DNA of 64,000 nt, taken from positions 220,544-284,543 of the forward strand of contig WJJZ01000010.1 of the NCBI GenBank assembly GCA_014729395.1, in the 5' to 3' direction. The notes under the pieces were generated by a model. That model was not told the origin of the DNA. It did not search any database and saw only the letters and a program-made list of their open reading frames with translations. The translations under genes and the position numbers were made by a program. Within the stretch, counting starts at the first letter, position 1, and every line of letters begins with the position of its first letter. The stretch comes from Candidatus Magasanikiibacteriota bacterium. Its GTDB lineage: Bacteria; Patescibacteriota; Patescibacteriia; Magasanikbacterales; UBA922. Shown here in pieces: positions 1-64,000 of the stretch.

Positions 1-131
1 GAACCCGAATCAGTCAAAGCGACCGCTTTATATCCTTTTGCTTTAACACCTTTAACAAGCGGTTTTATTTTGGTTAAACCGTCTAAAAGTGAATAGTGAG
101 AATGGATATGTAGATGGACAAAATCGGACAT
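1..131 (-). CDS. dnaE: DNA polymerase III alpha subunit (PHP domain N-terminus), 5' partial gene continuing beyond window start
   Basis: Reverse-complement translation from ATG at 129-131 gives [43 protein letters not shown], the classic PHP-domain N-terminus (HxHxHSxYSLLDG...TDHG-like) of DnaE/PolC. Not in ORF track because truncated. Confidence 0.6.
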
Positions 132-153
132 AATTTATTAAAAAATCAGTATT

Positions 154-398
154 CTAATACTATAACAAACAGACCTCTTAATCAAGTCATCATAATATCA
201 ATTTTTTACTACTACACTTCATACTCACAGTAAGATATGAAGATGTCATTCCCGCGAAGGCGGGAATCTAGGCATAGGACGTATAACATGCTTAATTCTG
301 GATTCCCGCCTTCGCGGGAATGACACACTGGTTTATGATTTATTTTATATTTTTTCAATATCCTAATACTATAATAATCAAGCTTCTTAATCAAGCCA
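154..398. repeat. GC-rich perfect 24-nt inverted repeat (245-268 / 301-324) flanked by ~36-nt imperfect direct repeats (154-189 / 363-398)
   Basis: Arms GTCATTCCCGCGAAGGCGGGAATC and its exact reverse complement; each arm is itself a small hairpin (ATTCCCGC-GAAG-GCGGGAAT). Flanks share CTAATACTATAA...TCTTAATCAAG(T/C)CA. Confidence 0.7.
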
Positions 399-456
399 AT
401 GTAGTAATTGACTATTAGTAAAAAGCCGGGGGAGCTTTGCAAAAGTACCAAGGGGG

Positions 457-544
457 TTCAGGGGGTGCAACTGTTTGAGCCCCACCATGCTTGGCAGTAA
501 GAACATTCTTAGAAGCAACAGGGGCGAGTTTTGCACCCCCTGAA
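457..544 (+). ncRNA. Candidate structured RNA/element closed by perfect 14-bp stem (TTCAGGGGGTGCAA / TTGCACCCCCTGAA), class unknown (SRP-RNA-like features weak)
   Basis: Perfect 14-bp terminal stem, internal GCCCC/GGGGC pairing, apical hairpin TAAGA-ACAT-TCTTA, GAAGCAACAGG resembling SRP domain IV GGAAGCAGCC only loosely; followed by hairpin CTACTTTT-GGTTAC-AAAAGTAG at 553-573. Strand not determinable. Confidence 0.3.
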
Positions 545-634
545 ACTTTTGCTACTTTTGGTTACAAAAGTAGAAGAAAAAGAATAAAGAAAACCTGCTT
601 TCACAGGCTTTCGTATTTTCAAATTTAACACTTC

Positions 635-982
635 TTACTTCTTCTTTTTTCGACCTCTTTTTTTAGTCTTCTTTGTCTTTCTCTCTGTAATCTTTTCTTC
701 CAGCTTGGATGACAACTTTCCAAAAATAAACTTATCAGCCAACTTTCCGGCCAGACCACCCAAAACTCCCATCTTGTCAGTCATCTTATCGACCCTATCT
801 TTGATATACTCAATCGCGTCAACAATCAATTCCAACTTATGAGTTATGTTTTCTATTATTTCGTTGGCATTTTTTAATACCCGGGCCGCTTGGTAAAGCA
901 ACCAGCATAAAAACACTGTAAACCACAAAATACAAAGTGATAATACAATGTACAAAAGATCCTGGCTTGATTCAAATAACAT
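635..982 (-). CDS. Hypothetical membrane protein with N-terminal TM helix, coiled-coil and Lys/Arg-rich tail (DUF948-like)
   Basis: ORF 115 aa; hydrophobic N-terminus LYIVLSLCILWFTVFLCWLL, C-terminal KKTKKRGRKKKK. Confidence 0.45.
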   Translation of the reverse strand: MLFESSQDLLYIVLSLCILWFTVFLCWLLYQAARVLKNANEIIENITHKLELIVDAIEYIKDRVDKMTDKMGVLGGLAGKLADKFIFGKLSSKLEEKITERKTKKTKKRGRKKKK

Positions 983-1075
983 AATTTATTACTTGCAAAC
1001 TTTTACTTTGCCTATGTTTGCAGTTAAAAATAACAGGCGATTATATTATAGCATAAAATATCAATGAATCCCAAT

Positions 1076-1456
1076 CTATAATATAAACAAAAGACAAAAA
1101 GTCCACAGACTAAGAATGAAAGTGATCCAATAATAATAAGATATTTTAAAATTATGGTGTTTAAATTTACTTTCTTTAAGGGAAAAAATCTTCTCCTTAA
1201 AAATATTTTTTTCTACCTCTTTTAGTCGGCTCGAAAGAGTACTTTGATAACTCAAATGACGAATACAAATGTGTGAAATAAAAATATTAACTAATAAAGT
1301 AATAATTATACCGTAAATATCCCAATCTTTTATAAACTGAAAAAATAAAATAATATTATTAATAATCAATATTAATGAGTCGCGCCAAACTAAATTATCA
1401 TACTTCTCATAGTCCCTCCTTTGTAATTCGTAAATTTTTAATATATCTTCTCTCAT
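1076..1456 (-). CDS. Hypothetical membrane protein
   Basis: 126-aa ORF with two hydrophobic segments; no recognisable motif. Confidence 0.4.
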   Translation of the reverse strand: MREDILKIYELQRRDYEKYDNLVWRDSLILIINNIILFFQFIKDWDIYGIIITLLVNIFISHICIRHLSYQSTLSSRLKEVEKNIFKEKIFSLKESKFKHHNFKISYYYWITFILSLWTFCLLFIL

Positions 1457-1501
1457 GTTAAAAAACTCTTAAGAGTTAAATAATTAGAACGGATTAAATT
1501 T

Positions 1502-1699
1502 TTATTTTTTGTCTTTTTTAAATTTATTCCAGCCTATAGTATAAAAAATCAATAGCGATGGTATCAAAAGTATAAGAACTAATGCTATACCAGATGGAGA
1601 ATATGAATCAAGAACAACTAATATATCGCCTAGCCAAAAAAATATACCAAATATCCAAATAGTAACTAATTGACCATAAGAAATTTTGTATAAATTCAT
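1502..1699 (-). CDS. Small hypothetical membrane protein
   Basis: 65-aa ORF, two TM-like segments, tandem with the two upstream small membrane ORFs. Confidence 0.35.
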   Translation of the reverse strand: MNLYKISYGQLVTIWIFGIFFWLGDILVVLDSYSPSGIALVLILLIPSLLIFYTIGWNKFKKDKK

Positions 1700-1812
1700 A
1701 CTATTTCTCTAATTAAAATTTAGCCTAATATTTTTATTATAATGTTGGTTTTCAGGGAAATTTATAAAAAATTTGATTCAAAAACCGAAGTCTGATAGCC
1801 GATTGCAGAATG

Positions 1813-4266
1813 TTATTTCCTCACCTCCACCCCAAAACCACTCTCCAAAACTTTCTCTACTTGTGCTTGTATTTTATCCACCTCTTCCGCTTTTAGAGTT
1901 TTCTCTCCCGACTGATAAACAATATGATACGCCAAGCTTTTCTTGCCGGCCTCAATATTTTTTCCTTCATAGACATCAAACAATTCAACCGACACAATCA
2001 AATCACTTACGCCCTCGATTGCTTCTACCAAATCAACATGCTGGACTGACTTGTCTACAATCATGGCAATATCCCTATCCATACTTGGATACTCCGGTAC
2101 CTTTGTATAGTCTTCTTTTTCCAGATAAAATTCTAACAATTTACTCAAATCAATTTCAGCGACCGCAGTCGGGTAATCAATTCCTGCTTTTTTTTGTACA
2201 GTCGGATGAAGCTCAAAAATTTCACCAACCGAGGTCTCGTCCACGAAAATCTCCGCTTGCCGACCCGGATGCATATAGAGATCTATACCAATACTCTTCT
2301 TGGTTAATTTTATGTGGAATCCTAAAGTTTCCAAAGTACCAACTAAAGCATCAGATACTCCATAAAAAGGTGTTTTTTGATTTTTACCAGAAAAAACCAG
2401 TCCAAGCATGACAGATTGCCGAGGTAAAAGCTCATCGCCATTTTTTGCCGCTCTCTCACCGGGATTCTCCACATCGAAAATTTTACCGACCTCAAACATG
2501 CTAACATTATCTTTAAAATGTAAATTCTTTTCCAAATTTTCTATTAAGTTTGGTAAAAGACTGCGTCGCAAAAGCGGCCTATCTTTGGCCAAAGGATTTT
2601 CCAACTCGATATTTTTTTGTGCGTTAAAATCGAGTTTTTTTAGCCAATCAGGCGAGACAAAAGAATAGTTATAGCTTTCGGTAAAGCTGAATTTATAAAC
2701 CAAAAGTTCTTTGATTTTTCTTTCCAATTCTCGCAGTTTATTTCTCTCCGGCGGAATTACAGGAAAAGAAGGCAATTCTGTGTCTATATTGTCATAGCCA
2801 TAAATTCTGGAAATTTCCTCCACCAAATCTTCGGGAATAGAAACATCTTTGGTTGCCCGCCAAGTTGGAACTGTAACTTTCAAAACATGCTTCTTATCTT
2901 TTACTCCAAAGCCGAGGCGTTCCAAAATATCTATAATTTTCTTTTTTTCTATTTCCATGCCGATTTTTCTCTTCACAAATTCCAAATCAAGCTCAATCGG
3001 ACCGGTATTTAAGTGATAATCAGCCACGTCGGCTACATTACTCACTACACGTGCCTCGGGACAAAGTTCAAGAGTAAGTTCAACCGCTTTTTTAAGAGCG
3101 AGTTTACAATTATTTGGATCTTGGGCTTTTTCAAATCTGGCCGAAGAATCGGTTCTTAATCCCAGCGCAGTAGAGGTTCTACGAACGTTAATTGCATTAA
3201 AATTAGCTGATTCAAAAATGATAGCCTTGGTTTTCTCATTCACTTCAGAATTTTCCCCTCCCATTATCCCGGCCAAAGCCACCGGCTTTTTATCATCGGC
3301 AATCACCAACATGTCTGGAGTTAATTCATGCTCCTTTTCATCAAGAGTAGTAAACTTCTCACCCTTCTTCGCACGTCTAACAAACAATGATACACGTTCA
3401 CTGCTCATTGTTATTTGTTCACTGTCAAAAGCGTGCATTGGCTGCCCCAAATCAAACATTATATAATTCGTAATATCGACTATATTATTTATTGGACGTA
3501 TTCCCACTGCCATTAATCTTTTTTGCAGCCAACCGGGTGACGGCCCGATTTTCACTCCGTCAAGAGCTACGGCCATGTAGCGCGGACACAGCTCTTTATC
3601 TTCCACTTCCACTTTTATTTCCATTTCTTTACCCGGCTTAATTTCATCGGGTTTATATTTTTTTAATTTTTTTCTGTGAATGGCGGCCACTTCTCTTGCC
3701 ATGCCATAATGACCCCAAAGATCAGGTCGGTGGGTCATGGATTTATTATCAATGTCCAAAACCACGTCATCCAGCTCAAGCGCTTCTGCCAGCTGCGTAC
3801 CCGGTTTTAATTTCAAATCCGTCAAATCCAAAATTTCTTTTTCATCTTCCAAAGGAAACATGCCGCCCAGACCAATTTCAGTGGAAGCACAAATCATGCC
3901 TTCCGAAACTTCGCCGCGAATCTTGGCTTTTTTAAGCTCTACCAAATCCCCTTCTCCATGCCAACGCACTTTGGAACCGACTTTGGCAAAAGCTACTAAT
4001 ATACCTTCCCTTACATTAGAGCCACCACAAACCAGACTGTAATCTTTTTCTCCATCACTTACGGTACACAATAATAATTTATCCGCGTCCGGGTGTTTCT
4101 TTGTTTTTTTAACCTTGCCCACGACAATATTTTCAAAACTCTGTTTTTGATTTTCCACCCCCTCCACCTCAACCGTACTCATGGTAAGCTGCAAAGCCAA
4201 CTCTTCCGGAGTGAGAGAATCAGGCAAGCCGACGTATTGTTTGAGCCAATTTTTTGATATGTACAT
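1813..4266 (-). CDS. pheT: Phenylalanine--tRNA ligase beta subunit
   Basis: 826-aa ORF; N-terminal tRNA-binding domain (MYISKNWLKQY...), B3/B4 and FDX-ACB-like C-terminus. Start refined to ATG at 4264-4266 (MYISKNWL); track start is an upstream TTG. Confidence 0.9.
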   Translation of the reverse strand: MYISKNWLKQYVGLPDSLTPEELALQLTMSTVEVEGVENQKQSFENIVVGKVKKTKKHPDADKLLLCTVSDGEKDYSLVCGGSNVREGILVAFAKVGSKVRWHGEGDLVELKKAKIRGEVSEGMICASTEIGLGGMFPLEDEKEILDLTDLKLKPGTQLAEALELDDVVLDIDNKSMTHRPDLWGHYGMAREVAAIHRKKLKKYKPDEIKPGKEMEIKVEVEDKELCPRYMAVALDGVKIGPSPGWLQKRLMAVGIRPINNIVDITNYIMFDLGQPMHAFDSEQITMSSERVSLFVRRAKKGEKFTTLDEKEHELTPDMLVIADDKKPVALAGIMGGENSEVNEKTKAIIFESANFNAINVRRTSTALGLRTDSSARFEKAQDPNNCKLALKKAVELTLELCPEARVVSNVADVADYHLNTGPIELDLEFVKRKIGMEIEKKKIIDILERLGFGVKDKKHVLKVTVPTWRATKDVSIPEDLVEEISRIYGYDNIDTELPSFPVIPPERNKLRELERKIKELLVYKFSFTESYNYSFVSPDWLKKLDFNAQKNIELENPLAKDRPLLRRSLLPNLIENLEKNLHFKDNVSMFEVGKIFDVENPGERAAKNGDELLPRQSVMLGLVFSGKNQKTPFYGVSDALVGTLETLGFHIKLTKKSIGIDLYMHPGRQAEIFVDETSVGEIFELHPTVQKKAGIDYPTAVAEIDLSKLLEFYLEKEDYTKVPEYPSMDRDIAMIVDKSVQHVDLVEAIEGVSDLIVSVELFDVYEGKNIEAGKKSLAYHIVYQSGEKTLKAEEVDKIQAQVEKVLESGFGVEVRK

Positions 4267-4294
4267 ATTTAAATAGTTTAAACTTATCAGCAAG

Positions 4295-4324
4295 TCCCTC
4301 CTCCCCTTACCAAGGGGAGGAGGA
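4295..4324. promoter_or_regulatory. GC-rich SD/anti-SD hairpin in pheS-pheT intergenic spacer
   Basis: TCCCTCCTCCCCTT-ACC-AAGGGGAGGAGGA; 12-13 bp stem made of polypyrimidine and polypurine (GGAGG-containing) arms, 74-nt spacer between pheS stop and pheT start. Confidence 0.5.
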
Positions 4325-4340
4325 CAGGAGGAGGGGTAGT

Positions 4341-5372
4341 TTAGAATTGCTCCAAAAATCTTACATCCCCACTATGCAAATGTCTAATGTCCTCTATACC
4401 ATACTTTTGCATTACAAGTCTCATTGAACCAAGCCCAAAAGCAAAACCGCTGTATTCTTTTGGATCAAGTCCGCCGTATTCAATTACTTTTGGATGAACC
4501 AGTCCGCACGGCAGTGTTTCCACCCAGCCGGAATGTTTACAAGCTCCGCAGCCCTCGCCCTCGCAAACCAAACATTTCATATCCAGTTCAAACCCGGGTT
4601 CTACAAATGGGAAAAATCCCGGTCGCAATCTTACCTCTACTTCTCTTTCTAAAATTCCTTGTAACAATTCTTTCATAACACCAATCAAATTTGCAATGGA
4701 AATATCTTTATCAACTACCAGTCCTTCCATTTGATAAAAAGTATGTTCATGAGAGGCGTCAGTCGCTTCATTTCTAAAACACCTGCCGGAAACTACAGCT
4801 CTAATTGGTGCACCATACTTTTGCATGGCACGAATCTGCACCGGTGAAGTATGGGGACGCATACACCAATCCGAATGATCTTTAATATAAAAAGTGTCCA
4901 TGCTTTCACGTGCCGGATGATCGGCCGGAATATTCAGAGCTTCAAATGCATAATAATTACTCTCAAGCTCGGGACCATCCAATACCATAAAGCCCATAGA
5001 GGTAAATAAATCTTCTAGTTTGTTATGAACAATTGTTATCGGATGAAAATGTCCATTTTCTGTCTGTGGCAACTTAGGCCGGGTTACATCAATTGATTCT
5101 TCACTAGATAACCCTGACTTATCTTCTTTTTCAAGTTCTGTCTTTTTTTCTTCAATCAATTCTTGAAATTCGCGTTTAATTTCATTGGCCAGTTTACCAA
5201 ATTCTTTTCTGGCTTCGCCTGACAAATCTTTTAAGTTCTTCATGATCTGCGTCATCTCTCCGGAACGACGAGAAAAAAAACGTTTTTCCAACTCATCAAG
5301 TTGAACCCCGTCTCTTATTTCTTCCAATCCTTTTATAAATTCTTTTTTTAATTTTTGTAGTTCGTTTTTCAT
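4341..5372 (-). CDS. pheS: Phenylalanine--tRNA ligase alpha subunit
   Basis: 343 aa; class II aaRS core motifs (FRNEATDASHEHTFYQMEG, GLGSMRLVM) typical of PheS. Confidence 0.9.
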   Translation of the reverse strand: MKNELQKLKKEFIKGLEEIRDGVQLDELEKRFFSRRSGEMTQIMKNLKDLSGEARKEFGKLANEIKREFQELIEEKKTELEKEDKSGLSSEESIDVTRPKLPQTENGHFHPITIVHNKLEDLFTSMGFMVLDGPELESNYYAFEALNIPADHPARESMDTFYIKDHSDWCMRPHTSPVQIRAMQKYGAPIRAVVSGRCFRNEATDASHEHTFYQMEGLVVDKDISIANLIGVMKELLQGILEREVEVRLRPGFFPFVEPGFELDMKCLVCEGEGCGACKHSGWVETLPCGLVHPKVIEYGGLDPKEYSGFAFGLGSMRLVMQKYGIEDIRHLHSGDVRFLEQF

Positions 5373-5580
5373 ATATTTATTTATTGTAATCGATGAATTG
5401 GTTGTAAAATATTATCAACCGATGACTGGTGATTAGTGATTGGAGATTATCCAATGTAGAAAATTAATCTTTCTTCAATCTTAAAAAGTTATAAGGATAT
5501 AAATTGAAGAATAGCCATTCTAAGTCAGTTTAATCTGTAATCAACAGTTTCGAGCCTCTCGTGATAATCTCTTAACTACC

Positions 5581-6018
5581 TTACGAAAAAGCTCGATATA
5601 CCAGATAAACCACCAAACCCACAAAAGCGCCGGCACCCAAACGTAAAAACTGCAATATTTTCTCTTTCGTCATTGGATCAACATGTACACTTGGTGCTTT
5701 CTTGATACTGCCTTTAGAAAACTTTAGCTCCTTTTCATATTTAAATTTACCTAATTCTTTATTTTCAAAAATACCATCTTTAGCTTCAGGTGTTTTCACA
5801 CCTAAACCTTTTTTAATCTTTTCAAACTCGCCTTCCTTTTTCATCTCTTCTATTGCTTTCATTCTTTCGGTCGGACTCATATCTTTTAACTTCATAATTT
5901 TGTTTAAAGCCGGATTCTTACTGGCTTTCTTGGCCCAAGATATCAGCTTGAATACAAATAAGCTAATAATTATGAGCGGTATTAATGAAGAAATTAAGGA
6001 AATAACTGTCTCTTCCAT
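5581..6018 (-). CDS. Hypothetical membrane-anchored protein
   Basis: 145 aa, N-terminal TM, Lys/Glu-rich middle, C-terminal hydrophobic segment. Confidence 0.45.
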   Translation of the reverse strand: MEETVISLISSLIPLIIISLFVFKLISWAKKASKNPALNKIMKLKDMSPTERMKAIEEMKKEGEFEKIKKGLGVKTPEAKDGIFENKELGKFKYEKELKFSKGSIKKAPSVHVDPMTKEKILQFLRLGAGAFVGLVVYLVYRAFS

Positions 6019-6022
6019 AAAA

Positions 6023-7198
6023 TTATCCGATTAATCCTAATATGTCTCGACCGGTTACAACTATAACTAATAACATCAAAAGTAAAAAACCGATTGTATG
6101 AGCAATTTGTTCGTATTTTAATGGAACCGGACGTCTAAATATTTTTTCAAATAAAACGAATATAATTCTCCCACCATCAAGTGCGGGGATCGGTAAAATA
6201 TTAATAACCGCTAAACTTAAAGATAACATAGCGGTAATATTTATCAAATAACTTATCCCTAATCTGGCGCTTTGACCTATCATTACGGCTATCCCTACCG
6301 GTCCGGATACATCAGTAATCATACCATTGCCGATTATCAAATTTTTTATAACCACATAAAAAATGATAAATATATTGAGTAGAGTTACACCCGCCGCTAC
6401 GAAACCTTTGTATAAAGCAATGTACCAGGGATAACGAACAATTCCGGCTTCCACCAATGAAACTCCAATTTTAGGATCCCCGCTTGAATCCAAATTCGCA
6501 GGTGTTAATTTGACTTCTTTACTCTCTCCTTCTCGTTCAATAGTCAAGGATAATTCGTTAAAGCCTATTTCTTTTATTAATTCCGGTACCTGAGCACTGT
6601 TTTCAATTTCATTATCATTTATTTGAAGAATTTTATCCCCGAATTGAATACCTGCTTCTTCAGCCGGAGACTTTTTTTCAGTCATTTGAACCAAAACCTT
6701 CGGTTCTTCAATAATAATAGCTCTATCGTCTTGTTGGCCGGTCACGTCGACGGGCAAGCCAACCATAAAACCGGTACTAAACAAGATTGCCGCCAATAAA
6801 AAATTCATTGTTACCCCGGCCACCAGTACAACTATCTTTTTCCAAGCCTTTTGGTAGCCAAAACTGTCGGGCTCATCTTGTTTTTCACCACTCTCTCCTT
6901 TTATTTTTACAAAACCGCCGATTGGCAGCCAATTAATCGAATACAACGTAGCCGGATATTCTTCTACTCTTTCGTCACCACCAACGGTTTCTTTCAATCC
7001 ACTTTTTTTACTTTTTCCCCAAACCCAAACAATTTTTTTTGTTTTTGGGTCTTTGTAAAAACCAAAAGCCCGAGGTGGGTAACCAAAACCAAATTCATAC
7101 ACTTTCATGCCTGATTTTCGGGCTGTTATGAAATGGCCAAATTCGTGAACAAAAACCAGTAGGCCTAAAACAATAATAAACGCTAAAACAGTTAGCAT
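6023..7198 (-). CDS. rseP: RIP metalloprotease RseP / site-2 protease (M50) with PDZ domain
   Basis: HEFGHF zinc motif near N-terminus, PDZ-like middle, NILPIPALDGG motif near C-terminus. Confidence 0.85.
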   Translation of the reverse strand: MLTVLAFIIVLGLLVFVHEFGHFITARKSGMKVYEFGFGYPPRAFGFYKDPKTKKIVWVWGKSKKSGLKETVGGDERVEEYPATLYSINWLPIGGFVKIKGESGEKQDEPDSFGYQKAWKKIVVLVAGVTMNFLLAAILFSTGFMVGLPVDVTGQQDDRAIIIEEPKVLVQMTEKKSPAEEAGIQFGDKILQINDNEIENSAQVPELIKEIGFNELSLTIEREGESKEVKLTPANLDSSGDPKIGVSLVEAGIVRYPWYIALYKGFVAAGVTLLNIFIIFYVVIKNLIIGNGMITDVSGPVGIAVMIGQSARLGISYLINITAMLSLSLAVINILPIPALDGGRIIFVLFEKIFRRPVPLKYEQIAHTIGFLLLMLLVIVVTGRDILGLIG

Positions 7199-7302
7199 AA
7201 ATTGACTATATTAAGTAAAATGTTTACAATAGTAGTATGATTATCGCATATTAGAGGTGATAATTCAATAGAGGATAATTTATCTAACTTATAACAAACT
7301 CT

Positions 7303-7866
7303 ATGATAGTTTTATATATAATTATTGCGGTGTTGGCGGTAGTTATCTTCTGGGTAATTGCGCTTTACAACGGCTTGATTAAACTACGCAACCGCACCAA
7401 AGAAGCTTGGAGCGATATTGACGTACAACTGAAGCGTCGACATGACTTGATTCCAAATTTGGTGGAAAGTGTAAAAGGTTATATGAAACATGAACGCGAG
7501 CTTCTGGAAAAAATTACCAAATATCGTTCACAGGCAATGAAGGAGCAAAAGGCCGGAGAAACTGAAAAACTCGCCAAAACCGAAGGTATGCTCGGAAACA
7601 TGCTTGGAAAATTACAAATTGCTGTTGAAGCCTACCCGGATCTCAAGGCTAATGAAAACGTAAGTCAGTTAATGGATGAATTAAGCGACACTGAAAATAA
7701 AATTCAGGCTGCGCGCAGATTTTACAACGGTCAAGTCCGAGACTTCAATACAAAAATTGAAAGCTTTCCGAATAATTTAATTGCCGGAATGTTGAAATTT
7801 AGCAAATTTGATTTCTTTGAAGTAGAAGATGCTAAAGAGAGAGAAAATGTAAAAGTAAAATTATAA
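7303..7866 (+). CDS. lemA: LemA family protein
   Basis: 187 aa; N-terminal TM then LIKLRNRTKEAWSDIDVQLKRRHDLIPNLVESVKGY, the LemA signature. Confidence 0.8.
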   Translation: MIVLYIIIAVLAVVIFWVIALYNGLIKLRNRTKEAWSDIDVQLKRRHDLIPNLVESVKGYMKHERELLEKITKYRSQAMKEQKAGETEKLAKTEGMLGNMLGKLQIAVEAYPDLKANENVSQLMDELSDTENKIQAARRFYNGQVRDFNTKIESFPNNLIAGMLKFSKFDFFEVEDAKERENVKVKL

Positions 7867-7943
7867 CAGTTATCAGTTCACGGTTCACAGCTAGCAGGAG
7901 ATACACAAATCTGTGAACTGAGAGCTGTTGGCTGCGAACTGTT

Positions 7944-8828
7944 ATGTATAATCAAATCGACTCCAACAAACGCAAAACCGTAATACTCATTACCATATTC
8001 CTTGTCCTAATCATCGCCCTGGGTTGGTTTATTGGTGTTTACTTGAACTATGGCTATGGTGTCTTTTTGTTTGCCGTAATTTTTTCTATTGGAACTTCCC
8101 TTGTCAGCTATTACAAAGGTGACAAAATTGCCCTTGCCTCAACAAAAGCCAAAGAAATCAAAAAAACAGACAATCCTTATGTTTACAGAATGGTAGAAAA
8201 TCTTTGCATTACTGCCGGTATTCCAACCCCCAAAGTCCATATAATCGACTCTCCTGCTTTGAATGCCTTTGCCACCGGCCGTGATCCGGAACATGCTTCA
8301 ATTGCTCTAACTACCGGAATTATAAAAGCTTTGGAGAATGAAGAACTCGAAGCTGTTATTGCACACGAACTATCACATATAAAAAACTATGACATTCGCT
8401 TAATGACATTGGTGGTCGTTATGGTAGGACTGATTGCCATAATAGCGGATATGTTTTGGCGAATACGTTTTTTTGGCGGTGATAGAAAATCTGATAATAA
8501 AGCCGGTGGTCAGCTGGGAGTAATAATAATGATAATAGGTTTTGCGCTTTTAATCTTATCTCCTATAGTAGCTGAACTAATAAAACTGGCCATTTCCAGA
8601 AAAAGAGAGTATCTGGCCGACGCTTCCGGCGCTCTTTTAACTCGATACCCTGAAGGCTTGGCAAGAGCGCTTGAAAAAATATCAAAATCAAAAACACCCC
8701 TTCAAACTGCTAATAATGCAACTGCACATCTTTTTATTTCCAACCCGTTTAAAGGTAAAAAAATATCGAATTTTTTTTCCACTCATCCTCCAATCGTAGA
8801 CAGGGTAAAAAAACTAAGAGGGATGTAA
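7944..8828 (+). CDS. htpX: HtpX-like M48 zinc metalloprotease
   Basis: HELSHIKNYD HExxH motif, 4 TM segments, typical LemA-HtpX pairing. Confidence 0.8.
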   Translation: MYNQIDSNKRKTVILITIFLVLIIALGWFIGVYLNYGYGVFLFAVIFSIGTSLVSYYKGDKIALASTKAKEIKKTDNPYVYRMVENLCITAGIPTPKVHIIDSPALNAFATGRDPEHASIALTTGIIKALENEELEAVIAHELSHIKNYDIRLMTLVVVMVGLIAIIADMFWRIRFFGGDRKSDNKAGGQLGVIIMIIGFALLILSPIVAELIKLAISRKREYLADASGALLTRYPEGLARALEKISKSKTPLQTANNATAHLFISNPFKGKKISNFFSTHPPIVDRVKKLRGM

Positions 8829-8858
8829 TATACAATATTATTTATTTAATAAAAAATT

Positions 8859-9209
8859 ATGGGAGATACACCTTGGATCCTAATAGCCGTTGCCGTTTTG
8901 ATACTAATTTTGGCGGTAGTGGCTATTTTAATTAATAAAGATAAAAAAAGACCACCTGACTACTATACTTTTTTTATAATAGGTCTGACCTGGATTGCCA
9001 TAGGCCTACCGCTTAAAAATTATGCACTTTGGATAATGGGCCTGGTTTTTACCGCCATTGGCCTCATCAATAAAGACAAATGGAAACAAAACCATAAAAA
9101 ATGGAACCAACTAACAGACAAAGAAAAAAAAGCGAAAATGGTCTTAATAACCATTCTAGGTATATTGGTATTGGCCGGCTTTGTCGCCTATTTAGTAGTG
9201 GCTATATAA
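8859..9209 (+). CDS. Hypothetical membrane protein
   Basis: 116 aa, four hydrophobic helices. Confidence 0.45.
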   Translation: MGDTPWILIAVAVLILILAVVAILINKDKKRPPDYYTFFIIGLTWIAIGLPLKNYALWIMGLVFTAIGLINKDKWKQNHKKWNQLTDKEKKAKMVLITILGILVLAGFVAYLVVAI

Positions 9210-9272
9210 CCTAAAGATACGAAAATAAAAAATAAATGATGGAAAAACCAGCTATACAAGCTGGTTTTTAAA

Positions 9273-10643
9273 TTATGATGTTATTATAGCTTCAATCTCT
9301 TCTTTTTTTTGTCGCATGACATCCGCCTCTTTGGCCTCCAAATTTAATCTCAGCACCGGTTCTGTGTTTGATTTTCTCACACTAAACCAACCCCAATCAA
9401 ACTTTATATAAAGTCCGTCAAGATGGGAAATTTCCTGAGCCTCGCTTTTGTAAGTTTCCTCCAATTTTGCAATCACCCCATCTTTATCCTCAACTTTAAA
9501 ATTAATCTCTCCGGAATGATAATACTTTTTTAATGGCTCAACCATTGTGCTTAAAGTTTTACCTTCACGTGAAAGCATTTGTAAAACCAAAAGTAAAGAC
9601 AGGTCACTGGATTCCAAATTATACAAATCACCATAGTACAAGTGCTGTGAAAGCTCGCTGGCAAAAATAGCTTTATTTTCCTTCATCAATTTTTTAATCA
9701 AAGCATGACCTACCATACACATCTCCGGTTCACCACCGTTCTCTTTCCAGACTTCCGGAATAACCATACTTGATCTTAAATCATAATACATTTTGCCGGA
9801 TCCTTTTTTCTTTAAAATTTCCAATCCCACCAAGGCACCAACAAAAGAAGCCCCGACTACCTCCCCGTTTTCATCCACCAAGCCAATCCTATCGGCGTCA
9901 CCATCCAGGGCGAAACCAAAATCAGCCCCAAACTCTTTTACCTTGTTCTGCAAATCGCGCAGTGTTTCAAGCTTTAGGGGGTTGGCCTCGTGATTGGGAA
10001 AACCGCCGTCCGGTTCCATGTATAAATATTCAACCTCAATCGGTAATTTTTCAATAACCTTGGGCAACACCACCCCGCCCATCCCGTTTCCACCATCCAC
10101 AACCAACTTCATTGGCTTTATCTCTTCCTTATCCACTAAAGAAAATATTTTTTCAATATAATCAGACAGTACATCTTTTTTCATAAGCTGTCCTTTATAA
10201 TCTGACTCATCAAACTCTCCCTTCTGCACCATATCTTTTATATCATCCATACCGGTAGCTCCTCCAAGAGGCAAACCATCTTCAAAAGTAATTTTAAAGC
10301 CATTATATTCAGCCGGATTATGACTGGCCGTGACCATGATTCCGCCGGCATGTTCTTTGTAATGGGCTGACGCAAAATTAAAAACAGGCGTTGATACCAA
10401 ACCCACATCCACCACATCCACACCTTCATCATTGATGCCTCTAATCAATTCTCTTTGAAATCCCAAACTAGAATCCCGCATGTCACGACCGACCACAATT
10501 TGTCTACCGTTGAAATCAAAATCTTTGTTTTTCAAAAAAATAACAAATGACCTGCCCAACCTATAAGCTAATTCCACCGACAATTCTCCTTCTACCAAGC
10601 CCCTTATATCATAGGCCTTAAAAATATGATCTGGAAATTCCAT
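9273..10643 (-). CDS. Phosphoglucomutase/phosphomannomutase family protein
   Basis: Active-site TASHNPAEYNGFK, metal-binding DGDADR, 456 aa. Confidence 0.85.
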   Translation of the reverse strand: MEFPDHIFKAYDIRGLVEGELSVELAYRLGRSFVIFLKNKDFDFNGRQIVVGRDMRDSSLGFQRELIRGINDEGVDVVDVGLVSTPVFNFASAHYKEHAGGIMVTASHNPAEYNGFKITFEDGLPLGGATGMDDIKDMVQKGEFDESDYKGQLMKKDVLSDYIEKIFSLVDKEEIKPMKLVVDGGNGMGGVVLPKVIEKLPIEVEYLYMEPDGGFPNHEANPLKLETLRDLQNKVKEFGADFGFALDGDADRIGLVDENGEVVGASFVGALVGLEILKKKGSGKMYYDLRSSMVIPEVWKENGGEPEMCMVGHALIKKLMKENKAIFASELSQHLYYGDLYNLESSDLSLLLVLQMLSREGKTLSTMVEPLKKYYHSGEINFKVEDKDGVIAKLEETYKSEAQEISHLDGLYIKFDWGWFSVRKSNTEPVLRLNLEAKEADVMRQKKEEIEAIITS

Positions 10644-10785
10644 AAATAATAATTAACAATTAACAATGAACAACTAACAAATTTATTATCGTATACCGGA
10701 AAGCAATAAATTCTTTCGAAAAAATGAAGGTCTTCACGACAAGATTTGTTAATTGCTAATTGTTAGTTGTAAATTGAAAAATACT

Positions 10786-10815
10786 TTGACAAAAGCGACT
10801 TTTACAGTATATAAT
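10786..10815 (+). promoter_or_regulatory. Sigma-70-like promoter upstream of clpC-like gene
   Basis: TTGACA-18 nt-TATAAT; followed by a ~175-nt leader containing direct repeats (AAAAAATTGAAT x2, TCATAGATTCATAG). Confidence 0.45.
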
Positions 10816-10991
10816 ATCCCTATATTTTAGACAAATATACAAAAAAAATTGAATCATAGATTCATAGCGAATTTTGGTATTTTAAAAAATGATATATTAA
10901 AAAAAATTGAATTTATAATTTAATATTACACGAAAGTTGATTAAGCGTTTATCTAGATTGCAAATTCTAGATTCTAAATTACTAAACTATT

Positions 10992-13544
10992 ATGAACCCG
11001 GAGCAATTTCTTGAAAGATTTTCAACACATCTAAAAAATACAATAGCCCGAGCTATCTCAATAGCGGTGTCCATGCAACATACTGAAGTTTCATCTACTC
11101 ATCTTATTTTAGCAATAATTGAAGAAGATGGTTCAGTTGGCGCCGAAATCATTCAGAAATCCGAACCAAAAAAGAAAAAAATTGCTTCTTTCTTACAAAA
11201 CAATCAATCTTTGAAAAATGAAAAAAAGAAAAAAAATTTAAACTCCCAAATCCCTGAACTGGATGATAATGCAAAACAATCCCTGGAAAGAGCCATGTTA
11301 ATCGCCTACAAACTAAAACATAACTATATCGGAACAGAACATTTACTATCTGGATTACTAAATAGTGATGATAAAAATATAAAGCAAATTTTTTCAAAAA
11401 AATATTTAGATAAGAAAGAATTGGAAAGGCAAATCAATACCGCACTTGAAAGTATCAGTAAATTTCCAAAAATTGAAGATGTGGGAGCCGTGATGGATCA
11501 GATACAAGGTATGCCTGATGAAACACCACTTGGAGCTAACCCGATTCAAGGACCCGGTATACCGATGATGCCGATTCCACAGTTGAATAAAAAAAAGACT
11601 GACATTACAAGTTATTATACAACCAACCTAACCAGTACGAAAATACAAAAAAATATTGACCCTGTAGTCGGTCGTGAAAAAGAAATTGAAAGAATAATAA
11701 ACATTTTGGCCAGACGTACAAAAAATAATCCGGTTTTGATCGGAGAACCCGGGGTTGGAAAAACCGCTATTATAGAGGGCTTGGCAAAAAACATACTTAA
11801 AAAAGAAACACCGCAATATCTGCACAAAAAAAAGATCCTATCCCTTGATCTCACTCTTTTAATTTCCGGAACAATATATCGAGGTGAATTTGAATCAAGA
11901 CTAAAACAAATTATAGATACAGTCAGTTCCAATGAAGATATAATCCTGTTTATTGACGAAATTCATAATATAATCGGAACCGGTACCAACCAGGGTACAA
12001 TGGACGCAGCCAACATCTTAAAACCGGCGCTGGCCAGAGGTAATTTGCGTTGCATCGGAGCAACAACAATCGACGAGTACAAAAAATATATCCACTCGGA
12101 CCCGGCTCTGGAAAGACGTTTTCAAGAAATCTTAATCGACGAAACTTCACAAGACGAAACTTTTTCCATAATAAAAGGTATAAAAGATAATTATGAAAAA
12201 TATCATAATACACAAATTACAAATAGCGCAATCCGGGCAGCGGTTGAGATGAGTAGTAAATATATTCATGATAATTTCTTGCCGGATAAAGCAATAGATC
12301 TGATTGACGAGGCATCAGCTTCTGTAAATATAAAAAGAAAAATCAATAGTGCCGAAAAAAAATTTAATGACCTGACGCAAGAGCTTGATGAAATAAAAAA
12401 ACATAAAAATAAAGCCATAACTGAAGAAAAATATTCGACCGCTAAAAAATTAAAGCAGAAAGAAGCGGAAATCAATAAAAAAATTGAAAAAGCAAGACAA
12501 GAAAACACCAAAAAACAAAGTAGAAAAAGAGTAACCGAAAAAGATGTGGCAAACGTGTTATCAAATCGCTTAAAAATAGACAAAAAAATTCTATTATCCA
12601 ATGAATGGGAACAACTAAATAATCTCAAAAAAAGGATGACTGCCAATATTTTTGGCCAAGATGATATTATGGAAAGCATTGTAAAAACCCTGCAAAAATC
12701 ACATTTACGCTCAAAAAAGCATACAGGTGCTTTTGCTTCCATGATCTTTGTAGGACCAAGCGGAGTGGGAAAAACAGAAACCGCAAAAATTCTCGCCCGC
12801 GAACTTTTTCACGATAAAGACGCCCTAATAAAGCTGGATATGAGTGAATTTTCAGAATCACACGGCATATCCAAACTACTGGGCTCACCTGCCGGTTATG
12901 TTGGTTACAATGACCGAAATTTATTTTTGGAAAAAATAACCAAAAAACCTTATTCTGTTGTTTTATTTGATGAGTTTGATAAGGCCCACGCCAGCATTAG
13001 AAGACTTCTTTTGCAAATACTCGACGATGGCTACCTCACAGACAGTATTGGCAAGAAAATTAGTTTTAATCATGCTATAATAATAATTACTACAAATATT
13101 GCTTCCGAGTTATTCAAATCAAGCGGAATCGGTTTTGAAAATATACATAATTTTGCCAACGAAAGAAATCAAATACTTAAATCAAAACTGAAAGAAAAGT
13201 TTGGTACAGAATTAATTGATAGGATGGAAAATATTCATATCTTCAATCCACTCACCAGAAAAGATTTAAAAAAAATCGTGACCAAAAAACTAGATGAGAC
13301 TATTCAAAATGTAGAAAAATCACAAGCTTTAAATATTGTCAGCGAAGATAAAATAATAGATCATCTGATCGGTAATATTTTTTCAGAAAAGCAAGGTGCC
13401 AGACAGATAAAAAAAACTGTAGAAGATATTATTCACAAACTTATAGTTGATTTTTTGAGTAATCGGAAGAATGATGCTAAAAAAAATCCAGATCTTAAGC
13501 TAAAAATTGTTAATGATAAAATCAAATTCATAGAAAATAGATAA
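10992..13544 (+). CDS. clpC: Clp/Hsp100 AAA+ ATPase (ClpC/ClpB family) with two Clp_N repeats, two AAA modules, short coiled-coil M domain
   Basis: GEPGVGKTAI (D1 Walker A), VGPSGVGKTE (D2 Walker A), N-domain repeats, possible ClpP-loop GIGF; 850 aa. Confidence 0.8.
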   Translation: MNPEQFLERFSTHLKNTIARAISIAVSMQHTEVSSTHLILAIIEEDGSVGAEIIQKSEPKKKKIASFLQNNQSLKNEKKKKNLNSQIPELDDNAKQSLERAMLIAYKLKHNYIGTEHLLSGLLNSDDKNIKQIFSKKYLDKKELERQINTALESISKFPKIEDVGAVMDQIQGMPDETPLGANPIQGPGIPMMPIPQLNKKKTDITSYYTTNLTSTKIQKNIDPVVGREKEIERIINILARRTKNNPVLIGEPGVGKTAIIEGLAKNILKKETPQYLHKKKILSLDLTLLISGTIYRGEFESRLKQIIDTVSSNEDIILFIDEIHNIIGTGTNQGTMDAANILKPALARGNLRCIGATTIDEYKKYIHSDPALERRFQEILIDETSQDETFSIIKGIKDNYEKYHNTQITNSAIRAAVEMSSKYIHDNFLPDKAIDLIDEASASVNIKRKINSAEKKFNDLTQELDEIKKHKNKAITEEKYSTAKKLKQKEAEINKKIEKARQENTKKQSRKRVTEKDVANVLSNRLKIDKKILLSNEWEQLNNLKKRMTANIFGQDDIMESIVKTLQKSHLRSKKHTGAFASMIFVGPSGVGKTETAKILARELFHDKDALIKLDMSEFSESHGISKLLGSPAGYVGYNDRNLFLEKITKKPYSVVLFDEFDKAHASIRRLLLQILDDGYLTDSIGKKISFNHAIIIITTNIASELFKSSGIGFENIHNFANERNQILKSKLKEKFGTELIDRMENIHIFNPLTRKDLKKIVTKKLDETIQNVEKSQALNIVSEDKIIDHLIGNIFSEKQGARQIKKTVEDIIHKLIVDFLSNRKNDAKKNPDLKLKIVNDKIKFIENR

Positions 13545-13573
13545 TTTTTGCGAATATAAATTAATTATAAATT

Positions 13574-14665
13574 ATGGCAGAAACCAAGGATGATAAAATT
13601 GCCGTTGACTTGAAAAAGGCTCTAAGAAAAGATTCCTTGCTTGAAAATGCCAGTGAAGAAGATCTGAAAAAAATAAGCAATGAAATAGGAGAAATAATAA
13701 ATGAAAACGAAAGCATACAAAATAATGGCATTGATCCCGACGAAATTGCCTCACCCTCGCCTGCTTATGTTGCGCCGGAAAAACCGATTTCAAGACCGAC
13801 AACACAAAAAAAACCTGCCGTACCAGAGGAAGAACTTCCAAAAAATAATCAAAATTTGGAAAATGAAAATATTACAGAAAAATCGCCTACACAAAAACCG
13901 ATACCGGAAAAAGATCAAAAACCTTTGAGAGAAAATATTAGCAACCAACCCGGTGAACTTAGCAATCCTGCCGATGCTGAAGAATCAGTACAAGAGAGTG
14001 AAGACTATGAACCTTTTTCAGAAGAACCCTTTCAGGGAGATAGCACGGCAGCCGGACAAACCGCAGAAAAAGACACCGGTACACAGCCAGATAAAAAATC
14101 TGAAACGCAAGCCGATCCTGAATCCAAAGAGCAAACTCAAGCAGCCGGGTTAAAAAGCCAGAGACAAAGATCAAGATATTTAAACAAACTACAAGATAAA
14201 AAAGATAAAGTAAAAACCAAACAGAAAGAAGAACCCAAGGCCGGAACGATCAACGGTTTCTATAGTTATTTGTTAATTTTTTTTATAAGGGATGTTTTAT
14301 TGATTATACTTTGCTTCATCCCGATTGTAGGAGCGGTTGTGGCAATGCTTACCGTACACCCCTTAGATATACTGGTAATTATCTTTTTCTTAAAAAGCCA
14401 AGATAAGGCCAGTTTTTATCCTTTTCTGGCAAAAATAGTGGCCAGCGGATCAATTTACACGCTTATTTTCTTTTTAGTTTCTCATTCTCTATTTTTAATC
14501 TATTTGGCAGTTTTATATAAAGTAGAAGGGCTTAAAGCAAAAGTTACCGGAAAAAAAACAGTGGCAAAAAAACTTCTTGGCTCAAAGGAAGATAGGAAAA
14601 AAAATTCTATTGCCAATAAAATGGCCGCAGCCAATGCCGGCGGAGGAGCCAAACCGAACGCATAA
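13574..14665 (+). CDS. Hypothetical protein: ~200-aa acidic low-complexity N-terminal region followed by polytopic membrane domain
   Basis: 363 aa; E/D/P/Q-rich N-half, 4 hydrophobic helices in C-half. Confidence 0.5.
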   Translation: MAETKDDKIAVDLKKALRKDSLLENASEEDLKKISNEIGEIINENESIQNNGIDPDEIASPSPAYVAPEKPISRPTTQKKPAVPEEELPKNNQNLENENITEKSPTQKPIPEKDQKPLRENISNQPGELSNPADAEESVQESEDYEPFSEEPFQGDSTAAGQTAEKDTGTQPDKKSETQADPESKEQTQAAGLKSQRQRSRYLNKLQDKKDKVKTKQKEEPKAGTINGFYSYLLIFFIRDVLLIILCFIPIVGAVVAMLTVHPLDILVIIFFLKSQDKASFYPFLAKIVASGSIYTLIFFLVSHSLFLIYLAVLYKVEGLKAKVTGKKTVAKKLLGSKEDRKKNSIANKMAAANAGGGAKPNA

Positions 14666-14682
14666 TATACTAATAATAAATT

Positions 14683-15903
14683 ATGGATAAAAAAAAGTTG
14701 GGACTTATAATCATTTTTATAATCATTACCCTAATCCTTGGTTACACAATGTACAGATTATTTTTTTATAGAGCTGCACAACCCCAACCCGAAGAACCGG
14801 GAGTAGAATTACCCGGGGGTCCGGGTTTCCCACAGGCAGGAGAGGGTGAAGTAACAGGACCGGGAGCGGAAGAACCCGGAGGATTACCTACCGCGGGTGT
14901 GATTCCGGAAATTGAAGGCCCTTCCATACCCGAAGAAGAACCGACTGTCTCGAGAGTAATTGACAGCATCATCGACAACTCCAGCGCCGGAACAGATGGA
15001 AATGTGAATTTTTACAGCAGACAAGATGGTAAGTTTTATCGATATGATACGGAAACAGGCATCGAAGAATTAAGTGACCAGGTTTTTTATAACGTCTCAA
15101 ATGTTACCTGGTCTCCGACCAAAAATGAAGGAATAATTGAATATCCGGACGGGTCAAATATTTATTATAATTTTGATACAAAAAAACAAGTGACACTACC
15201 AAAACACTGGCAAGAATTTGATTTTTCCGAAAACGGAAATCAAATAGTAAGCAAGAGTATGGGATTATCCCCGGAGAACAGATGGCTGATAACATCTGAT
15301 CCGGAAGGCAACGGTGTAAGAACAATAGAGCCACTTGGTGAAAATGCCAGTGAGGTAATTGTTGACTGGTCCCCAAACAGACAAGTTGTGGCGTTATCAA
15401 CTACCGGAGAGCCACTTGGTGGTTATCGCCAAGAAGTTTTATTTGTTGGTCTGAATGGTGAAAATTTTCCTTCAACCATAGTTGAAGGACAAGGTTTACA
15501 AACCGAATGGTCAAAAGACGGAAGTAAATTATTATATAGTGTTTACAGCCCCAGAAGCGAATACAAACCCGAATTGTGGGTGGTAAATGCACAGGGAAAT
15601 GATATAGGCACCGGTAGGCAATCACTAAATCTAAACACCTGGGCAGAAAAATGCACTTTCCAGGATGATAGATTTGTTTACTGCGGAGTACCAACCGAAC
15701 TGCCGGTCGGCTCCGGATTTAATGCCGATTCGGTTGATAATGTAAATGATTATCTATATAAAATCGACACTCAAACCGGCCTGAGAACGCAAATTGAATT
15801 GGAAGGATATCATGTAATTGATGATATTTTTATGAGTAAAGATGGAAGCCAATTATTTTTCACAGACAAAACAACTGACGGTTTGTTCTCGGTTGATATA
15901 TAA
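14683..15903 (+). CDS. Membrane-anchored PD40/TolB-like beta-propeller repeat protein with Pro/Gly/Glu-rich linker
   Basis: N-terminal TM; PEEPGVELPGGPGFPQAGEGEV linker; repeated WSPxxxx / DGSxLxY blocks typical of PD40 repeats. Confidence 0.55.
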   Translation: MDKKKLGLIIIFIIITLILGYTMYRLFFYRAAQPQPEEPGVELPGGPGFPQAGEGEVTGPGAEEPGGLPTAGVIPEIEGPSIPEEEPTVSRVIDSIIDNSSAGTDGNVNFYSRQDGKFYRYDTETGIEELSDQVFYNVSNVTWSPTKNEGIIEYPDGSNIYYNFDTKKQVTLPKHWQEFDFSENGNQIVSKSMGLSPENRWLITSDPEGNGVRTIEPLGENASEVIVDWSPNRQVVALSTTGEPLGGYRQEVLFVGLNGENFPSTIVEGQGLQTEWSKDGSKLLYSVYSPRSEYKPELWVVNAQGNDIGTGRQSLNLNTWAEKCTFQDDRFVYCGVPTELPVGSGFNADSVDNVNDYLYKIDTQTGLRTQIELEGYHVIDDIFMSKDGSQLFFTDKTTDGLFSVDI

Positions 15904-15921
15904 ACTCCATATCCTAAAAAT

Positions 15922-16560
15922 ATGCCAAGCACAAAGAAATTACTAATTATTTTTATCCCAGCTATTTTTGTGTCCGCTTTTGCCTTATTTATTAGAGTCA
16001 TGCAGTACTCATCAATAACAAATTCATCAGGTCAAGATGAAATTCAAAGTCAATCACTCTTACCTATCCACCCCGAGGATCCCATTATTGGACACAAAAA
16101 ATCCCCGATTACAATAATAGTTTTTGGAGACTTTGCCTGCGAGGCTTGTCGTGTGCAAGATAATATTTTAGAAAAACTAATAAAAAAATATCCTGAAAAA
16201 ATTAAAGTCATATGGAAGGGACTTCCTGTGGCCAGATTTCCTTATAAAAGCGAACCCGCACACAGATATGCTTACTGTGCCAATAAACAAGAAAAGTTTG
16301 ATCAATTTGCTAAATTAGCTTTTACAAATTCGGACAATTTATCACCAACCGCAATTGGCAGAATTGTTCAAGAAATAAAAATCAATCAAGAAGAAATGCT
16401 AAACTGTTTGAACAATGATGAAGTTGATCAATATATAGTCTTTAACAAACAATTAGCCACCTCTTTGGGAATTCAAGCGGTACCGGCAATATTTATCAAT
16501 GACAAACAAATAAAAACACCGAACAGTCTCGATGAATGGGAATCTATACTTCAACTATAA
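15922..16560 (+). CDS. DsbA-like thiol:disulfide oxidoreductase (thioredoxin fold, CxxC)
   Basis: N-terminal TM/signal; FGDFACEACR CxxC active site; 212 aa. Confidence 0.7.
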   Translation: MPSTKKLLIIFIPAIFVSAFALFIRVMQYSSITNSSGQDEIQSQSLLPIHPEDPIIGHKKSPITIIVFGDFACEACRVQDNILEKLIKKYPEKIKVIWKGLPVARFPYKSEPAHRYAYCANKQEKFDQFAKLAFTNSDNLSPTAIGRIVQEIKINQEEMLNCLNNDEVDQYIVFNKQLATSLGIQAVPAIFINDKQIKTPNSLDEWESILQL

Positions 16561-16561
16561 T

Positions 16562-18319
16562 ATGAAAAAAATAATATTTAAATCGGTATTTATTTTTGTT
16601 AGTTTTTTTATTTTTGCTTTGCTCAACCTTACACCGGTATTGGCCCAAAACGATATAGAAGATTTACAGGAAAATATCCGAGTCCCGGAAACGCAAATTA
16701 ACATACCCGGTTTGGAATTCAGTGATGCAGATTTAGAAGAATTACAAACTAAAGATATAGGTCCGTTTGGTAGATTGAATACTTATTATTATTTTCCCTA
16801 TTTCGGTGAATACTTGGCTGCTGTATATAAATATACCATTGGGGCAATCGCTATTATAGCTGTAATTGTCTTAATTATTTCCGGACTGCAATGGGCATCT
16901 TCCGCCGGCAATGATGAAATGATAAATTCAGCAAAAAAGAGAATTATTGGGGCGGTTATGGGATTAGTGATAGCGGTATCTTCTTATACGATTTTATATA
17001 TTATTAACCCCGATTTAGTCCAATTTAACAATATAAAGGTTTTAACCGTTGTCGGTGAAGATGTAGATCTGGAAAACGCTGTTTATGATGGCAAACAGGT
17101 GGCTAGCGAATTTATCACATATAATGCCGATCCCAGCCGAGCTCTTTCGGACAGTCAGTATGATGAAATTTTTAAATCTTTTGCCAATTGTATTGATGCG
17201 GACTGGCGTTTACTAAAAGTAATGGCTTATAAAGAATCCCGATTGCGTAAAGATATAAAAAATAAAGAAGGTTTTATTGGACTGTTTCAAACTAAACCTA
17301 ATTTTTGTAGAAGTGCTCTAAGAAATTACCCACAGTGGGCGGGAAAATGCAATGACTTAACGGATCCGTATGTGAACACCGCGGTTGGTGCCATGATGCT
17401 TAAAACCGGTTTAGCTAAACTAAATAAATGCCCTTCATTAAGTACTGTTGATCAAGGTATTTTAATTTATTTAAATCACAACAGTGGAGGCGGGGCCGTT
17501 AATTGGATGATTAAAAACGGTGCTTGCGGCGGAGGCAATTTGATTGAAGAAACAATAATCGCTTTTTGGGATCAGCACAAAAATGGTAGATACAAAGGAC
17601 AAGAGAAAGGTCAAAAAAGATATAAATTTGCTGTTGGTGTATCTAAACTTTTTTTAGATCAAGGGGTTACAAATTTTAAAGACACCTCGCAAAATGGTGA
17701 TTTTAGATGCCCTTTAACCGAATACACATCTGACGTGGCCAGTAGCTTAAAAAATGTTTCTATAAATTGTGACGACGCTTTTAACGGACGCAAAGTATTA
17801 GCAATTGGTGACTCAAATATTGCTAACAGCAGCTCTTTTGTAGAAAAAATGGATACCGCTTGTCCAAATGTAGAGTTTGAGAAAAAGGCTTATAGTGGAG
17901 AAGATGCCGGCGATTTATGGAAAAAAATTGAAGATGGAACAATTGACTTAAGCAACTATAATGATGTTATAATTTGGATCGGTGTAAATGACCTAGATAA
18001 TGCAACTCGAGACTTGGAAAAAATATACAGAGAAGCCAGAGATAAAAATTTACGTGTTATAGCCATAACCCTAACCCCATGGAAAGACTATGGATCCTGG
18101 ACAGAACAGCGTCAACTAAAAACCGACGAAATTAATACTTGGATTAAAAACGATGGTGGCGGTTTCTTATCCGGACAAAAAATAATTGATGCATATTACT
18201 TATTGGAGGATCCAAAAAACCCTGACTACTTAAATCCTCTATACCAACGTGACCTGATTCATATTAATAATGCGGGGCACGAACTTTTGGCCAAGCTAAT
18301 CGCCGTAAAGGCATTTTGA
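16562..18319 (+). CDS. Secreted Cys-rich multidomain cell-wall hydrolase: signal peptide + conserved two-TM pilin-like module + lytic transglycosylase (SLT) domain + SGNH/GDSL hydrolase domain
   Basis: Start refined to MKKIIFKSV (signal peptide). SLT motifs AYKESRL...GLFQ...IYLNHNSGGG; SGNH blocks AIGDSN, GVNDL, DLIHINNAGH; >10 Cys. Confidence 0.75.
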   Translation: MKKIIFKSVFIFVSFFIFALLNLTPVLAQNDIEDLQENIRVPETQINIPGLEFSDADLEELQTKDIGPFGRLNTYYYFPYFGEYLAAVYKYTIGAIAIIAVIVLIISGLQWASSAGNDEMINSAKKRIIGAVMGLVIAVSSYTILYIINPDLVQFNNIKVLTVVGEDVDLENAVYDGKQVASEFITYNADPSRALSDSQYDEIFKSFANCIDADWRLLKVMAYKESRLRKDIKNKEGFIGLFQTKPNFCRSALRNYPQWAGKCNDLTDPYVNTAVGAMMLKTGLAKLNKCPSLSTVDQGILIYLNHNSGGGAVNWMIKNGACGGGNLIEETIIAFWDQHKNGRYKGQEKGQKRYKFAVGVSKLFLDQGVTNFKDTSQNGDFRCPLTEYTSDVASSLKNVSINCDDAFNGRKVLAIGDSNIANSSSFVEKMDTACPNVEFEKKAYSGEDAGDLWKKIEDGTIDLSNYNDVIIWIGVNDLDNATRDLEKIYREARDKNLRVIAITLTPWKDYGSWTEQRQLKTDEINTWIKNDGGGFLSGQKIIDAYYLLEDPKNPDYLNPLYQRDLIHINNAGHELLAKLIAVKAF

Positions 18320-18329
18320 TAAACATAAA

Positions 18330-20315
18330 ATGATTTCTGAAAATAAAATAATAATTTTGCTTAAAAAAAAGAATTTTTTTTTATTCTTATCGATCATTTT
18401 TATATTGCTATTGTTTCCAGCGACAAGCTTTGCACAAGCCGACACCGATAAGTTGCAGGAGAATATTCGTGCCCCGGAACCGACTGTGAATATACCGGGG
18501 CTGGAATTCAGTGATGCTGATTTGGAAGAATTACAAACTCAAGATGTCGGTCCTTTTGGGAAACTGAATACTTATTATTATTTCCCGTATTTAGGTGAAT
18601 ATCTAGCTGCTGTTTACCGGTATGCTGTAGGGGCAGCGGCTATAATAGCTGTAATTATCTTAATAATATCCGGTTTGCAGTGGGCATCTTCGGCTGGTAA
18701 TGATGATACAATAAATTCGGCTAAAAAAAGAATAATTGGTGCTGTGATAGGTCTAATAATCTCAGTTGGTTCATACTCAATTCTTTATATAATTAATCCA
18801 AACCTGGTTGAATTTAAAAATTTAAAAGTGTTGAAAGTAGAAGGACAAGAAATAAATGCGGAAGGTCCTGTGGATGAAGAACAAACCCTTACTTTGACCG
18901 AACCAAGCGATGCAAATATAAGCTCTATCCAGGGCAGGACACTACGGGTTTCCAGCCCGAATAGTTTCTGTTTTCCGCTTTTGGAAGATGGTTATAGATA
19001 CAATACACAAAATTGGGGGCAAAGAAGAAAAAGAAAAATTGACACAGATTACAAGCGTTGTCATTCGGGAGTTGATTTATTGACAGAAGGTAAAGAAGGT
19101 AAAGGAACTGTAATCTCTATGACCAATGGCGAAGTGTTTTTTATAACAAGAGGTTTTTATACTTGCTATGATGGCAAAACAACCAAAACAAATCCGGGCG
19201 AGGGAGAAAAAGTTGGGGCCATTTATATTTATGATTCTTATAACGATCTGACCTATATATATGGAGAGGTAAACGCCTCTTCGATAAAAGTAAAAAAAGG
19301 TGACCGGATTAGAAGAGGACAAATTCTGGGTACAGCTTCCAAATGCAACATGCTTCACTTAGAAATATACAAAGGAAAAGGCAGAAGAACGGGAGATAAA
19401 ATGTCTGTTGAAGGCTACACTAAAAAGAAAAGCGGCTGGTATATATTCGAAGACTTGAAAGATTCATTGGACCTACCTGATTCGATTGCAATAGCCGGCC
19501 GAAGCGGATGTGCTCAACCGCCATATGTAAATATTTTGGATGAAGTAAACTCGGCCCTTCTTGATCCAAGACAATTTCTCTCAGACATAAAAGGTAATTA
19601 TTGTGACCCCAATACATATTACCCTCCCGCCGGTGATAACAATATAGAAAATATTATAAATACTTTTGCCTTATGCGAAGGAATAAAACCCGCTGTTTTA
19701 CGTCAAATTGCCGAGTATGAAAGCCAATTAAGTCCAACCGCAACCAGAGGTTCGAACTATGTTGGTCTGTTTCAAGAATCCATAGACTATTGTAAGATTG
19801 GATTATACAAAGCAGGCTATACAATAGGGCCAAATAATGATACCTTAAAATCGGAATATATAAATCTTGGTTATAATTGCAGTTATGATTCGAAAGAAAA
19901 ACTCAGTGGCCGATTTGACCCTGAAACCAACACAGCTGCCGCTGCAGCCAATCTATATTCATATTTACAAGATATAAAAAGAAAATGTTCAAATATAACA
20001 GCCTATAATGCGGTTACATTATTATATGTTGGTCACAACAACGGTAGCGGAGTTATGCAGCATGTTTTAAACAATAGTGCCGGTAACTGCAGTGACAGTA
20101 ATATCAGAAAATATGTAAGAGACTTTTATATAGAGCGAGGCGGTGAGTTTCGTGGTGTGAGCACAAGTGAAGGAGAGCAAAAATATATCAATGGCAAGGA
20201 AAACATAGCAAACCCTCTTTATGGAAACAATCAAAATGCAGGTATAGAAGATTTGGTAATAGAAAAAAACTTGAGTAACTGCCCGATACAGACAAAACAA
20301 AGAGTTAACCAATAA
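18330..20315 (+). CDS. Secreted Cys-rich multidomain cell-wall hydrolase: signal peptide + same two-TM pilin-like module + M23/LytM-like peptidase domain + SLT domain
   Basis: N-terminal 130 aa ~80% identical to preceding ORF; M23 HxxxD (CHSGVD) with second motif LHLEI (possibly degenerate HxH); SLT motifs EYESQL...GLFQ...LYVGHNNGSG. Confidence 0.75.
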   Translation: MISENKIIILLKKKNFFLFLSIIFILLLFPATSFAQADTDKLQENIRAPEPTVNIPGLEFSDADLEELQTQDVGPFGKLNTYYYFPYLGEYLAAVYRYAVGAAAIIAVIILIISGLQWASSAGNDDTINSAKKRIIGAVIGLIISVGSYSILYIINPNLVEFKNLKVLKVEGQEINAEGPVDEEQTLTLTEPSDANISSIQGRTLRVSSPNSFCFPLLEDGYRYNTQNWGQRRKRKIDTDYKRCHSGVDLLTEGKEGKGTVISMTNGEVFFITRGFYTCYDGKTTKTNPGEGEKVGAIYIYDSYNDLTYIYGEVNASSIKVKKGDRIRRGQILGTASKCNMLHLEIYKGKGRRTGDKMSVEGYTKKKSGWYIFEDLKDSLDLPDSIAIAGRSGCAQPPYVNILDEVNSALLDPRQFLSDIKGNYCDPNTYYPPAGDNNIENIINTFALCEGIKPAVLRQIAEYESQLSPTATRGSNYVGLFQESIDYCKIGLYKAGYTIGPNNDTLKSEYINLGYNCSYDSKEKLSGRFDPETNTAAAAANLYSYLQDIKRKCSNITAYNAVTLLYVGHNNGSGVMQHVLNNSAGNCSDSNIRKYVRDFYIERGGEFRGVSTSEGEQKYINGKENIANPLYGNNQNAGIEDLVIEKNLSNCPIQTKQRVNQ

Positions 20316-20319
20316 AAAA

Positions 20320-21651
20320 ATGAAAAAAAACTTTATATTTGAATGCAAGCACTGCGGCGCTCAATTCCAAAAATGGATTGGGCGTTGTTTGGAGTGTGGC
20401 AAATGGGGAACGATCGAACAACTAACAACGAATAATAAACAATTAGCAAAAACTACTCAGCAACACGCCCCGACTAAAACCCAAGTATTATCAGATATGA
20501 AAGGCAAAGATATAAAACGATTGGATAGTAATATTTCTGAATTAAATCGTGTATTAGGAGGAGGTTTAATTCCCGGTAGCCTTATTTTGCTTGGGGGTGA
20601 GCCAGGTATTGGTAAATCTACTCTTTCTATACAGCTAGCAACCATTATTCCTGAGAGTCTTTATATTTCCGGTGAAGAATCAGTAGAACAAATTAAACTA
20701 AGGTCAGATAGATTAAAATTAAATTCCACTAATTTAAAATTGGCAAACACAACAAATATAGAAAGTATTATTGCGACTATTGAACAAGAAAAACCAAAGC
20801 TTGCAATTATAGATTCCATACAAACAATGTATTCCCAAGACGTCAGTGGTGAATCCGGTAGTCCCAATCAAGTTAGAGCTTGTACAACCAAACTTTTGGG
20901 AGCGGCAAAAAAAACTAAGACAGCTATTGTGATAGTGGGACATGTGACCAAAGAAGGTTCGGTTGCCGGGCCCAAAACTTTGGAACACCTAGTAGATACT
21001 GTTCTCTATCTTGAGGGTGACAGATACCACAGCTACAGAATTTTAAGAACTGTAAAAAATCGCTTCGGCTCAACCGATGAAGTGGGTATTTTTGAAATGA
21101 CAGAAAAAGGCCTAAAGGAAGTGGCAAACCCATCAGAAAGTTTTTTAAAAGAGAGAGGTGAGGAAATGCCGGGAAGTGTAATAACCTGTTTAATGGAGGG
21201 AACGAGACCGATCTTGGTAGAAGTTCAGGCCTTGGTAAATAAAACCAGTTTTGGTTATCCGGTTAGAAAATCAAGCGGTTTTGACTTAAACCGTCTACAT
21301 GTTTTGATAGCCGTTTTACAAAAAAGAGCCGGATTAAATCTGGCTCAATATGATGTTCACCTTAATATTGTCGGCGGCCTAAAAGCCAATGAACCGGCCG
21401 CTGATCTGGCCGTATGTATGGCTGTTGCCAGTGCTTTCAAAGATAAAAATTTGAGTACAAATCTTGTCAGTTTTGGAGAAGTCGGTCTGGGTGGAGAAGT
21501 ACGATCTGTTAGCTTTTTGGAAAAAAGAATCAAAGAATGCAAGCAACTCGGTATGAACACTATTATTACTCGCTTAAAATCAAAAAAAACTTCCTCTAAA
21601 ATAAAAATCCTAAATGTAAAAAATATCAAAGAACTGATTAATCATACATAA
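20320..21651 (+). CDS. radA: DNA repair protein RadA/Sms
   Basis: N-terminal C4 zinc finger CKHCGAQFQKWIGRCLECGKWG, Walker A GEPGIGKST, Lon-like C-terminal domain. Confidence 0.9.
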   Translation: MKKNFIFECKHCGAQFQKWIGRCLECGKWGTIEQLTTNNKQLAKTTQQHAPTKTQVLSDMKGKDIKRLDSNISELNRVLGGGLIPGSLILLGGEPGIGKSTLSIQLATIIPESLYISGEESVEQIKLRSDRLKLNSTNLKLANTTNIESIIATIEQEKPKLAIIDSIQTMYSQDVSGESGSPNQVRACTTKLLGAAKKTKTAIVIVGHVTKEGSVAGPKTLEHLVDTVLYLEGDRYHSYRILRTVKNRFGSTDEVGIFEMTEKGLKEVANPSESFLKERGEEMPGSVITCLMEGTRPILVEVQALVNKTSFGYPVRKSSGFDLNRLHVLIAVLQKRAGLNLAQYDVHLNIVGGLKANEPAADLAVCMAVASAFKDKNLSTNLVSFGEVGLGGEVRSVSFLEKRIKECKQLGMNTIITRLKSKKTSSKIKILNVKNIKELINHT

Positions 21652-21654
21652 AAA

Positions 21655-21682
21655 AAGACCCGCAAAAAGCAGGTCAAGCTGG
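21655..21682. terminator. Bidirectional rho-independent terminator
   Basis: AAAAAAAGACCCGCAAAAAGCAGGTC; on minus strand GACCTGC-TTTTT-GCGGGTC followed by T7; serves radA and the convergent small gene. Confidence 0.55.
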
Positions 21683-21693
21683 AGTAAAAATTT

Positions 21694-21951
21694 TTACGTT
21701 TTTGGCCTACCGGATTTTCTCTCCGCCATGCCATCATGGTAATCAACCGCACAACCATGAAAAGGTGTTATTGCATCTACACCTTCTATCTCAATACCGA
21801 ATTCACTTACGGCCCTTTCGGCCGATACTGTGAAGGATCTCCCGTCTTCATAAGTTATTTCTACCCGCGTCCTCCTCTTATCTACCCAACGATACCTGTA
21901 GCTCCTTTTTGGTGACTCTTGAACCAGACTTAGCTGACGTTTCGCACTCAT
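21694..21951 (-). CDS. Hypothetical small basic protein (85 aa), high-GC islet gene
   Basis: Strong SD GGGAGGTG 6 nt upstream of ATG; own promoter TTGAAA-17-TAAGTT at 21985-22013; local GC far above window background. Confidence 0.5.
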   Translation of the reverse strand: MSAKRQLSLVQESPKRSYRYRWVDKRRTRVEITYEDGRSFTVSAERAVSEFGIEIEGVDAITPFHGCAVDYHDGMAERKSGRPKT

Positions 21952-22012
21952 ATTGCACCTCCCTATTTAAAAAAGACCATAAACAACTTATCATAAAATA
22001 AATTTTTTTTCA

Positions 22013-22046
22013 AGATTTAAAAAACCCCTTTCACAAAAAAGGGGTA
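22013..22046 (-). terminator. Rho-independent terminator of the 107-aa islet gene
   Basis: Minus-strand ACCCCTTTTTTTGTGAAAGGGGTTTTTT hairpin + T-run. Confidence 0.5.
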
Positions 22047-22061
22047 CATTTAGGATGATTC

Positions 22062-22382
22062 CTATCCGGCAACAGAATCTACTGATATGTTCCCGACAAT
22101 TCGAAATCTTGCCCTCCCATTGACAATTTTTTCCAAACCATCGCTGCCAACGGCATGGATCAATTGTTCTTTTAGTTTCTCAAGGTACAGGCAGTTGCAT
22201 CTTGAGACTCTCTCGGCCACCCAGGTTCCCTCCTCGTTTGGCGAGAGTTTATTATCAGACATCTCAATATCCAGATCAACGTTGTTTTGGAGTATCTCAC
22301 GAACGATACCCCTGTGCCCTTCTTCTACAAGGTCGCTTATTCTGGACATTATTTGTGCCCAATCACCGAGCAAAACTTGCAT
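22062..22382 (-). CDS. Hypothetical acidic protein (107 aa), high-GC islet gene
   Basis: Start refined to ATG (MQVLLGDW...) preceded by GGAGGAAAGC; track start upstream lacks RBS. Confidence 0.5.
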   Translation of the reverse strand: MQVLLGDWAQIMSRISDLVEEGHRGIVREILQNNVDLDIEMSDNKLSPNEEGTWVAERVSRCNCLYLEKLKEQLIHAVGSDGLEKIVNGRARFRIVGNISVDSVAG

Positions 22383-22404
22383 GCTTTCCTCCCTGAAAGC
22401 GAAT

Positions 22405-22551
22405 TTAACGATCAAGAATCCTTTTCATGCCCGGTAAATCGGCAAAGGTTGTTCTGGGTACTTCTGACCCAAACCCTCTTTTATCAAGGGGTCTCTGTTT
22501 TTCTTTACTGCCATTCTTTCGAGTCTGCTTCTTCTGTTTCTTGCGTTTCAT
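22405..22551 (-). CDS. Hypothetical very basic 48-aa protein (MKRKKQKKQTRKNGSKEKQRPLDKRGFGSEVPRTTFADLPGMKRILDR), first gene of islet operon
   Basis: Not in ORF track (<60 aa); ATG at 22549-22551 preceded by AGGAGGTG; promoter TTGAAA-16-TATAAT at 22598-22625; stop 22 nt before next gene start. Confidence 0.4.
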   Translation of the reverse strand: MKRKKQKKQTRKNGSKEKQRPLDKRGFGSEVPRTTFADLPGMKRILDR

Positions 22552-22640
22552 CTGCACCTCCTATGCACTTTTCCGGTAAAAAAAGAAGTCGAAAACAATT
22601 ATAGCATAATAATATATTTTTTCAAGATTTGTAAATAATA

Positions 22641-24704
22641 TCACTCCAGATGGACTTTTTCTTCCCAATCGGCTATTTTTTCCTTTAAACTGGGATATTT
22701 TTTAAAATCTATACCTCTTGCAATATCTCGTGACATTTTGATTAAAGCAACATCTCTCATAGTGGCCAATCTAAAATTCATCATTCCACTTTGAGCCACA
22801 CCATATACATCTCCCGGACCGCGTAATTTCAAATCATATTCAGCCAACTTAAAACCATCATTTGTGCTTTCAAAATACCCTAATCTTTTTTGAGCTTTTT
22901 CAGAATCACTGTCAGTGAATAAAAAACAATAAGATTGATGACTACTTCTCCCCACCCTACCTCTAAACTGATGCAATTGAGCCAAACCGAATCTCTCCGC
23001 CCCCTCTATCATCATTACACTTGCATTTGGAACATCCACCCCCACTTCAATTACAGAGGTTGAGACCAAAATATCTATTTTTCCCTCGCTAAATTTTTTC
23101 ATACTTTTATTTTTATCATCCGCTTTCATCTTGCCATGAAGATAAGCAATTTCTAAATCAGGAAAAATTTGTTTTGATAGTTTTTCATATTCTGCCATTA
23201 CCGACTTTTTTTCACTTAAGCCGGTACTTACATTCTGCCCTTCCTCTATCAATGGGCAAACAACAAAAACTTGCCTACCCTGTTTGACCTGATCTTTGAT
23301 AAACTCATAGGCTTTTTCACGATTATGCGGATCTACCAGTCTGGTCTTAACCGGTTTTCTACCCTTGGGCATTTCATTTATTATGGATAAATCCAAATCC
23401 CCATAAAGAGTTAATGCAAATGAACGTGGAATTGGGGTAGCTGTCATGGACAAAAAATGTGGCGTGGTTTTTTTATTACCGGATTGTTCTTTTATTTTCT
23501 TCCTCTGTTCAACCCCAAAACGATGCTGCTCGTCTACAATCACAAGACCTAAGTCTTTAAAATTAACCTTATCAACCAGCAAAGCATGAGTACCAACGAC
23601 AATATCCACATCACCGGATTCTAACAAAGATATAAATTCTTTCTTGGAAGCTTTTTTATCATTTATAATCTTTTGAGTTCTTGTAAAAAGCCCGATTTTT
23701 AAATTATCATTAAACAAGTTTAACAACGATTCGAAATGCTGTTTAGCTAAAATTTCCGTTGGTGCCATCATAGCGGTTTGAAAATCATTCAAAATGCAGT
23801 TGTACATAACAATAGCCGATACCACTGTTTTGCCGGCTCCCACATCCCCCTCCAACATTCTATTCATAGGAGTTCGCTTTTCCAAATCTTGCAATATTTC
23901 CCAAGTAGCGATTTTTTGAGCTTTGGTAAGAGTAAACGGCAAAGCATCGACGAATTTTTTTGTTTCTAATTCTTTAAACTTAATTTGCGGTGCTTGAGAT
24001 TTTTTGATGGACTGGCGGAGTATTTCAGCACGTAACTGCAACAAAAACAATTCATCAAACTTAAGACGTTTTTCAGATTGCGCTAAATCAATTTTATCTT
24101 CCGGAAAGTGAATTCCTTTTATCCCGTCTTTTAGTGGTACCAAGTCGACTTGCTCTAAGATATCATCCGGCAACCAATCGTCTAATTTCTCGGCCATTTT
24201 TATAACTTGACTCATCAAAAATCTAATTTGTTTTTGAGTAATTCCGCTGGTTAAAGAATAAATAGGGACAATTCTGGCTGTATGAGTAGTTCCGGTTTTT
24301 CCCTCCTTTTCGTAGGCCGGACCTATCATCTGCATACCAAACATACTGTCGTTTACCTTGCCTGACAAATAAACCGTATCACCCGCTCTCAGATTTTTTG
24401 TGATAAATGGCTGACCGAACCATACAACTTTAATCCTATCCGTTTCATCAACCACAACCGCTTCGGTAATAATTTTTCTTTTTCTGGGGCTGCGTTTATT
24501 GGCAATCAGCTCTATCTTCCCTTTTACTGTCACTTGTTCTCCGTCCTTCAGATCTTCTATATTGACCGTTTTGCTATAATCTTCGTATCTGAATGGAAAA
24601 TAATAAAGCAAATCTTCAACCGTTTCTATACCAAGACGAGACAACCTTTTTTCCAAGGTCTTCCCAACTCTATTTAATTGTCTAACTTTTGTGTTCAATT
24701 GCAT
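22641..24704 (-). CDS. recG: ATP-dependent DNA helicase RecG
   Basis: Wedge/OB N-terminus, helicase motifs DVGAGKT, DEQH (VVDEQHRFGV), 687 aa. Confidence 0.9.
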   Translation of the reverse strand: MQLNTKVRQLNRVGKTLEKRLSRLGIETVEDLLYYFPFRYEDYSKTVNIEDLKDGEQVTVKGKIELIANKRSPRKRKIITEAVVVDETDRIKVVWFGQPFITKNLRAGDTVYLSGKVNDSMFGMQMIGPAYEKEGKTGTTHTARIVPIYSLTSGITQKQIRFLMSQVIKMAEKLDDWLPDDILEQVDLVPLKDGIKGIHFPEDKIDLAQSEKRLKFDELFLLQLRAEILRQSIKKSQAPQIKFKELETKKFVDALPFTLTKAQKIATWEILQDLEKRTPMNRMLEGDVGAGKTVVSAIVMYNCILNDFQTAMMAPTEILAKQHFESLLNLFNDNLKIGLFTRTQKIINDKKASKKEFISLLESGDVDIVVGTHALLVDKVNFKDLGLVIVDEQHRFGVEQRKKIKEQSGNKKTTPHFLSMTATPIPRSFALTLYGDLDLSIINEMPKGRKPVKTRLVDPHNREKAYEFIKDQVKQGRQVFVVCPLIEEGQNVSTGLSEKKSVMAEYEKLSKQIFPDLEIAYLHGKMKADDKNKSMKKFSEGKIDILVSTSVIEVGVDVPNASVMMIEGAERFGLAQLHQFRGRVGRSSHQSYCFLFTDSDSEKAQKRLGYFESTNDGFKLAEYDLKLRGPGDVYGVAQSGMMNFRLATMRDVALIKMSRDIARGIDFKKYPSLKEKIADWEEKVHLE

Positions 24705-24800
24705 ATTTATTTATTTTAGCAAAAACTTTATAAAAAAGAAAAACCCAAGCATTTCTGACTTGGGTAACTATATCTTGAGGCTTCATTTTAATTATTGAAA

Positions 24801-25091
24801 TCACTCCATCATGACAATCTCACAATGACAATACAAAGAGCCCTGCACTTCTTTTATTGCATCGGTGAGAGTCCGTCTATTACCATTAAAATATTTTGGG
24901 CCAATCTCACCTTCGGTTACCATTTTATTCGCTATCTTGTACGCCAACCGATAATTATCCTCAGAGTCATCAAGCCAGACGACATCATCACACATTTCAC
25001 ATCTGGTTAGTATTCCGGCCATTATTGCAATCTCTTCAACTATATCCTGCTCAGCAAACTGAATGTCCAGTAAATCCTTGGCACGCGACAT
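24801..25091 (-). CDS. Hypothetical Cys-containing small protein (96 aa)
   Basis: CEMCDD...CHCE motifs (possible zinc ribbon); lies between recG and the tRNA-Arg repeat block. Confidence 0.4.
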   Translation of the reverse strand: MSRAKDLLDIQFAEQDIVEEIAIMAGILTRCEMCDDVVWLDDSEDNYRLAYKIANKMVTEGEIGPKYFNGNRRTLTDAIKEVQGSLYCHCEIVMME

Positions 25092-25159
25092 GTTTAATCC
25101 TCCCTTATGTAAAAAACTTAACTATCAAACAAAGCTCCAAAATGGAGCCTGTGCACCCA

Positions 25160-25281
25160 CCAGGAATCCCCGCCCGAGGCGGGTGCGCCTTGGGCGCAGA
25201 ACCTACACTTTGTGCTCTCGGCAGGAATCCCCGCCCGAGGCGGGTGCGCCTTGGGCGCAGAACCTACACTTTGTGCTCTCG
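25160..25281. repeat. Two perfect tandem 61-bp direct repeats abutting the 3' end of tRNA-Arg; each unit = copy of last ~24 nt of tRNA (+trailer) fused to GC-rich hairpins
   Basis: Units 25160-25220 and 25221-25281 identical: CAGGAATCCCCGCCCGAGGCGGGTGCGCCTTGGGCGCAGAACCTACACTTTGTGCTCTCGG; contains GAACCTACA...GCTCTCGGCAGGAATC matching the tRNA T-arm/acceptor; hairpins CCCGCC-CGA-GGCGGG and GCGCC-TTG-GGCGC. Confidence 0.8.
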
Positions 25282-25344
25282 GCAGGAATCGAACCTACAT
25301 TGCCAGTTCCGCAAACTGGTGTCCTATCCGTTGAACGACGAGAG
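25273..25344 (-). tRNA. tRNA-Arg (anticodon GCG)
   Basis: Manual fold: acceptor GCTCTCG/CGAGAGC, D arm GTTC-AACGGATA-GGAC, anticodon arm CCAGT-TTGCGGA-ACTGG, T arm GTAGG-TTCGATT-CCTGC; no encoded CCA. Coordinates +/-2. Confidence 0.65.
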
Positions 25345-25390
25345 CTTCAAAAATCGCCTAAATTATAGCCAAAAAAACAAAATCCGTCAA

Positions 25391-25560
25391 TATGATACGG
25401 ATATACGGATAATGCAGATTTACGGATCGTTTGTTGGCAAATTAATATATTATTTACTAAGCAAAAAATATATTTAAATGTATACGGCAAAGCAGAATAA
25501 CCTTTTGAACTATAATAATATTATCCGTAAATCTGAATGCATCTGTAAATCCGTATCATA
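25391..25560. mobile_element. MITE-like ~170-bp element with ~37-nt imperfect terminal inverted repeats rich in TACGGAT heptamers, located in the tRNA-Arg promoter region
   Basis: Left TATGATACGGATATACGGATAATGCAGATTTACGGAT vs reverse complement of right ATCCGTAAATCTGAATGCATCTGTAAATCCGTATCATA: ~85% match; AT-rich 92-nt interior, no ORF. Confidence 0.45.
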
Positions 25561-25563
25561 ATA

Positions 25564-26067
25564 TTAATGTAGCTTCCACACCCTGGCAAACTTGTCACTA
25601 TATGGCTCCTCCTCTTTTTCAATATCTTCTTCCAAATACTGCTTTAGAGTACTTCTTACTTTCAGTGGGTCATTATCTTTTAATGGTATCCTAAGAAGAG
25701 GTCTGGTCGTACTTTTTGTGTCAATAAATAATGACTTGGTTTCAGGCGGATCATAAATTATATAAAATTTTTCCAGTTCATTATATTCATAAAATCTATT
25801 GCCAATCATGATTCCAAGTTCAGAAATTCCAAAAGGAACTTCAGTCGGTTCTTGGTGTGACTGCAAAAAAATAATAATGGAAAATAAAATTATTATCAAT
25901 GAAAACAAGAAATTACCACTAAATACACCGTATAAAACCAGCGCTAATCCCAAAATTATCATAAATATGTACCATCGCCTGCTTCGGTTAAATTTTTCAA
26001 ATTCTTCAATTTTCCAATTATGCAAAATTTTGCCGGTCAATACACTATTTGTAATCTGTTTCGGCAT
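25564..26067 (-). CDS. Hypothetical membrane protein (two TM + C-terminal soluble domain, possibly bacterial PH-like)
   Basis: 167-aa ORF; hydrophobic pair IFMIILGLALVLYGVF / LFSLIIILFSIIIFL. Confidence 0.45.
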   Translation of the reverse strand: MPKQITNSVLTGKILHNWKIEEFEKFNRSRRWYIFMIILGLALVLYGVFSGNFLFSLIIILFSIIIFLQSHQEPTEVPFGISELGIMIGNRFYEYNELEKFYIIYDPPETKSLFIDTKSTTRPLLRIPLKDNDPLKVRSTLKQYLEEDIEKEEEPYSDKFARVWKLH

Positions 26068-26103
26068 ATTTGTATATTATTTTTATTATTCTCTTCAACA
26101 AAA

Positions 26104-26178
26104 GTGGTCGTATCTGGATTTGAACCAGAGGCCTTACGGATGTGAACCGTACGCTCTAACCAACTGAGCTATACGACC
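26104..26178 (-). tRNA. tRNA-Val (anticodon CAC)
   Basis: rc: GGTCGTATAGCTCAGTTGGTTAGAGCGTACGGTTCACATCCGTAAGGCCTCTGGTTCAAATCCAGATACGACCA; cloverleaf with anticodon loop TTCACAT. Confidence 0.85.
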
Positions 26179-26271
26179 TCTAATAGATATATAAATTATA
26201 TCATAATTCAAATAAAATATAAATAAACTCTAATATTGTCAAACCGGACATTTTAGCCTATAATACCGGTC

Positions 26272-27705
26272 ATGGAAAATGAACAAATAAACTTTCTGGA
26301 AGAGGAAAAAATTAATTATAATGAAAAAAACAGCCTGAAAAAATGGCGTCGTATTTTTATTTTTTCAATTGCTTTTTTTATTTTGGTTCTGGTATTTGGT
26401 ATAACCAGATTTGTGGCTACGGAATATGCACCAAACGACCCTATGGCATATGATGCTGTAACTTTAGAACCCAAAAAACCAGAGGGTTTGCTAGGAAAAA
26501 TAAAACAATTAATATTTCATAAGGAAAACACTTTGGAAGGTGAAAGCCGGGATCGCATAAATATTCTTCTTTTGGGAATGGGTGGCCTGGGACATGATGG
26601 ACCGTTTCTAACCGATACGATAATAATTGCCAGCATAAAACCATCCACCAATCAAGTGGCCATGATATCAATTCCTCGTGATTTGGGCGTTGATATACCG
26701 GGTCATGGTTGGCACAAAATAAACCATGCTAATGCTTACGGAGAAGCGGAAAACAAAGATTGGGGAGCCGCATTTGCTACAGCTGTTATTGAAGACACTT
26801 TTGATATTGATATTCAATACTATGTACGGGTTGACTTTAAAGCCTTTGAAGAAGTGGTTGATGAAGTCGGTGGTGTGACCGTTAATGTGGAAAGATCCTT
26901 TGTTGACTATATGTATCCCGCTCCCAATGATGAATACCAGACAGTTTCATTCACAGAGGGAGTAAAAAAAATGGATGGCTCTGAAGCTCTTATTTATGCT
27001 CGTTCCAGACACGGATCTAACGGTGAAGGTTCGGACTTTGCCAGAGCAAAAAGACAACAAAAAGTAATTCTCGCATTAAAAGAAAAAGTACTTTCGTATT
27101 CCACATTATTAAATCCGGTAAAAATTAACAATATAATGAAATCCCTGGAAAGTCATATAACTACAAATATGGAATTTGCAGACATTATTAGTTTTGCCAA
27201 GATGGCAAAAGATCTTGATACCGAAAACATCATAAACGTGGTGCTGGATAATAGTGCTGATGGATATTTGAAAAATGCTTTCTCCCCTACGGGTGCCTAT
27301 ATTCTAAAACCAAAAGATGGAAATTTTGATGAAATTAATAGACTTATTGACAATATATTTCAATCTGAACTGCAATCTGTTGATGATACACCAAGACAAG
27401 ACAAACCGGATTTTTCCTATGCTGCAATTGAAATTCAAAATGGGACTTGGTATGCCGGTATGGCTGCGCGCATGAGAAAACGGCTTCAAGACAACAATTT
27501 CAGTGTTAGTTCAATCGGCAACACCGAACAAAGACCACAGGCAAAAAGTTTAATTTATGTTACAAGCGAAGGTGAATACAATGATGTTATTAAAGCACTG
27601 GAAGAAGAACTTCTGGTTCAAAAAGTGGATCATTTACCACCCGGTATTACACCGGCCAGTTCAACCGACATCCTGGTAATACTGGGAGAAGATATGCAAG
27701 AATAA
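26272..27705 (+). CDS. LytR-CpsA-Psr (LCP) family cell-envelope phosphotransferase
   Basis: N-terminal TM; LCP core DRINILLLGMGG...DTIIIASI...MISIPRDL; C-terminal LytR_C-like domain. Confidence 0.8.
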   Translation: MENEQINFLEEEKINYNEKNSLKKWRRIFIFSIAFFILVLVFGITRFVATEYAPNDPMAYDAVTLEPKKPEGLLGKIKQLIFHKENTLEGESRDRINILLLGMGGLGHDGPFLTDTIIIASIKPSTNQVAMISIPRDLGVDIPGHGWHKINHANAYGEAENKDWGAAFATAVIEDTFDIDIQYYVRVDFKAFEEVVDEVGGVTVNVERSFVDYMYPAPNDEYQTVSFTEGVKKMDGSEALIYARSRHGSNGEGSDFARAKRQQKVILALKEKVLSYSTLLNPVKINNIMKSLESHITTNMEFADIISFAKMAKDLDTENIINVVLDNSADGYLKNAFSPTGAYILKPKDGNFDEINRLIDNIFQSELQSVDDTPRQDKPDFSYAAIEIQNGTWYAGMAARMRKRLQDNNFSVSSIGNTEQRPQAKSLIYVTSEGEYNDVIKALEEELLVQKVDHLPPGITPASSTDILVILGEDMQE

Positions 27706-27706
27706 T

Positions 27707-29107
27707 ATGTCAGAAAACAATAGAAAAATAAATTATGAAAATTTACCCGTTGTTGTGATGGTAGGCCGTGTTAATGTTGGTAAATCTACCCTTTTCAACA
27801 GATTAACCGAACAGAACAAGGCTCTCGTATCTGACATTCCGGGAACTACCAGGACATCTAATGAAGGATTAGTTTTATGGAGAGGTAAATACGTCAAATT
27901 AATAGATACGGGCGGTCTTAGTTTTGCCTATGATGTACCCCTTGAAGAAGATATAATAAAACAAAGTGAAAGAGCTATGAAGGAAGCGGATTTGGTATTA
28001 TTTGTAACTGATGCTAAGGTTGGAATTCTTCCCCAAGAAAAAGAACTTGCCAAAAGATTGCGTCGATTGGTAAAAAAACCGGTAATTTTATTGGCCAACA
28101 AAATCGATACTAAAAAAATGGAATCGAATGTGACTGAACCGGATTATGCAAAATTGGGATTGGGTGTACCCTTCCCTATTTCCGCTGTAAACGGCAGAAA
28201 CGTGGGTGATCTGCTGGATATAATATTTAAAAAACTACACTCCGGAAAAGTCAGACCAAAGACAAAAAAAATTGAAAAAAATGAAATTATTGATATTTCA
28301 CTTATTGGAAAGCCAAATGTTGGTAAATCATCTCTATTCAACAAATTAATCGGCCAAGATAAGGTAATTGTTAGTGAGATGCCACATACCACCCGTGAAC
28401 CTTTCAATACCGAACTGATTTATGAATATAGTTTGAATGATAAAAAAATAAAACAAAAAATAAATTTCATTGATACGGCCGGAATCAGACGCAAGGCAAA
28501 AGTAAAAGGCAAACTGGAAAAAAGCGGCATCCAAAAAAGTATAAAGTCAATAGAAGAGTCAGATATTGTGCTTTTTGTTCTGGATGCTGCTGAATCAATT
28601 TCCCACCAAGACAAACAACTTGGGGGTTTAATTGAAAAAAGAGGTAAAAGTGTCTTAATTTTATTAAATAAATGGGATTTAAGCGAAGATAACAGTCAGG
28701 CAAAAAGAAAAGAAATAACAAAATTTGTTAGAGCTCATTTTCCTCACTTAAAATTTGCTCCGATTGAATTCGTAAGCGGATTAACAGGTTATGGAGTACA
28801 TAAAATTTTTCCCACTATTATTCGAATATACTCTGCTCGACATACTCATATACCGGATCCTGTTTTACAAAAATTCTTAGATTCAATAACCAAAGAAAAA
28901 TTACCAAGCAGAGGAAAAGGTACACGTCATCCAAAAATTGTCGGAATAAAACAAACCGGCATTGCTCCGCCGGTAATAGAGTTAACTATCAAATACCGAA
29001 CCTCCCTCCACTCGTCATATGTTAATTACATAGAAAACAAATTGCGTGAAAGATTTGATTTTACCGGAACACCTATTATAATAAAGTTAACTAAGATGAA
29101 GAGATAA
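27707..29107 (+). CDS. der: Ribosome biogenesis GTPase Der (EngA)
   Basis: Two tandem GTPase domains (GRVNVGKSTLFN; GKPNVGKSSLFN) plus C-terminal KH-like domain. Confidence 0.9.
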   Translation: MSENNRKINYENLPVVVMVGRVNVGKSTLFNRLTEQNKALVSDIPGTTRTSNEGLVLWRGKYVKLIDTGGLSFAYDVPLEEDIIKQSERAMKEADLVLFVTDAKVGILPQEKELAKRLRRLVKKPVILLANKIDTKKMESNVTEPDYAKLGLGVPFPISAVNGRNVGDLLDIIFKKLHSGKVRPKTKKIEKNEIIDISLIGKPNVGKSSLFNKLIGQDKVIVSEMPHTTREPFNTELIYEYSLNDKKIKQKINFIDTAGIRRKAKVKGKLEKSGIQKSIKSIEESDIVLFVLDAAESISHQDKQLGGLIEKRGKSVLILLNKWDLSEDNSQAKRKEITKFVRAHFPHLKFAPIEFVSGLTGYGVHKIFPTIIRIYSARHTHIPDPVLQKFLDSITKEKLPSRGKGTRHPKIVGIKQTGIAPPVIELTIKYRTSLHSSYVNYIENKLRERFDFTGTPIIIKLTKMKR

Positions 29108-29194
29108 GCACCCAGTTGCCAACAGACATTGATTACATACAGTTGGACTCAATCGACATCTGCTGGCGACCGGGCCTTGGCGAAATATTATAAT

Positions 29195-29734
29195 ATGAAA
29201 TTAATAATTGGTCTCGGAAATCCGGGAAAAAAATACGAGAAGACGCGTCATAACGTCGGTTTTATGGTACTTGATAAATTACACAATAAACTACTTAACA
29301 AAGGCGTTAGCGAGTGGCAATTAAGTAAAAAATTTAATGCCATGATCTCGGGCTTGACAGTTTCCGGAGAAAAAATAATTCTAGCTAAACCAATGACCTT
29401 TATGAATGCCTCCGGTCAAGCGGTTCAGTTGATAGCTCACTATTACAAAATATCACCGGAAGATATTATTATTATTCATGATGACAAAGACATAGAATTG
29501 GGAGAAATAAAAATTCAAAATGAACGAGGAGACGCCGGCCATAATGGAATTCGCTCGATCCAAAAAAATATTAAATCAAATGAATTTACAAGAATAAGAG
29601 TAGGTATTGGATCATCTGATAAAAAAATGAAAGATGTATCCAAATTTGTTCTTAGTAAATTTTCTATATTTGAGAGAAAAAAAGTAGATGACACAATCAA
29701 TAAAGCTGTAAATATATTATTAAAAAAATTGTAA
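29195..29734 (+). CDS. pth: Peptidyl-tRNA hydrolase
   Basis: MKLIIGLGNPGKKYEKTRHNVGF signature; start refined to internal ATG (track ORF begins upstream without homology). Confidence 0.85.
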   Translation: MKLIIGLGNPGKKYEKTRHNVGFMVLDKLHNKLLNKGVSEWQLSKKFNAMISGLTVSGEKIILAKPMTFMNASGQAVQLIAHYYKISPEDIIIIHDDKDIELGEIKIQNERGDAGHNGIRSIQKNIKSNEFTRIRVGIGSSDKKMKDVSKFVLSKFSIFERKKVDDTINKAVNILLKKL

Positions 29735-29746
29735 TAAAAACTCATT

Positions 29747-30832
29747 ATGGAAAAGGAAATATTATTTTCTTATTTTCCTAAAAACACAGTTAGAAGGTAT
29801 AGACAGCTGATGTCTGAATTCAAAAACCTTGACAATGCATGGCAAGCGGAATTTGACGACCTTAAGCGTTTAAATTGGTCAGATAATCTAATCCATGAAT
29901 TCCTATTATGGAAAGATGAGCTGGATGAAAATAAAATATTCGACACATTGAGAAAAGAAAAAATAAAATGTCTCACAATATCAAATGATAAATACCCAAA
30001 ATTATTGAAAGAAATATATGACCCTCCTTTTTGTTTGTTTGTTAGAGGAGAATTTAAAGCATTTAAATTGCCGATTGCAATCGTAGGTACGAGAAAAAAT
30101 ACCAACTACGGAAAAAACATCACCAAAAAGCTGGCAAGCACTTTGACCCAAGCCGGGTGTGAAATAATAAGCGGTCTTGCCTATGGAATTGATGCTGTCT
30201 CTCATGATACATGTATTAATAAATCCGGATATACAATTGCCGTATTGGGCGGTGGTATTGACAAGCAGCATGTCCACCCGGCCGGCAATAAGATACTGGG
30301 TGAAAAAATCATTCAAAACGGAGGCTGTTTAATCTCTGAGTACCCACCGGGAACATTGCCCACCAAGTTCACATTCCCCAAAAGAAATCGCATCATTGCC
30401 GGTTTGAGCAAAGCGGTTATTATTATCGAAGCACCAAAAAAATCTGGAGCACTAATAACCGCTCAATCGGCCCTTGATAACAATAGAGATATATATGCAA
30501 TACCGCAAAATATCGACTCTCATACATCTTCCGGTGTCAATAAATTAATAAAATCAGGTGCCGGAATAATAACCGAAGCCAATGATATACTGGAATACTT
30601 GAATTTGCCAAACGAGGATAACTGTGATAACAATAATCGTACCATAAAACCGGATAATTTAGAGGAAGAAAAAATTCTTGATGCTTTTGATAATGATTTA
30701 ATCTTACACATAGATGACATTATCAAAAAAACAGCCATGGAAAGCTCCTTGGTATCAAGCACAATATCAATTATGGAACTCAAAGGTGCTGTAAAAAATA
30801 TTGGTAATATGAAATATAAAATAACAAGTTAG
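29747..30832 (+). CDS. dprA: DNA processing protein DprA (Smf)
   Basis: Rossmann-like DprA core IAIVGTRKNTNYG...GIDAVSH...ISGLAYGID; 361 aa with C-terminal extension. Confidence 0.8.
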   Translation: MEKEILFSYFPKNTVRRYRQLMSEFKNLDNAWQAEFDDLKRLNWSDNLIHEFLLWKDELDENKIFDTLRKEKIKCLTISNDKYPKLLKEIYDPPFCLFVRGEFKAFKLPIAIVGTRKNTNYGKNITKKLASTLTQAGCEIISGLAYGIDAVSHDTCINKSGYTIAVLGGGIDKQHVHPAGNKILGEKIIQNGGCLISEYPPGTLPTKFTFPKRNRIIAGLSKAVIIIEAPKKSGALITAQSALDNNRDIYAIPQNIDSHTSSGVNKLIKSGAGIITEANDILEYLNLPNEDNCDNNNRTIKPDNLEEEKILDAFDNDLILHIDDIIKKTAMESSLVSSTISIMELKGAVKNIGNMKYKITS

Positions 30833-30890
30833 TTATGTTGTAGACAGTAGAGAAAATTTGGAAGCTAAATCAAATAAACTTGTTATAATT

Positions 30891-31517
30891 ATGCAAACTC
30901 AATATAAACTAACCATACTCACCGCTATTTTTGTCGGCGGACTAATCTCCGCCAACACACTTGGATCAAAAATTACCACTCTTTTCGGTGTTGCTGTCTC
31001 TGTTGGTATTTTTGCCTACCCACTTACATTCATGGTAACCGATGCGGTTGCCGAAGTTTTTGGAAGAAAAAAAGCAAAACAGATTGTCTGGGCCGCTCTT
31101 ATTGCTCAAGTCTTCGTTCTCCTACTAACCTATGTATCTGTTCAACTTCCGCCTGCTTCTCGTTACCAGCTTAATGAAGAATACGTAAAAATTTTTAGTG
31201 GCAGCCTTAGAATGATCATTGCCAGTTTAATCGCGTTTATTGTAAGCCAAAGTCATGATATTTGGGCGTTTGAATTTTGGAAAAAAATTACAAATAACAA
31301 ATACTTATGGCTAAGGAACAATGCATCCACATTTGTTTCTCAAGCAATCGATACGCTACTATTTATGTTTATTGCTTTTTATGGAATCAGCGAAAAATTT
31401 ACAATATTATTTATTCTTCAATTAAGTTTATCATATTGGTTATTCAAAATTGCCTTTGCCGCACTTGACACCCCTTTTGTCTACTTGCTGGTAAGGTGGT
31501 TAAAAAAAGAAAAATAA
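30891..31517 (+). CDS. yhhQ: Queuosine-precursor transporter YhhQ (VUT family)
   Basis: Six TM; motif FAYPLTFMVTDAVAEVFG matches YhhQ/VUT; start refined to MQTQYKLT. Confidence 0.65.
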   Translation: MQTQYKLTILTAIFVGGLISANTLGSKITTLFGVAVSVGIFAYPLTFMVTDAVAEVFGRKKAKQIVWAALIAQVFVLLLTYVSVQLPPASRYQLNEEYVKIFSGSLRMIIASLIAFIVSQSHDIWAFEFWKKITNNKYLWLRNNASTFVSQAIDTLLFMFIAFYGISEKFTILFILQLSLSYWLFKIAFAALDTPFVYLLVRWLKKEK

Positions 31518-31520
31518 TAA

Positions 31521-32846
31521 ATGGACTTCAATAAAGCCTACAACTATCTATTGTCATTTGCCAACTACCCAAGGAAAGAATACATGAGCGACCCCAGGCA
31601 CTGCGCAATATATCTGAAAAGATTGCAGCTGTTTTTGGATATATTAGGAAATCCTGAAAAAAAAATCCCACACTATATTCATGTTACCGGTACCAGTGGA
31701 AAAGGATCTGTATGCTCCATGCTGCACTCAATTCTTGAAGCTGACGGAAAAAAAGTGGCTTCCACCTACTCTCCACACCCGAGTACTATTACGGAACGAT
31801 GGAAAATTAACAACAGACACATGAGTAAAAAAGAATTTGTGGAATTGATTGATTTTATCAGACCGAAATTGGATGAATACATTAGAAAGAGTCCACATGA
31901 CATGCTATCTTTTTTTGAAGTGACAGAGGCAATAGGTTTTTTATGGTTTGCAAAAAACAAAGTTGAATGGGCTATACTTGAAGTTGCCTGTGGCGGTAGA
32001 TTTGATTCCAGCAATATAATTCCGAAAAAAGACATCGCCGTTATAACCAATATCGGACTTGATCATGTAGGTATTATTGGGAACACAAAAGAAGATATTG
32101 CATATGAAAAAGCGGGCATCATCAAGCCGCAGTCACAAGTCTTTACAGCTGAAAAAAATAAAAAATTACTATCCATATTCAACAAAGAATGTAAAAAGCA
32201 AAGAACAAGCCTAAAAAAAATAAATACCACTAATTACCGATTGCTTAATCATGGAATAGAGGGGGTAAAATTTGAATATGACAATAAAACCTATTTTTTA
32301 CCGGTTATTGGCGAACATCAGATTAAAAACTCTATATTATGTATTGAAATTTCAAAATCATTGGGTATCTCAAAAAATATTATTAAAAAAGGACTTAAAA
32401 AAATTGATTTACCCATCAGAATGGAAGTGGTTGGGAAAAAACCCGTTATAATAATTGACTCGGCACACAATCCGGACAAGATTAAAACTGTTGTTGAAAC
32501 AATTAAAATGTTGACCAAAAAACAAGCACCCATCAACCTTGTGCTTGCTTTTTCAAAAGACAAAAACATAACCAATCTTGTCAAGCAATTATCAATACTG
32601 AAACCTAAGACGGTATCCTGTACCAGAAACACCATTAATCATTTCCGCAAAGTCGCCGAACCCACAAAAATATCTACAAAATTTAAAAGATATTCACCAA
32701 AATCTAAAATCAAAACTTTTTTTGATCCTGAAAACGCTCTGAATTGGTCATATACGAATACTTCAAAAAATGAAATATTACTTGTAACAGGTTCGGTTTT
32801 TTTGAGCGGAGAACTGCGAAAAAAAGCAAAAAAATTGACAATATAG
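31521..32846 (+). CDS. folC: Mur-ligase family protein, folylpolyglutamate synthase-like (FolC)
   Basis: P-loop HVTGTSGKGSV, Mur-ligase middle/C-terminal domains; 441 aa. Confidence 0.7.
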   Translation: MDFNKAYNYLLSFANYPRKEYMSDPRHCAIYLKRLQLFLDILGNPEKKIPHYIHVTGTSGKGSVCSMLHSILEADGKKVASTYSPHPSTITERWKINNRHMSKKEFVELIDFIRPKLDEYIRKSPHDMLSFFEVTEAIGFLWFAKNKVEWAILEVACGGRFDSSNIIPKKDIAVITNIGLDHVGIIGNTKEDIAYEKAGIIKPQSQVFTAEKNKKLLSIFNKECKKQRTSLKKINTTNYRLLNHGIEGVKFEYDNKTYFLPVIGEHQIKNSILCIEISKSLGISKNIIKKGLKKIDLPIRMEVVGKKPVIIIDSAHNPDKIKTVVETIKMLTKKQAPINLVLAFSKDKNITNLVKQLSILKPKTVSCTRNTINHFRKVAEPTKISTKFKRYSPKSKIKTFFDPENALNWSYTNTSKNEILLVTGSVFLSGELRKKAKKLTI

Positions 32847-32897
32847 CTAAATTATCTTATGCTGTTTGTTAGCATATATTATTTTATATAAAATATC

Positions 32898-35117
32898 ATG
32901 AGTAAATCATTAGTTATAGTTGAATCACCAACAAAAGCGAAAACAATATCAAAATTTTTAAAAAACGGATATATAGTTGAATCCTCTTTTGGTCATTTAA
33001 GAGATTTACCCAAAAGCAAAATGGGTATAAATATAGAAGATGAAAGTTTTGAACCTGAGTATATAATTCCCAAAGACAAAAATAAATACGTCAAAATCCT
33101 AAAAGAAAAATCAAAAAAAGCCGATGAAATCATTTTTGCAACAGATGAAGACAGAGAAGGTGAAGCGATTTCATGGCATTTGGCACAAATTCTGGGTATT
33201 GATCCCAAAAAAGCAAAACGGATTGTTTTTCATGAAATTACAAAAAGAGCGATAGAAGAAGCGATAAAAAATCCCAGACATATTGATAAACAATTGGTTA
33301 ATGCTCAACAAGCCAGAAGAATACTCGACAGATTGGTAGGTTACGAGCTTTCACCATTTTTATGGAAAAAAGTTGCTCGCGGTTTATCGGCCGGTCGTGT
33401 TCAGTCAGTAGCTCTTCGCTTAATAGTTGAAAGAGAAAGAGAGATTAAAAAATTTATACCCCAAGAATATTGGACTCTATTGGGTATTTTTGATATTCCC
33501 ACAACCAAAAAGAAAGAACAATTGGAAGCAAAATTATACAGTATTGATGATAAAAGACTAAAAAAATTAGATATAAAACAGAAAAAAGAGATAGACGAAA
33601 TTCTACAAGATTTAAAAACAGCAAAATATAAAATAACAAAAATTACGAAAAAAGAAACAAAACGCACTCCTCCACCGCCATTTACAACCTCCACTCTCCA
33701 ACAAAATGCTCATAATAAACTGGGATATTCCTCAAAACAAATAATGAGAATTGCCCAACAATTATATGAAGGTGTGAAAATTGGATCTCACGGTCATGTA
33801 GGTTTAATTACGTATATGCGTACAGATTCCTTGAATCTTTCGAATAAATTTACCAAAGAGGTAAAAGACTTTATAAATAAAGAATTCGGCAATAAATATT
33901 CTATTGAAAAAATCAGATATTATAAAAATAAATCCAAAGGAGCCCAAGAAGCACATGAGGCGATCAGACCCACAGACCCTGAAAAAACCCCTGAATCAAT
34001 TAAGGAATACCTTACCCCTCAACAATACAAAATATACGATTTGATTTGGAAAAGAGCGGTTGCAACGCAGATGAAAGAAGCCAGATTAAACAAAACCAGT
34101 CTGGACATTTCAGCTAAAAAATATACTTTTAGAGCTAGCGGACAAACCATGATTTTCAGTGGTTGGCTAAAACTGTACCCAAAATCCATAAAGGAAGAAA
34201 TGCTGCCTGATTTGAAAGAAGGTTTGGAAATGGATTGTTCAGTATTAAAACCGGAACAGCATTTTACAGAACCGCCAGCCAGATATTCAGACGCGACATT
34301 GGTCAAAGCCCTGGAAGAACATGGTATTGGCAGACCTTCAACTTATGCTCCCACTATTGCCACAATTGAAGCGAGAAAATATGTTGAAAGGGATGAAAAT
34401 AAAAGACTTATGCCCACGGAAATATCATTTTTAGTAAACGATTTATTGGTAAAACATTTCTCAGATATAGTTGATTATGAATTTACAGCTGAAATGGAGG
34501 AAGATTTGGATACAATTGCCGAAGGAGAAAAAAAATGGAAACCAATAATTAGGGATTTTTATAAACCTTTTCATAAAAATTTAGAAAAAAAGACAAAAGA
34601 ACTATCAAAAAAAGAGTTGACTGAAGAAGAAACGGATGAAAAATGCGAGAAATGCGGCAGTGATATGATAATTAAACTCGGACGATTCGGAAAATTTATG
34701 GCATGTTCCAATTATCCGGAATGTAAGAATACAAAACCGGTTGACCCTGAGGAAAGAAAAGAAGAAGAAACGGATGAAAAATGCGAGAAATGCGGCAGTG
34801 ATATGATTGTAAAACATGGTAGATATGGAACCTTTCTGGGTTGTTCAAATTACCCCGACTGTAAAAATATAAAACCAATAGAAAAGAAAACGGGGGTAAA
34901 ATGCAACAAATGTAATAATGGAGAATTTATAGAAAAAAGAACAAAAAAAGGAAGAACTTTTTACGGTTGTAATCGTTATCCCGATTGCGAAAATGCTTTA
35001 TGGAGTAAACCAACGGGAGAAAACTGTCCTCAATGTAAACAACCATTAGTGTTTGGTTCAAAAAAAGTCATTCGCTGCTCAAACAAAGAATGCAAATACA
35101 AAAAAAATAATAAATAA
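32898..35117 (+). CDS. topA: DNA topoisomerase I with Toprim domain and tandem C-terminal C4 zinc ribbons
   Basis: Toprim IVESPTKAKTI, core domains, four CxxC...CxxC ribbons; includes a nucleotide-identical 47-nt internal duplication (34623-34669 = 34761-34807). Confidence 0.9.
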   Translation: MSKSLVIVESPTKAKTISKFLKNGYIVESSFGHLRDLPKSKMGINIEDESFEPEYIIPKDKNKYVKILKEKSKKADEIIFATDEDREGEAISWHLAQILGIDPKKAKRIVFHEITKRAIEEAIKNPRHIDKQLVNAQQARRILDRLVGYELSPFLWKKVARGLSAGRVQSVALRLIVEREREIKKFIPQEYWTLLGIFDIPTTKKKEQLEAKLYSIDDKRLKKLDIKQKKEIDEILQDLKTAKYKITKITKKETKRTPPPPFTTSTLQQNAHNKLGYSSKQIMRIAQQLYEGVKIGSHGHVGLITYMRTDSLNLSNKFTKEVKDFINKEFGNKYSIEKIRYYKNKSKGAQEAHEAIRPTDPEKTPESIKEYLTPQQYKIYDLIWKRAVATQMKEARLNKTSLDISAKKYTFRASGQTMIFSGWLKLYPKSIKEEMLPDLKEGLEMDCSVLKPEQHFTEPPARYSDATLVKALEEHGIGRPSTYAPTIATIEARKYVERDENKRLMPTEISFLVNDLLVKHFSDIVDYEFTAEMEEDLDTIAEGEKKWKPIIRDFYKPFHKNLEKKTKELSKKELTEEETDEKCEKCGSDMIIKLGRFGKFMACSNYPECKNTKPVDPEERKEEETDEKCEKCGSDMIVKHGRYGTFLGCSNYPDCKNIKPIEKKTGVKCNKCNNGEFIEKRTKKGRTFYGCNRYPDCENALWSKPTGENCPQCKQPLVFGSKKVIRCSNKECKYKKNNK

Positions 35118-35420
35118 TAAAAAAAATCTCCGAAACCCAGAGATTTTTTTACAGTAGCGACGAGCCTTACCCCAATGTCATATAAAATGGTGTCAGGGCT
35201 CTCAATCGCTACGAACGATATTATATCAAAAAAGCTACAAATATCAAACCATAAAGAAAACTCCGTCTAAAACGGAGTTTTCTAACTGACATTGGGTATT
35301 CTCCCTAACTTCTAAAGGTTATCATAAGTAACTAAAATTAGCAAATTATAATTTATAATATTAAACAGTGCTTGTAATATTTTTAAAAAAAGTGTTTAAT
35401 AAAAAAGTATACAAATTTAT

Positions 35421-36899
35421 ATGAGCAAGAAAAATAACCAGACAATTGAACTGTTATTAAAAAAACTCAAAAAATATGCAAGCAATGATGATCTCGAAAT
35501 TATTGAGCTGGCTTATGATTTTGCCGATACTGCGCACAAAGGACAAATTAGAAAAAGTGGTGAACCATACATAACACACCCCTTGGCAGCAGCACACATA
35601 CTTGCAAACATGAGGATTGATCCGGTAGTTATTGCGGCCACCCTATTACATGATGTTCCGGAAGACACAGAGACAACCTTGCAAGAAATAGAAAAAAATT
35701 TTGGTACTGAAATCGCTTCAATGGTAAAAGGTATTACCAAGCTTGGTAAGCTGAAATATCGCGGTGTTGAAAGATATATAGAAAATCTGAGAAAAATGTT
35801 TGTAGCCATGGCTGAAGATGTAAGAGTAATGATTATAAAATTCGCTGATCGTATTCATAATTTAAGAACCCTGGACTCACTACCACCTCAAAAGCAATAT
35901 CGTATTGCTCTTGAAAGTTTAGAAATTTATGCTCCAATAGCTAACCGTCTTGGTATGAACGAAATGAAAGGTAAATTAGAAGATTTGTCTTTTAAATATG
36001 TATACCCGAAAGAATATTCGCGTGTAAAAAAAATTAGAGATGAAAAATTAAGAGGAAAAGAAATCCTGCTAAAAAAAATTCAGAAAAACGCTGAAAATGA
36101 AATAAAAGATGCGGGTATAGATGTCATTGATATTCATGGAAGAAATAAAAGATTGTTTAGTTTATACAAAAAATTACTTAGAAAAGATAATCAAGCGGCT
36201 AAAATATATGATCTCGTAGCAATCAGAGTCATTGTGCCTACGATCGCCGACTGTTATGCCAGTATCGGCATAATACATAAAATTTGGCGGCCACTCAAAG
36301 GCAGGATAAAAGATTATATATCACAACCAAAACCAAATGGGTATAAATCATTGCATACAACCGTATTTGGCGAATCCGGAGAAATAGTTGAATTTCAAAT
36401 TAGAACACCTGAAATGCATGAAGAGGCTGAATATGGTGTGGCGGCACATTGGCACTACGATGAAAACGGATCACGTCTTCCATCAAAAGAAGTAAAATGG
36501 GTGAAAGAATTAGCTGAAGTACAAAAAGAAATCTTATCAAAATTATCAGATTTAGAAGAAATAAAAATTGATTTTTTACAAACAAGGATTTTTGTATTTA
36601 CACCCAAAGGAGACGTAATAGACCTACCGGAAGGAGCTACTCCGGTTGATTTTGCATACCACATTCATACAGATATAGGAAACAAGTGTAACGGTGCTAT
36701 GATAAATGAAAAGATGGTTAGTCTAAATACGGAATTAAAAAACGGTGATGTGGTTGAAATTATCGTAGATAAAAATAGAAAAAACCCATCTGTAGATTGG
36801 CTGAAATTTACTAAAACTCATACCGCCAGATCCAGAATTAAAGCGGCTCAAAAATCCAAACTGACCGGTTGGCTAAAATCGGTATTACCCAAATCATAA
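35421..36899 (+). CDS. rel: Short bifunctional RelA/SpoT-homolog (p)ppGpp synthetase/hydrolase (HD + synthetase + TGS, no ACT)
   Basis: HD motif HDVPEDT, synthetase motifs (RVIVPT...GYKSLHTTV), TGS C-terminus; 492 aa. Confidence 0.85.
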   Translation: MSKKNNQTIELLLKKLKKYASNDDLEIIELAYDFADTAHKGQIRKSGEPYITHPLAAAHILANMRIDPVVIAATLLHDVPEDTETTLQEIEKNFGTEIASMVKGITKLGKLKYRGVERYIENLRKMFVAMAEDVRVMIIKFADRIHNLRTLDSLPPQKQYRIALESLEIYAPIANRLGMNEMKGKLEDLSFKYVYPKEYSRVKKIRDEKLRGKEILLKKIQKNAENEIKDAGIDVIDIHGRNKRLFSLYKKLLRKDNQAAKIYDLVAIRVIVPTIADCYASIGIIHKIWRPLKGRIKDYISQPKPNGYKSLHTTVFGESGEIVEFQIRTPEMHEEAEYGVAAHWHYDENGSRLPSKEVKWVKELAEVQKEILSKLSDLEEIKIDFLQTRIFVFTPKGDVIDLPEGATPVDFAYHIHTDIGNKCNGAMINEKMVSLNTELKNGDVVEIIVDKNRKNPSVDWLKFTKTHTARSRIKAAQKSKLTGWLKSVLPKS

Positions 36900-36988
36900 C
36901 TTTTTAGACCCAATAAATATAATCAAAGCTATAAATTATATAAAAACAATCGGCATAACCTGCCGATTGTTTAATTATATTCTTTTTT

Positions 36989-37849
36989 TTAGCTCAATTC
37001 GTCAACCAATCTTTTAAATTCCTCGTTAGAATAAAATGATATTGTAATAGAACCTTTCTCCCCTTTCTTCTTGATGATTACTTTGGTACCAAGTCTGTCT
37101 TCAATCATTTCTTCTTGTGCTAATAAGTTTGGATCTCGTCTAACAGAACCCTTTCTACTCTTTGCACCTTTTTTTGCAACTGTTTTTTCCAAATCTCTAA
37201 CCGTTACCTTGTCTCCCATCATAGAGGAAAAAACACTAATCTGTTCTTTTTCATCTTTAAGGCTCAATAGAGCTTTGGCTTTACCTGTACTAATTTTTCC
37301 ATCAATAAGAGCTTTTTGAATAACATCAGGTAAGTCCAATAATCTAATAATATTTGCAATTGTAGATCTATTCTTCCCCACTCTTTCGGCAACCTCTTTT
37401 TGTTTCAAATTAAACTCGTCCATTAAACGCTGGAAAGCAAATGCTTCCTCAATGGGGTTCAAATTTTGCCTTTGAATATTTTCTATTAAAGCCAGCTCTA
37501 ATTTTTCCTGTTTAGTAGCACCTCTTACTATTGCCGGAATTTTGGTCAATCCCGCAATTTCGGAAGCACGCAATCTTCTTTCACCGGCGATCAACTCATA
37601 ACCGCCATCAGTTTTTTCACTAACCGTAATAGGTTGCAACACCCCATGTTCCTTAATAGATACAACTAAATCTTCCAAATCCTTATGTGAAAAATCTTTT
37701 CTCGGTTGTTCGGGATTCGGTACAATCTCTGATATTGGAATATGCCAAATTCTATTTTTTAATTCCTCAACACTCGTTTGCTTACCGCTACTTTTTCTGG
37801 ATTTTTTTTGCTGTGGTATTAAGGAATTCAAGCCTTTACCAAGTGGCAT
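36989..37849 (-). CDS. parB: Chromosome partitioning protein ParB/Spo0J
   Basis: ParB box LIAGERRLRA, HTH, 286 aa. Confidence 0.85.
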   Translation of the reverse strand: MPLGKGLNSLIPQQKKSRKSSGKQTSVEELKNRIWHIPISEIVPNPEQPRKDFSHKDLEDLVVSIKEHGVLQPITVSEKTDGGYELIAGERRLRASEIAGLTKIPAIVRGATKQEKLELALIENIQRQNLNPIEEAFAFQRLMDEFNLKQKEVAERVGKNRSTIANIIRLLDLPDVIQKALIDGKISTGKAKALLSLKDEKEQISVFSSMMGDKVTVRDLEKTVAKKGAKSRKGSVRRDPNLLAQEEMIEDRLGTKVIIKKKGEKGSITISFYSNEEFKRLVDELS

Positions 37850-37888
37850 ATATAAATTTATTAATAATTAATAAAAAATTACCGTTAT

Positions 37889-38671
37889 TTAAGTTTCTGT
37901 TGTTTCGTATTTTTCCAAAACCTCCCTTACCAATCTTTCATATGCTTTAGCTCCTTTTCCTTTGGGGTCATAATGAAAAATTGATTGACCAAAACTTGGT
38001 GCCTCGGCCAATCTGACTGTTCGAGGTATGACTGTTCTAAATATAGTATCTGGAAAATATCGATAAAGTTCATTCATAACATCTTCTGATAATCTTGTTC
38101 TCTTATCATACATTGTCAGTACTGCACCTAAAATTTTTAACTCCGGCTTAATATGTTGCTGGATCAACGAAATTGTGTTTAAAAGCTGTCCCAAACCTTC
38201 CAATGCATAGTATTCAGCCTGAACCGGTATCATCAACTCATCTGCCGCCACCAAGCTATTTATTGTCAAAAGACCAAGTGAAGGTGGGCAATCTATAATT
38301 ATATAGTCATATGCATGCTTAACTTCTTCCAGTAAATCATGCAATTGAAATTCCCTTCTGTCCATATTTACGAGTTCCACATTTGCACCGGCCAAGTTTG
38401 AGCTACTTGGAGCTATTCTCAAACCTTCATGATCCGTATTTTTGATGATATCATAAAAACGTTTTTGTTTGGCCATTGCCTCATACACACCACTTTCAAG
38501 ATTATCCTTGCTAAAACCAAAACCGCTTGAAGCATTCCCCTGCGGGTCCATGTCTATAAGTAAAACAAATTTTCCCAACTCAGCTAAATAGGCCGCTAAA
38601 TTCATAGCGGTTGTTGTCTTTCCAACACCACCTTTTTGATTTACAATTGTGATAACTTTGGACATAAACAA
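37889..38671 (-). CDS. parA: Chromosome partitioning ATPase ParA/Soj
   Basis: Deviant Walker A KGGVGKTT, 260 aa. Confidence 0.9.
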   Translation of the reverse strand: MFMSKVITIVNQKGGVGKTTTAMNLAAYLAELGKFVLLIDMDPQGNASSGFGFSKDNLESGVYEAMAKQKRFYDIIKNTDHEGLRIAPSSSNLAGANVELVNMDRREFQLHDLLEEVKHAYDYIIIDCPPSLGLLTINSLVAADELMIPVQAEYYALEGLGQLLNTISLIQQHIKPELKILGAVLTMYDKRTRLSEDVMNELYRYFPDTIFRTVIPRTVRLAEAPSFGQSIFHYDPKGKGAKAYERLVREVLEKYETTET

Positions 38672-38689
38672 AAGCTTGAAATACCTGAA

Positions 38690-38790
38690 AAGCTTAAAAG
38701 GCCTGAAAGGCTAGTATCTATTGTTTAGAAGTCTTTCAGGCTTTTCTGGCATTTTAAGCCTTTCTAGCCTTTTATAATTATACTACAAAT
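38690..38790. promoter_or_regulatory. Repeat-rich parAB upstream region (GGCCTGAAAGG / CCTTTCAGGC / GCCTTTCTAGCC palindromic repeats), candidate operator
   Basis: Three interlocking inverted repeats within 90 bp directly upstream of parA start. Confidence 0.35.
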
Positions 38791-38835
38791 TGACATCAGA
38801 CACAATAAAATGTATAATCATTTAGCAGAAATTAA

Positions 38836-39050
38836 GCCCGAGTGGCCTGCCTTCGTTCCGATCTTATCGGAACTTCGGCAAGGCAAGCGGGACTCCGTAA
38901 AGCTCGCTACACTCGCTCTGGGTAAAGCTGGCTCTTATTTTGAGCTACAGTGAATAAAAGACGCTCAATATTTAAAATCAATAAACTAAGCCCGAGTGGC
39001 GGAATTGGTAGACGCGCACGACCTGCCTGCCGGCAGGCAGGCTCAAAATC
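38836..39050 (+). pseudogene. Decayed tRNA-Leu 5'-fragment copies: 11-nt stub (38836-38846) and 33-nt 5' half (38990-39022) interrupted by a 19-nt palindrome (CTGCCTGCCGGCAGGCAGG) before the anticodon loop (CTCAAAATC, 39042-39050)
   Basis: GCCCGAGTGGCGGAATTGGTAGACGCGCACGAC identical to intact tRNA-Leu at 39299; preceded by same 24-nt upstream sequence (AATATTTAAAATCAATAAACTAAG) as the intact gene; region 38847-38960 contains strong hairpins. Confidence 0.6.
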
Positions 39051-39199
39051 AACATTTTATGGTTTACTATGTTTACACAATAAAGAGTAAAATTAAATCA
39101 TATATTTATGTTGGAATTTCAGATAACCCTAATAGACGTATATTGTAGCATAATAAAGGTTATAATAAAACTACTAAGCCCTATAAACCGTTTGTATGT

Positions 39200-39297
39200 A
39201 TACTGTTAGAAAAGTATGATTCCAGAAGAGATGCAAGAGAAAGAGAAAAATATTTAAAGAGCGGCTTTGGAAAAGAATATTTAAAATCAATAAACTA
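39200..39297 (+). pseudogene. Remnant of a small GIY-YIG nuclease gene (C-terminal ...RERExYLKSGFGKEYLKSIN*) ending 1 nt before tRNA-Leu
   Basis: Frame encodes KPFVCILLEKYDSRRDARERENYLKSGFGKEYLKSIN*, matching the conserved C-terminus (REK/YLKSGxGRExLK) and a fragment of the N-terminal YVYIL motif of ~90-aa GIY-YIG proteins; internally deleted; a second decayed copy of the C-terminal codons (DAQYLKSIN*) at 38961-38990. Confidence 0.4.
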
Positions 39298-39298
39298 A

Positions 39299-39380
39299 GC
39301 CCGAGTGGCGGAATTGGTAGACGCGCACGACTCAAAATCGTGTTCCTTCGGGAGTGAGAGTTCGATTCTCTCCTCGGGCA
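39299..39380 (+). tRNA. tRNA-Leu (anticodon CAA)
   Basis: GCCCGAGTGGCGGAATTGGTAGACGCGCACGACTCAAAATCGTGTTCCTTCGGGAGTGAGAGTTCGATTCTCTCCTCGGGCA; long variable arm, anticodon loop CTCAAAA; D-arm nearly identical to E. coli tRNA-Leu. Confidence 0.85.
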
Positions 39381-39388
39381 CAATAATT

Positions 39389-40357
39389 ATGAAACTTTAC
39401 TTCGATATAATTATTATCACCGGAATATTTGCAACTGCCGTACCGGCAATTTTTTTGCTTTATCACCGTTCATTTTCTGAAAATTCACTGGAAAATAAGT
39501 TTAAAAACACATCTTTGATTTTGTCTCTTGTGTTGTTTATTGGTAGCATGGTATTGATCTATGGTAGTTTTTTTGAACCAAAACTTTTGATAACCAACGA
39601 ACAGGAAATTAATATGGAGGGTATAAATAATGAAATAGAAATTATTTTAATAGCTGACCCCCAAGTGGGACCCTATAAACAAGAAAAATATCTTGAAAAA
39701 ATTATCACCAGAATCATGGAATTAAAGCCTGATATCATTCTTATTGCGGGTGATATTGTAAATAATGGTATTCCAAACAAAGACGAAACCGTTTATTTAG
39801 ATCCATTAAAAAAATTGCCACTTATTGCCCCAACTTACGCTGTACACGGCAATCACGAGTATGGTATTGGATCTGAAAACCCGGAAGACAAAAAAGAATC
39901 TTTATCACCTGATGTAAGCCAAACAGTTAAAATTGCAATAGAAAATTTGAGTATAAAATATTTAGAGAATGATTTGGAATTGATTGAAGTAAATTCAGAA
40001 AAATTTTATCTTTTTGGTGGAGATTCTTATTGGGCTCGAAAACTTGATTTCTCTACCTTAAACAATCGCGAAGAGGATATCCCTACTATCGCCTTGATTC
40101 ATAACCAAGCGGCAATCTACGAAGCAACAAAACATAATGTTGACCTGGTATTAAGCGGCCATACCCATGGAGGACAAATTAGATTTCCTTTTGTTGGTCC
40201 ATTGGGCAGAGTTGATGGCAGCACTCCAAATGAATTATATCAAGGTCTACACCAATTCGGCAGCACAACCCTCTTTGTATCCAGTGGAGTCGGCGAAACC
40301 GGTACTCGAGCCAGACTGTTCAACCCTCCGGAAATAGTATTGATAAAAATAAACTAA
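39389..40357 (+). CDS. Membrane-anchored calcineurin-like metallophosphoesterase
   Basis: Motifs GDIVNNG, GNHEY, GHTHGGQ; start refined to MKLYFDI (track ORF start overlaps tRNA-Leu). Confidence 0.75.
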   Translation: MKLYFDIIIITGIFATAVPAIFLLYHRSFSENSLENKFKNTSLILSLVLFIGSMVLIYGSFFEPKLLITNEQEINMEGINNEIEIILIADPQVGPYKQEKYLEKIITRIMELKPDIILIAGDIVNNGIPNKDETVYLDPLKKLPLIAPTYAVHGNHEYGIGSENPEDKKESLSPDVSQTVKIAIENLSIKYLENDLELIEVNSEKFYLFGGDSYWARKLDFSTLNNREEDIPTIALIHNQAAIYEATKHNVDLVLSGHTHGGQIRFPFVGPLGRVDGSTPNELYQGLHQFGSTTLFVSSGVGETGTRARLFNPPEIVLIKIN

Positions 40358-40397
40358 AAAACAGCCATATGGGCTGTTTTTAAAATATAAATATAAT

Positions 40398-40901
40398 TTA
40401 AAATAACCACCTCAAAGCTCCACCTGCGAACAGAGTGATTAAAGTTACAAAAGTGGCCGCCAAGCAAACTCCCAAAAAAATCGGTGGAAAAGCTTTCTTG
40501 AAAGGGATGTTAAAAATAAATGAAGCAAAGGATGCTGTCCAAGAACCTGTTACGGGCAAAGGAATGGCAACAAAAATTACAAAAGCTATTAATCCATATT
40601 TTTCGTATTTTCCTGAAAAAGTTTTTTCAGCTCTTTTAAGATACTTGGTTAAGACCGGCCCCAAAAAACGCCTTTTTACCACCCAGTCATGAAGTACGGG
40701 TACTAAAAGTAAAATAAAAATAGCCGGGATTATATCTCCCAAAATAGCCAAGATCCATGTTGTAAATACGGGTAATTTGTATACCTCAATTCCTATCGGT
40801 ATGGCAGCACGCAATTCCGTAATAGGTATCATTGATAGAAAAAAGACCGCTAATTCCGGAGGAAAGCCCACAAACCATTCAACCGGATTTAAATTGAACA
40901 T
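40398..40901 (-). CDS. Polytopic membrane protein (possibly small multidrug-export/COG2426-like)
   Basis: 167 aa, 4-5 TM helices; family assignment from memory only. Confidence 0.4.
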   Translation of the reverse strand: MFNLNPVEWFVGFPPELAVFFLSMIPITELRAAIPIGIEVYKLPVFTTWILAILGDIIPAIFILLLVPVLHDWVVKRRFLGPVLTKYLKRAEKTFSGKYEKYGLIAFVIFVAIPLPVTGSWTASFASFIFNIPFKKAFPPIFLGVCLAATFVTLITLFAGGALRWLF

Positions 40902-40955
40902 AATAAATAAATTAAAGCCTAAACATTTTTTTACTTACAAAAAACATAATAATCC

Positions 40956-42029
40956 TTACGTGTCTAGTTCGGTCGAACTTGCAATTTCAATATTATCATT
41001 CTCCAATCTCTCTCCCGGCCATTTATAACTGGAAAATGTCCATTGGGCGATATCTCTGGCTTCTATAAATCTTGCTTCATGGTCAACGGCCCCCAAAACT
41101 ACCACATTTATAGTATGGCCCTTTTCATCAAATACTTGCATGGTAAAATTATAACCTGATGCGGGAATATAACCCGTCTTTCCTCCGGTAAACCCGCTAA
41201 AATTACTGCTTACCCAACCCAATAAGAGCCAATTCGTGCTCCACATATGATGATTTTTATTTCTTTTTGTAGAATACAAACTGAGTTCTTTTTTATTCAA
41301 AGCTTCTTTTATCTCATCATACTTCAAACTTTCATCCAGCAATATTGAAATATCCGAAGCAGTGGAAATATTTGTTGCATTCAATCCGGTAGGATCTGTA
41401 AAATAACTGTCTGTCATACCCAATTCCAAAGCTTTTTGATTCATTTTTTCAATAAACACTTTTTCATCCAAATCAAGACTGTTTACAAGACTCAAAATAG
41501 CTTTATTGGAAGATGCAACCAAACCGGCCTGCCAAAGCTCTTTTATACTATAAACATCACCTTTATAAACATGAGTGTCCAAAGAATCCGCCCCTATGAC
41601 CGTAGTGGTAGCTGACCAATCTAAACCCTGATCCAAAAGTACAATCGCCGTCATTAATTTTGTAATACTGGCAATAGGTCTTTGTATATATTCATTTTTT
41701 CTAAAAAAAACAAAACCTGTGTCAGAATCTTTGACAATCATGCTATCGGAACTAAATCGTTCGGGATTAATACTTTCTCCGATAAATTCAGGCAATTGCG
41801 GTTCTACATTTTTCGGGGGGCTGATCAAAACATCACCTCCCGCAGAAACTTCTTCAGTCTCCACCACTTTGGCAACCAAAAGAGAATCGGTCGGTAATTT
41901 TTTTTTCAAATCTAGAGAAAGATCGCTATAGTTAAAGAAAACAAACAAAAAAATTGTAACAAAAATCAACAACAAGCCGGCTGCATTCCTCCATTGATTT
42001 GCTAAATCTTTTTCTTTTAAAAAATTCAT
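40956..42029 (-). CDS. dacA: D-alanyl-D-alanine carboxypeptidase (S11, PBP5/6-like)
   Basis: SxxK (ASITKLM), SxN (VASSNKA), KTG (GGKTGY) motifs; N-terminal TM. Confidence 0.8.
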   Translation of the reverse strand: MNFLKEKDLANQWRNAAGLLLIFVTIFLFVFFNYSDLSLDLKKKLPTDSLLVAKVVETEEVSAGGDVLISPPKNVEPQLPEFIGESINPERFSSDSMIVKDSDTGFVFFRKNEYIQRPIASITKLMTAIVLLDQGLDWSATTTVIGADSLDTHVYKGDVYSIKELWQAGLVASSNKAILSLVNSLDLDEKVFIEKMNQKALELGMTDSYFTDPTGLNATNISTASDISILLDESLKYDEIKEALNKKELSLYSTKRNKNHHMWSTNWLLLGWVSSNFSGFTGGKTGYIPASGYNFTMQVFDEKGHTINVVVLGAVDHEARFIEARDIAQWTFSSYKWPGERLENDNIEIASSTELDT

Positions 42030-42031
42030 AA

Positions 42032-42565
42032 CTAATCTCCCCGGTTAAATATCTTTTCAACATATTCATGATTTGAAAATTCCTTGTAATCCGGTAACTG
42101 TTTTATATCGGTTATACCAAGGTGGCTCATGGCTTCAAATGAAATTGAATATATTGGTAAGGCCTTATCTTTATCCATTTTTTCTTCAATCAGACCTCTT
42201 ATCAAGAGATTTCTTATAATTACTGCACAATTGACACCCCTTACCTGCTCCAATTCCGGTCTGGTTATCGGTCCAAGATAAGCAATTACGGATAATGTTT
42301 CCAACTGGGCTCTGGTCAATTCGTCCGTAACTTCAGTCTTTACAAACCCTTCGACGGTTTCTTTATTATCGGGATTGGAACACATTTGATATTTTTCACC
42401 TTGTTTAATGATGAAAATCCCCGAATCAGGTTTATTAAACTTTTCTACCAGACTCTTGAGCAATACCTCAACCTTTTTCTTGTCAATTTTTAATGCTTTG
42501 GCAATTTGAGAGCTTGATAAAGGCTTTGAAGCCACAAAAAGGATGGACTCTATTTTTGATTTCAT
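42032..42565 (-). CDS. scpB: Segregation and condensation protein B
   Basis: 177 aa winged-helix pair typical of ScpB; adjacent to scpA. Confidence 0.8.
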   Translation of the reverse strand: MKSKIESILFVASKPLSSSQIAKALKIDKKKVEVLLKSLVEKFNKPDSGIFIIKQGEKYQMCSNPDNKETVEGFVKTEVTDELTRAQLETLSVIAYLGPITRPELEQVRGVNCAVIIRNLLIRGLIEEKMDKDKALPIYSISFEAMSHLGITDIKQLPDYKEFSNHEYVEKIFNRGD

Positions 42566-42574
42566 AAAATTTTT

Positions 42575-43267
42575 TTACACTTTTTCTATTGATATATCAC
42601 TGAACAAATTTTCCTGATTATATTTTATAGACTTTTGTTTCACCAATTCGAGTAAAGCCAAAAAGCCGATTATCAGTTCCGTCTTATTTTTTCCTCTACC
42701 GGAAATATCAAAAAAACTACAACTTCCTTTTTTATTTAGTAAATCTCTAATATGATCTATTTTTTCTTTCATGGAAACAGCCTTATCAATATGGGTGCTT
42801 GGTAATTTTTTTGGTGGTTTTATTCTATTAATCAACTTTGACATCGAAATATAAAAATTTTTTCCTGAAAAATTTTTCGGTTTCACAAATTCATTAATGA
42901 CACGCGGGGGTTCAGTCCTAAAATAACCTAATCTGCCATCCAACCAAAGATTATTTATTTTTTTTGAGGCCTCAATAAACTGTTTATATAATTTCAATTG
43001 CTTTTCCAAACTGTCCGCTTCTTCATCTTCTGGAGAAAACTGAGGTAATAACATTTTGGATTTTAAATAGAGCAATTTTGTTGCTACAACTAAAAAATCA
43101 GCCAATTGCTGAGCTTTTTCTCCGGTTAAAGTATCCATATATTCAAGAAATTGCTCTGTGACCTGTGAGAGAGCAAGCTCTGAAATATTCAACTCCCTTT
43201 CTTCAACCAAACTCAACAGCAAATCATAAGGTCCATCAAATTGTTCAAGTTTTAACTTGGCCGGCAT
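42575..43267 (-). CDS. scpA: Segregation and condensation protein A
   Basis: 230 aa, ScpA N-terminal motif LEQFDGPYDLLLSLVEERELNISELALSQVTEQF. Confidence 0.8.
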   Translation of the reverse strand: MPAKLKLEQFDGPYDLLLSLVEERELNISELALSQVTEQFLEYMDTLTGEKAQQLADFLVVATKLLYLKSKMLLPQFSPEDEEADSLEKQLKLYKQFIEASKKINNLWLDGRLGYFRTEPPRVINEFVKPKNFSGKNFYISMSKLINRIKPPKKLPSTHIDKAVSMKEKIDHIRDLLNKKGSCSFFDISGRGKNKTELIIGFLALLELVKQKSIKYNQENLFSDISIEKV

Positions 43268-43287
43268 ACTAACCTGAAAAATATTTT

Positions 43288-45060
43288 TTATTTTTTCGAT
43301 TTTTTATTTATGACCCTCAAACCCAATTCTTTTAACTGTTCACTGTCAACTTTAGCGGGGCTACCCATCATTGGTTCTTCCGCTTTTTGGTTTTTTGGGA
43401 ATGCAACTACAGACCTTATATTAGTTTCGCTACTTAAAAGCATAACAAGTCTTTCTATGCCCGGTGCCAATCCGCAATGAGGCGGAGCACCAAATTCAAA
43501 TGCATTAATCATGTGGCCGAATTTATCATCCACTTGTTTTTTTGTATAACCGGCAATAGCGAAAGCTTTATACATTATTTCCGGATCTTTGTTGCGGACA
43601 GCGCCTGAAGAAAGCTCTAATCCATTGGCAACTATGTCATACTGAAATCCCAAAATATCCAATGGATTCTTTGTTTTTAAAGACTTCATACCCCCCTGCG
43701 GCATTGAAAAAGGGTTATGTGAAAAATCGATTTTTCCGCTATCTTCGTCTTTTTCATACATTGGAAAATCTACTATCCAAGACCAAGCGATTACATTTTG
43801 ATCCGGTAATTCTCTCTTTTCAGCGATAGCCGCTCTAACGGCACCAAGAGACAAACAAGCAGTCTCCCAAGTGTCTGCCGCAAAGAAAATTATACTGTTG
43901 TCCTCTATATTTAGCAATTTACGCAATTTATCAAGTTCGTTTTTTGTAAAAAATTTTGAGACTCCGCCTTCAAATTCATTATCGATGTATTTAAGCCAAG
44001 CCAAACCTTTTGCACCTTGACGCTCGGCTGCATCACAAAGGTCATTATCAATTATCTTTCTGGTAAAATCATTTCCACGATCAACTACCAAAGCCTTGAT
44101 ACAATTCGCCTTATTGAAAACATTAAATTTGGTTTTTTTTGCCCATTTACTAATATCCGTTAATTCCAAGTCATATCTCAGGTCAGGTCTATCACTGCCA
44201 AATCTATCCATCGCCTCTTTGTACGGAATTCTTGGAAAGGGTTTTTGCATGCATTTTTTGCCTGCCACTTTTTCTGTTAGCTCTACAAACAGGGGTTCCA
44301 TTAACTTAAAAAAATCATCCTGATCCATAAAACTGACCTCACAATCCATTTGATAAAATTCACCGGGTGATCGATCAGCCCTGGCATCCTCATCGCGCAT
44401 GCACGGTGCAATTTGATAATACCTATCAAAACCCGCCACCATTAACAATTGTTTATACTGTTGAGGTGCCTGAGGTAAAGCATAAAATTTACCCGGATGA
44501 AGACGACTGGGTACCAAATAATCTCTGGCCCCTTCAGGAGAAGATACAGTTAAAATCGGTGTTGATATATCAATGAAAGAATTTGATTCCATGTATTGTC
44601 GAATATATCTCACAACTTCAGAACGAAAAATAATTGTATCTCGCAATTTCTTCCTTCTTAATTCCAAGTAGCGATATTTAAGCCTCAGCTCCTCATCCTC
44701 TTCATTTTTTCCACTTTCAAATATTTCAAAAGGTAAAGTCTTTGACTCGGATAAAATTTCCAAGTCCTTTGCTTTCACCTCAATTTTACCGGTACTTAAA
44801 TTTTTATTTACATCTTTTTTATCACGCATGAGTACGTCACCTGAAATTTTTACTACATACTCATACTTTAGCTTTTTAGCTTTATCGGCAATTTTTTTAT
44901 CTTTGGAATCAATTACTATTTGAGTAATACCAAATCGATCTCTTAAATCTAAAAATATTAAACCTCCCATTTTCCTATGCTTGTGTACCCATCCGGATAA
45001 TAAGACCTCCTTACCAACATGTTTTGCTCTTAACTGACCGCAAGTGTGCGTCCTATACAT
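43288..45060 (-). CDS. aspS: Aspartate--tRNA ligase (bacterial type)
   Basis: OB anticodon domain, class II motifs FRDE, insertion domain, PFPRIPYKEAMDRFGSDRPDLR, GLAPGIERLVMLL; start refined to MYRTHTCGQL. Confidence 0.9.
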   Translation of the reverse strand: MYRTHTCGQLRAKHVGKEVLLSGWVHKHRKMGGLIFLDLRDRFGITQIVIDSKDKKIADKAKKLKYEYVVKISGDVLMRDKKDVNKNLSTGKIEVKAKDLEILSESKTLPFEIFESGKNEEDEELRLKYRYLELRRKKLRDTIIFRSEVVRYIRQYMESNSFIDISTPILTVSSPEGARDYLVPSRLHPGKFYALPQAPQQYKQLLMVAGFDRYYQIAPCMRDEDARADRSPGEFYQMDCEVSFMDQDDFFKLMEPLFVELTEKVAGKKCMQKPFPRIPYKEAMDRFGSDRPDLRYDLELTDISKWAKKTKFNVFNKANCIKALVVDRGNDFTRKIIDNDLCDAAERQGAKGLAWLKYIDNEFEGGVSKFFTKNELDKLRKLLNIEDNSIIFFAADTWETACLSLGAVRAAIAEKRELPDQNVIAWSWIVDFPMYEKDEDSGKIDFSHNPFSMPQGGMKSLKTKNPLDILGFQYDIVANGLELSSGAVRNKDPEIMYKAFAIAGYTKKQVDDKFGHMINAFEFGAPPHCGLAPGIERLVMLLSSETNIRSVVAFPKNQKAEEPMMGSPAKVDSEQLKELGLRVINKKSKK

Positions 45061-45151
45061 AATATTATATTTACTGACATAATGGATATATTTTATCAAT
45101 TTTTAGCTGAATATGCAACCAAAAAACCCTCATTCAGTGAGGGCTTTTTTA

Positions 45152-46447
45152 TTATGGACTAATTCGATTTACCAAACGTGGAAAAGATATACATTCACGT
45201 ATATGTTCAACACCACCAATCCAACGAACGGTTCTCTCCAATCCTATGCCGAAACCTGAGTGTTCTATACTTCCATATTTACGTAAATTTAAATACCAAT
45301 CATAATCATCTTTTGGTAAAGCCTCTTCTTCTAACCGAGATAGCAAAAGATCAAAGTTATCTTCACGTTGAGAACCGCCAACCAGCTCACCCGCCCCTTC
45401 GATACCGATCAAATCATCATTTAACACCAAATCAGGATTTTTCGGATCTATCTTCATGTAAAAAGGTTTTATTGATTTTGGCCATTTTTCAATAAAGATA
45501 GGAACATCGGAATCCTTTGTGAGCAAAGCCTCATCATCGTTTCCCAAGTCTTCTCCGTGTTTTATATCTGATCCAAGTTCTTTTAATTTTTTTACCGCTT
45601 CGCCATAGCTGTAGCGAAGAAAAGGTTTTTCCAACAGATTTTCCAACATGGAAGTATTACGCTCCAGAATCTGCAACTCCAGACTGCAATTTTGCAAACA
45701 TGTTTTTACAATATATTTGACCAAAGCTTCCTGAATGCGCAGATTTTCTTCGTGATCGACAAATGCTGCTTCAGCATCCATCATCCAAAATTCTGTAAGA
45801 TGCCGCTTTGTCGTAGATTTTTCAGCTCTAAAAACAGGTCCGAAATCATAACATCTTCCTACCGAAGCAATTGCCGCCTCAATATATAATTGACCGGTCT
45901 GAGACAGGTAGGCTTCACCCAAATCAAAATATGGAACAGAAAATAAAGTGGTTGTCCCCTCACACGCGTTGGGAGTCAGTACTGGAGAATCAACACGTAT
46001 AAAAAATTCTTTATGCATAAAATCATGAATAGCTGATTCAATCATATCTCTAATTCTTAATATTGCCCACTGTTTTTTACTTCGAAGCCAAAGGTGTCTG
46101 TTATTCAGCAAAAAATCAGGTCCATGTTCTTTTTTAGTAATTGGGTATTCTTCTGATACTTGAACAATATTTATGTTCGATACCTGAAGTTCAAACGTAT
46201 CTTTATTTTTGGGATGTTTTGTTACTTTCCCTGTTAGCTCCAAGGATGATTCTTGTGTTAGATTATTGATACTATCCCAGACCCCGGCACCAACACCCTC
46301 TTTAGAGACGACTGCTTGAATAAAGCCGGATCCGTCGCGAATTTCTAAAAATGCGATCGAACCTGAAGAACGCATATTATAAAGCCAGCCCGAAATATCA
46401 ACTTCCTCGCCGACATGATTATTAATATTAGCAATCAAAATTTTCAT
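45152..46447 (-). CDS. asnS: Class IIb aminoacyl-tRNA ligase, Asn--tRNA ligase or archaeal-type (non-discriminating) Asp--tRNA ligase
   Basis: 431 aa; OB fold + class II core (FRAEKSTTKRHLTEFWMMD, GFGIGLERTVRWIGG); no GAD insertion. Confidence 0.75.
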   Translation of the reverse strand: MKILIANINNHVGEEVDISGWLYNMRSSGSIAFLEIRDGSGFIQAVVSKEGVGAGVWDSINNLTQESSLELTGKVTKHPKNKDTFELQVSNINIVQVSEEYPITKKEHGPDFLLNNRHLWLRSKKQWAILRIRDMIESAIHDFMHKEFFIRVDSPVLTPNACEGTTTLFSVPYFDLGEAYLSQTGQLYIEAAIASVGRCYDFGPVFRAEKSTTKRHLTEFWMMDAEAAFVDHEENLRIQEALVKYIVKTCLQNCSLELQILERNTSMLENLLEKPFLRYSYGEAVKKLKELGSDIKHGEDLGNDDEALLTKDSDVPIFIEKWPKSIKPFYMKIDPKNPDLVLNDDLIGIEGAGELVGGSQREDNFDLLLSRLEEEALPKDDYDWYLNLRKYGSIEHSGFGIGLERTVRWIGGVEHIRECISFPRLVNRISP

Positions 46448-46489
46448 ATTATATTGTTATTAAACAGAATTGTATTGTATTGTAAAATT

Positions 46490-47119
46490 TTAAAAACGAT
46501 TTTTGTATTGACTCCAATTATCTAATTTCTTTTCGCTGTGAAAAACCAAGTATTCGTAGATAAATTTATTTATTTTATTATAATCATCATCTGAAATTAT
46601 AAGTCGGTTTATTTGCGGCCAGTCGGCTTGATTTAGAATTTGAAGATTTTGCTTTATTGAATTACTGGGAATGTTATTTGCATATGTTATATCAAATCCC
46701 AAACAGTTCAATAATTTAACAATATAAGCATCTATCAAGAAAAAATTATATTTTTCAGTTGAATCAATATATTTCAACCAACTCAGCAACAGTTCAAAAA
46801 AGTTCTCATCTTTTTCTCCCGTTTGAGTAAGTTTATCAAGTAAAGATACTATATAATTGGCCGCTAAACTTTTTTCTCTATTTTTTCTTATATTACTAAA
46901 ATATCTTATCGGCTGTACTTTTGTCAGGTGGTCTATTTCTTTTCCTTTTATTATTTCTATTTCCACAATTGAAAATGGTTCCAAGTGAGGTGAATTTTTG
47001 CTGGTTATTTTCTTTACACCCCGTGCCAGAAGTTCAACTTTACCCAAATTCAAAGTATAAAGTGATACTATTTGGTCATATTCGCGAAAATTACGTCGTG
47101 AAAGTGTAATCGCTATCAT
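46490..47119 (-). CDS. recO: DNA repair protein RecO
   Basis: N-terminal OB (IAITLSRRNFREYDQIVSLYT...GKVELLARGVKK), 209 aa. Confidence 0.7.
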   Translation of the reverse strand: MIAITLSRRNFREYDQIVSLYTLNLGKVELLARGVKKITSKNSPHLEPFSIVEIEIIKGKEIDHLTKVQPIRYFSNIRKNREKSLAANYIVSLLDKLTQTGEKDENFFELLLSWLKYIDSTEKYNFFLIDAYIVKLLNCLGFDITYANNIPSNSIKQNLQILNQADWPQINRLIISDDDYNKINKFIYEYLVFHSEKKLDNWSQYKNRF

Positions 47120-47163
47120 AACTTACAACAATTTGACAATAATATTATTCAAGAATCGAAAAA

Positions 47164-47541
47164 TTACCGCTTTATCTTATCCAAATAAGATTGTAAAATC
47201 AACATAGCCGCCTTCTCATCTCGACTCACTTCTCCCCCCATCTGATCAGCTTGTCGAGAAGTGAAACGTTCATCAACAAATTCAACAGGCACAACAATAC
47301 TCTTCTTTAATTCTTCAACAAATTTGCGAACAGCCTTAGTATTTTCATTTTCCTGCCCATCAAGTCCAATCGGCAAACCTACAATGACTGAATCAGCTTT
47401 TTCTTCACGAATTAATTTTGGTAGTTCCATTCTCCAATCACCGGTCTCTAATCTCCCATACGGCAAAACAACACCTAAAGCGGTATCCACCCAAGCTAGT
47501 CCGATTCTCTTTTTTCCATAATCAATACCTAATACATTCAT
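47164..47541 (-). CDS. ruvX: Putative pre-16S rRNA nuclease / Holliday-junction resolvase-like YqgF
   Basis: MNVLGIDYGKKRIGLA signature, 125 aa. Confidence 0.8.
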   Translation of the reverse strand: MNVLGIDYGKKRIGLAWVDTALGVVLPYGRLETGDWRMELPKLIREEKADSVIVGLPIGLDGQENENTKAVRKFVEELKKSIVVPVEFVDERFTSRQADQMGGEVSRDEKAAMLILQSYLDKIKR

Positions 47542-48359
47542 AATTTATATTTTATTTCTTCGGGTCTTCTGGTAACCACCAAAGGTTCACTTGTTGTGAT
47601 TACAACCGTATGTTCAAAATGCGCTGATAAACTGGCATCTTTGGTAGCTACACTCCAACCGTCGTCTGCTGTTATGACTTCATAATTACCTAAAGTTAGC
47701 ATCGGCTCTATTGCAATGACAACACCGGGCTCCAATTTCCAATTTTCCAGATCCTTATCATAAAAGTTGGGGACCCTAGGCGACTCATGCACTTCATGCC
47801 CGACACCATGACCGACCAGATCACGTACAATTCCATAGCCTTGCGGTTCCACCCAATCCTGGATCTCTTTACCAATATCGGCAATCGTATTCCCTGTATA
47901 GCATTTTGAAATACCTATCTCCAGAGCTTTCTTTGTAACATTCAACAATTGTCGCGCTTCATTGGGGATTTCTCCAACAGAAACGGTAATAGACGTATCT
48001 GTAAAATAACCTCTTTCACCTTTATCTAAATCTTTTACCGGCCACTGCATACCGATATCAATTGTAAAAATATCTCCGGATTTTAATATTTTATCTTTTG
48101 AAGCTATACCGTGTACAATTTCTTCATTAATGCAAGCACATATTGTCGAAGGAAAAGGCGGTTCTCCTTTCCTAGATCGGTAATTTTTAAACGAAGGCCG
48201 TCCACCGGCTCTTATTATCATCTTTTCTGCGGCTTTATCTATCTCATAAGCGGATACTCCCGGTTCAACTTTTTCTACCAAAGATTCCAAAATACGACCA
48301 AGAATTTCTCCGCCTTTAGATATTATTTCGATCTCTTTTTTCTGTTTAATATATGACAT
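47538..48359 (-). CDS. map: Methionine aminopeptidase type I
   Basis: Pita-bread fold motifs (FTIDIG, VGHGVGHEVHE), 273 aa. Confidence 0.85.
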   Translation of the reverse strand: MSYIKQKKEIEIISKGGEILGRILESLVEKVEPGVSAYEIDKAAEKMIIRAGGRPSFKNYRSRKGEPPFPSTICACINEEIVHGIASKDKILKSGDIFTIDIGMQWPVKDLDKGERGYFTDTSITVSVGEIPNEARQLLNVTKKALEIGISKCYTGNTIADIGKEIQDWVEPQGYGIVRDLVGHGVGHEVHESPRVPNFYDKDLENWKLEPGVVIAIEPMLTLGNYEVITADDGWSVATKDASLSAHFEHTVVITTSEPLVVTRRPEEIKYKL

Positions 48360-48368
48360 ATTTTTGTA

Positions 48369-49430
48369 TCACGTAATATACATGGCATCACCAAAACTGT
48401 AAAATCTGTATTTATTTTCAACCGCTTTTTTATAGCAATCAAGTATAAATTCTCTATCTCCGCTGAAGGCGGCAACAAGCATCAAAAGTGTTGATTTCGG
48501 TAAATGAAAATTAGTTATCATTGCATCAACAACCTTGAATTCAAACCCCGGTTTAATGAATATATCAATTTCTCCTTTATAAGCATCAACCTTATTTTTT
48601 CTTAAAATTTTTGATACACCTTCCAAAGTTCTAACCGTAGTTGTTCCGACAGCAATTACCCGCCTGCCCTCTTTTTTTGCCAGATTAATTTTTTTAGCGG
48701 AATCTTGTGATATTTCCACCCACTCACTATGCATTGTGTGATCCTCAATCCTTTCAGATTTAACCGGTAAAAAAGTACCTAAACCAACATGCAAAGTAAG
48801 ATCCGTAAAATCAACCCTCATGTCTTTTAATTTTTTTATTAGAGAATCTGTAAAATGAAAACCGGCCGTTGGCGCAGCTACTGAACCCTCATTTTTCGCA
48901 TATACCGTTTGGTATATATCCAGTTCATGCGGTTCATCTTTTACATAGGGAGGTACAGGAATATGTCCGTATTTATTAGCTTTATTTCTAACCATCCTTT
49001 CTTCATCCTCAAATTGTACCAAAATGGTACCATCTCTTTTTTTTACGAGTACATCACAATAAAAATCTTTGGCAAATGAAACCTTTGCACCGGCTCGCAC
49101 ATGACGACCGGGCCTTGCTAAAACCTGCCATACACCTACATTTTCAGTAGGTCTAACTAAAAAAATTTCTATATCTCGACCATGCTTTATTAAATTTCTC
49201 CCGGTGGAAGACACCAAACGTCCATAAAGCCTGGCTTTGAAAACTTTGGAATTATTCCAAACTATCAAATCACCCTTGTTTAAATATTTTGTTATATCAC
49301 AAAAATGACAGTGTTCAATTGTGTTATCTTTTCTGTCGACCACCATTAATTTAGACCTGTCTCTTGGCCTGATTGGGCTCTGTGCGATCAAATCTTTTGG
49401 TAAATTGTAATCGAATTCTGATGTTAACAT
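48369..49430 (-). CDS. queA: S-adenosylmethionine:tRNA ribosyltransferase-isomerase
   Basis: N-terminus FDYNLPKDLIAQSPIRPRDRSKLMV typical of QueA; start refined to MLTSEFDY. Confidence 0.8.
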   Translation of the reverse strand: MLTSEFDYNLPKDLIAQSPIRPRDRSKLMVVDRKDNTIEHCHFCDITKYLNKGDLIVWNNSKVFKARLYGRLVSSTGRNLIKHGRDIEIFLVRPTENVGVWQVLARPGRHVRAGAKVSFAKDFYCDVLVKKRDGTILVQFEDEERMVRNKANKYGHIPVPPYVKDEPHELDIYQTVYAKNEGSVAAPTAGFHFTDSLIKKLKDMRVDFTDLTLHVGLGTFLPVKSERIEDHTMHSEWVEISQDSAKKINLAKKEGRRVIAVGTTTVRTLEGVSKILRKNKVDAYKGEIDIFIKPGFEFKVVDAMITNFHLPKSTLLMLVAAFSGDREFILDCYKKAVENKYRFYSFGDAMYIT

Positions 49431-49519
49431 ATAATGTTGTGATAGTTGTAAGTTGTAGAGTTGTAAGTTACTTACCACATCAACTTACAACTTATTAACT
49501 TACTACTTTCTACTATTAA

Positions 49520-50560
49520 CTACCTAAGATACTTGGCTACATTCTTATTATGTTCCTCCAAGGTCTTGGAATAAATAACTTCACCGGTATCAAGGGTGGT
49601 TAAAAAATACCAAAAATCATTTTCCCTGGGGTATATAGCTGCCATAATCGATTCCAAACTCGGAGTTCCTATCGGACCCGGGGGTAATCCCGGATATTTA
49701 TATGTATTCCAATATGAATCAATATCCCGATCAGATTGCATTGTAAAAACAGAACCATCCTTTCCTATAATATAGTGAACTGTTGAATCTGCCTGCAAAG
49801 CCCAATCCATATCTAATCGTCTCCAAAAAATATCAGCAATTATTCTCTTGTCTTCCTCAGTCCTGGCTTCATGCTCTAAAATACTGGCCATGGTTAATAT
49901 CTCATGAATATTTCTGTCCTTTTCTTCAATATCACTATACATTTGCTCTGTTATTTCCCGGTCTCTTTGACTAATCAATTTTTCAACCACTTCTGACAAT
50001 TCCGCATCAGCATATATTCTATATGTATTCGGAGATAGGTACCCATCATAAGCAATATAATCAGGTTTTGATTGCATAATTTTATAACCCATAAAATCTT
50101 TAGTGGGTAAATCATCATGATCACCCAGCCTATAATCTGTTGCCGAGACACCAAGATAGTCTAATACTTCTTCGTATGAGGCTATATCTTCCTTGACAAA
50201 ATAATCAGCAATATCACGTATTGTCCAGCCGGGTATTATGGTTATAGTCTTCTCTATTTTTGATTTTGGATCATTTAAAGATTCCGCCACATTCACCATT
50301 GTAACAGGTGATTCTACTTCAAACTGACCTTGCTTCACTTTTCTATCAATCTTCCGCCATATCAAATACTTTTCAAAAATCCAAGCATTACTGATAATTC
50401 CCTCCTCTTCCAATCTGGTAGATAATTCGGATACTCTTTCATTCGGCTTGACTACAAAATTTACAGACTGTTCAGAGGTATTTTGCAGAAATAGCATCCA
50501 GTATAATAAAAAAAAGGCTGATAGAACCAATAAAATTAAAAATATTAATAATCTTTTCAT
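49520..50560 (-). CDS. mltG: Endolytic murein transglycosylase MltG (YceG-like)
   Basis: N-terminal TM, YceG fold motifs (PGLPPGPIGTPS), 346 aa. Confidence 0.8.
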   Translation of the reverse strand: MKRLLIFLILLVLSAFFLLYWMLFLQNTSEQSVNFVVKPNERVSELSTRLEEEGIISNAWIFEKYLIWRKIDRKVKQGQFEVESPVTMVNVAESLNDPKSKIEKTITIIPGWTIRDIADYFVKEDIASYEEVLDYLGVSATDYRLGDHDDLPTKDFMGYKIMQSKPDYIAYDGYLSPNTYRIYADAELSEVVEKLISQRDREITEQMYSDIEEKDRNIHEILTMASILEHEARTEEDKRIIADIFWRRLDMDWALQADSTVHYIIGKDGSVFTMQSDRDIDSYWNTYKYPGLPPGPIGTPSLESIMAAIYPRENDFWYFLTTLDTGEVIYSKTLEEHNKNVAKYLR

Positions 50561-50563
50561 ATT

Positions 50564-51616
50564 TTATAAATAATTCTCTAGATCTTCTTTTTTTAATTTT
50601 TCCAACACCCTATGCATATTTGATATTTGATCTTTATGACAAATAAAAGTCACATCATCGGTGTTTACAACCATAATACCATCAAGACCATGGGTCACAA
50701 CCAATTTATCATCTTCTTCATTGTATATCAGGCAATCCTTATCTTCAGTGCTTATAACATTACCTTTGGTATAATTTCTTTCCAAGTCCGGTTCCAGAGT
50801 TTCTTTGAGTGCATACAAAGTTCCGGGGTCGCTCCATCCGAAATCTACCTTCATAACAACCGCTTCATCAGAATCTATTTTTTCTAAAATTGCTTTATCA
50901 AAATGCATTGCTTCCAATTTTGGATATACTTCACTAATCAAGTGTTCATTTTCCACGATTCTTTGCAGATCATCATACATCTTGGGGTTGTGTTTCTTAT
51001 ACAAATTTAATACAAAATCTATATTAAAAATAAAATATCCAGGATTCCACAACCAGTTACCGCTGGCAAACATTTTTTCACATAGAGCTTTTTCCGGTCT
51101 ATATTTCCAACCTTCAAAAGAATATACTTCATTTGAGAGTTCATCACCAATCTTCATCCAACCCAAATTTTCGTTGGGAAACCTGGGTTGTTCAGCCAAA
51201 AAAATAAAACGATTTGGGTTCTTGTTAATCAATTTTTCCGACTTATACAAAGCTTGTTGAAACTTTTCCGGATATTCAACAAAATGGTCAGACCATAAAA
51301 CCGCTACTGTCCCGGAAAAACTCTTATTTTTTAAACGAAAAAGTGCCAAACCCACAGCAGCTGCCAAATCTCTTTTGGCCGGCTCCAACATAAGATGGTC
51401 TTCGAATAAATCAGGAATTTGTTCTTTCACCAAATGCTCATATTTTTCATTGGTGGATATGTAAATATTTTCCATACCAAAACACCTAACCCTATCTACC
51501 GCCATTTGCAATGTAGACTTACTCTCTTTCAGTTTTTCAAATTGTTTTGGTGAATTTTGCCTGCTAATCGGCCATAACCTGGTTCCGGCACCACCGGCAA
51601 ATATTATTAACTTCAT
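50564..51616 (-). CDS. Sugar-phosphate nucleotidyltransferase (mannose-1-phosphate guanylyltransferase-like)
   Basis: IIFAGGAGTRLWPISR GxGTRLxPxS motif, 350 aa. Confidence 0.75.
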   Translation of the reverse strand: MKLIIFAGGAGTRLWPISRQNSPKQFEKLKESKSTLQMAVDRVRCFGMENIYISTNEKYEHLVKEQIPDLFEDHLMLEPAKRDLAAAVGLALFRLKNKSFSGTVAVLWSDHFVEYPEKFQQALYKSEKLINKNPNRFIFLAEQPRFPNENLGWMKIGDELSNEVYSFEGWKYRPEKALCEKMFASGNWLWNPGYFIFNIDFVLNLYKKHNPKMYDDLQRIVENEHLISEVYPKLEAMHFDKAILEKIDSDEAVVMKVDFGWSDPGTLYALKETLEPDLERNYTKGNVISTEDKDCLIYNEEDDKLVVTHGLDGIMVVNTDDVTFICHKDQISNMHRVLEKLKKEDLENYL

Positions 51617-52191
51617 ACGAAAAAACTTTTAACTAAACTATACAAAGGTTGTGATACATTATCAAGGAGCCAAAATGAAAAAAAAGAAAAGAAAAATCCT
51701 ATAATTATTCCGCCTATAATATCACGAGGATAATGGACTCCGGCATAAACACGTGCGACACCGATACAAAAAGCAAAAAAAATACACAATAAAAAAAATA
51801 ATAAATTAGCTCCTATCAAGAAAGGAATGGTAGCCAGTATGAATGCAATGGTAGTATGGTCGGACGGGAATGACTTCCACGTCTTATAGGGGGTGAAAAG
51901 CTGTTTTATGTCAGGGTTATCTACTATTGGTCGACGGTTGACCCATAAAATTCCAATTAAAAAATTCAAAGAAATCGCAAAGAAAATACCCGTTAGTATC
52001 AATTTTACCAATAAAATGAATTTTTGCGGTTCAGACTCCGATAACAAAAAAACACCCCAAAACAAAACCAAAAAAGCCAGGGCATATATTAGCCAATGTG
52101 AAAAAAAGAGCATTATATAATCCAAATATCTGTTTTTTCCAATTTTATCATTAGCCCAAAAGAACAAATTTTTATTCCAATTTTTAAACAT
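51613..52191 (-). CDS. PAP2-family membrane phosphatase
   Basis: PAP2 motifs PSDHT and GVHYPRD, six TM. Confidence 0.7.
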   Translation of the reverse strand: MFKNWNKNLFFWANDKIGKNRYLDYIMLFFSHWLIYALAFLVLFWGVFLLSESEPQKFILLVKLILTGIFFAISLNFLIGILWVNRRPIVDNPDIKQLFTPYKTWKSFPSDHTTIAFILATIPFLIGANLLFFLLCIFFAFCIGVARVYAGVHYPRDIIGGIIIGFFFSFFSFWLLDNVSQPLYSLVKSFFV

Positions 52192-52345
52192 AGATTACAA
52201 TAACTGGAAAATAATTTGACCATAATTATACAATAATTACTGCTTAATACCGCCCTAATTATTGTAAAATTTTTATATAATTATTGTTTTATTATAATTC
52301 TATGATAGCTAAAATATGCCAAATTTGCAATATTATGCTGCGGTC

Positions 52346-52374
52346 TTGATTTTTATACTAAAATAGGCTATAAT
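52346..52374 (+). promoter_or_regulatory. Sigma-70-like promoter of rpmF-nusB-rnc
   Basis: TTGATT-17 nt-TATAAT ~45 nt upstream of rpmF start. Confidence 0.4.
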
Positions 52375-52418
52375 AGGCGCAGTCAATTGTATTATATATT
52401 CACAATAATGATTAAAAT

Positions 52419-52613
52419 ATGGCATTACCAGCAAAACAAAGAACCAGGACATCAAAAAAACAACGTGCTTCACATTTTGCATTATCAAAAATGAAGCTAA
52501 ATAAATGTGAAAAATGCGGTAAAAAAACCGAACCACATAAGGCATGCTTAAACTGCGGTTATTATAAAGGCAGACAGGTCATTAATAAGCTTAAAAAAGA
52601 CAAGAAAAAATAA
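52419..52613 (+). CDS. rpmF: 50S ribosomal protein L32
   Basis: MALPAKQRTRTSKKQRASHFAL...CxxC...CLNCGYYKGRQV. Confidence 0.85.
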   Translation: MALPAKQRTRTSKKQRASHFALSKMKLNKCEKCGKKTEPHKACLNCGYYKGRQVINKLKKDKKK

Positions 52614-52650
52614 AAAAACAAATAAATAAAACATATTTAACTTTTTTTCT

Positions 52651-53100
52651 ATGTCAAGTAGACATATAGCACGTTCCATAGCAATGCAATCATTATACCA
52701 ATGGGATTTCCGAGGACGACCGACTGCGGCATTACCGGCGATCGTTAAACACAATACCGAAGAATTCGGTGCGGGATTGACCGACGATAAAAAATTTGTG
52801 TCAGAAACGGTTGATGGTGTGGTTGATAATCTGAAAAAAATAGATAATATCATCGAAAAATACTCCACCAATTGGCCGTTGGATCAAATTAGTATTGTTG
52901 ATCGAAATATATTAAGGATCGGAACTTTTGAATTAAAGTTTAATGACAACATTCCGGCAAAAGTGGCTATCAATGAAGCCATTGAACTGGCAAAAAATTA
53001 TGGAGGCCCTTCCTCGGGAAAATTTGTTAATGGAATACTTGGGGCAATTTATAATGACATGGAAAAAGAAGATGATACAGACAATAAAGACAAAAAATAA
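52651..53100 (+). CDS. nusB: Transcription antitermination factor NusB
   Basis: [18 protein letters not shown]-terminus; 149 aa. Confidence 0.8.
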
Positions 53101-53174
53101 TTATTAAAAATTGTCACCAATTTTTGGTGTAGCTAATCTAGCTATGCAAAAAATTGAGGGCTACAATTTAGCAT

Positions 53175-53936
53175 ATGCCAATAGAAAATTATAGTGAAAA
53201 AAATTTTCCCAATCTGGAAGAAAAAATTGGGATAAAATTTAAAAATCCGGATATTTTGGTTCAGGCTTTGGTCCACCGATCTTTTTTAAATGAAAATAGA
53301 AATTTCCCGCTACCCCATAATGAAAGGCTTGAATTTTTAGGTGATGCGGTATTGGAATTGGTAGTAACAGAATTTCTGATTGACAATTACCTGAATCCCG
53401 AAGGTGAACTGACAAATTGGAGAGCGGCTCTTGTCAATGCCAAAATGTGCGCAAGAGTTGCAAATGAAATCGGTTTAAATGAATATTTATTTTTGAGTCA
53501 TGGTGAACAAAAAGATGATAGTAAAAAAGCCAGAGACTACATATTATCAAATGCAATCGAAGCCCTAATCGGGGCTATTTATATTGATCAAGGCTGGGAT
53601 ATATCAAAACAGTTTATCACCAGATGGATAATAACAAAATTACCCGAAGTCTTGGAAAAAGGATTATGGATGGATCCTAAATCCAGATTCCAAGAAGCGG
53701 CTCAAGAAAAAACCGGTGTTACTCCAACATATAAAGTAATAAAAGAAGATGGACCCGATCATGATAAAAATTTCCTGGTAGCTGTTTATTTAGATAAGCA
53801 AAAAGTTGCCCAAGGGGAAGGCGGAAGTAAACAGGAAGCGCAAGTTGCAGCAGCTGAAGCAGCTCTTGAAGAAAAAAAATGGAAAGGCCCCAAAATAGAA
53901 ATACTGGAAAGAAATCCCGGAGATCCTATAGGATAA
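53175..53936 (+). CDS. rnc: Ribonuclease III
   Basis: RNase III signature ERLEFLGDAVLELVV, C-terminal dsRBD. Confidence 0.85.
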   Translation: MPIENYSEKNFPNLEEKIGIKFKNPDILVQALVHRSFLNENRNFPLPHNERLEFLGDAVLELVVTEFLIDNYLNPEGELTNWRAALVNAKMCARVANEIGLNEYLFLSHGEQKDDSKKARDYILSNAIEALIGAIYIDQGWDISKQFITRWIITKLPEVLEKGLWMDPKSRFQEAAQEKTGVTPTYKVIKEDGPDHDKNFLVAVYLDKQKVAQGEGGSKQEAQVAAAEAALEEKKWKGPKIEILERNPGDPIG

Positions 53937-54051
53937 TTATGATGCGAATATACAGATAACCTGCCGGCAGGCAGGTCCGGACTTGCGGATAGTTTGATTT
54001 TAGACTGACGTAATGTACAGTTTTCCACTATTCACATATACGTGTTATTAT

Positions 54052-54124
54052 GGGTCGTTAGCTCAGTTGGTAGAGCAGTTGCCTCTTAAGCAAATGGTCA
54101 CAGGTTCGAATCCTGTACGACCCA
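54052..54124 (+). tRNA. tRNA-Lys (anticodon CTT)
   Basis: GGGTCGTTAGCTCAGTTGGTAGAGCAGTTGCCTCTTAAGCAAATGGTCACAGGTTCGAATCCTGTACGACCCA; anticodon loop CTCTTAA. Confidence 0.8.
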
Positions 54125-54136
54125 CTAAAATAAATA

Positions 54137-54211
54137 GCACCCGTAGTTCAACTGGATAGAACGCCTGGCTTCGGACCAGGAGGTTGTGGGTTCGAGTCCT
54201 ACCGGGTGTAC
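54137..54211 (+). tRNA. tRNA-Arg (anticodon TCG)
   Basis: GCACCCGTAGTTCAACTGGATAGAACGCCTGGCTTCGGACCAGGAGGTTGTGGGTTCGAGTCCTACCGGGTGTA; anticodon loop CTTCGGA. Confidence 0.75.
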
Positions 54212-54241
54212 TAAAGCTGGCGAAGTTTATCCCGCCAAAAA

Positions 54242-54317
54242 GGGCCTGTAGCTCAGTTGGTAGAGCGTTGCATTCGCATTGCAAAGGTCATCGGTTCAAC
54301 TCCGATCAGGTCCACCA
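54242..54317 (+). tRNA. tRNA-Ala (anticodon CGC), G3:U70, encoded CCA
   Basis: GGGCCTGTAGCTCAGTTGGTAGAGCGTTGCATTCGCATTGCAAAGGTCATCGGTTCAACTCCGATCAGGTCCACCA. Confidence 0.8.
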
Positions 54318-54464
54318 TTCTTCGTATAGCGAAGAATGCTCTTCGTAGCTTTAGCGAAGAAGGGATATTACTAGATTCAAGTTAACAACTCTATCCACGG
54401 CTGCGCTTCGAATGACGCAGCCATTCAATAATCTAAATTTACTACATCGACATAATTAAATATA

Positions 54465-54489
54465 AAAATAGCCCGGTTGGGCTATTTTT
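54465..54489. terminator. Bidirectional rho-independent terminator
   Basis: AAAAATAGCCCGGTTGGGCTATTTTT; between tRNA cluster and convergent DUF378 gene. Confidence 0.6.
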
Positions 54490-54505
54490 ATATTTTTGCT
54501 CTTCA

Positions 54506-54712
54506 TTATTTTTTTCCAAATTTCATCGACATCAAAGCCACATAAACAGCTGATAATCCTACCAAAGAGTAAACCACTCTTGAGAAGGCAGACATATCTC
54601 CGAACAAAGTAGCAACCAAGTCAAAATTGAATAGCCCGACAAGACCCCAATTTAGACCACCTACTACGACTAGAACCATAGCGATCCAGTCTAATGCATT
54701 TAATTTTTTCAT
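54506..54712 (-). CDS. DUF378-family small membrane protein
   Basis: 68 aa; LVVVGGLNWGLVGLFNFDLVATLFG matches DUF378 signature. Confidence 0.6.
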   Translation of the reverse strand: MKKLNALDWIAMVLVVVGGLNWGLVGLFNFDLVATLFGDMSAFSRVVYSLVGLSAVYVALMSMKFGKK

Positions 54713-55180
54713 ACGACAAGCATTTTTCGATGTTTGAAAACACCTAAATTAATGTTTATATTATACCATAATATAGTAAAAAAAAGGAAATTATAAACCC
54801 CGCCAAGTAGGCGGGGGTTATTTTTAACTGTACCCAAGAAGATATACCTTAGAAAATTTGCGAGCCGAAGCCTGCAAAAACCTAATGCATATCCCCATGC
54901 TTGTCGTGGGCACAGAGAGATACATATTTACAAAAAATAGAGCACTTAATTTAAATATATATTTTCTCTACACCCTTCAACACAATACAAATGCATTCAA
55001 GGAGAACAGTTTGTTTACAATGCATTATTGCAACGAAAAAACAGCTTTATTAAGCTAACATAAAATAATATCAAAAAAAATATACTTTGTCAAGTATATT
55101 TACCGCTATAAATTGATAATTTAGCTAAAATATAATAAAAAAGGCCTCTTTTACTGTAATTGATATTTTCATTTATTTGC

Positions 55181-57148
55181 TTACTCTTCAGTTATTTTTT
55201 CATCTTCACCATTACCTTGTTCAGTCTTGTCATCCTCAACACCCACCAAGCAAATCTGTGGTAAAGGTCTGTAATGGCTGGTGAAAACTCTTTTTTCTTC
55301 TTCTTCATCCGGTAACTGCCTAAAATAAGTAAAGAATGCATCAGCTCCGGTATAGGCATGCTGGCATTCTCGCTCACCGGGAGCAATCTTTGTGGTTTCA
55401 ACCTCTCTGGTTTCACCATAAGGAATCCACCGAGTCACAGTGGGATGTGTGAAATAAGCAGTCCTTCCATCATCCGTACCCCACAGTGTAAAAATTAATT
55501 CCATTCTATTATAATCAGCCTGAGCCTGAATCAGCACATAATTGTCTGTATCATTTAAAAATCTAAAATCCGGTGCCGGATCATAAATAGTAGCATCAGT
55601 CCCGGGTAAACCATTTACCGGGTCATTATAATAATGTACAACCAAAGAATGATTTCGCCTCTGAGTTATATCCATTCCCGCATTCATAGCCATTCGAAAT
55701 AATGTAGTTCCAATCTGACATAAACCACCACCAATCTCGGGTTTAATTTCATCACCTTTAATTACCAACTCTGGATAATAACCACCCTCATAGGTAAAAG
55801 GTCTGGTATATGCAATAGTGGAAAATTCTTCACCCGGCTTTATTAAAACACCGTTTAGTTTGGCAATGGCATTGGCAATATTTCTTATTCTATTTCTGGG
55901 GCTTCCACTAAAATCTGAAATTCCAACACCGAGAACTTCCGCTACACCCAAGTCATTAACTTCACCTGTTTTTATCTCCGGCTCCACCTGCTCAACCATC
56001 ACCTGAACTTCATTTGTAATACCTTCATCATGCCAGGATCTTTGTAGGATTGCGTCATTTATTAGTTCATATGTTTTTTCCTTATCCAAACCTATCCCCG
56101 GTCTTGACCCTTTAAATTCAACCACTTTACCATTTTCGTTCATCTCAAAACGGGCATTCTCCGCTTCGATGTTTACAATCGGTTCAATGTTATCTGAAAA
56201 AAATTCCATCACTTTTTCTTTTACCAGTCCAAAACCCAAATCCCCTTCTCCGGTCTTTTGAACTGAAAGCCAATTCTTCATATCCTCTAATTTAATCCAC
56301 CAATTGTATTCTCTTTTTAAATGGGGGTCAGTGTATGTTATTTGCAATCCTCCATGCGTGAATACTTCGGGAATTCTGTCTTCAATTTCCTTTACATCAG
56401 TCTCCAGTATTTCCGCCTTTTCTTTGTTTTGTTTAATAATAACGTCAGTTATTTTCAATTTGGACCAAGCTGACACGATTTGATCAACCGCATCACTGTA
56501 CTCATAGGTAACACCGGGTGAAGAAGTGGTTATCGTGTAGTCAAGAGGGATGATTGTTTTGATATTTACATCCGCATTGCGCGCCGGCTCTTCATATTGA
56601 TCCAGTCTATCTTTAATTTCAAGATTGATTTTATCTCTATCAATAATAATATTTTCCACTTCCAAATGTGTCTTGCTTATTCTGCTTTCTAAAACTTTGT
56701 ATATTTTTTCAAAAAAATCCCCGTTCTTACCGTAATTAATCAAACGCTCCGACTCCTCTTCTGCATCTATATATAAAAGCTCTATCGAACCATCTTCGGC
56801 AACAATTATTGGGGATAAAATAAAATCATTTTCTCTTCCTTCTGGTGTGATGAACTGAAAATTCAATCCATGGCTTACCAAATCATCATTTTTTGTTTGA
56901 AGAAGTATGTAAATTTGATCTTTCTCCATTCCACCAATGTATTGCTCGCCAATATAAACACCAGGTAAAACTCTTTGCTCATAGCTCCTGGCATAAGCTA
57001 CCAGGCCAATAAAAAAACCTCCAAGTACTACCAATACTATAATCAAAATCAACCAAATACGACGCCAAGAAAAAGGAATTTTTCTTTCCTTAAAAAAATC
57101 CTGTAATTTTCTTTTTAGATTTTTCTTTTTAAAAATTCTTTTAAACAT
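55181..57148 (-). CDS. VanW-family protein (YoaR-like) with N-terminal TM and peptidoglycan-binding-like region
   Basis: VanW core GGGLCQIGTTLFRMAMNAGMDITQRRNHS; 655 aa. Confidence 0.75.
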   Translation of the reverse strand: MFKRIFKKKNLKRKLQDFFKERKIPFSWRRIWLILIIVLVVLGGFFIGLVAYARSYEQRVLPGVYIGEQYIGGMEKDQIYILLQTKNDDLVSHGLNFQFITPEGRENDFILSPIIVAEDGSIELLYIDAEEESERLINYGKNGDFFEKIYKVLESRISKTHLEVENIIIDRDKINLEIKDRLDQYEEPARNADVNIKTIIPLDYTITTSSPGVTYEYSDAVDQIVSAWSKLKITDVIIKQNKEKAEILETDVKEIEDRIPEVFTHGGLQITYTDPHLKREYNWWIKLEDMKNWLSVQKTGEGDLGFGLVKEKVMEFFSDNIEPIVNIEAENARFEMNENGKVVEFKGSRPGIGLDKEKTYELINDAILQRSWHDEGITNEVQVMVEQVEPEIKTGEVNDLGVAEVLGVGISDFSGSPRNRIRNIANAIAKLNGVLIKPGEEFSTIAYTRPFTYEGGYYPELVIKGDEIKPEIGGGLCQIGTTLFRMAMNAGMDITQRRNHSLVVHYYNDPVNGLPGTDATIYDPAPDFRFLNDTDNYVLIQAQADYNRMELIFTLWGTDDGRTAYFTHPTVTRWIPYGETREVETTKIAPGERECQHAYTGADAFFTYFRQLPDEEEEKRVFTSHYRPLPQICLVGVEDDKTEQGNGEDEKITEE

Positions 57149-57150
57149 TT

Positions 57151-57612
57151 CTAATCCTCAATTATTGAAATCGGTATGCGGCCACCTTTTGACTGCTTTG
57201 GCACGACAATTTTTAAAACTCCATTTTTATATTCAGCTCGAGCTAAATCACCTTTTATATCAGTCGGCATAACAATGGTACGAGAAAAATTTCCCCAAAA
57301 ACATTCTTGATGAAAAAAATTCATGTTCTCTTCTCCGGTAACCGGAAAATTTCTATTACCCCTAATTGTCAGCAAGTCATTATGGATAAAAACTTCTATT
57401 TTTTCAGCGGTGGCTCCCGCCATAGTGGAAATTACATAAATATTGTCTTCTGTTTCGGCCACATCAAGCGCAAGCTGCCCCTCAACATGATCGGCATGCC
57501 AATCTTCTGAAACTGTAATTTTTGATGGTGATGCCGAGGCTGAAGCAGAATTTGATCTATCTGTATCCAAAATCATCTCAAAAACATCTTGATTGTTATT
57601 ATTATAGTTCAT
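57151..57612 (-). CDS. Hsp20/alpha-crystallin small heat-shock protein
   Basis: ACD domain with C-terminal AEYKNGVLKIVVPK motif, 153 aa. Confidence 0.8.
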   Translation of the reverse strand: MNYNNNNQDVFEMILDTDRSNSASASASPSKITVSEDWHADHVEGQLALDVAETEDNIYVISTMAGATAEKIEVFIHNDLLTIRGNRNFPVTGEENMNFFHQECFWGNFSRTIVMPTDIKGDLARAEYKNGVLKIVVPKQSKGGRIPISIIED

Positions 57613-57810
57613 ATATAAGTATTATATACTAAAATTAAGAAAAGGTAAAAGAAAAACACCTAACTTAGCGGTGTTTTTCATGTTATTTTGATAGAAAATA
57701 TTGAACCATATTAGTCCGTCTCAAGATGACGGCTATTTAAATACTGTTAACTATCGTCCCTTAAACTAACCTTTTTCATAATATGGCTCACTCAAAATGG
57801 CTATCGCCAT

Positions 57811-57832
57811 TTTTCGTGGCGGAGGATTACGA
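57811..57832 (-). repeat. Partial duplicate of tRNA-Ser(TGA) 3' end + trailer (CGCCATTTTTCGTGGCGGAGGA), followed by degenerate T-arm-like ATTACGAAC
   Basis: Matches 57943-57965 (CGCCGCTTTTCGTGGCGGAGGA) at the real tRNA 3' end; intervening ~100 nt is GC-rich with hairpins (GCCACGTGGC; GGCAC-TTGG-GTGCC). Confidence 0.6.
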
Positions 57833-57955
57833 ACGACGCTAGAATCATATAGTCCGCCACGTGGCGGCGCCTTAGTAAAATAATCGTTTTGTCGCGTAAA
57901 GGCACTTGGGTGCCCACGCGACCACTCCAAGCGGCTTGCTTCGCGCCGCTTTTCG

Positions 57956-58045
57956 TGGCGGAGGAGGTGGGATTCGAACCCACGGAGGACTTGCACCCTC
58001 AACGGTTTTCAAGACCGTCGCCTTCGACCGCTCAGCCACTCCTCC
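57956..58045 (-). tRNA. tRNA-Ser (anticodon TGA), encoded CCA
   Basis: rc: GGAGGAGTGGCTGAGCGGTCGAAGGCGACGGTCTTGAAAACCGTTGAGGGTGCAAGTCCTCCGTGGGTTCGAATCCCACCTCCTCCGCCA. Confidence 0.85.
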
Positions 58046-58422
58046 ATGTTTAGACAAAATGCCTGTTTGTAAATGCTCTTCCAGAGCCAGTCTTCAAATA
58101 CTTCTCAAAATTAAAAGCCGTATATTTATCAGGAAAGCAACAGTAAAAAAAATAATTCTACTGACAACCTATTACGGGTTGATTTTACTTTACCATTTTT
58201 ATGCAACTTCACTCGTTTCTTCAAATTAGAAGTACAGCCTACGTATAAATTATCATTACCACATCGTAATATGTAAACATACCACATAACAAAGAAATAT
58301 TATAAAGCAGATAAAACCCCCCTTCGCTGTCGCTTTCATAAAAAACAAAAAAGCTTTAGAAAAGTATCCCAACGGACCGTGTCCGCCGTAGCCCAGACGA
58401 AGCGACAGCTTCGACGGGCGAA

Positions 58423-58511
<89 letters not shown>

Positions 58512-58626
58512 TTATATAAAATAACAGCGATATTATAGCCAAAAATTGTAATTAGGTCAACCCTGAATTTTATTGTATTAATATGATACAGATGATAAAA
58601 TAAAAATAAATATTTAATTTGAAAGT

Positions 58627-59796
58627 ATGGATATAGCCATGATTGGACAAAAAAGCGTCGTATTTTCTGAAAAGAGTGGAGGGGTGGAAAAGCATGTAGA
58701 AGAATTATCAACCAGATTGGTCAAACTGGGTAATAATGTTACGGTCTACTCTCGTCCCAGGCATACATTGCGAGGTAAAAAAACCAAAAAATACAAAGGT
58801 GTAAAGGTGGTATATCTACCTTCTATCCCAACAAAAAATTTGGATACAATAACGCATGTTTTTTTAGCCACTATTCATGTCCTTTTTAAAAAAGCGGACA
58901 TCATTCACTACCACGGTGTCGGCCCTTCTACTTTGGCGTGGATTCCTAGGATTTTTAAAAGAAAAACAAAGGTTGTGGTAACTTTTCACAGTATAGACAG
59001 ATTTCATAAAAAATGGGGTTGGTTTGCTCGGATTTATCTGGGTTGGGGTGAATGGACCGCCTGTAATTTTCCTCATGAAACCATTGTTGTCTCCAAAGCA
59101 ATCCAAGAATACTGTCGTGAAAGATTCAACAAAGAAACCATCTACCTTCCAAATGGAGTAAACATAGAAAAAGAGGAGAAAACTGATGATGATAAAATCA
59201 AAAAATATGGTTTAAAAAGAAATGAATATATTTTAACAGTTGCACGACTAATCAAACACAAAGGTATACATCACCTGATAAACGCCTATAAAAATTTGGA
59301 AGCCAAGTACTCTGAGAACGAAAAAAAATGGCCCGGCGGCAAAAAAATAAAATTAGCTATAGTGGGCGCACCAAGTTACACCGATGATTATTTGAATTAT
59401 TTACACAAACTGGCCGATAGTAGTCCTGACATAGTATTTGTAGGATTTCAAAAAGGAAAAACCTTAGCTCAACTATTTACTAATGCGTATCTATACGTAC
59501 ACCCATCAGAAGCAGAGGGTCTGGCAATTACAATTCTTGAGGCTATGAGTTATGGTAAATGTGTTTTGGTGAGTAATATTCCGGAAAATTTAGAGGCAAT
59601 AAACAGCTCCGGTTATAGCTTTGAATCCAAAAATATTAAAGACCTGGAGAAAATTCTAATTCAACTTTTACACTCTAAAAATAAAGTAATGGAATGCGCT
59701 CGAGATAGCATAAATCTAGTAAAAAAGAATTATGACTGGAAAGACATTACAAAAAAGACAGTGAATATTTATGAAAATCTAGGCTCTCGCAAATGA
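58627..59796 (+). CDS. Glycosyltransferase family 4 (GT-B, group 1)
   Basis: C-terminal EGLAITILEAMSYGKCVLVSNIP (E-x7-E region) typical of GT4; 389 aa. Confidence 0.8.
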   Translation: MDIAMIGQKSVVFSEKSGGVEKHVEELSTRLVKLGNNVTVYSRPRHTLRGKKTKKYKGVKVVYLPSIPTKNLDTITHVFLATIHVLFKKADIIHYHGVGPSTLAWIPRIFKRKTKVVVTFHSIDRFHKKWGWFARIYLGWGEWTACNFPHETIVVSKAIQEYCRERFNKETIYLPNGVNIEKEEKTDDDKIKKYGLKRNEYILTVARLIKHKGIHHLINAYKNLEAKYSENEKKWPGGKKIKLAIVGAPSYTDDYLNYLHKLADSSPDIVFVGFQKGKTLAQLFTNAYLYVHPSEAEGLAITILEAMSYGKCVLVSNIPENLEAINSSGYSFESKNIKDLEKILIQLLHSKNKVMECARDSINLVKKNYDWKDITKKTVNIYENLGSRK

Positions 59797-60489
59797 AAAA
59801 CCAACAATTTTCTGACAATTTTGTTTTTTTAAAACAAAGGCCGCTTCTTGCATTGTCACCCCGGTCGTATATACATCGTCAACCAACAAAATTTTTTTAT
59901 TTGTAAGATCAACGTTCTTTTTTATTGAGAAAGCCTTATCTAAATTTTCAATTCTTTCTTTTCTACCCAAACGAGCTTGTTGTTTGGTTTTTTTACGCCT
60001 GATTAGTATTTCATTAACCGGTACACCTATGAAAAAAGATACAATATTACTTAAAACTTCAGCCTGATTAAAACCTCTCTCCGCTCTGCGTTTATGATGA
60101 AGAGGTATGGGCACAATATAATCAAAATCTTTAAATAAATATGTATAGTTATCATAGAAATTTTTAAATACTATTCTTATCAAATCTTGTATGTCAATTG
60201 CATAATTATATTTTAAAATTTTTATAATTTTTCCCGATAAAGCGTTTTCTTCATAACGACAAAGTGAAATTTGTTGAATCAAATTGGATTTGTTTATACA
60301 ATTAACGCAAGTAAATCCATCTGTACTCATACATCGACAAACAGGGCAAATAAAAACCGGCTCAAAGTTTATTTTTTCAAAGCAAACCTTGCATAACCAT
60401 GAGCTTTCTTTACCGCATTCGATACAAAAAATCGGAAATATCAAATCCTTAATTTCTTTTATTAAACTTGCTGAAAATTGTTTGAACAT
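59779..60489 (-). CDS. comFC: ComF-family protein (ComFC): N-terminal zinc finger + phosphoribosyltransferase domain
   Basis: CxxC...CxxC N-terminus, PRTase motif ILLVDDVYTTGVT; 236 aa. Confidence 0.75.
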   Translation of the reverse strand: MFKQFSASLIKEIKDLIFPIFCIECGKESSWLCKVCFEKINFEPVFICPVCRCMSTDGFTCVNCINKSNLIQQISLCRYEENALSGKIIKILKYNYAIDIQDLIRIVFKNFYDNYTYLFKDFDYIVPIPLHHKRRAERGFNQAEVLSNIVSFFIGVPVNEILIRRKKTKQQARLGRKERIENLDKAFSIKKNVDLTNKKILLVDDVYTTGVTMQEAAFVLKKQNCQKIVGFSFARA

Positions 60490-60554
60490 AAAAAAATAAT
60501 TGCTAAAGCAATTATTTCATATATGTGATGAATTTTGTTTAAAAAAAATCTAAA

Positions 60555-61124
60555 CTAATCCCAATACAAACCATCGATCTTCCAATCATCGTTAATTTTA
60601 ACCAAGTCTACAGAACCGGACAAATTTTCTTTTTCTTCTCCCAATGTGGTTTCTGTAATTCTTTGCGCTTCCACTAACACCGTTGCACTGTCTTCATCAA
60701 TTTGTTCAACAGAAGAAGCAATTACTTTTGTAGTTACTCCTACGTAATCTTTTGATTGATCCAGGTCTTGCATTGAAAGCCAATTTGCCATTTGATCGGT
60801 TACCAGCGGAAGAACATCTTCAATATGCTGATTGTCATTTTGATTGGAATAAGTTCCAAATCTTTCTACAAATATTTCAGATACCTGCTTTACATAAGTC
60901 TCTTCTGAAAAAGGTTCTGCTTCAAGCGTAGACTGAACATCAGGTGTTAGCCTTTCCATCACTTCTTGTTCAATATCTTGCTCAGTGGTCGTGGGTGTAA
61001 TCCCCTCCTCCTGTTGATCCTCTCCGGTGGGTTTAAGTACAAAAAAATAAAATAATAAAAATGCCAAGACTAATCCTATAATTATGCCTATGGCTATAAA
61101 TATTCTTTTTCTAATATCCATCAT
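60555..61124 (-). CDS. Hypothetical membrane-anchored acidic protein with C-terminal compact (NTF2-like?) domain
   Basis: N-terminal TM IFIAIGIIIGLVLAFLLFYFFVL, acidic linker, C-terminal ...VDLVKINDDWKIDGLYWD; placed directly downstream of VirB4-like gene (VirB8-like position). Confidence 0.45.
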   Translation of the reverse strand: MMDIRKRIFIAIGIIIGLVLAFLLFYFFVLKPTGEDQQEEGITPTTTEQDIEQEVMERLTPDVQSTLEAEPFSEETYVKQVSEIFVERFGTYSNQNDNQHIEDVLPLVTDQMANWLSMQDLDQSKDYVGVTTKVIASSVEQIDEDSATVLVEAQRITETTLGEEKENLSGSVDLVKINDDWKIDGLYWD

Positions 61125-61136
61125 ATAAATTTTTTA

Positions 61137-63023
61137 TTATTGCTCAGTCTGATTTTTATTATTCATCACTTCTTCTTCAAATTCCTTTTTTGCTTTTTCT
61201 ATTTCAAGTAACTGTCCCGGGTCCGAAGTAATTAACTGATCCTCTGTGTATGATGCTACAACCTTTATAGCGGCATGTTTTAGTCCGGCAAAAAATATCC
61301 CCTCTCCAACAGCGCTTTCAAGAAGTAAATATTTTTCACCTTCGGTTAGCATAAAAGTTTTTTGAATCATATCAATTGAAGCCGGAGATTGGCGCAACAG
61401 TAATTGCAAAGCCGAGTTGGTTACGATCGCTTGGCCGTATGGAGAACGCAAAAAATCATTTACATCTTGAGTAATGGTAGTCACACCAAGGTAATATTTT
61501 CTGGCTCGCTTTACCAGAGCATAGATAAACTTCGCACTGTCCTCATGTGTCATTAACCACCAGGCCTCGTCAATAACAAGCATTCTTTTCTTTCTCTCAC
61601 TTCTTACCACGTTCCAAATATAATTGATCAAGTTATATATTGCCATTGGCCTTAACTCATCCTCCAAATCCCTGACACTAAAAACTACGAGCTGATTATT
61701 CATATTGACATTTGTTGGCGAGTTGAATAATCCGGAAAATGTCCCCTCGGTAAATTTTCTTAATTTCAATACCAAATTATCGGCCCCCTCCATACCTTCT
61801 AAAATATCAAGCAAGTCCTGCATAATGGGCGGCTCAACAGTAGATAAATCAGAAGAAGACGTAATATCTTTTTTAGCATATGTCTCCAGCAAAGCTCGAT
61901 CCATAATTGAATCTTCTTGTGGTGTCAACGAACCGAACATTACTCTAATCAAACCTTTTAGACTAATAACGGCACTCCTAATAACATCTTCTGTGGAAAT
62001 CTGCTGACCAACAGGCCTGGGTAAATCAAAGGGGTTTACCTTGCTCTCCGAAGAGAGTGATATATTTACATAGGTTCCACCAACCGCTTCATTCAAGTGA
62101 ACATATTCCATCTCCGGATCAATAATTATTATATCCACCCCAAACATGAGTGAGCGCAACACTTCCAATTTTACAGCATAAGATTTACCGGCTCCGGAAG
62201 TGGCGAAAACAACCATATTGGCATTTTGCAATGAAAACCTGTCAAAAATAATCAGACTATTGTTATGACGATTAACACCATACAAAATACCGTCATCGCT
62301 TGTCAGTTCTGAAGAAATAAAAGGAAAAGACGAAGCGATCGGAGATGAATTCATATTGAAAGTAACCATCAATTCATCGATTCCAAGCGGCAGAGTCGAA
62401 GTAAAACCCTGTTCAGACTGATAAAGAACATGCTTGGTGTAAATTAATTTTGAAGAAAAAATATTTTCAATATCCTCTGTAATCCTATCAAGCTCTTCTT
62501 TTGAATTTGAATACAAAGTGACATAAAAAGCAAATTGAAAAAAATGCTCAATACCCTGAGTTAAATCATCCCTAAGCTGTTCTATGTCGCGAAGTGCTGT
62601 CTCACGCAAAGGATCACGCGGCGCGCCCTTTTCCGCATCAGCACTCAACTGTGCCTGCAAAGCACCGACTTTTTTCTTTAATTGCTTCAAAATTACGCCT
62701 GAAGGTACCGGATAGAAAAACATGGATATATCCATGGTAAAATTCAAATTTAAAATCGGTGAACTCCAGCCTACGGCAATATATCTGGGAAAAGTAATTA
62801 CAAAAATCGTCCTCAAAAAAGTATCACCAAGCTGGATGAAAGTTGATTCAACTCTTAAAGCGGATGGGGCGATCAAATCTCTAATAGCAACAGTCCCCTC
62901 TCTAAAAGTTCTTTCTTCTTCAAGAGATACCAGCTGTTCTTTTACTTGTTTTTTCTTTTCCTCTTCTTTCTTTTTTGATTCTTTTTTCTGCTTTGTTTCA
63001 GTTGTGATTGGTTTAAACGGCAT
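61137..63023 (-). CDS. VirB4/TrbE-like conjugation/type IV secretion ATPase, lacking the usual N-terminal ~150-200 residues
   Basis: VirB4 N-domain pattern LGDTFLRTIFVITFPRYIAVGWSSPILNL...DISMFFYPV, Walker A ATSGAGKSYAVK, Walker B MLVIDEAWWL; 628 aa vs ~800 typical. Confidence 0.7.
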   Translation of the reverse strand: MPFKPITTETKQKKESKKKEEEKKKQVKEQLVSLEEERTFREGTVAIRDLIAPSALRVESTFIQLGDTFLRTIFVITFPRYIAVGWSSPILNLNFTMDISMFFYPVPSGVILKQLKKKVGALQAQLSADAEKGAPRDPLRETALRDIEQLRDDLTQGIEHFFQFAFYVTLYSNSKEELDRITEDIENIFSSKLIYTKHVLYQSEQGFTSTLPLGIDELMVTFNMNSSPIASSFPFISSELTSDDGILYGVNRHNNSLIIFDRFSLQNANMVVFATSGAGKSYAVKLEVLRSLMFGVDIIIIDPEMEYVHLNEAVGGTYVNISLSSESKVNPFDLPRPVGQQISTEDVIRSAVISLKGLIRVMFGSLTPQEDSIMDRALLETYAKKDITSSSDLSTVEPPIMQDLLDILEGMEGADNLVLKLRKFTEGTFSGLFNSPTNVNMNNQLVVFSVRDLEDELRPMAIYNLINYIWNVVRSERKKRMLVIDEAWWLMTHEDSAKFIYALVKRARKYYLGVTTITQDVNDFLRSPYGQAIVTNSALQLLLRQSPASIDMIQKTFMLTEGEKYLLLESAVGEGIFFAGLKHAAIKVVASYTEDQLITSDPGQLLEIEKAKKEFEEEVMNNKNQTEQ

Positions 63024-63030
63024 AACCTTT

Positions 63031-63494
63031 AATCATAAATCTAAAATCCTAAATCATAAATTTTTATTTTTTCTCTTTGTAGAGTGTGGAAACACTTTTG
63101 CCTAATATTTTAGAAATTTCAACCGCCTCATCAAGTAAAAAATTAAATTCTTTTCCCTCATCGATTCCCGTATCTTTCATCAATGAAAGCCAGTACTTAC
63201 TTTCATTGCATGATTTTAATGAATAAGCCAAAAAGTTTCGAAAGTCTTTTTTTGTGGGCGAACCAATTGCCTCAATATAATTTGCTCCTATACTTGTTCC
63301 CGAACGTAATAATTGGTTTACTATAGTTTTGACAGCTTCATCTTTCTCCTGTTTTGATAATATTCTCAAGTATTTTACCAACCTAACCGACCAATTATAG
63401 ATCCTTAGTTTTAAATCGTTTTTAAATTTATCTTTCTCATCCTTTTTATATGACACAAAATAATTTATGATTTATGATTTATGATTTATGATTT
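63031..63494. mobile_element. ~465-bp insertion-like unit: four-helix-bundle gene flanked by inverted arrays of AATCATAAAT / (ATTTATG)n repeats (63031-63061 and 63463-63494)
   Basis: Left AATCATAAATCTAAAATCCTAAATCATAAAT; right ATTTATGATTTATGATTTATGATTTATGATTTT, mutually reverse-complementary decamers. Confidence 0.5.
63064..63456 (-). CDS. Four-helix-bundle protein of the rRNA intervening-sequence (TIGR02436-like) family
   Basis: Motif block FKNDLKLRIYNWSVRLVKYL...QLLRSGTSIGANYIEAIG characteristic of IVS-encoded 4HB proteins; GTG start. Confidence 0.7.
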   Translation of the reverse strand: MSYKKDEKDKFKNDLKLRIYNWSVRLVKYLRILSKQEKDEAVKTIVNQLLRSGTSIGANYIEAIGSPTKKDFRNFLAYSLKSCNESKYWLSLMKDTGIDEGKEFNFLLDEAVEISKILGKSVSTLYKEKK

Positions 63495-63495
63495 T

Positions 63496-64000
63496 CTAAA
63501 TGTTTTCCACTTGCAATTCCTCTACCGGCTGCAAAGATTCTGCAAATGATATATCCGGATTATAAGTTGTATAGTAAAGCTCAATCAATGACTGGGTATC
63601 AAGCTGAGCCACACTCAACCCCATAGCTTCAAGACCACTTGTCACTTGCCTTAGTCGCAAATCCAAATCATATTTTCTTTTTTCAAATTGCTTTTCTTTC
63701 AGTCTCAGACTCAAAACCGGTTTTAAAACTTCTTTAAATCTGGACCAAAAACTTTTCTTTTTGTTACTTAATGGATCATAGGGAACAACTACATAAAATC
63801 GTTTTGTCATAATTTGCCCAATCTCCACCATTTCCTCTACAAAGGCTCGATAATCAGCAATTTGCACTCTCAATAATTCATTTTTTTGTTCTTTCTCGGC
63901 TGTCATTAACTTATCAATATAAGGCTTGATCCGAAGACGCCTGGACTGAACCAAAATTTGCAATGGAAAATCCAATGAATTCAAGAAACTCACATATGAA
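63496..64000 (-). CDS. Partial ORF (5' end beyond window); candidate detached N-terminal portion of the VirB4-like ATPase
   Basis: ≥165 aa, same strand, immediately upstream of 4HB insertion and VirB4-like ORF that lacks its N-terminal region; no TM. Confidence 0.4.
   Translation of the reverse strand, partial: SYVSFLNSLDFPLQILVQSRRLRIKPYIDKLMTAEKEQKNELLRVQIADYRAFVEEMVEIGQIMTKRFYVVVPYDPLSNKKKSFWSRFKEVLKPVLSLRLKEKQFEKRKYDLDLRLRQVTSGLEAMGLSVAQLDTQSLIELYYTTYNPDISFAESLQPVEELQVENI

Follow-up and report, generated by a model that had tools for sequence, protein, structure and literature searches.

The window analysed here is a stretch of 64,000 nucleotides from a Candidatus Magasanikiibacteriota bacterium, in which four genes follow one another on the + strand with gaps of only 18, 1 and 10 nt, while another 4 nt separate the last of them from radA. 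The four open reading frames and the tiny gaps are as reported in a preliminary description of this DNA. The gene block comprises the following features.

10786..10815, + strand: candidate promoter of a clpB-to-radA unit, a perfect sigma-70-type consensus (TTGACA-18-TATAAT) 5' of clpB
13574..14665, + strand: variable slot gene, 363 aa, 17 nt 5' of the propeller gene
14683-15903, + strand: propeller-protein ORF, 406 aa
15922-16560, + strand: DsbA-like ORF, 212 aa
16562-18319, + strand: hydrolase A, 585 aa, its ATG one base past the DsbA stop
18330-20315, + strand: hydrolase B, 661 aa

The locus is chromosomal and syntenic, and is flanked by housekeeping genes (clpB, radA and recG). The candidate promoter agrees with the consensus at 12 of 12 positions, and no strong terminator-like site was found on the + strand from there until a hairpin at 21657-21675, past radA. 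From this absence, together with a promoter match that is one of consensus only, we infer an operon running from clpB to radA. The slot gene encodes a protein with an acidic low-complexity N-terminal part and about three C-terminal TM helices; its position is filled in related loci by genes of non-conserved sequence (one of 46 loci has a homologue), and its membership of the system is uncertain.

Hydrolase A, named 'transglycosylase SLT domain-containing protein' by NCBI, is composed of a Sec signal peptide, a carrier module, an SLT domain and an SGNH/GDSL esterase. Hydrolase B, which NCBI names 'peptidoglycan DD-metalloendopeptidase family protein', is composed of a Sec signal peptide, a carrier module, a divergent M23/LytM-like domain and an SLT domain.

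16667..17056, + strand: carrier module of A, residues 36-165
17198..17515, + strand: SLT (lytic transglycosylase/lysozyme-like) domain of A, Pfam PF01464
17840..18286, + strand: SGNH/GDSL esterase of A, Pfam PF13472
18456..18845, + strand: carrier module of B, residues 43-172
19062..19376, + strand: divergent M23/LytM-like domain of B, Pfam PF01551
19692..20129 (approximate), + strand: SLT domain of B, Pfam PF01464

The carrier module combines a signal peptide with a hairpin of two TM helices and matches T4SS_pilin (PF18895). By BLASTP the N-termini of A and B share 69% identity over 168 aa (E=1e-66), and the modules themselves are 80% identical over 130 aa, in agreement with the identity of about 80% over some 130 residues that had been noted before. 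At the DNA level the modules are 74.9% identical with 51 synonymous codon differences, which makes them an old duplicate under purifying selection. Both signal peptides are predicted to be of the Sec type, with cleavage between VLA and Q in A and between SFA and Q in B. In A the module runs from IPGLEFS and GEYLAAVYKY through TM1, an SGLQW..S.GN loop, AKKRI and TM2 to SYTILYIINPDLVQF, and the tether past TM2 is short, about 40 residues. The family motifs IPGLxFS, GEYIxAVYRY and SYTILYxINPxLVxF are conserved and lie outside the Pfam T4SS_pilin model. An AlphaFold2 model of the A module (pLDDT 85.4) has helices at 46-77 and 83-113, with short strands ahead of TM1 and past TM2. In Pfam searches A scores 26.9 bits with PF18895 against a cutoff of 26.6, and B 24.8 bits, below the cutoff, with a weak TrbC match; A also matches the pilin-like profile NF045849 at 7e-6. 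Fold searches with the hairpin were non-specific and did not specifically retrieve conjugative pilins. The VirB2/TrbC-type topology suggested earlier is supported by the two-TM hairpin and the PF18895 match; the match to the TrbC/VirB2 family PF04956 stays below threshold.

The SLT and SGNH/GDSL domains expected in the first gene are both above their Pfam cutoffs, the SLT domain at 1.2e-8 (35.0 bits, cutoff 21.3) and the esterase as Lipase_GDSL_2 at 4e-8 (34.4 bits, cutoff 32.9). The SLT sequence reads AYKES...GLFQ...NHNSGG, with the E-S and GLFQ motifs, and the esterase blocks GDS, GVND and DLIH read as intact; the esterase also matches the SGNH hydrolase 7tog in the PDB (E=0.0025). The SLT domain of the second gene was likewise recovered by Pfam, at 1e-8 and 35.2 bits split over two stretches, with the motifs EYES, GLFQ and GHNNGSG; it is 24% identical to its counterpart in A. 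The other payload of B matches PF01551 at 8e-6 and 26.4 bits, under the cutoff of 28.7, and its profile finds the PDB M23 chains 3nyy, 6yj1, 2gu1, 5j1l and LytM at E=0.003-0.3. It keeps HxxxD (CHSGVD), carries MLHLE in place of HxH, and has YGE in place of Y-x-H, aligned with the 'YGH' of 6yj1, so that the mid-domain catalytic His is replaced by Glu; invariant residues are visible in the alignment of its subfamily. The earlier call of an M23-like, possibly degenerate domain stands, with the motif corrected to M-L-H-L-E, in which the first His of HxH has become Met and the last His is retained. Only two full-length relatives of B were found, with 53% and 40% identity.

The DsbA-like CxxC oxidoreductase 5' of the pair was confirmed (Thioredoxin_4 1e-22 and DSBA 3e-12 in Pfam), its CxxC being CEAC at residues 73-76 and its membrane anchor a TM at 6-24. 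Payload domains contain 3.56 Cys per 100 aa versus about 0.5 in cytoplasmic neighbours, even-numbered in 76%; the preliminary count of more than 10 Cys in both hydrolases holds for B (12) but not for A (8). The 406-aa propeller protein, which has no match in Pfam, consists of a TM helix (3-27), a disordered Pro/Gly/Glu-rich linker (38-84) and an all-beta domain (89-405). Its AlphaFold2 model (pLDDT 85.1) matches 3c5m/3pe7, tricorn 1k32 and WD40s in the PDB by Foldseek at E about 1e-10, propellers that we take to be mostly seven-bladed. It has 1,502 homologues, and the 119 listed share 49-66% identity over essentially the full length. A membrane-anchored propeller is hence borne out, but its assignment to PD40 specifically is not, the fold being generic and only some homologues giving weak PD40/TolB-type Pfam matches.

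We compared 80 related loci, mostly from Magasanik-, Falkow- and Uhrbacteria. The propeller gene, the DsbA gene and one to four module genes form a strongly conserved block between clpB and radA/recG: in 58 of 62 loci the module genes have DsbA 5' of them (directly adjacent in 49), so that its linkage is kept in related genomes, the propeller gene is 5' of them in 51 of 62, and at least one module gene is present in all genomes examined. The conserved parts are the carrier module and its propeller-DsbA context; the gene pair itself is not a conserved unit, since genomes differ in copy number (1-4) and in payload. In a Pfam census of 82 carriers taken from related genomes, T4SS_pilin was matched by 60 (E<1e-3, best 7e-10), VanY by 13, GDSL_2 by 10, SLT by 8, Amidase_2 by 7, M15_4 by 7, M15 by 6, C39_2 by 5 and M23 by 3, with NlpC/P60, CHAP and GH18 as further payloads. 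Enzyme domains may precede the hairpin, follow it or do both, and N-flanks reach 560 aa. The family comprises at least 872 protein clusters, as defined by matches of their representatives to the full-length module at E<=1e-30; the best-scoring representatives listed are mostly 350-900 aa. Of 51 paralogue pairs, 41 gave no payload alignment of at least 80 aa, and the enzyme class differs among genomes with a single copy. A plasmid search gave no match to the module or to the enzymatic part of B and only generic SGNH hits for A; no relatives were found on viral contigs, PADLOC gave no match and PHROG only marginal ones. Neither between nor after the module genes, which abut by 4-10 nt, is there any immunity-like ORF. 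Judged by their sequences, A and B appear to be membrane-tethered peptidoglycan hydrolases of a large Patescibacterial family that combines a constant carrier with interchangeable wall-lytic domains.

Elsewhere in the window lie two wall-enzyme genes and a block related to type IV secretion.

40956-42029: dacA-like gene
49520-50560: mltG
59779..63993, - strand: T4SS-related block of comF-like, putative VirB8-like and split virB4 genes
59779-60489, - strand: comF-like gene (Pribosyltran match in Pfam)
60555-61124, - strand: bitopic protein of 189 aa, possibly VirB8-like
61137-63023, - strand: P-loop part of virB4 (P-loop_TraG 2e-26 in Pfam)
63064-63456, - strand: inserted 23S-rRNA-IVP gene (IVP match)
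63496-63993, - strand: N-part of virB4, extending past the window end

In the source genome, an ultra-small one of the Patescibacteria, about 41 kb separate the hydrolase genes from virB4. Among the 27 informative loci, which are those with enough sequence, comF, the putative VirB8-like gene and virB4 lie within a few kb of the block in 7; they come after recG in L044, L058, L062, L064, L066 and L073, and ahead of the propeller gene in L077. The order in L077 is a PrgI-like gene (by eye), virB4N, virB4C, the putative VirB8-like gene, propeller, module hydrolase, TM protein and second module hydrolase, all sharing a strand and either overlapping or spaced by 3-61 bp. Downstream of recG, most Magasanikbacteria-type loci have lytR/der instead of T4SS genes, and no stand-alone small pilin was found in the window or in the 82 loci (±10 kb). 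It has been recognized that ABY1 T4SS loci commonly contain comF, recG and radA, that VirB2-like genes were detected via PF18895 (PMC12102498), and that epibiotic growth requires the T4SS and its pilins (PMC10633639).

The explanation that we favour, with middling confidence, is that A and B serve the Patescibacterial T4SS as wall hydrolases of the PrgK/VirB1-like kind, with a pilin-derived hairpin as their tether and the adjacent DsbA as the enzyme of their oxidative folding; the conserved locus is probably linked to the secretion apparatus that such bacteria use on hosts. Both proteins would be exported by Sec and cleaved by signal peptidase after VLA or SFA. The hairpin, whose TM helices and model were obtained here, would leave both of its ends outside and place the K/R-rich AKKRI loop in the cytoplasm, as the positive-inside rule suggests. 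The membrane-anchored DsbA-like enzyme, given the observed linkage and Cys enrichment, may form the payload disulfides. In A the SGNH esterase could strip O-acetyl groups before SLT cleaves the glycan strands, a two-step action suggested by the known Ape/LT relationship, in which O-acetyl groups block lytic transglycosylases. B would combine SLT with an M23 variant that has three zinc ligands and lacks two catalytic His, and that may act as an atypical endopeptidase or as a regulatory LytM, as in PrgK. The pilin-like hairpin may dock the enzymes on T4SS membrane components and confine lysis, with the highly conserved anchored propeller as a possible scaffold or regulator. Most likely, local peptidoglycan cutting would let the apparatus of a monoderm, MPF-FATA-like T4SS, or its substrates, cross the wall at the surface or contact zone; the wall that is cut may be the cell's own or that of a host. 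What counts against this explanation is the position 41 kb from virB4 inside a housekeeping block, T4SS genes nearby in only 7 of 27 loci, pilin profile scores at about threshold with non-specific fold searches, the lack of sequence similarity to plasmid-borne PrgK/TraG/CwlT-type hydrolases, and a payload range (VanY-type, C39-like, phosphoesterase) wider than that of known VirB1-like enzymes.

We consider it unlikely that A and B are housekeeping autolysins for own-wall growth, septum splitting or turnover, with the hairpin a plain anchor once recruited from a pilin gene, DsbA a folding helper and the T4SS proximity incidental. A chromosomal and probably co-transcribed locus, inherited vertically in its place between clpB and radA/recG and present in at least one copy in every genome examined, would suit such a role, as would the ~40-residue tether past TM2, the lack of adjoining immunity-like genes and the non-adjacency of T4SS genes in most of the 27 loci. 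However, payload type varies among related genomes, even in enzyme class among those with a single copy, which is unexpected for one fixed housekeeping step, and dedicated MltG and DacA already exist elsewhere in the window, as previously noted. The carrier is 80% identical despite saturated synonymous sites, more than a plain anchor needs, its extracytoplasmic motifs are conserved, and in L077 the genes come after virB4 in the same orientation and almost without gaps.

Doubtful, too, is the view that A and B are modular VirB2-type pilins, whose hairpin is extracted and polymerised by the T4SS, probably as a minor or tip subunit, and whose pilus-borne lytic enzymes breach the host wall with payloads matched to its chemistry. 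With an N-out/C-out topology, the payloads would face what is the outer side of conjugative pili, whose geometry is known from F and T pili. The PF18895 and NF045849 matches, the polymorphic payloads on a constant carrier and the L077 fusions inside a virB4 gene run with no small pilins nearby agree with this view, as do the essential pilin array of Saccharibacteria (PMC10633639) and the precedent of modular type IV pilins, which are widespread and architecturally diverse (PMC8179133). However, in many members the hairpin is flanked by bulky domains at both ends (as much as 560 aa on the N-terminal side), which would make VirB2-type filament packing hard; moreover, no stand-alone major pilin for a shaft was found within ±10 kb in the 82 loci, and the fold searches gave no specific match to conjugative pilins. 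Very improbable is a role as polymorphic antibacterial toxins that kill competitors, on the model of T4SS X-Tfe, T6SS Tae/Tge and T7SS LXG effectors, for although a constant delivery module, highly variable lytic payloads (41 of 51 paralogue pairs unalignable over 80 aa) and 1-4 tandem genes per locus resemble such systems, immunity-like ORFs are absent at spacings of 4-10 nt, PADLOC and PHROG gave no more than marginal matches, the hairpin predicts membrane retention rather than release, and the locus is syntenic and not on plasmids or viral contigs.

Among known systems, modular type IV pilins such as PilB of Streptococcus sanguinis share the design of a small subunit module with a grafted functional module (PMC8179133). 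This class is unrelated, its signal peptide being of class III and its filament of type IV, in contrast to the Sec-type signal peptide and VirB2-like hairpin here; display on a filament has been demonstrated for PilB and would be hypothetical for the carrier-module proteins. T4SS X-Tfe and T6SS Tae/Tge effectors also join a constant targeting module to interchangeable peptidoglycan-degrading domains, but the carrier locus is core chromosomal, without adjacent immunity genes, and its products are predicted to stay in the membrane. VirB2/TrbC pilins (PF18895) resemble the carrier module in their signal peptide and two hydrophobic helices with a short basic loop; however, the classical PF04956 family is matched only below threshold, and carrier-module proteins, with enzymatic domains after and often before the hairpin, have 350-970 aa whereas typical pilins of this type have roughly 100 aa. 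Both occur in the same phylum, whose T4SS has essential VirB2-like pilin arrays (PMC10633639, PMC12102498). For A and B as T4SS wall hydrolases, the likeness to PrgK-type anchored enzymes drawn in the preliminary description is apt, although no sequence similarity to plasmid-borne PrgK/TraG/CwlT-type hydrolases was detectable, the genes here are chromosomal and 41 kb from virB4, and the family's payloads are polymorphic across genomes. The anchor also differs, being a signal peptide, pilin-like two-TM hairpin and flanking motifs instead of a single TM helix, and B keeps HxxxD and one His in its M23 domain whereas the PrgK LytM lacks both motifs. PrgK, which binds the VirB8-like PrgL, consists of TM, degenerate LytM, SLT and CHAP (PMC11323569), the last of which is absent from A and B. 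Nevertheless, PrgK (pCF10), TraG (pIP501) and CwlT (ICEBs1), which serve monoderm T4SSs, are membrane-anchored, extracytoplasmic and multi-domain like A and B; PrgK and B have the same order of anchor, LytM/M23 with a non-canonical active site and SLT (PMC11323569), and the L077 module genes adjoin virB4 and a putative VirB8-like gene, as prgK does.

The paired genes for large secreted wall hydrolases that were noted in the preliminary description are confirmed by their ORFs and domains, and both lie in a run of genes separated by gaps of only 1-29 nt. The surrounding window, with a GC content of about 36%, comes from the chromosome of a Candidatus Magasanikbacteria MAG (Patescibacteria/CPR; contig of 295,853 bp), and both hydrolases are already recorded in NCBI, under generic names only.

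Genes of the clpB-radA run and T4SS-related genes of the window
10992-13544, + strand: clpB, start of the tight gene run
13574-14665, + strand: slot gene, encoding a 363-aa low-complexity/TM protein with an acidic low-complexity N-terminal part and about three TM helices
14683-15903, + strand: gene for a 406-aa protein (propeller)
15922-16560, + strand: gene for a DsbA-like protein of 212 aa
16562-18319, + strand: hydrolase A
18330-20315, + strand: hydrolase B
20320-21651, + strand: radA, end of the tight gene run
far end of the window, - strand: comF-like gene, gene for a 189-aa bitopic protein, virB4 P-loop gene, 23S-rRNA-IVP gene, virB4 N-terminal fragment

A perfect 12/12 sigma-70 consensus (TTGACA-18-TATAAT) is located at 10786-10815 (+), about 180 nt 5' of clpB, and no strong plus-strand terminator-like site was found between this promoter candidate and a hairpin 3' of radA, so it is plausible that the run from clpB to radA forms an operon.

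A and B share an N-terminal module, here called the carrier, of which 168 aa align at 69% identity (E=1e-66) and a 130-aa core at 80%, the latter in agreement with the earlier estimate; no further copy was found elsewhere in the window. Hydropathy scans place a signal peptide at residues 9-27 of A, followed by TM helices at 91-109 and 128-146, and a signal peptide at residues 7-25 of B, followed by TM helices at 98-116 and 135-153, while the basic loop between the helices reads AKKRI. This topology of a signal peptide and two TM helices with a short basic loop is that of the T4SS_pilin family PF18895, whose profile matches the carrier with 26.9 bits in A, above the gathering threshold of 26.6, and with 24.8 bits in B, just below it, so the N-terminus can rightly be called pilin-like. 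PF18895 is also detected at E<1e-3 in 60 of 82 related carriers (best 7.4e-10), and NCBIfam gives weak matches to the Mbov_0395 pilin-like conjugal transfer family. The consensus of the module is PxPxIxIPGLxFS ... PFLGEYIxAVY(K/R)Y, TM1, (S/G)GxQW..S.G, AKKRI, TM2, SYTILYxINPxLVxFxxLK, and in homologues of A it is about 115-130 aa long. An AlphaFold2 model (pLDDT 85.4) shows a long helical hairpin (helices 46-77 and 83-113) with short strands before TM1 and after TM2, which may be packed against each other on the outside. Fold searches with this model were non-specific, so the relationship to pilins is drawn from sequence profiles only.

The enzymatic parts of the two proteins, the payloads, differ. 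Both contain an SLT domain (PF01464, 35 bits in each) with the E-S and GLFQ motifs, and A belongs in addition to the SGNH/GDSL group, with a Lipase_GDSL_2 match (PF13472) of 34.4 bits against a cutoff of 32.9 and with the conserved blocks I (GDS), III (GxND, here GVND) and V (DxxH, here DLIH); the SLT and SGNH domains originally read in A are thus both supported by profiles. It is well established from Ape-type esterases that O-acetylation at MurNAc C6 blocks lytic transglycosylases, so a fusion of an SGNH esterase with an SLT domain would be mechanistically sensible, with O-acetyl-peptidoglycan or a lipid as the putative substrate. In B, the SLT assignment holds equally, but the M23/LytM-like part reaches only 26.4 bits for Peptidase_M23, under the cutoff of 28.7. 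Aligning seven members of the subfamily and searching the PDB with a profile showed that the HxxxD motif of this domain is CH-x-G-x-D (CHSGVD), the mid-domain catalytic His is replaced by Glu (YGE aligned with the 'YGH' of 6yj1) and the HxH position reads M-L-H, each of them invariant in all seven. It appears that three zinc ligands are kept and two catalytic histidines are replaced, a pattern that argues for a divergent M23-fold domain rather than a canonical active M23. The suspicion of a degenerate M23 is therefore justified as far as the motif is concerned (M-L-H, His to Glu), but inactivity cannot be inferred from the motifs. In this subfamily an invariant Cys also stands directly before each His motif (C-H-x-G-x-D and C-x-M-L-H-x-E; window 19062-19376, +), hinting at a disulfide bond or a modified metal site near the active centre. 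A sequence search of the PDB returned nothing for B alone and only weak SGNH and MltF matches for A.

The carrier is widespread. Searching 1.84 billion cluster representatives with the module profile gave 69,590 matches at E<=1e-3, which presumably include ordinary pilin-like hairpins, 17,152 at E<=1e-10 and 872 at E<=1e-30; among the best 150 listed of these 872, most span the whole module in one stretch and are 350-900 aa long. The flanks of the module differ completely between members, with N-flanks of 13-560 aa and C-flanks of about 200-490 aa. Some proteins from this search contain tandem pilin-like hairpins in 3-17 copies, such as P0041 (1147 aa, 11 copies), P0073 (1775 aa, 17 copies) and P0031, in which four hairpins precede a lysozyme-like C-terminus. 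In species-representative genomes, 119 stretches were confirmed by scanning, and 80 loci were kept from these, most of them titled Magasanik-, Falkow-, Uhrbacteria or 'Patescibacteria group'. Many of the records for loci L003-L082 (CAY*/CAZ* accessions) are titled 'uncultured Gammaproteobacteria bacterium', and because they show the full synteny of the Patescibacteria loci, these titles look like errors or placeholders. Among 82 carriers from the loci kept, a Pfam census found T4SS_pilin in 60, VanY in 13, Lipase_GDSL_2 in 10, SLT in 8, Amidase_2 and Peptidase_M15_4 in 7 each, Peptidase_M15 in 6, Peptidase_C39_2 in 5, M23 in 3 and Exo_endo_phos in 2, and one each of GH18, NlpC/P60, CHAP, Metallophos and others. 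In catalytic terms, this payload set essentially equals that of autolysins and endolysins.

There is one module gene in 47 loci, two in 27, three in 4 and four in 2, and paralogues within a locus mostly carry unrelated payloads, with a local alignment of at least 80 aa in only 10 of 51 pairs. Between the modules of A and B, identity is 80% for protein and 74.9% for DNA, and 51 of the 130 codons differ synonymously. This rules out a recent duplication and marks them as old duplicates kept alike by purifying selection. Concerted evolution of paralogous modules is not general either, since the median identity is 60.3% within and 57.5% between genomes and the within-genome value is higher in only 21 of 51 pairs. 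Unlike the old duplicates of the window, two genes of locus L077 (7607-9040 and 9788-11161) combine modules without a single difference over 78 aa (100% identity) with unrelated payloads, an apparent case of recent payload swap or gene conversion. The module has no tblastn match among plasmids, PADLOC gave no matches, PHROGs only marginal ones, and viral contigs contained no relatives; an origin from defence systems, phage lysins or mobile elements is thus unsupported.

The genes upstream of the hydrolases recur with the carrier. The 406-aa protein has no Pfam match at E<0.1, but in its AlphaFold2 model (37-sequence alignment, pLDDT 85) a TM helix is followed by about 47 residues of disordered linker and then by an all-beta domain. 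Beta-propellers match this domain at E about 1e-10, and its fold is clearly that of a beta-propeller. What was described as a PD40 propeller is accordingly upheld in its fold, while PD40/TolB-type matches (PF07676, PF26549 or PF26550) occur in a few homologues and not in the window protein itself. It has 1,502 homologues, the 119 listed being 49-66% identical over essentially the full length, and the propeller is far more conserved than the hydrolases. The DsbA-like protein matches Thioredoxin_4 with 81.5 bits and DSBA with 47.1 bits, and has an N-terminal TM anchor and a CxxC motif (CEAC, residues 73-76), as would be expected of an extracytoplasmic thioredoxin-fold oxidoreductase. The median Cys content of payload regions is 3.56 per 100 aa, compared with 0.46-0.66 in ClpB, PGM and RecG, and 76% of them have an even number of Cys, findings that fit a functional link with the adjacent DsbA-like enzyme; of the more than 10 Cys once attributed to both hydrolases, B has 12 but A only 8. 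When ORFs were called in all loci and searched with the window's proteins, 62 loci had enough upstream sequence, and a DsbA-like gene was found upstream in 58 (directly adjacent in 49), the propeller gene in 51 and both in 49, so their linkage to the hydrolases is conserved in related genomes. The genes are typically arranged as PGM (-), clpB, a variable slot gene, propeller, DsbA, module genes, radA and recG (-). The window's own slot gene was rejected as a conserved component, since only 1 of 46 loci has a homologue of it, and the slot itself is filled in related genomes.

In the window, virB4 lies about 41 kb from the hydrolases. It is split into one ORF for the N-part and one for the P-loop part (61137-63993, -), with the 23S-rRNA-IVP gene (63064-63456; Pfam 1e-21) between them, and these parts adjoin directly in L062, L073 and L077. 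About 33.5 kb of housekeeping genes (26272-59796), including lytR, der, dprA, a Mur ligase gene, topA, relA, parAB, dacA, aspS and mltG, separate recG/orf167 from comF/virB4; the MltG and DacA-like genes are both present here, as had been noted. The listed GTG start (39305) of a Metallophos gene in this region (39305-40357, +) overlaps tRNA-Leu(CAA) at 39299-39381, and the real start must be further 3'. Among the 27 loci with enough sequence, T4SS genes are near the hydrolase block in 7. Six of them (L044, L058, L062, L064, L066 and L073) have the comF/VirB8-like/virB4 set directly after radA, recG and orf167, at 4-6 kb from the hydrolases, L064 and L066 ending before virB4, and in L077 the T4SS genes are directly 5' of the propeller gene. 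Most other loci continue from recG and orf167 to lytR/der, like the window. The L077 genes form a single-strand run, with gaps of 3-61 bp or overlaps, in the order of a gene that by eye reads as PrgI/VirB3-like, virB4-N, virB4-C, a VirB8-like gene, propeller, module with a lysozyme-like payload, a TM protein in the DsbA position, and module with an M15/VanY-like payload. The 189-aa bitopic protein, whose gene is kept next to virB4, is the candidate VirB8-like scaffold partner of the hydrolases. According to PMC12102498, Patescibacterial T4SSs are MPF-FATA-like, VirB2-like genes are detected via PF18895 and PF04956, VirB8 homologues are almost confined to ABY1, and comF, recG and radA are common in ABY1 T4SS loci, which agrees with the linkage found here. 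Two further reports state that epibiotic growth of Southlakia requires the T4SS and its pilin array (PMC10633639, PMC12857230).

Taking these results together, we favour, with chances of about even, the reading that A and B are VirB1/PrgK-like wall hydrolases of the ABY1 T4SS, because B repeats the PrgK order of anchor, LytM-like and SLT, the architecture already recognized in the preliminary description. The interpretation given in that description is supported in part: the pilin-like carrier, the PrgK-like architecture and the linkage to DsbA and propeller are borne out, and attack on a host is a hypothesis. It is rather unlikely that they are autolysins of the ordinary kind that reuse an anchor. 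We also regard it as quite doubtful that they are genuine pilins of the VirB2 type presented on a pilus. They would then be the first 'modular T4SS pilins', in which the hairpin would function as the pilin module of minor or tip subunits with swappable glycan-cleaving, peptide-cleaving, amidase and esterase enzymes drilling the host wall; if true, the payload repertoire would track host wall chemistry. The topology is that of PF18895, a family of small stand-alone subunits, whereas A and B have 585 and 661 aa with enzymatic domains and their relatives 250-970 aa. Neither the 82 loci nor the window contains a stand-alone small hairpin protein (of 126 matches none is below 150 aa, and at least two of the three below 250 aa are truncated at the end of a locus), and the module gave neither an above-threshold profile match to classical VirB2/TrbC (PF04956) nor a specific fold match to solved conjugative pilins. 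If A and B act as wall hydrolases of the T4SS, they would be exported by Sec, inserted as an N-out/C-out hairpin and folded oxidatively by the neighbouring DsbA-like enzyme; the pilin-like hairpin would hold them at the machine, with the propeller possibly serving as a scaffold.

A large part of bacterial diversity belongs to the Patescibacteria, which live attached to other microbes, and in the one genetically tractable species the T4SS and pilins are essential for the attached lifestyle. The locus offers a concrete, widespread and testable component, with a pilin-like carrier, a polymorphic wall-lytic set, a DsbA-like protein and an anchored propeller, and it suggests how the T4SS of a monoderm epibiont could pass one or two cell walls. 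Counts of 'VirB2-like pilins' in ABY1 probably include enzyme fusions of this kind, and the payloads are ready-made candidates for tests on host and self sacculi. A limited search of literature text found no description of pilin-hydrolase fusions, an absence that is not proof; within the text covered, the systematic fusion of T4SS_pilin-type hairpins to polymorphic lytic enzymes, the conserved propeller-DsbA partnership with module genes and the T4SS linkage of the locus in class ABY1 appear to be new.

Compared with known systems, A and B share a variable payload with polymorphic toxin systems, but such antibacterial toxins are a very improbable reading, since immunity-like ORFs are absent, the genes abutting by 4-10 nt, membrane retention is predicted and PADLOC gave no match. 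The closest characterised analogue of the putative T4SS hydrolases is PrgK of pCF10. According to PMC11323569, this membrane-anchored protein carries a degenerate LytM domain, an SLT domain with muramidase activity and a CHAP domain, has the VirB8-like PrgL as a binding partner and is required for transfer. The likeness to PrgK, TraG and CwlT would be one of function and not of sequence descent, as tblastn of the enzymatic parts against 72,556 plasmids found nothing for B and, for A, just generic SGNH matches. Like VirB1/PrgK-type proteins, A and B have a membrane anchor and an extracytoplasmic SLT with the E-S motif. In this genome the hydrolases do not lie inside a T4SS gene cluster; in six further loci the T4SS genes are 4-6 kb away, and in L077 the module genes are on the same strand as virB4, separated by only small gaps.

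Follow-up and report, generated by a model that had tools for sequence, protein, structure and literature searches.

The window, by which we mean the whole 64-kb stretch of DNA analysed here, carries on its minus strand an intact tRNA-Arg(GCG) gene followed by two copies of a tRNA 3' end, each split by a GC-rich double hairpin, which we call tails (Table 1). The gene has an acceptor stem of GCTCTCG/CGAGAGC and a T arm of GTAGG-TTCGATT-CCTGC and does not encode CCA; its promoter-to-tRNA spacing is repeated at orthologous loci, and nearly identical tRNA-Arg(GCG) genes are present in loci L002/L118, L121 and L035. Each tRNA gene is a single copy within the 64-kb window. An Rfam scan of the tRNA-Arg locus, the tails and the hairpin module returned the tRNA as sole match, every other score lying far under the threshold, and the RNA of the gene plus its tails is predicted to retain the cloverleaf and to add very stable tail hairpins (z = -3.8).

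Table 1. Features of the tRNA-Arg(GCG), tRNA-Leu(CAA) and tRNA-Ser(TGA) loci, in positions of the window
Feature	Position	Strand	Remarks
Second terminator, after ORF96	24743-24765
ORF96	24801..25091	-	Orphan CxxC...CxC protein in the slot between tRNA-Arg and recG
Intrinsic-terminator-like hairpin	25132..25150	-	Ends the unit of tRNA-Arg and tails
Tail unit 2	25152..25207	-	Stub 25199-25207; double hairpin 25169-25198; divergent 3' strand GATTCCTGGTGGGTGCA 25152-25168
Tail unit 1	25213..25268	-	Stub TGTAGGTTC 25260-25268; double hairpin 25230-25259; GATTCCTGCCGAGAGCA 25213-25229, exactly the tRNA 3' end
Trailer CAAAG, 5 nt, from tRNA-Arg to first tail	25269..25273; again at 25208-25212	-	Sequence reading
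Intact tRNA-Arg(GCG)	25273/25274-25345	-	ARAGORN and Rfam, 59.1 bits
Sigma70-type promoter of tRNA-Arg	25362..25390	-	TTGACG-17-TATAAT, 11/12 matches
TACGGAT-rich inverted-repeat element, ~175 nt	25391..25565	.	Arms ~25391-25427 and ~25520-25560; between ORF167 stop codon and -35 box
Two tRNA-Leu heads	38836..39058	+
First tRNA-Leu head	38836-38846	+	First 11 nt of the tRNA, then GC hairpins and a GIY-YIG C-terminal remnant
Second tRNA-Leu head	38990-39022	+	First 33 nt; then 19-nt GC palindrome 39023-39041, then anticodon-loop bases
GIY-YIG nuclease ORF, one in-frame TAG	39059..39298	+	Abuts intact tRNA-Leu(CAA) 39299-39381; HMM match 39149-39295, E=4e-10
Frameshifted GIY-YIG gene	58052..58286	-	Directly upstream of tRNA-Ser(TGA) (57956-58045); Pfam PF01541, 42.9 bits vs 22.6 cut-off

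The TACGGAT element upstream of the gene has arms in which stretches of 16-20 nt show 79-94% complementarity, and it holds 5 of the 11 TACGGAT heptamers in the window. Its flanks, ACATT|...|ATTGAC, permit a possible target-site duplication of ATT or CAT, which is very short. The earlier note had described it as MITE-like and placed it in the promoter region: the inverted repeat is real and terminal, but it sits directly upstream of the intact -35 box, outside the promoter, and no second TACGGAT cluster was seen in the window or in 113 loci.

Tail array and variable slot downstream of tRNA-Arg

The tails form a single tandem array at 25161-25290 with a period of 61, 2.1 copies and 100% matches (TRF). 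Though the earlier note was right that tRNA 3' ends are reiterated here, the composition that it gave, a 37-nt hairpin joined to 24 nt of tRNA, has to be replaced by 17 + 5 + 9 + 30 nt: the 61-nt unit comprises 17 nt of the tRNA 3' end (G57 to the discriminator), the trailer CAAAG, a 9-nt copy of the 5' side of T stem and T loop, and the 30-nt double hairpin. Read as a gene fragment, each tail repeats the tRNA redundantly, beginning with G52 in the T arm and continuing through the 3' end, with the 30-nt module exactly between C56 and G57. The module consists of two perfect 6-bp GC hairpins and splits, in the tail, the conserved T-loop motif GGTTC|GATTCC; it occurs exactly twice in the 64 kb, with 0 occurrences expected in shuffles. 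The two copies had been taken to end identically, but the last, partial one bears a different 3' strand that cannot pair with the tRNA-Arg 5' strand GCTCTCG. This strand agrees at 15 of 17 positions with the tRNA-Arg 3' end of L123, a close relative; a single tRNA type as its source was considered and dropped, the best matches being 14-15/17 to several Lys and Arg tRNAs. Comparison with strains lacking the repeats, as the earlier note had suggested, found the same tRNA-Arg allele without a tail in a close relative, and since the distal copy also mismatches GCTCTCG, it is not simply the displaced original end of the gene. The observation of a tRNA-Arg(GCG) gene followed by two split copies of a tRNA 3' end is confirmed as real, and the tails are probably non-functional passengers in the 3' trailer of the gene.

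Several readings are ruled out by this anatomy. A retro-copy would not account for tails that include the genomic trailer and have no post-transcriptional CCA; CRISPR arrays, TIGR arrays, ribozymes and introns are excluded by the anatomy together with the Rfam result; and an archaeal-type tRNA intron or split tRNA was rejected, given self-contained hairpins without exon-intron pairing, tails without a tRNA 5' half, and a bacterial host. Where a perfect tandem repeat stays unresolved, De Bruijn assemblers typically emit it in exactly two copies, and the window stems from a metagenome-assembled genome, the copy number here being read from the assembly. That the two perfect units were mis-assembled from one tail is nevertheless barely conceivable, as a second copy requires a unit-to-unit junction in the reads, similar arrays, some with diverged units that no artefact could produce, occur in independent assemblies (L093, L086, L101, L099/L103), and the single-tail architecture itself is found in dozens of contigs.

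Between tRNA-Arg(GCG) and recG, close relatives have a variable slot that acts as an insertion hotspot: it is empty or holds a 304-aa ORF or a MazE-like ORF; here it holds ORF96. Among 5.8 billion proteins no homologue of ORF96 was found besides itself, PDB sequences gave no match, and its single-sequence AlphaFold model reached a pLDDT of 46, too low to be of use; it resembles the phage Ea8.5 domain weakly. The suggestion that it is leftover cargo fits its orphan status and this weak phage-domain similarity, but ORF96 lies outside the tRNA-end repeats, and no repeat was seen on its far side.

This slot bears on the reading of the repeats as an attachment site, which the earlier note had favoured. 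In such a history, the tails would be attR-type repeats left by tyrosine or serine recombinases acting at the T loop, the elements having shrunk to a few bases, the arrays having grown by accretion and the module being a conserved element end at the crossover. In the Dehalococcoides ssrA islands, which stand in tandem, are inserted in mid T loop and have a conserved motif beside a 20-bp repeat, that repeat likewise spans from mid T loop to the 3' end (PMC3146451); these islands and mycobacteriophage Ms6 (PMC1762012) share with the tails the direct repeat from T loop to 3' end, tandem arrays and a variable slot downstream of the tRNA. The 3'-end repeats, the variable slot, the orphan ORF96 with its phage-domain match, and locus L035, where perfect 180- and 183-nt arrays of an element plus tRNA 3' end stand at two different tRNAs, all agree with this history. 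The tails differ from those systems, however, in having neither recombinase nor inter-repeat cargo, in a repeat that is cut by 30 nt in the T loop, and in the additional presence of 5' heads. No integrase was found in the window, where tblastn with Xer-like and phage-integrase-type queries gave no match; no recombinase recurs by tails elsewhere, and Xer-like genes by tRNA-Arg(TCT), considered as tail recombinases, were set aside as conserved synteny on the 5' side. No ORF lies between the tail repeats, whose spacers are 5 nt, and no cargo segment bounded by repeats but missing in relatives was found. Units of 61-100 nt are too short for circularisation, five nucleotides copied from the T loop's left half precede the module, the module is found in ORFs too, and heads with hairpins in D and anticodon loops, both in relatives and at the tRNA-Leu of the window, conflict with 3'-end integration and go unexplained by classical integrases. 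We consider an att scar quite improbable.

The double-hairpin module as a family in Patescibacteria

The module belongs to an apparently undescribed family spread over the ultra-small Patescibacteria, where partial copies of tRNAs, adjoining intact ones, carry it in their T, D or anticodon loops; in the literature, we found no description of the tails, the module or GIY-YIG-tRNA cassettes in Patescibacteria. The GC hairpin had been suspected to form a genome-wide repeat family, and its distribution proved far wider than one genome, with 33 metagenome loci, while the hairpin arms at 245-324 of the window, proposed as its relatives, carry a different motif (GTCATTCCCGCGAAGGCGGGAATC). As the metagenome search pattern demanded GGTTC and GATTCC flanks, the share of T-loop copies among these loci is biased upward; adjacency to a tRNA was not imposed by the pattern. 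An intact, co-oriented tRNA ends 2-154 nt upstream of the module in 24 of the 33 loci, representing many isotypes. Including the window and the distant relative L033, in which a homologous tail with compensatory stem changes follows tRNA-Arg(GCG), such adjacency is seen in 25 of 35 loci or 26 of 39 listed copies. Homology to the tRNA ends sharply at GGTTC in at least nine loci. Tail arrays are also known at loci other than this one, and unrelated GC-rich elements occupy the same tail junction in L011, L042 and L035.

Across 28 distinct copies, all 336 of 336 pair cells of the stems are Watson-Crick, with zero G-U, and five pairs are changed on both sides and none on one side only. This pattern bears on whether the tails are selected within the tRNA precursor, e.g. 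for 3'-end protection, for processing or as a decoy, a function with which several observations agree: the tail lies within the transcription unit, between tRNA and terminator, its predicted structure is very stable, its stems are conserved over deep lineages, and its 3' strand is identical to that of the tRNA itself in nine loci. The absence of G-U pairs stands against a functional RNA, as do the loss of T-stem complementarity in many tails, the closest relatives, which have no tail after tRNA-Arg, the lack of an Rfam family match, and the translation of the module in frame inside proteins, and we hold such a role to be very improbable.

In protein genes, clean in-frame insertions of the 30-nt module without target duplication were found in recG of L019 and L007, and one clean in-frame insertion in a tsaD-like gene. 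Beyond these, recG holds half an element in L007 and an expanded copy in L023, and P0144 has a copy at the same site. One module copy in L101 carries a nested insertion, and an anticodon-loop site that is filled in L081 stands empty in L095, which likewise speaks for mobility of the module. A special role of recG as a hotspot had been considered from four insertions in 3 of 80 loci, and was abandoned with 2 of 120 further RecG and 1 of 121 TsaD proteins. A scan of viral contigs gave 0 matches to the T-loop form of the module and three to the module alone, none of them near a tRNA.

These insertions raise the question of whether the module is an independent palindromic mini-element, i.e. a selfish, non-autonomous double hairpin that lands on hairpin tips at TTY|RA and survives where it is harmless, in partial tRNA duplicates or in surface loops of proteins, with the GIY-YIG genes described below as mere neighbours. 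The clean insertions in recG and the tsaD-like gene, the viral copies without tRNA context and the half, nested and expanded copies would all be expected of such an element; the strictly Watson-Crick covariation fits a palindrome maintained at the DNA level, and the module stays GC-rich even though host GC ranges from 30 to 66%. What this explanation leaves out is the tRNA side. It does not account for the partial tRNA copies beside so many tRNAs, nor for their inner boundary just 5-12 nt from the insertion point, nor for the unrelated GC-rich elements at the same junction. In L083, duplication and hairpin were gained together since its split from L094, a joint gain which is likewise unexplained. 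No transposase candidate emerged, and all-against-all clustering of ORFs around the tails revealed no recurrent mobilising enzyme. On balance, we find an independent mini-element rather unlikely.

Elements of comparable behaviour are known from other systems. REP/REPIN elements with RAYT and the palindrome-associated elements of IS200/IS605 are short GC-rich hairpins that, like the module, insert without target duplication and with orientation bias; here, in contrast, neither a RAYT nor a TnpA gene turned up, perfect hairpins without bulges make up the module, and it also lies inside ORFs, without a conserved flanking tetranucleotide. Rickettsia palindromic elements (RPEs) insert into RNA genes as well as protein genes. 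They measure about 150 bp, form ten families restricted to Rickettsia and, as palindromic selfish DNA, insert in frame into unrelated protein genes (PMC10969869), which the module resembles; it differs from them in its 30 nt, its two minimal hairpins, its hosts and its strong association with the loops of tRNAs. Mitochondrial double-hairpin elements, GC clusters and repetitive hairpin-forming elements are found in intergenic DNA, variable parts of rRNA and protein genes, often in tandem, and are kept in transcripts (PMC2800124). Though these GC-rich single, double or triple hairpins in intergenic and gene sequence recall the module, they belong to organelle genomes, have no reported tie to partial tRNA copies or nuclease genes and show no sequence relation to it. 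The resemblance to RPEs and to the mitochondrial elements is functional only and does not mean membership, as size, sequence and host differ.

GIY-YIG genes at tRNA loci and a possible origin of the tails

Partial tRNA copies of the opposite kind, 5' fragments capped by hairpins that we call heads, lie before the tRNA-Leu gene of the window together with a GIY-YIG nuclease ORF. Eight distinct GIY-YIG ORFs were counted in 1.3 Mb, and five of them stop 4-28 nt before a tRNA in the same orientation: L092 3754-4074, L123/L124, L095 2-268, L081/L089/L095 407-646 and the window ORF before tRNA-Leu. The sixth, frameshifted before tRNA-Ser, has its HMM match 87 nt upstream of the tRNA and ends ~7 nt upstream by frame reading; the other two have no called tRNA adjacent (L092 1117-1371, ~2.3 kb off, and L113, a weak match with E ~7e-4). 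The domain was recognised by PF01541 with 43-54 bits (cut-off 22.6) in L123, L081, L092 and the window copy at 58132-58299, and the copy before tRNA-Leu by a purpose-built HMM alone. Hairpin-capped tRNA fragments precede the nuclease genes in L123, L081/L089/L095, L092 and at tRNA-Leu of the window, while the tRNA-Ser locus has a nuclease gene without a head. In L123, the head retains the local allele GCTCTCG, while the nuclease gene is followed by an intact tRNA with another allele, GCACCCG/CGGGTGC, the one that the divergent tail strand of the window resembles; L118 and L121 have no nuclease gene, so that cassette and different allele coincide in one comparison only. Of the 33 tail loci, 5 contain a GIY-YIG ORF, as against 0 of 80 recG loci (Fisher p = 0.002).

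A known nuclease of this type offers a precedent. SegB of phage T4, a free-standing homing endonuclease, has a 27-bp recognition site within tRNA genes, from GGTTCRANTCC to the tRNA 3' end/CCAR (PMC2330249). Through its nuclease activity, it drives the amplification of segments in tandem at tRNA loci (PMC13096335), and in T4/T6 it causes co-conversion of neighbouring tRNA alleles (PMC2330249, PMC13096335). In both systems, a GIY-YIG gene adjoins tRNA genes, and the SegB site is the segment that is copied in the tails. The settings differ, with a tRNA cluster of T-even phages there and chromosomes of Patescibacteria here, and so do the components: the proteins found here are of ~80 aa and comprise the catalytic domain only, gene fragments are capped or split by hairpins, tRNA-Arg has no nuclease gene, and cleavage specificity is assigned by analogy.

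We infer a link between the tails and GIY-YIG nuclease activity, and our preferred reading, to which we give a probability of roughly 0.5, is that tails and heads are footprints of small, free-standing SegB-like GIY-YIG cassettes at tRNA genes, the array having arisen through unequal recombination. By analogy with SegB, such cassettes would break tRNA genes, and repair would leave an intact gene copy together with a displaced fragment that is hairpin-capped or hairpin-split. The nuclease gene would afterwards decay and disappear, as may have happened at tRNA-Arg, where only the tail would be left. A single unequal crossover or slippage in the shared octamer GATTCCTG could then convert tRNA-tail' into tRNA-tail-tail', a step that would explain why the 61-bp units are perfectly identical and why the last copy is odd. 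Turnover of such elements shows between L083 and L094, whose spacers differ in 17 of 45 columns, as against 4 of 196 in the tRNA and downstream flank.

Some findings weigh against such nuclease footprints. There is no GIY-YIG gene at the tRNA-Arg locus, and no tail locus has a nuclease ORF between tRNA and tail, the nuclease genes standing upstream of tRNAs, on the head side. Because the proteins are without the DNA-binding part of SegB, a specificity for the T loop is pure analogy, and because the intact tRNA-Arg keeps an unsplit GGTTCGATTCC, the hairpin alone gives no immunity. The occurrence of the module in protein genes without tRNA sequence nearby also means that it may be a palindromic element in its own right, which redundant tRNA fragments simply tolerate.

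A more specific form of the cassette reading, which we offer tentatively as a possibility, is an undescribed self-healing homing cassette, made up of a GIY-YIG nuclease of ~80 aa and the GC hairpin module, that would invade essential tRNA genes of Patescibacteria chromosomes at D, anticodon or T loops and supply a replacement for the displaced part. The double hairpin would be the cassette end and, in the fragment left behind, would split the motif GGTTC|GATTCC that the nuclease recognises; the tRNA-Arg tails would be decayed copies of such cassettes, and the module would secondarily live free as a mini-element in protein genes.

Patescibacteria have tiny genomes, and as the tRNA genes of the window are single copies, most of them are probably essential. 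An element entering such genes must avoid killing its host, and the architecture of heads and tails, with an intact copy beside the broken one, is one solution. The 30-nt module offers a simple way to spot such events at tRNA genes, and it gives rise to spurious tRNA fragments, to 10-residue inserts in proteins that are rich in Gly, Ser and Ala, and to perfect repeats that break assemblies in metagenome-assembled genomes. If the link to GIY-YIG nucleases is true, intron-less homing of the SegB type at tRNA genes would reach beyond T-even phages, the recently demonstrated amplification of tRNA loci by SegB would extend to chromosomes in a major radiation of uncultured bacteria, and swaps of tRNA alleles between lineages would be explained as well.

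The tRNA-Arg(GCG) locus and its 61-bp array

On the minus strand, positions 25130-25390 of the window read promoter, tRNA-Arg(GCG), 61-bp array and terminator-like hairpin, in this order, and comparison of the tRNA with the perfect tandem repeats confirmed that they carry its 3' end, as the earlier note had claimed. The 3' part of the tRNA reads TGTAGGTTC followed by GATTCCTGCCGAGAGCA, between which the tails (partial 3' copies) are split, while every unit is made up of TGTAGGTTC, a 30-nt module, GATTCCTGCCGAGAGCA and CAAAG; each therefore reproduces the T arm and the 3' strand of the acceptor, the module sitting precisely at the C56/G57 junction. This GC-rich double hairpin (TGCGCC-CAA-GGCGCA/CCCGCC-TCG-GGCGGG) occurs twice in the window compared to zero times in shuffled sequence, and the predicted fold of the 226-nt transcript (-102.5 kcal/mol, z = -3.8) keeps the cloverleaf beside very stable hairpins. 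The third, partial copy has GATTCCTG alone in common and continues with GTGGGTGCA, which is unable to pair with the tRNA 5' strand GCTCTCG; this odd 3' strand of the last tail matches the tRNA-Arg allele of the related locus L123 in 15 of 17 positions and its own tRNA in 13 of 17. A single unequal crossover or slippage within GATTCCTG, between the tRNA and one ancestral tail, would explain the observed order tRNA-tail-tail' and also why the two units match perfectly; the 61-bp duplication would then be a later slippage event, after tail formation.

Features of the window and module copies in recG of related loci (L-numbers)
Feature	Position	Strand	Remark
Promoter	25390-25362	minus	TTGACG-17-TATAAT
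tRNA-Arg(GCG)	25345-25273/4	minus	
Tandem array	25290-25161	minus	perfect, 61-bp x2.1
Terminator-like hairpin	25150-25132	minus	intrinsic type
recG (RecG)	22641-24704		
tRNA-Leu(CAA) unit	38790-39381	plus	single promoter TTGACA-17-TATAAT upstream of all parts
Frameshifted GIY-YIG gene	58052-58286	minus	directly upstream of tRNA-Ser(TGA); region 57956-58511
In-frame recG copy	L019:1090-1119		VNF[SAKGGSASGG]KNLG
In-frame recG copy and one-hairpin half copy	L007:1331-1371 and 1946-1974		SNF[SAKGGSASGG]QFP; KF[SAKGG]KN
Expanded recG copy	L023:5614-5672		

Judged by its RecG, the window belongs to Candidatus Magasanikbacteria, a group of the Patescibacteria. The gene order Der-LytR-ORF167-tRNA-Arg(GCG)-RecG is conserved, and the nearest relatives with data reveal a RecG 68% identical and nearly the same tRNA-Arg. 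Directly 3' of this tRNA, L002/L118 have a terminator and then recG, L121 displays a 304-aa ORF, and L123 and L120 carry a small MazE/AbrB-like ORF ahead of recG (L123:2260-2500, L120:430-660), preceded by TTACGTAAT palindromes. As the 3' content differs among close relatives, the slot holding the tails and the orphan ORF96 in the window is a variable hotspot. Among 5.8 billion proteins, ORF96 had no homologue but itself, and it showed sub-threshold matches only, to the lambda Ea8.5 domain and one PHROG.

On the promoter side, the -35 box (CATTGAC) of the distant orthologues L003, L022 and L039 is overlapped by the ORF167 stop codon, compared to about 175 extra nt with inverted arms at both sides in the window; lacking these nucleotides, the orthologues reveal the TACGGAT element as an insertion relative to them. 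No second copy turned up, either elsewhere in the window or across 113 loci. L002/L118 and L121 have a single (A/G)TCCGT box adjoining the -35. Two other repeats of the window share the architecture of the element: an inverted repeat of TAACAAT heptamers (10651-10775), ending 10 nt before a perfect promoter (TTGACA-18-TATAAT), and one of ACAATAATTA-like 11-mers upstream of a promoter (52197-52287). Given the TAACAAT repeat, the boxes beside the -35 in relatives and the absence of other copies, a promoter-proximal operator array is as likely as a MITE. A further repeat, 138-nt x1.8 at 34623-34876, lies within a 739-aa ORF (32898-35117); spaced Cys codons stand in its consensus unit, which suggests a repeated Cys-rich segment, and it looks ordinary.

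The 30-nt module as a repeat family

The view that the GC hairpin represents a repeat family was borne out by a homologue in L033, 33 metagenome contigs and insertions in recG. A single homologous tail, with compensatory changes in both stems, stands 3' of the tRNA-Arg(GCG) of L033, a distant relative whose RecG is 53% identical. The 33 contigs, with a GC content of 30-66%, were matched by the pattern GGTTC-module-GATTCC, whose imposed flanks bias the scan toward T loops; one high-GC contig was checked and is Patescibacteria-like as well. Every one of the 336 pair cells from 28 distinct copies is Watson-Crick, with five pairs changed on both sides and none on one side only, and therefore no G-U pairs; this covariation is better suited to a palindrome acting at the DNA level than to a structured RNA. 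The hairpins at 245-324, proposed in the earlier note as kin, belong to a different small palindromic repeat family, being an inverted pair of the motif GTCATTCCCGCGAAGGCGGGAATC, 31 nt apart, with a further copy in an unrelated contig (L107:322-346).

A covariance-model search of 1.0 Mb of recG-centred loci, chosen independently of the module, recovered tails and in-frame copies within recG. Full, half or expanded, these lie at four different sites within the recG genes of related genomes and encode SAKGGSASGG-type linkers, the copy of P0144 occupying the same site as that of L019; the module is thus established as a discrete insertion. At L019, the sole case with an orthologue-defined empty site, there is no target duplication. 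A copy in a tsaD-like gene (L097:3789-3829) is in frame as well, though translated in another reading frame (PPKADPPLAE), and has GAAATCC heptamer repeats at its flanks; a further extra segment of this protein, 13 aa long, is also GC-rich. The degenerate copy at L091:166-207 and L105:60-101, between 11-nt direct repeats AAATACGTATT that are themselves palindromic, is among the few with a duplication-like flank.

Tails, heads and GIY-YIG ORFs at tRNA genes

In 24 of 33 loci the tail lies 2-154 nt downstream of the end of an intact tRNA in the same orientation, and including the window and L033 the adjacency is found in 25 of 35 loci (26 of the 39 listed copies); it was not imposed by the search pattern, which set the T-loop flanks. 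The isotypes include Arg, Gly, Lys, Gln, Glu, Leu, Pro, Trp, Asn, Thr and Ile. Tail and tRNA have an identical 3' strand in nine loci and a diverged one in the rest, and leftward homology breaks off 5-12 nt ahead of the module, precisely at GGTTC in nine loci or more; an ORF between tRNA and tail was never seen in these loci. Further tandem tail arrays are present in L099/L103, L086, L093 and L101. The genome of L035 displays two perfect x2.1 arrays, 183-nt after tRNA-Arg(GCG) and 180-nt after tRNA-Ser(GCT) (3419-3806 and 4926-5309), the unit comprising the tRNA 3' end together with a terminator, a degenerate copy of this end in inverted orientation, AT-rich sequence and, abutting TTCGAWTCC, a shared motif about 45 nt long. 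Unrelated GC-rich elements of 100-150 nt precede the tails of L011 (5720-6000, tRNA-Arg) and L042 (about 13236-13520, tRNA-Glu), and their last bases at the T-loop junction are AGTGAGAT(T). A comparison of L083 with L094 gave 17 differing columns out of 45 in the spacer and 4 out of 196 in tRNA and flank; L083 additionally gained a 5' head, a partial 5' copy whose D loop carries a double hairpin.

Heads also precede tRNA-Arg. L121 has, after the promoter, the initial 12 nt of the tRNA, a hairpin, about 70 nt and the intact gene; in L123, the promoter and the same 12 nt (GCTCTCGTCGTT) lead to a double hairpin of 36 nt, a GIY-YIG ORF of 82 aa and an intact tRNA-Arg(GCG) with a different acceptor (GCACCCG/CGGGTGC), an established allele switch. 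By tBLASTn and HMM, eight distinct GIY-YIG ORFs were detected in 1.3 Mb, five of them ending 4-28 nt ahead of a tRNA in the same orientation; the sixth, frameshifted at tRNA-Ser of the window, has its HMM match 87 nt upstream and its end about 7 nt upstream by frame reading, and two lie away from any called tRNA (L092 1117-1371; L113, a weak match). The four copies scanned against Pfam PF01541 (L123, L081, L092 and the window tRNA-Ser copy) reached 43-54 bits (cut-off 22.6). A tRNA fragment with the 30-nt module in its T loop precedes the ORF in L081/L089/L095 and L092.

The head-nuclease-tRNA architecture, with two cases in the window, is likewise established. After its promoter, the tRNA-Leu(CAA) unit has head 1 (11 nt of tRNA and GC hairpins), a GIY-YIG C-terminal remnant and head 2, in which 33 nt of tRNA are followed by a GC palindrome of 19 nt at the anticodon loop; next come a GIY-YIG ORF, interrupted by a single in-frame TAG, and the intact tRNA. 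The join of ORF end to tRNA start is found twice, and the locus reads as a record of nested invasions. GC-rich hairpins were also noticed 3' of tRNA-Ser(GCT) (about 58380-58425, minus strand).

SegB as precedent and a proposed origin of the tails

T4 SegB is a GIY-YIG homing endonuclease encoded in a tRNA gene cluster, recognising 27 bp within tRNA genes, with GGTTCRANTCC at the 5' side, CCAR where cleavage takes place and degenerate sequence between the two (PMC2330249). Driven by its nuclease activity, a segment that contains tRNA undergoes tandem segmental amplification, and phage segB homologues cluster with tRNAs (PMC13096335). It is this part of the tRNA gene, GGTTC motif through 3' end, that the tails reproduce, with the conserved motif split by the module. 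Mid-T-loop insertion, a 20-bp repeat and tandem islands have also been described for recombinase-driven ssrA islands (PMC3146451).

We propose that GIY-YIG cassettes may break tRNA genes at loop positions, and that repair, by homing or illegitimate events, would leave an intact gene and a displaced fragment ending in, or split by, a hairpin module. This module could be made by the cassette or be an independent palindromic parasite. The nuclease genes would decay afterwards, as in both window copies, and the ORF-less tails would represent the end state.

Follow-up and report, generated by a model that had tools for sequence, protein, structure and literature searches.

How does a tRNA gene come to be preceded by broken copies of its own 5' part, interleaved with a nuclease gene and a perfect palindrome? 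The question is raised by a tRNA-Leu(CAA) locus of Candidatus Magasanikiibacteriota (assembly GCA_014729395.1), located in a stretch of 64,000 nucleotides of contig WJJZ01000010.1 that we call the window and whose numbering is used throughout. The features discussed are on its forward strand, the palindrome being strandless. A sequence-only reading of the locus had proposed that a unit of GIY-YIG gene and tRNA-Leu was duplicated or homed repeatedly, or that integrations followed one another in the tRNA, and that the result is now decaying. Comparison with related genomes supports this proposal, since it revealed empty and occupied syntenic sites and perfect tandem arrays elsewhere, to which the nonsense codon described below can be added.

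The live tRNA-Leu(CAA) gene was identified at 39299-39381 by ARAGORN and Rfam (59.8 bits), in agreement with the earlier reading. A search of 38650-39450 with Rfam for an RNA family, an intron, or a ribozyme recovered the tRNA alone; weak miRNA-like Rfam matches near the locus merely reflect a hairpin at 38670-38772. Part of the gene is repeated upstream within an exact 56-nt direct repeat (38967-39022 and 39276-39331) that comprises the 23 nt located 5' of the tRNA and tRNA nucleotides 1-33. The duplication of the 5' half had been correctly recognized, with a leader (24 nt) and a spacing (310 nt) that have to be revised to 23 and 309 nt. The upstream copy contains a dead 5' fragment of the tRNA, nucleotides 1-32, at 38990-39021, which is 100% identical to the live gene and is followed by a perfect palindrome at 39022-39041, hereafter PAL. 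As had been described, the anticodon loop resumes after the palindrome: tRNA nucleotides 33-41 (CTCAAAATC, the anticodon loop plus 2 nt) can be read directly from the sequence at 39042-39050, and the match to the tRNA then stops, 9 nt past PAL and 8 nt ahead of the ATG of the nuclease gene. A third, 18-nt copy of the repeat lies at 38829-38846 (AAATTAAGCCCGAGTGGC, one mismatch). It ends with a stub of tRNA nucleotides 1-11 (GCCCGAGTGGC, 38836-38846), which breaks into the CTGCC already noticed, a palindrome-like sequence.

The nuclease gene occupies 39059-39298 and has 79 codons and a TAA stop codon. It had been taken for an internally deleted C-terminal remnant, whereas we find a complete ORF whose sole break is a CAG>TAG change at 39146-39148 (codon 30, Q30*), a position where homologues have Q or E. 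The peptide previously given as ..RERENYLK.. also has to be corrected to ..REREKYLK... Stop-codon recoding was considered and rejected: TAG ends eight long ORFs in the window, where TGA and TAA also terminate, and the in-frame TAG is thus a nonsense mutation. When codon 30 is read as Q, the GIY-YIG profile of Pfam (PF01541) matches residues 3-72 of 79 (E = 3.8e-17, 62.8 bits for a cut-off of 22.6), which confirms the family assignment. The domain spans the whole length of this single-domain protein of 78-79 aa. The 21 residues that are invariant in the family are all kept in the window copy, and so are those of the catalytic core (Y6, Y17, R26/R27, H31, N32, and E63), invariant in 29 sequences. 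The best matches among solved structures are EF2693 (1ywl), BH0048 (1zg2), and SLX1, with E-values of 1e-7, 8e-6, and 4e-4, respectively. NCBIfam provides weak sub-threshold matches only (TIGR01453, 20 bits for a cut-off of 56), and tblastn at E <= 1e-3 revealed no homologues on plasmids.

The ORF ends at the first base of the live tRNA, as previously stated. Equally correct was the claim that a second, vestigial copy of the last nuclease codons (..YLKSIN*) precedes the older tRNA fragment. These 23 nt (38967-38989) correspond to the 3' end of the GIY-YIG ORF, are identical to 39276-39298, and form the left part of the 56-nt repeat; their first 14 nt match the C-terminal codons, encoding the conserved EYLK, of homologues in more than 15 other loci. 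Both copies of the nuclease in the window are pseudogenes. Between the stub and the vestigial codons lies a hairpin-rich filler (38847-38966, DNA fold of -24.4 kcal/mol), present in a single copy within the window. It opens with palindrome-like arms (CCTGCC...GGCAAGGCAAG) enclosing a nested hairpin, TTCCGAT-CTT-ATCGGAA. The strong hairpins reported for this segment are real, as 38836-38966 folds as DNA more strongly than shuffled sequence (z = -3.3). We detected no similarity between the 120 nt of the filler and either the GIY-YIG ORF or any of the fetched loci. It was therefore rejected as a decayed copy of the nuclease gene, the alignment score being no better than that of shuffles. The filler is probably the older unit, decayed or overwritten, of which only the palindrome-like hairpin and the last nuclease codons remain. 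The full order is thus the ancestral promoter, the stub of tRNA nucleotides 1-11, the decayed older unit, tRNA nucleotides 1-32, PAL, tRNA nucleotides 33-41, the nuclease gene, and the live tRNA.

The promoter at the head of this series (38790-38818) consists of TTGACA, a 17-nt spacer, and TATAAT, matching 12 of the 12 sigma-70 consensus positions; no other strong promoter-like site precedes the insert and the live tRNA. The stub lies 17 nt from it, which is the native distance. The gene order around the locus is conserved in Magasanikbacteria (RelA-ParB-ParA-[x]-tRNA-Leu-metallophosphoesterase), which allowed us to compare a single syntenic tRNA-Leu across relatives and revealed a presence/absence polymorphism. 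Two of the sites, L204 and L206, are empty: they have the promoter and the tRNA alone. Promoter and leader are homologous to those of the window in both, the sequence runs on into an intact tRNA where the window has the stub, and the tRNA of L206 is 100% identical to the live tRNA-Leu(CAA). Comparison with these sites shows that the stub is the original 5' end of the tRNA-Leu gene, behind its original promoter. Besides the window, the occupied sites include L005, with another version of the cassette made of a GIY-YIG gene and a tRNA, and L201-203, where a divergent GIY-YIG gene is accompanied by a foreign tRNA-Leu and the 3' half of the ancestral tRNA is left as a fragment.

PAL has two perfectly complementary arms of 10 nt each (CCTGCCTGCC and GGCAGGCAGG). 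A perfect palindrome at the anticodon position had been rightly pointed out, and its length is 20 nt, not 19. It is inserted between tRNA nucleotides 32 and 33, with an ambiguity of 1 nt and without target duplication. The window contains a single copy, 17 nt from the nuclease gene, for a chance expectation of 0. To place it in a broader context, we used 80 genome loci encoding close homologues of the nuclease in Patescibacteria, Bacteroidota, and Ignavibacteriota (366 kb). The same sequence is similarly placed in most of them: PAL, with at most 3 mismatches, is within 150 nt of the nuclease gene in 60 of the 80 loci, and on both sides of it in 11. It mostly lies within a dead piece of tRNA, at the end of the gene that faces away from the intact tRNA. 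Among the 88 copies of these loci, 52 are 0-120 nt upstream of the nuclease gene and the rest are mostly in 3' fragments of tRNA-Leu. An intact tRNA-Leu on the same strand lies at most 60 nt from the nuclease gene in 70 loci (47 downstream, 23 upstream), with five different anticodons, and the same layout was also seen with tRNA-Asn, Ser, Lys, and Arg. Across the nuclease loci, we saw no further gene that recurs consistently. Seven of the 80 loci are multi-copy, and near-identical tandem arrays were found in L014 (303-bp unit) and L056 (392-bp unit).

Across the related loci, PAL is a precise 20-bp insertion in a copy of the resident tRNA, at nucleotide 12, 15, 22/23, 32/33, or 39. Exact copies account for 212 of 305, a count that is biased because many loci were retrieved via an exact match to PAL. 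Of the 22 distinct double variants, 5 are compensatory. The called ORF reads through PAL in 24 of 150 family representatives sharing less than 50% identity. The palindrome is symmetric and its flanks are variable, with no conserved directional flank. PAL is no local accident: its sequence hardly varies from one phylum to another, and it is tied to this family of nucleases. Two further ideas on its nature were set aside. It is unlikely to be an operator in the 5'-UTR of the nuclease gene, since the gene follows the live tRNA and precedes PAL in 23 loci. The other idea, that PAL always occupies the apex of a larger hairpin, was put to a strict test on 121 solo copies, which were not clearly enriched there over control positions. 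A few striking cases of the apex type exist (L097, L140), and many solo copies lie inside short tandem repeats.

The position of PAL is coupled to the points where the tRNA copies break. In 5' fragments, the homology to the tRNA stops at a median of 11 nt past PAL (4-14 nt in 31 of 34 loci), independently of the position of PAL in the tRNA. The 3' fragments start 6-10 nt ahead of it in 13 of 22 cases and extend to the end of the tRNA. L006 has PAL and its flanks on both sides of the unit made of the GIY-YIG gene and the tRNA, a pattern that is less clean in L055 and L005. The position class of PAL also tracks the lineage of the nuclease: protein distances are smaller within than between classes, with only 2 of 5000 permutations reaching the observed value.

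Our best reading of the window is that a mobile cassette of nuclease gene and palindrome, riding a tRNA transcription unit, formed an array of two to three generations that is now decaying, and on balance we lean towards the view that a very small selfish cassette invaded the tRNA-Leu(CAA) gene and/or amplified within it, at least twice. Starting from the anatomy, the empty and occupied sites, the recurrence across phyla, the coupling of PAL to breakpoints, and the arrays, we infer how such a cassette may achieve its cleavage specificity, co-transcription, and repair. The cassette comprises around 300 bp, i.e., the 20-bp PAL and the gene of a single-domain GIY-YIG nuclease of 78-79 aa. It lies within the transcription unit of the tRNA, with a dead piece of tRNA carrying PAL on one side and a regenerated, intact tRNA on the other. 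The nuclease would be transcribed from the tRNA promoter and, because its stop codon abuts the tRNA, its mRNA may be freed by the cut of RNase P at the tRNA 5' end. By analogy with SsnA and its NTS repeat (see below), the nuclease would recognize the PAL hairpin and cut about 10 nt away; since PAL is symmetric and forms the same hairpin on both strands, cuts would be expected on both of its sides. Recombinational repair of the staggered break would duplicate part of the tRNA and set the nuclease gene beside the intact copy. Unequal exchange between the tRNA repeats may then build tandem arrays or delete the cassette. In the window, the CAG>TAG change has just inactivated the current copy, hence the description of the locus as a decaying array.

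The closest known system is that of the Ssn nucleases (family cd10448), single-domain GIY-YIG enzymes whose own gene has a hairpin repeat at its side, which they bind to cut the single-stranded DNA next to it (Chenal et al. 2025, PMC11893778); SsnA of Neisseria meningitidis has 94 aa and its repeats are named NTS/SRM (PMC11893778). Both systems have a single-domain GIY-YIG protein of less than 100 aa. A conserved GC-rich repeat able to fold into a hairpin flanks the gene, in a repeat-gene-repeat layout that has been compared to an insertion sequence, and has many solo copies elsewhere. However, the cassette fails the Ssn motif test. PAL and its flanks do not match the published SRM consensus (used as HGTCWYN(0-2)YYVSBRHN(0-5)WNVSBRGN(0-2)RNCYNB), and of the 4 SRM matches in the 366 kb of loci none is within 300 nt of a nuclease gene. 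The SRM is directional, whereas the 20 nt of PAL are perfectly symmetric. Biochemistry showed that Ssn cuts beside its hairpin; here, such cutting is suggested by breakpoints 6-14 nt from PAL. The genes studied here are nested in tRNA transcription units with partial duplication of the tRNA, while the word tRNA occurs zero times in PMC11893778, and they occur mainly in Patescibacteria, Bacteroidota, and Ignavibacteriota rather than in Pseudomonadati.

Other systems resemble the cassette in part. SegB of phage T4 is a free-standing GIY-YIG homing endonuclease in a tRNA gene cluster (PMC2330249). Like the cassette, Seg genes lie among tRNA genes, spread non-reciprocally with flanking tRNA sequence, and are polymorphic in presence. 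Yet Seg proteins reach at least about 200 aa, have a DNA-binding domain apart from the catalytic one, and recognize in the empty allele a target that is long and asymmetric, whereas the cassette couples a bare catalytic domain to a palindrome and the tRNA is partly duplicated; our protein ends after the catalytic domain and lacks a C-terminal DNA-binding domain of the I-TevI/Seg type. REP/BIME are short palindromic repeats associated with RAYT transposases (IS200/IS605-like Y1). They share with the cassette a short palindrome recognized as a hairpin, one or few flanked "master" genes, many solo copies, and cleavage (proposed, in the cassette) at a fixed short distance from the hairpin foot. 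Where REP repeats have an HUH tyrosine transposase (Y1), PAL has a GIY-YIG hydrolase beside it; PAL is also shorter, perfectly symmetric, and tied to tRNA genes. Phages and islands integrate at tRNA genes, and these elements also insert in the tRNA, carry or make a partial copy that keeps the gene functional, and leave direct tRNA repeats. In contrast, the cassette has around 300 bp and no integrase, duplicates the 5' part of the tRNA (the 3' part in Bacteroidota), and has breakpoints apparently set by the palindrome, not by a recombinase core site. Finally, the UPF0213/SLX1-type proteins of the URI domain have a similarly small URI-type GIY-YIG core, with no palindrome or tRNA association reported, and SLX1 acts with SLX4 on branched DNA.

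Among the other explanations, a purely local event is highly improbable. If a resident gene and the tRNA 5' half had simply been duplicated in tandem and had then decayed, this would account for a 56-nt repeat that is 100% identical and for a fragment that copies the resident tRNA, with the palindrome as a chance repair scar. Yet the palindrome does not derive from local sequence, and the existence of empty sites and the recurrence of the same 20 bp and architecture in no fewer than 60 independent genomes from several phyla refute it in practice. A classical element is the least credible of all. Group I introns in tRNA-Leu and islands targeting tRNA genes are well known, and the insert is indeed flanked by direct tRNA repeats, which might suggest an intron with its homing endonuclease or an integrase-type island with a tRNA attachment site. 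Nevertheless, no intron or ribozyme of Rfam reaches the gathering threshold, nor does any match at E <= 10, the live tRNA is unbroken, the nuclease is the only ORF matching a family in the insert of around 460 bp (no integrase or recombinase), the duplicated part of the tRNA is the 5' one instead of the 3' one, and the protein is devoid of the I-TevI/Seg DNA-binding domain. It is also improbable, if less so, that the nuclease is a domesticated host factor stationed beside tRNA genes, involved in processing or recombination there or in restricting incoming single-stranded DNA as proposed for SsnA, and that the fragments are by-products. The large size of the family (2,410 clusters at 50% identity and E <= 1e-10, in a census of database proteins only), its conservation at 21 residues, and the host role proposed for SsnA, which modulates transformation, would be in line with this idea. 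But the patchy presence among close syntenic relatives, the two pseudogenes of the window, the tandem arrays, and the foreign tRNA that took the place of a resident one are typical of a selfish element rather than of a housekeeping gene.

An alternative that we regard as unlikely, yet as deserving more weight than these, is that PAL is an independent REP-like mini-element of 20 bp that gathers wherever insertions are tolerated, and that the biochemically unrelated GIY-YIG gene uses tRNA genes as a safe and well-expressed landing place. When metagenomes were scanned for the palindrome first, 118 of 127 exact copies had neither a GIY-YIG gene nor a tRNA-Leu within 600 nt. PAL also occurs in 35 viral contigs, most copies being without a nearby GIY-YIG gene, and the nuclease family is rare in IMG/VR (one good match). 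The contigs that carry PAL span 29-71% GC and many contexts other than tRNA genes, and dead tRNA fragments also carry insertions of GC-rich hairpins unrelated to PAL (L205, L201, L007, and a tRNA-Arg locus of the window). The predominance of solo copies thus implies that PAL has a life of its own and that its link with the nuclease could be indirect. Against independence, the loci found through PAL are still enriched in GIY-YIG-like ORFs (11 in 680 kb), the sole copy of the window neighbors the nuclease gene, and most copies in the nuclease loci are in the dead tRNA piece beside the gene. Their distance to the end of the tRNA fragment is also fixed (around 6-14 nt) rather than random, and their position class correlates with the lineage of the nuclease.

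Some points weigh against the reading of a mobile nuclease-plus-palindrome cassette. The rule on the distance between PAL and breakpoints could have another cause, e.g., the boundary of the cassette determining where PAL lands. To our knowledge, GIY-YIG enzymes hydrolyze DNA and are not known to join it, and the insertion of PAL itself is therefore unaccounted for by the nuclease. Since the live tRNA has no visible protective difference, classical homing by cutting the empty allele is no simple fit. The dead fragment mostly copies the resident tRNA, including lineage-specific bases of the anticodon stem (8 of 12 in the class of nucleotide 32), which argues for local duplication rather than import in most loci; import is clear in a few only (L201, L002, and L011). 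Arrays of hairpin-bearing tRNA fragments with no nuclease gene between copies also exist, at the tRNA-Arg locus of the window and in L205.

In our search of the literature we found no paper with the sequence of PAL or with this arrangement of GIY-YIG gene, tRNA, and palindrome. We tentatively suggest, as a possibility rather than an expectation, that PAL and the 78-aa nuclease form an unrecognized class of bacterial mobile elements, perhaps the smallest autonomous one (around 300 bp), in which a hairpin-guided GIY-YIG hydrolase would break structured RNA genes about 10 nt from PAL, survive by break-and-rescue, and give rise to solo PAL as non-autonomous derivatives. Break-and-rescue means that an intact tRNA, either regenerated by repair or supplied by the cassette, would allow the element to survive. 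It would be a natural case of gene repair after insertion, with an element residing in an essential RNA gene without killing it. Solo PAL would then have spread through bacteria of very different GC content and phages, even into live tRNA genes where an extra arm is tolerated (L234). The pair formed by a conserved enzyme and its site, a 78-aa protein and a 20-mer, is testable; it would extend the Ssn idea of a single-domain nuclease read out by a hairpin to a new specificity and could serve single-stranded DNA tools. All that annotation pipelines show of the cassette is a "GIY-YIG family protein" with unusual extensions at its N-terminus (e.g., ..AELVDAHDLPAGRQAQN..), and its recognition would account for the partial copies of tRNA-Leu and the ORFs starting inside tRNA fragments in these genomes. 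If this is true, the tRNA genes of many uncultivated small-genome bacteria, Bacteroidota, and Ignavibacteriota host hidden mobile DNA, in the form of a nuclease cassette of around 300 bp with a 20-bp palindrome.

The region lies between parA (37889-38671, minus strand) on its left and a metallophosphoesterase gene (39389-40357) on its right. A sigma-70 promoter, TTGACA-17-TATAAT, occupies 38790-38818 and matches the consensus at 12/12 positions. The first 11 nt of a tRNA-Leu stand 17 nt past it (38836-38846) and break into CTGCC. There follow 120 nt of hairpin-rich sequence (38847-38966) and a 56-nt block (38967-39022), exactly repeated at 39276-39331, that comprises the last 23 nt of the GIY-YIG reading frame and tRNA nt 1-33. 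The block runs into a perfect 20-bp palindrome (PAL; CCTGCCTGCC followed by GGCAGGCAGG, 39022-39041), found once in the 64-kb window. The tRNA then resumes with nt 33-41 (39042-39050) and, after 8 nt more, gives way to a GIY-YIG reading frame of 80 codons (39059-39298), whose TAA abuts the intact tRNA-Leu(CAA) (39299-39381). Compared with the adjacent live tRNA, here and in the related loci described below, PAL is a precise 20-bp insertion with no target duplication. Immediately 5' of the promoter, in the region upstream of parA, a large imperfect palindrome (38670-38772) with AAAAGCTT/AAAGGC-type repeats and 43-nt arms that are 72% complementary gives spurious miRNA-like Rfam matches, and possibly serves as a parS-like site or as an operator for ParA/ParB.

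One flanking protein is 100% identical to GF349_04085, which assigns the window to a Candidatus Magasanikbacteria MAG. Syntenic Magasanikbacteria share the order RelA-ParB-ParA-[x]-tRNA-Leu-metallophosphoesterase. At one such locus (L206; L-numbers denote comparison loci fetched from other genomes, metagenomes or viral contigs), the intergenic gap is just 154 nt and holds the promoter, a leader of 16 nt, and exactly the tRNA-Leu sequence of the window. L204 is empty too, with a promoter and leader whose homology to 38787-38835 is plain to see. These empty sites imply that 38847 to ~39309 is material inserted inside an old tRNA gene, and that the whole inserted unit depends on the old tRNA promoter. 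By the same comparison, the stub at 38836-38846 is the original start of the tRNA-Leu gene. At the same site, L201-203 have a GIY gene of divergent sequence, encoding 82 aa, with a different tRNA-Leu(CAA) behind it. Of the ancestral tRNA, the 3' half persists as a fragment whose anticodon loop contains a 60-nt hairpin, showing that the resident tRNA can be replaced. L005 is a further occupied version. L205 (FLOH01000213.1, 2097-2500) lacks the nuclease gene; ahead of its intact tRNA, the 5' part of tRNA-Leu (nt 1 to ~32) occurs twice in tandem, and in both fragments the D-loop bears a 48-nt hairpin (CCTGCCCGC..GCGGGCGGG). Thus, the site is polymorphic among relatives. The interpretation offered by the sequence-only reading, repeated duplication or homing, or successive integrations, at a now decaying tRNA-Leu locus, was essentially right, and the finding is real.

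The same reading described the GIY-YIG gene as internally deleted, which it is not: the frame encodes a complete domain (Pfam E = 3.8e-17) with a single in-frame TAG; this is codon 30, a position held by Q or E in the homologues. Since all three stop codons are in use within the window, this is a fresh nonsense mutation. This codon and what is probably an overwritten older unit mark the window copy as decaying. A second small GIY-YIG gene of this family lies at 58053-58299 (minus strand; profile E = 1e-7 and 3e-3 for two pieces), frameshifted (MWYVYILRCGNDNLYVGCTSNLKKRVKLHKNGKVKSTRNR.. / ..FEKYLKTGSGRAFTNRHFV*), between two tRNA-Ser genes and ending 5 nt ahead of tRNA-Ser(TGA) (57956-58045); no PAL is present at this locus.

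The nearest proteins, of ~78 aa, come from Patescibacteria metagenomes. Several database ORFs have N-terminal extensions (..AELVDAHDLPAGRQAQN..) that are the translated tRNA-Leu 5' half, PAL and anticodon loop, and PAL is read through in the called ORF of 24 of the top 150 family representatives. The family comprises 2,410 clusters at 50% identity (E <= 1e-10). We collected 80 genome loci with homologues, from many Patescibacteria lineages, Bacteroidota, Ignavibacteriota, and one Nitrospiraceae. An intact same-strand tRNA-Leu lies within 60 nt of the nuclease gene in 70 of them (47 downstream, 23 upstream), with anticodons CAA (43), TAA (13), GAG (8), CAG (4) and TAG (2). PAL, with up to 3 mismatches, occurs within 150 nt of the gene in 60/80 loci, and the partial tRNA copy that it interrupts is on the side of the gene opposite the live tRNA. 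Seven of the 80 loci have more than one nuclease gene copy, and the window-type unit is perfectly repeated in tandem in L014 (303 bp) and L056 (392 bp). More distant family members show a matching layout with tRNA-Asn, Ser, Lys and Arg, and one viral contig (L241) has the nuclease/PAL/tRNA layout. In a Ferruginibacter MAG (L062, 2740-3260), three tandem near-full-length tRNA-Leu(GAG) copies, all of them with PAL in the D-loop, behind nt 14/15, stand beside one intact copy.

The position of PAL is coupled to the end of the tRNA fragment. In 5' fragments PAL sits at tRNA nt 12, 15, 22/23, 32/33 or 39, and tRNA homology continues past it for a median of 11 nt (4-14 nt in 31/34 loci), stopping 0-18 nt short of the ATG. 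Within 3' fragments PAL occupies the T arm or nt 32/39, and the fragment, which runs through to the tRNA 3' end, starts 6-10 nt ahead of PAL in 13/22 cases. PAL and its flanks occur on both sides of the nuclease-plus-tRNA unit in L006, less cleanly in L055 and L005. There is a correlation between the class of PAL position and the distance between nuclease proteins (2 of 5000 permutations), in a test that host relatedness confounds. The palindrome itself hardly varies, though the proteins diverge below 50% identity, and compensatory changes in 5 of 22 distinct double variants weakly suggest selection on its pairing. One PAL is nested inside another in L034 (about 2420-2480), and a single tRNA-Arg fragment in L174 (621-670) has two PALs 10 nt apart, which suggests that one small target has been hit repeatedly. 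Within the window, an array of tRNA fragments that includes no nuclease gene lies downstream of tRNA-Arg(GCG) (25273-25345). It comprises two tandem 61-nt units (25150-25272, minus strand), each a T-arm/3'-end fragment into whose T-loop a double GC-rich hairpin of 30 nt (TGCGCCCAAGGCGCACCCGCCTCGGGCGGG) is inserted; at its end, the last unit has a different acceptor strand.

A palindrome-first scan of metagenome contigs found PAL in at least 120 contigs. Among the matches listed, just 9 of 127 exact copies had a GIY-like ORF within 600 nt, and the contexts of PAL included hairpins between genes, other tRNAs and short tandem repeats, in contigs of GC 0.29 to 0.71. With few copies linked to a nuclease among many solo ones, PAL behaves like a repeat of the REP/NTS type, though a very short one. 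A strict test did not show PAL to be significantly associated with the apex of larger hairpins. Many solo PALs in metagenome and viral loci (L083, L085, L126, L123, L154, L210, L233 and others) lie within arrays of 7-9-nt tandem repeats, with an identical short motif on either side (e.g. ..cgtacatcgtaaat PAL cgtacctcgtaaat..). PAL is also present in 35 viral contigs. In one of these (L234, IMGVR_UViG_3300033148_008720, 2239-2330) it forms an extra arm in the variable loop of a tRNA-Met still called by ARAGORN, a position at which it may be tolerated in a live tRNA.

The Ssn nucleases consist of a single GIY-YIG domain; they bind to a hairpin repeat that flanks the gene encoding them, and cut ssDNA next to the hairpin (PMC11893778). 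By analogy, we infer that the PAL hairpin would be recognised by the 78-aa protein. Being symmetric, PAL would form an identical hairpin on both strands, and cuts at a fixed ~10 nt would fall on both sides of it, giving a staggered break within a tRNA gene copy. After recombinational repair, the nuclease gene could end up with a dead, PAL-bearing fragment on one side and an intact tRNA on the other, and unequal exchange between tRNA repeats could yield arrays or delete the cassette. Joining of DNA is not known for GIY-YIG enzymes, and this scheme does not cover PAL insertion itself. We found no strong promoter of the nuclease gene's own, and the median distance between its stop and the tRNA is ~8 nt (0 nt for the window copy). 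Most likely, therefore, the tRNA promoter drives expression of the nuclease, with release by RNase P.

The system nearest in logic is Ssn/NTS. However, PAL fails the published SRM consensus motif and is symmetric, and nesting in a tRNA is undescribed for Ssn in PMC11893778. T4 SegB shares the tRNA neighbourhood but is a two-domain enzyme. The closest solved structures to the nuclease are UPF0213 proteins and SLX1. An integrase island and a group I intron were considered for the insert and excluded. Neither the PAL sequence nor the GIY-YIG/tRNA/palindrome arrangement was found in the searchable literature, outside which lie many subscription papers, and an earlier description may exist. That the cassette constitutes a distinct class of mobile element is doubtful. 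We regard it as a hairpin-linked minimal GIY-YIG nuclease, and the window copy belongs to a widespread and, it appears, undescribed cassette of nuclease and palindrome nested in tRNA genes.
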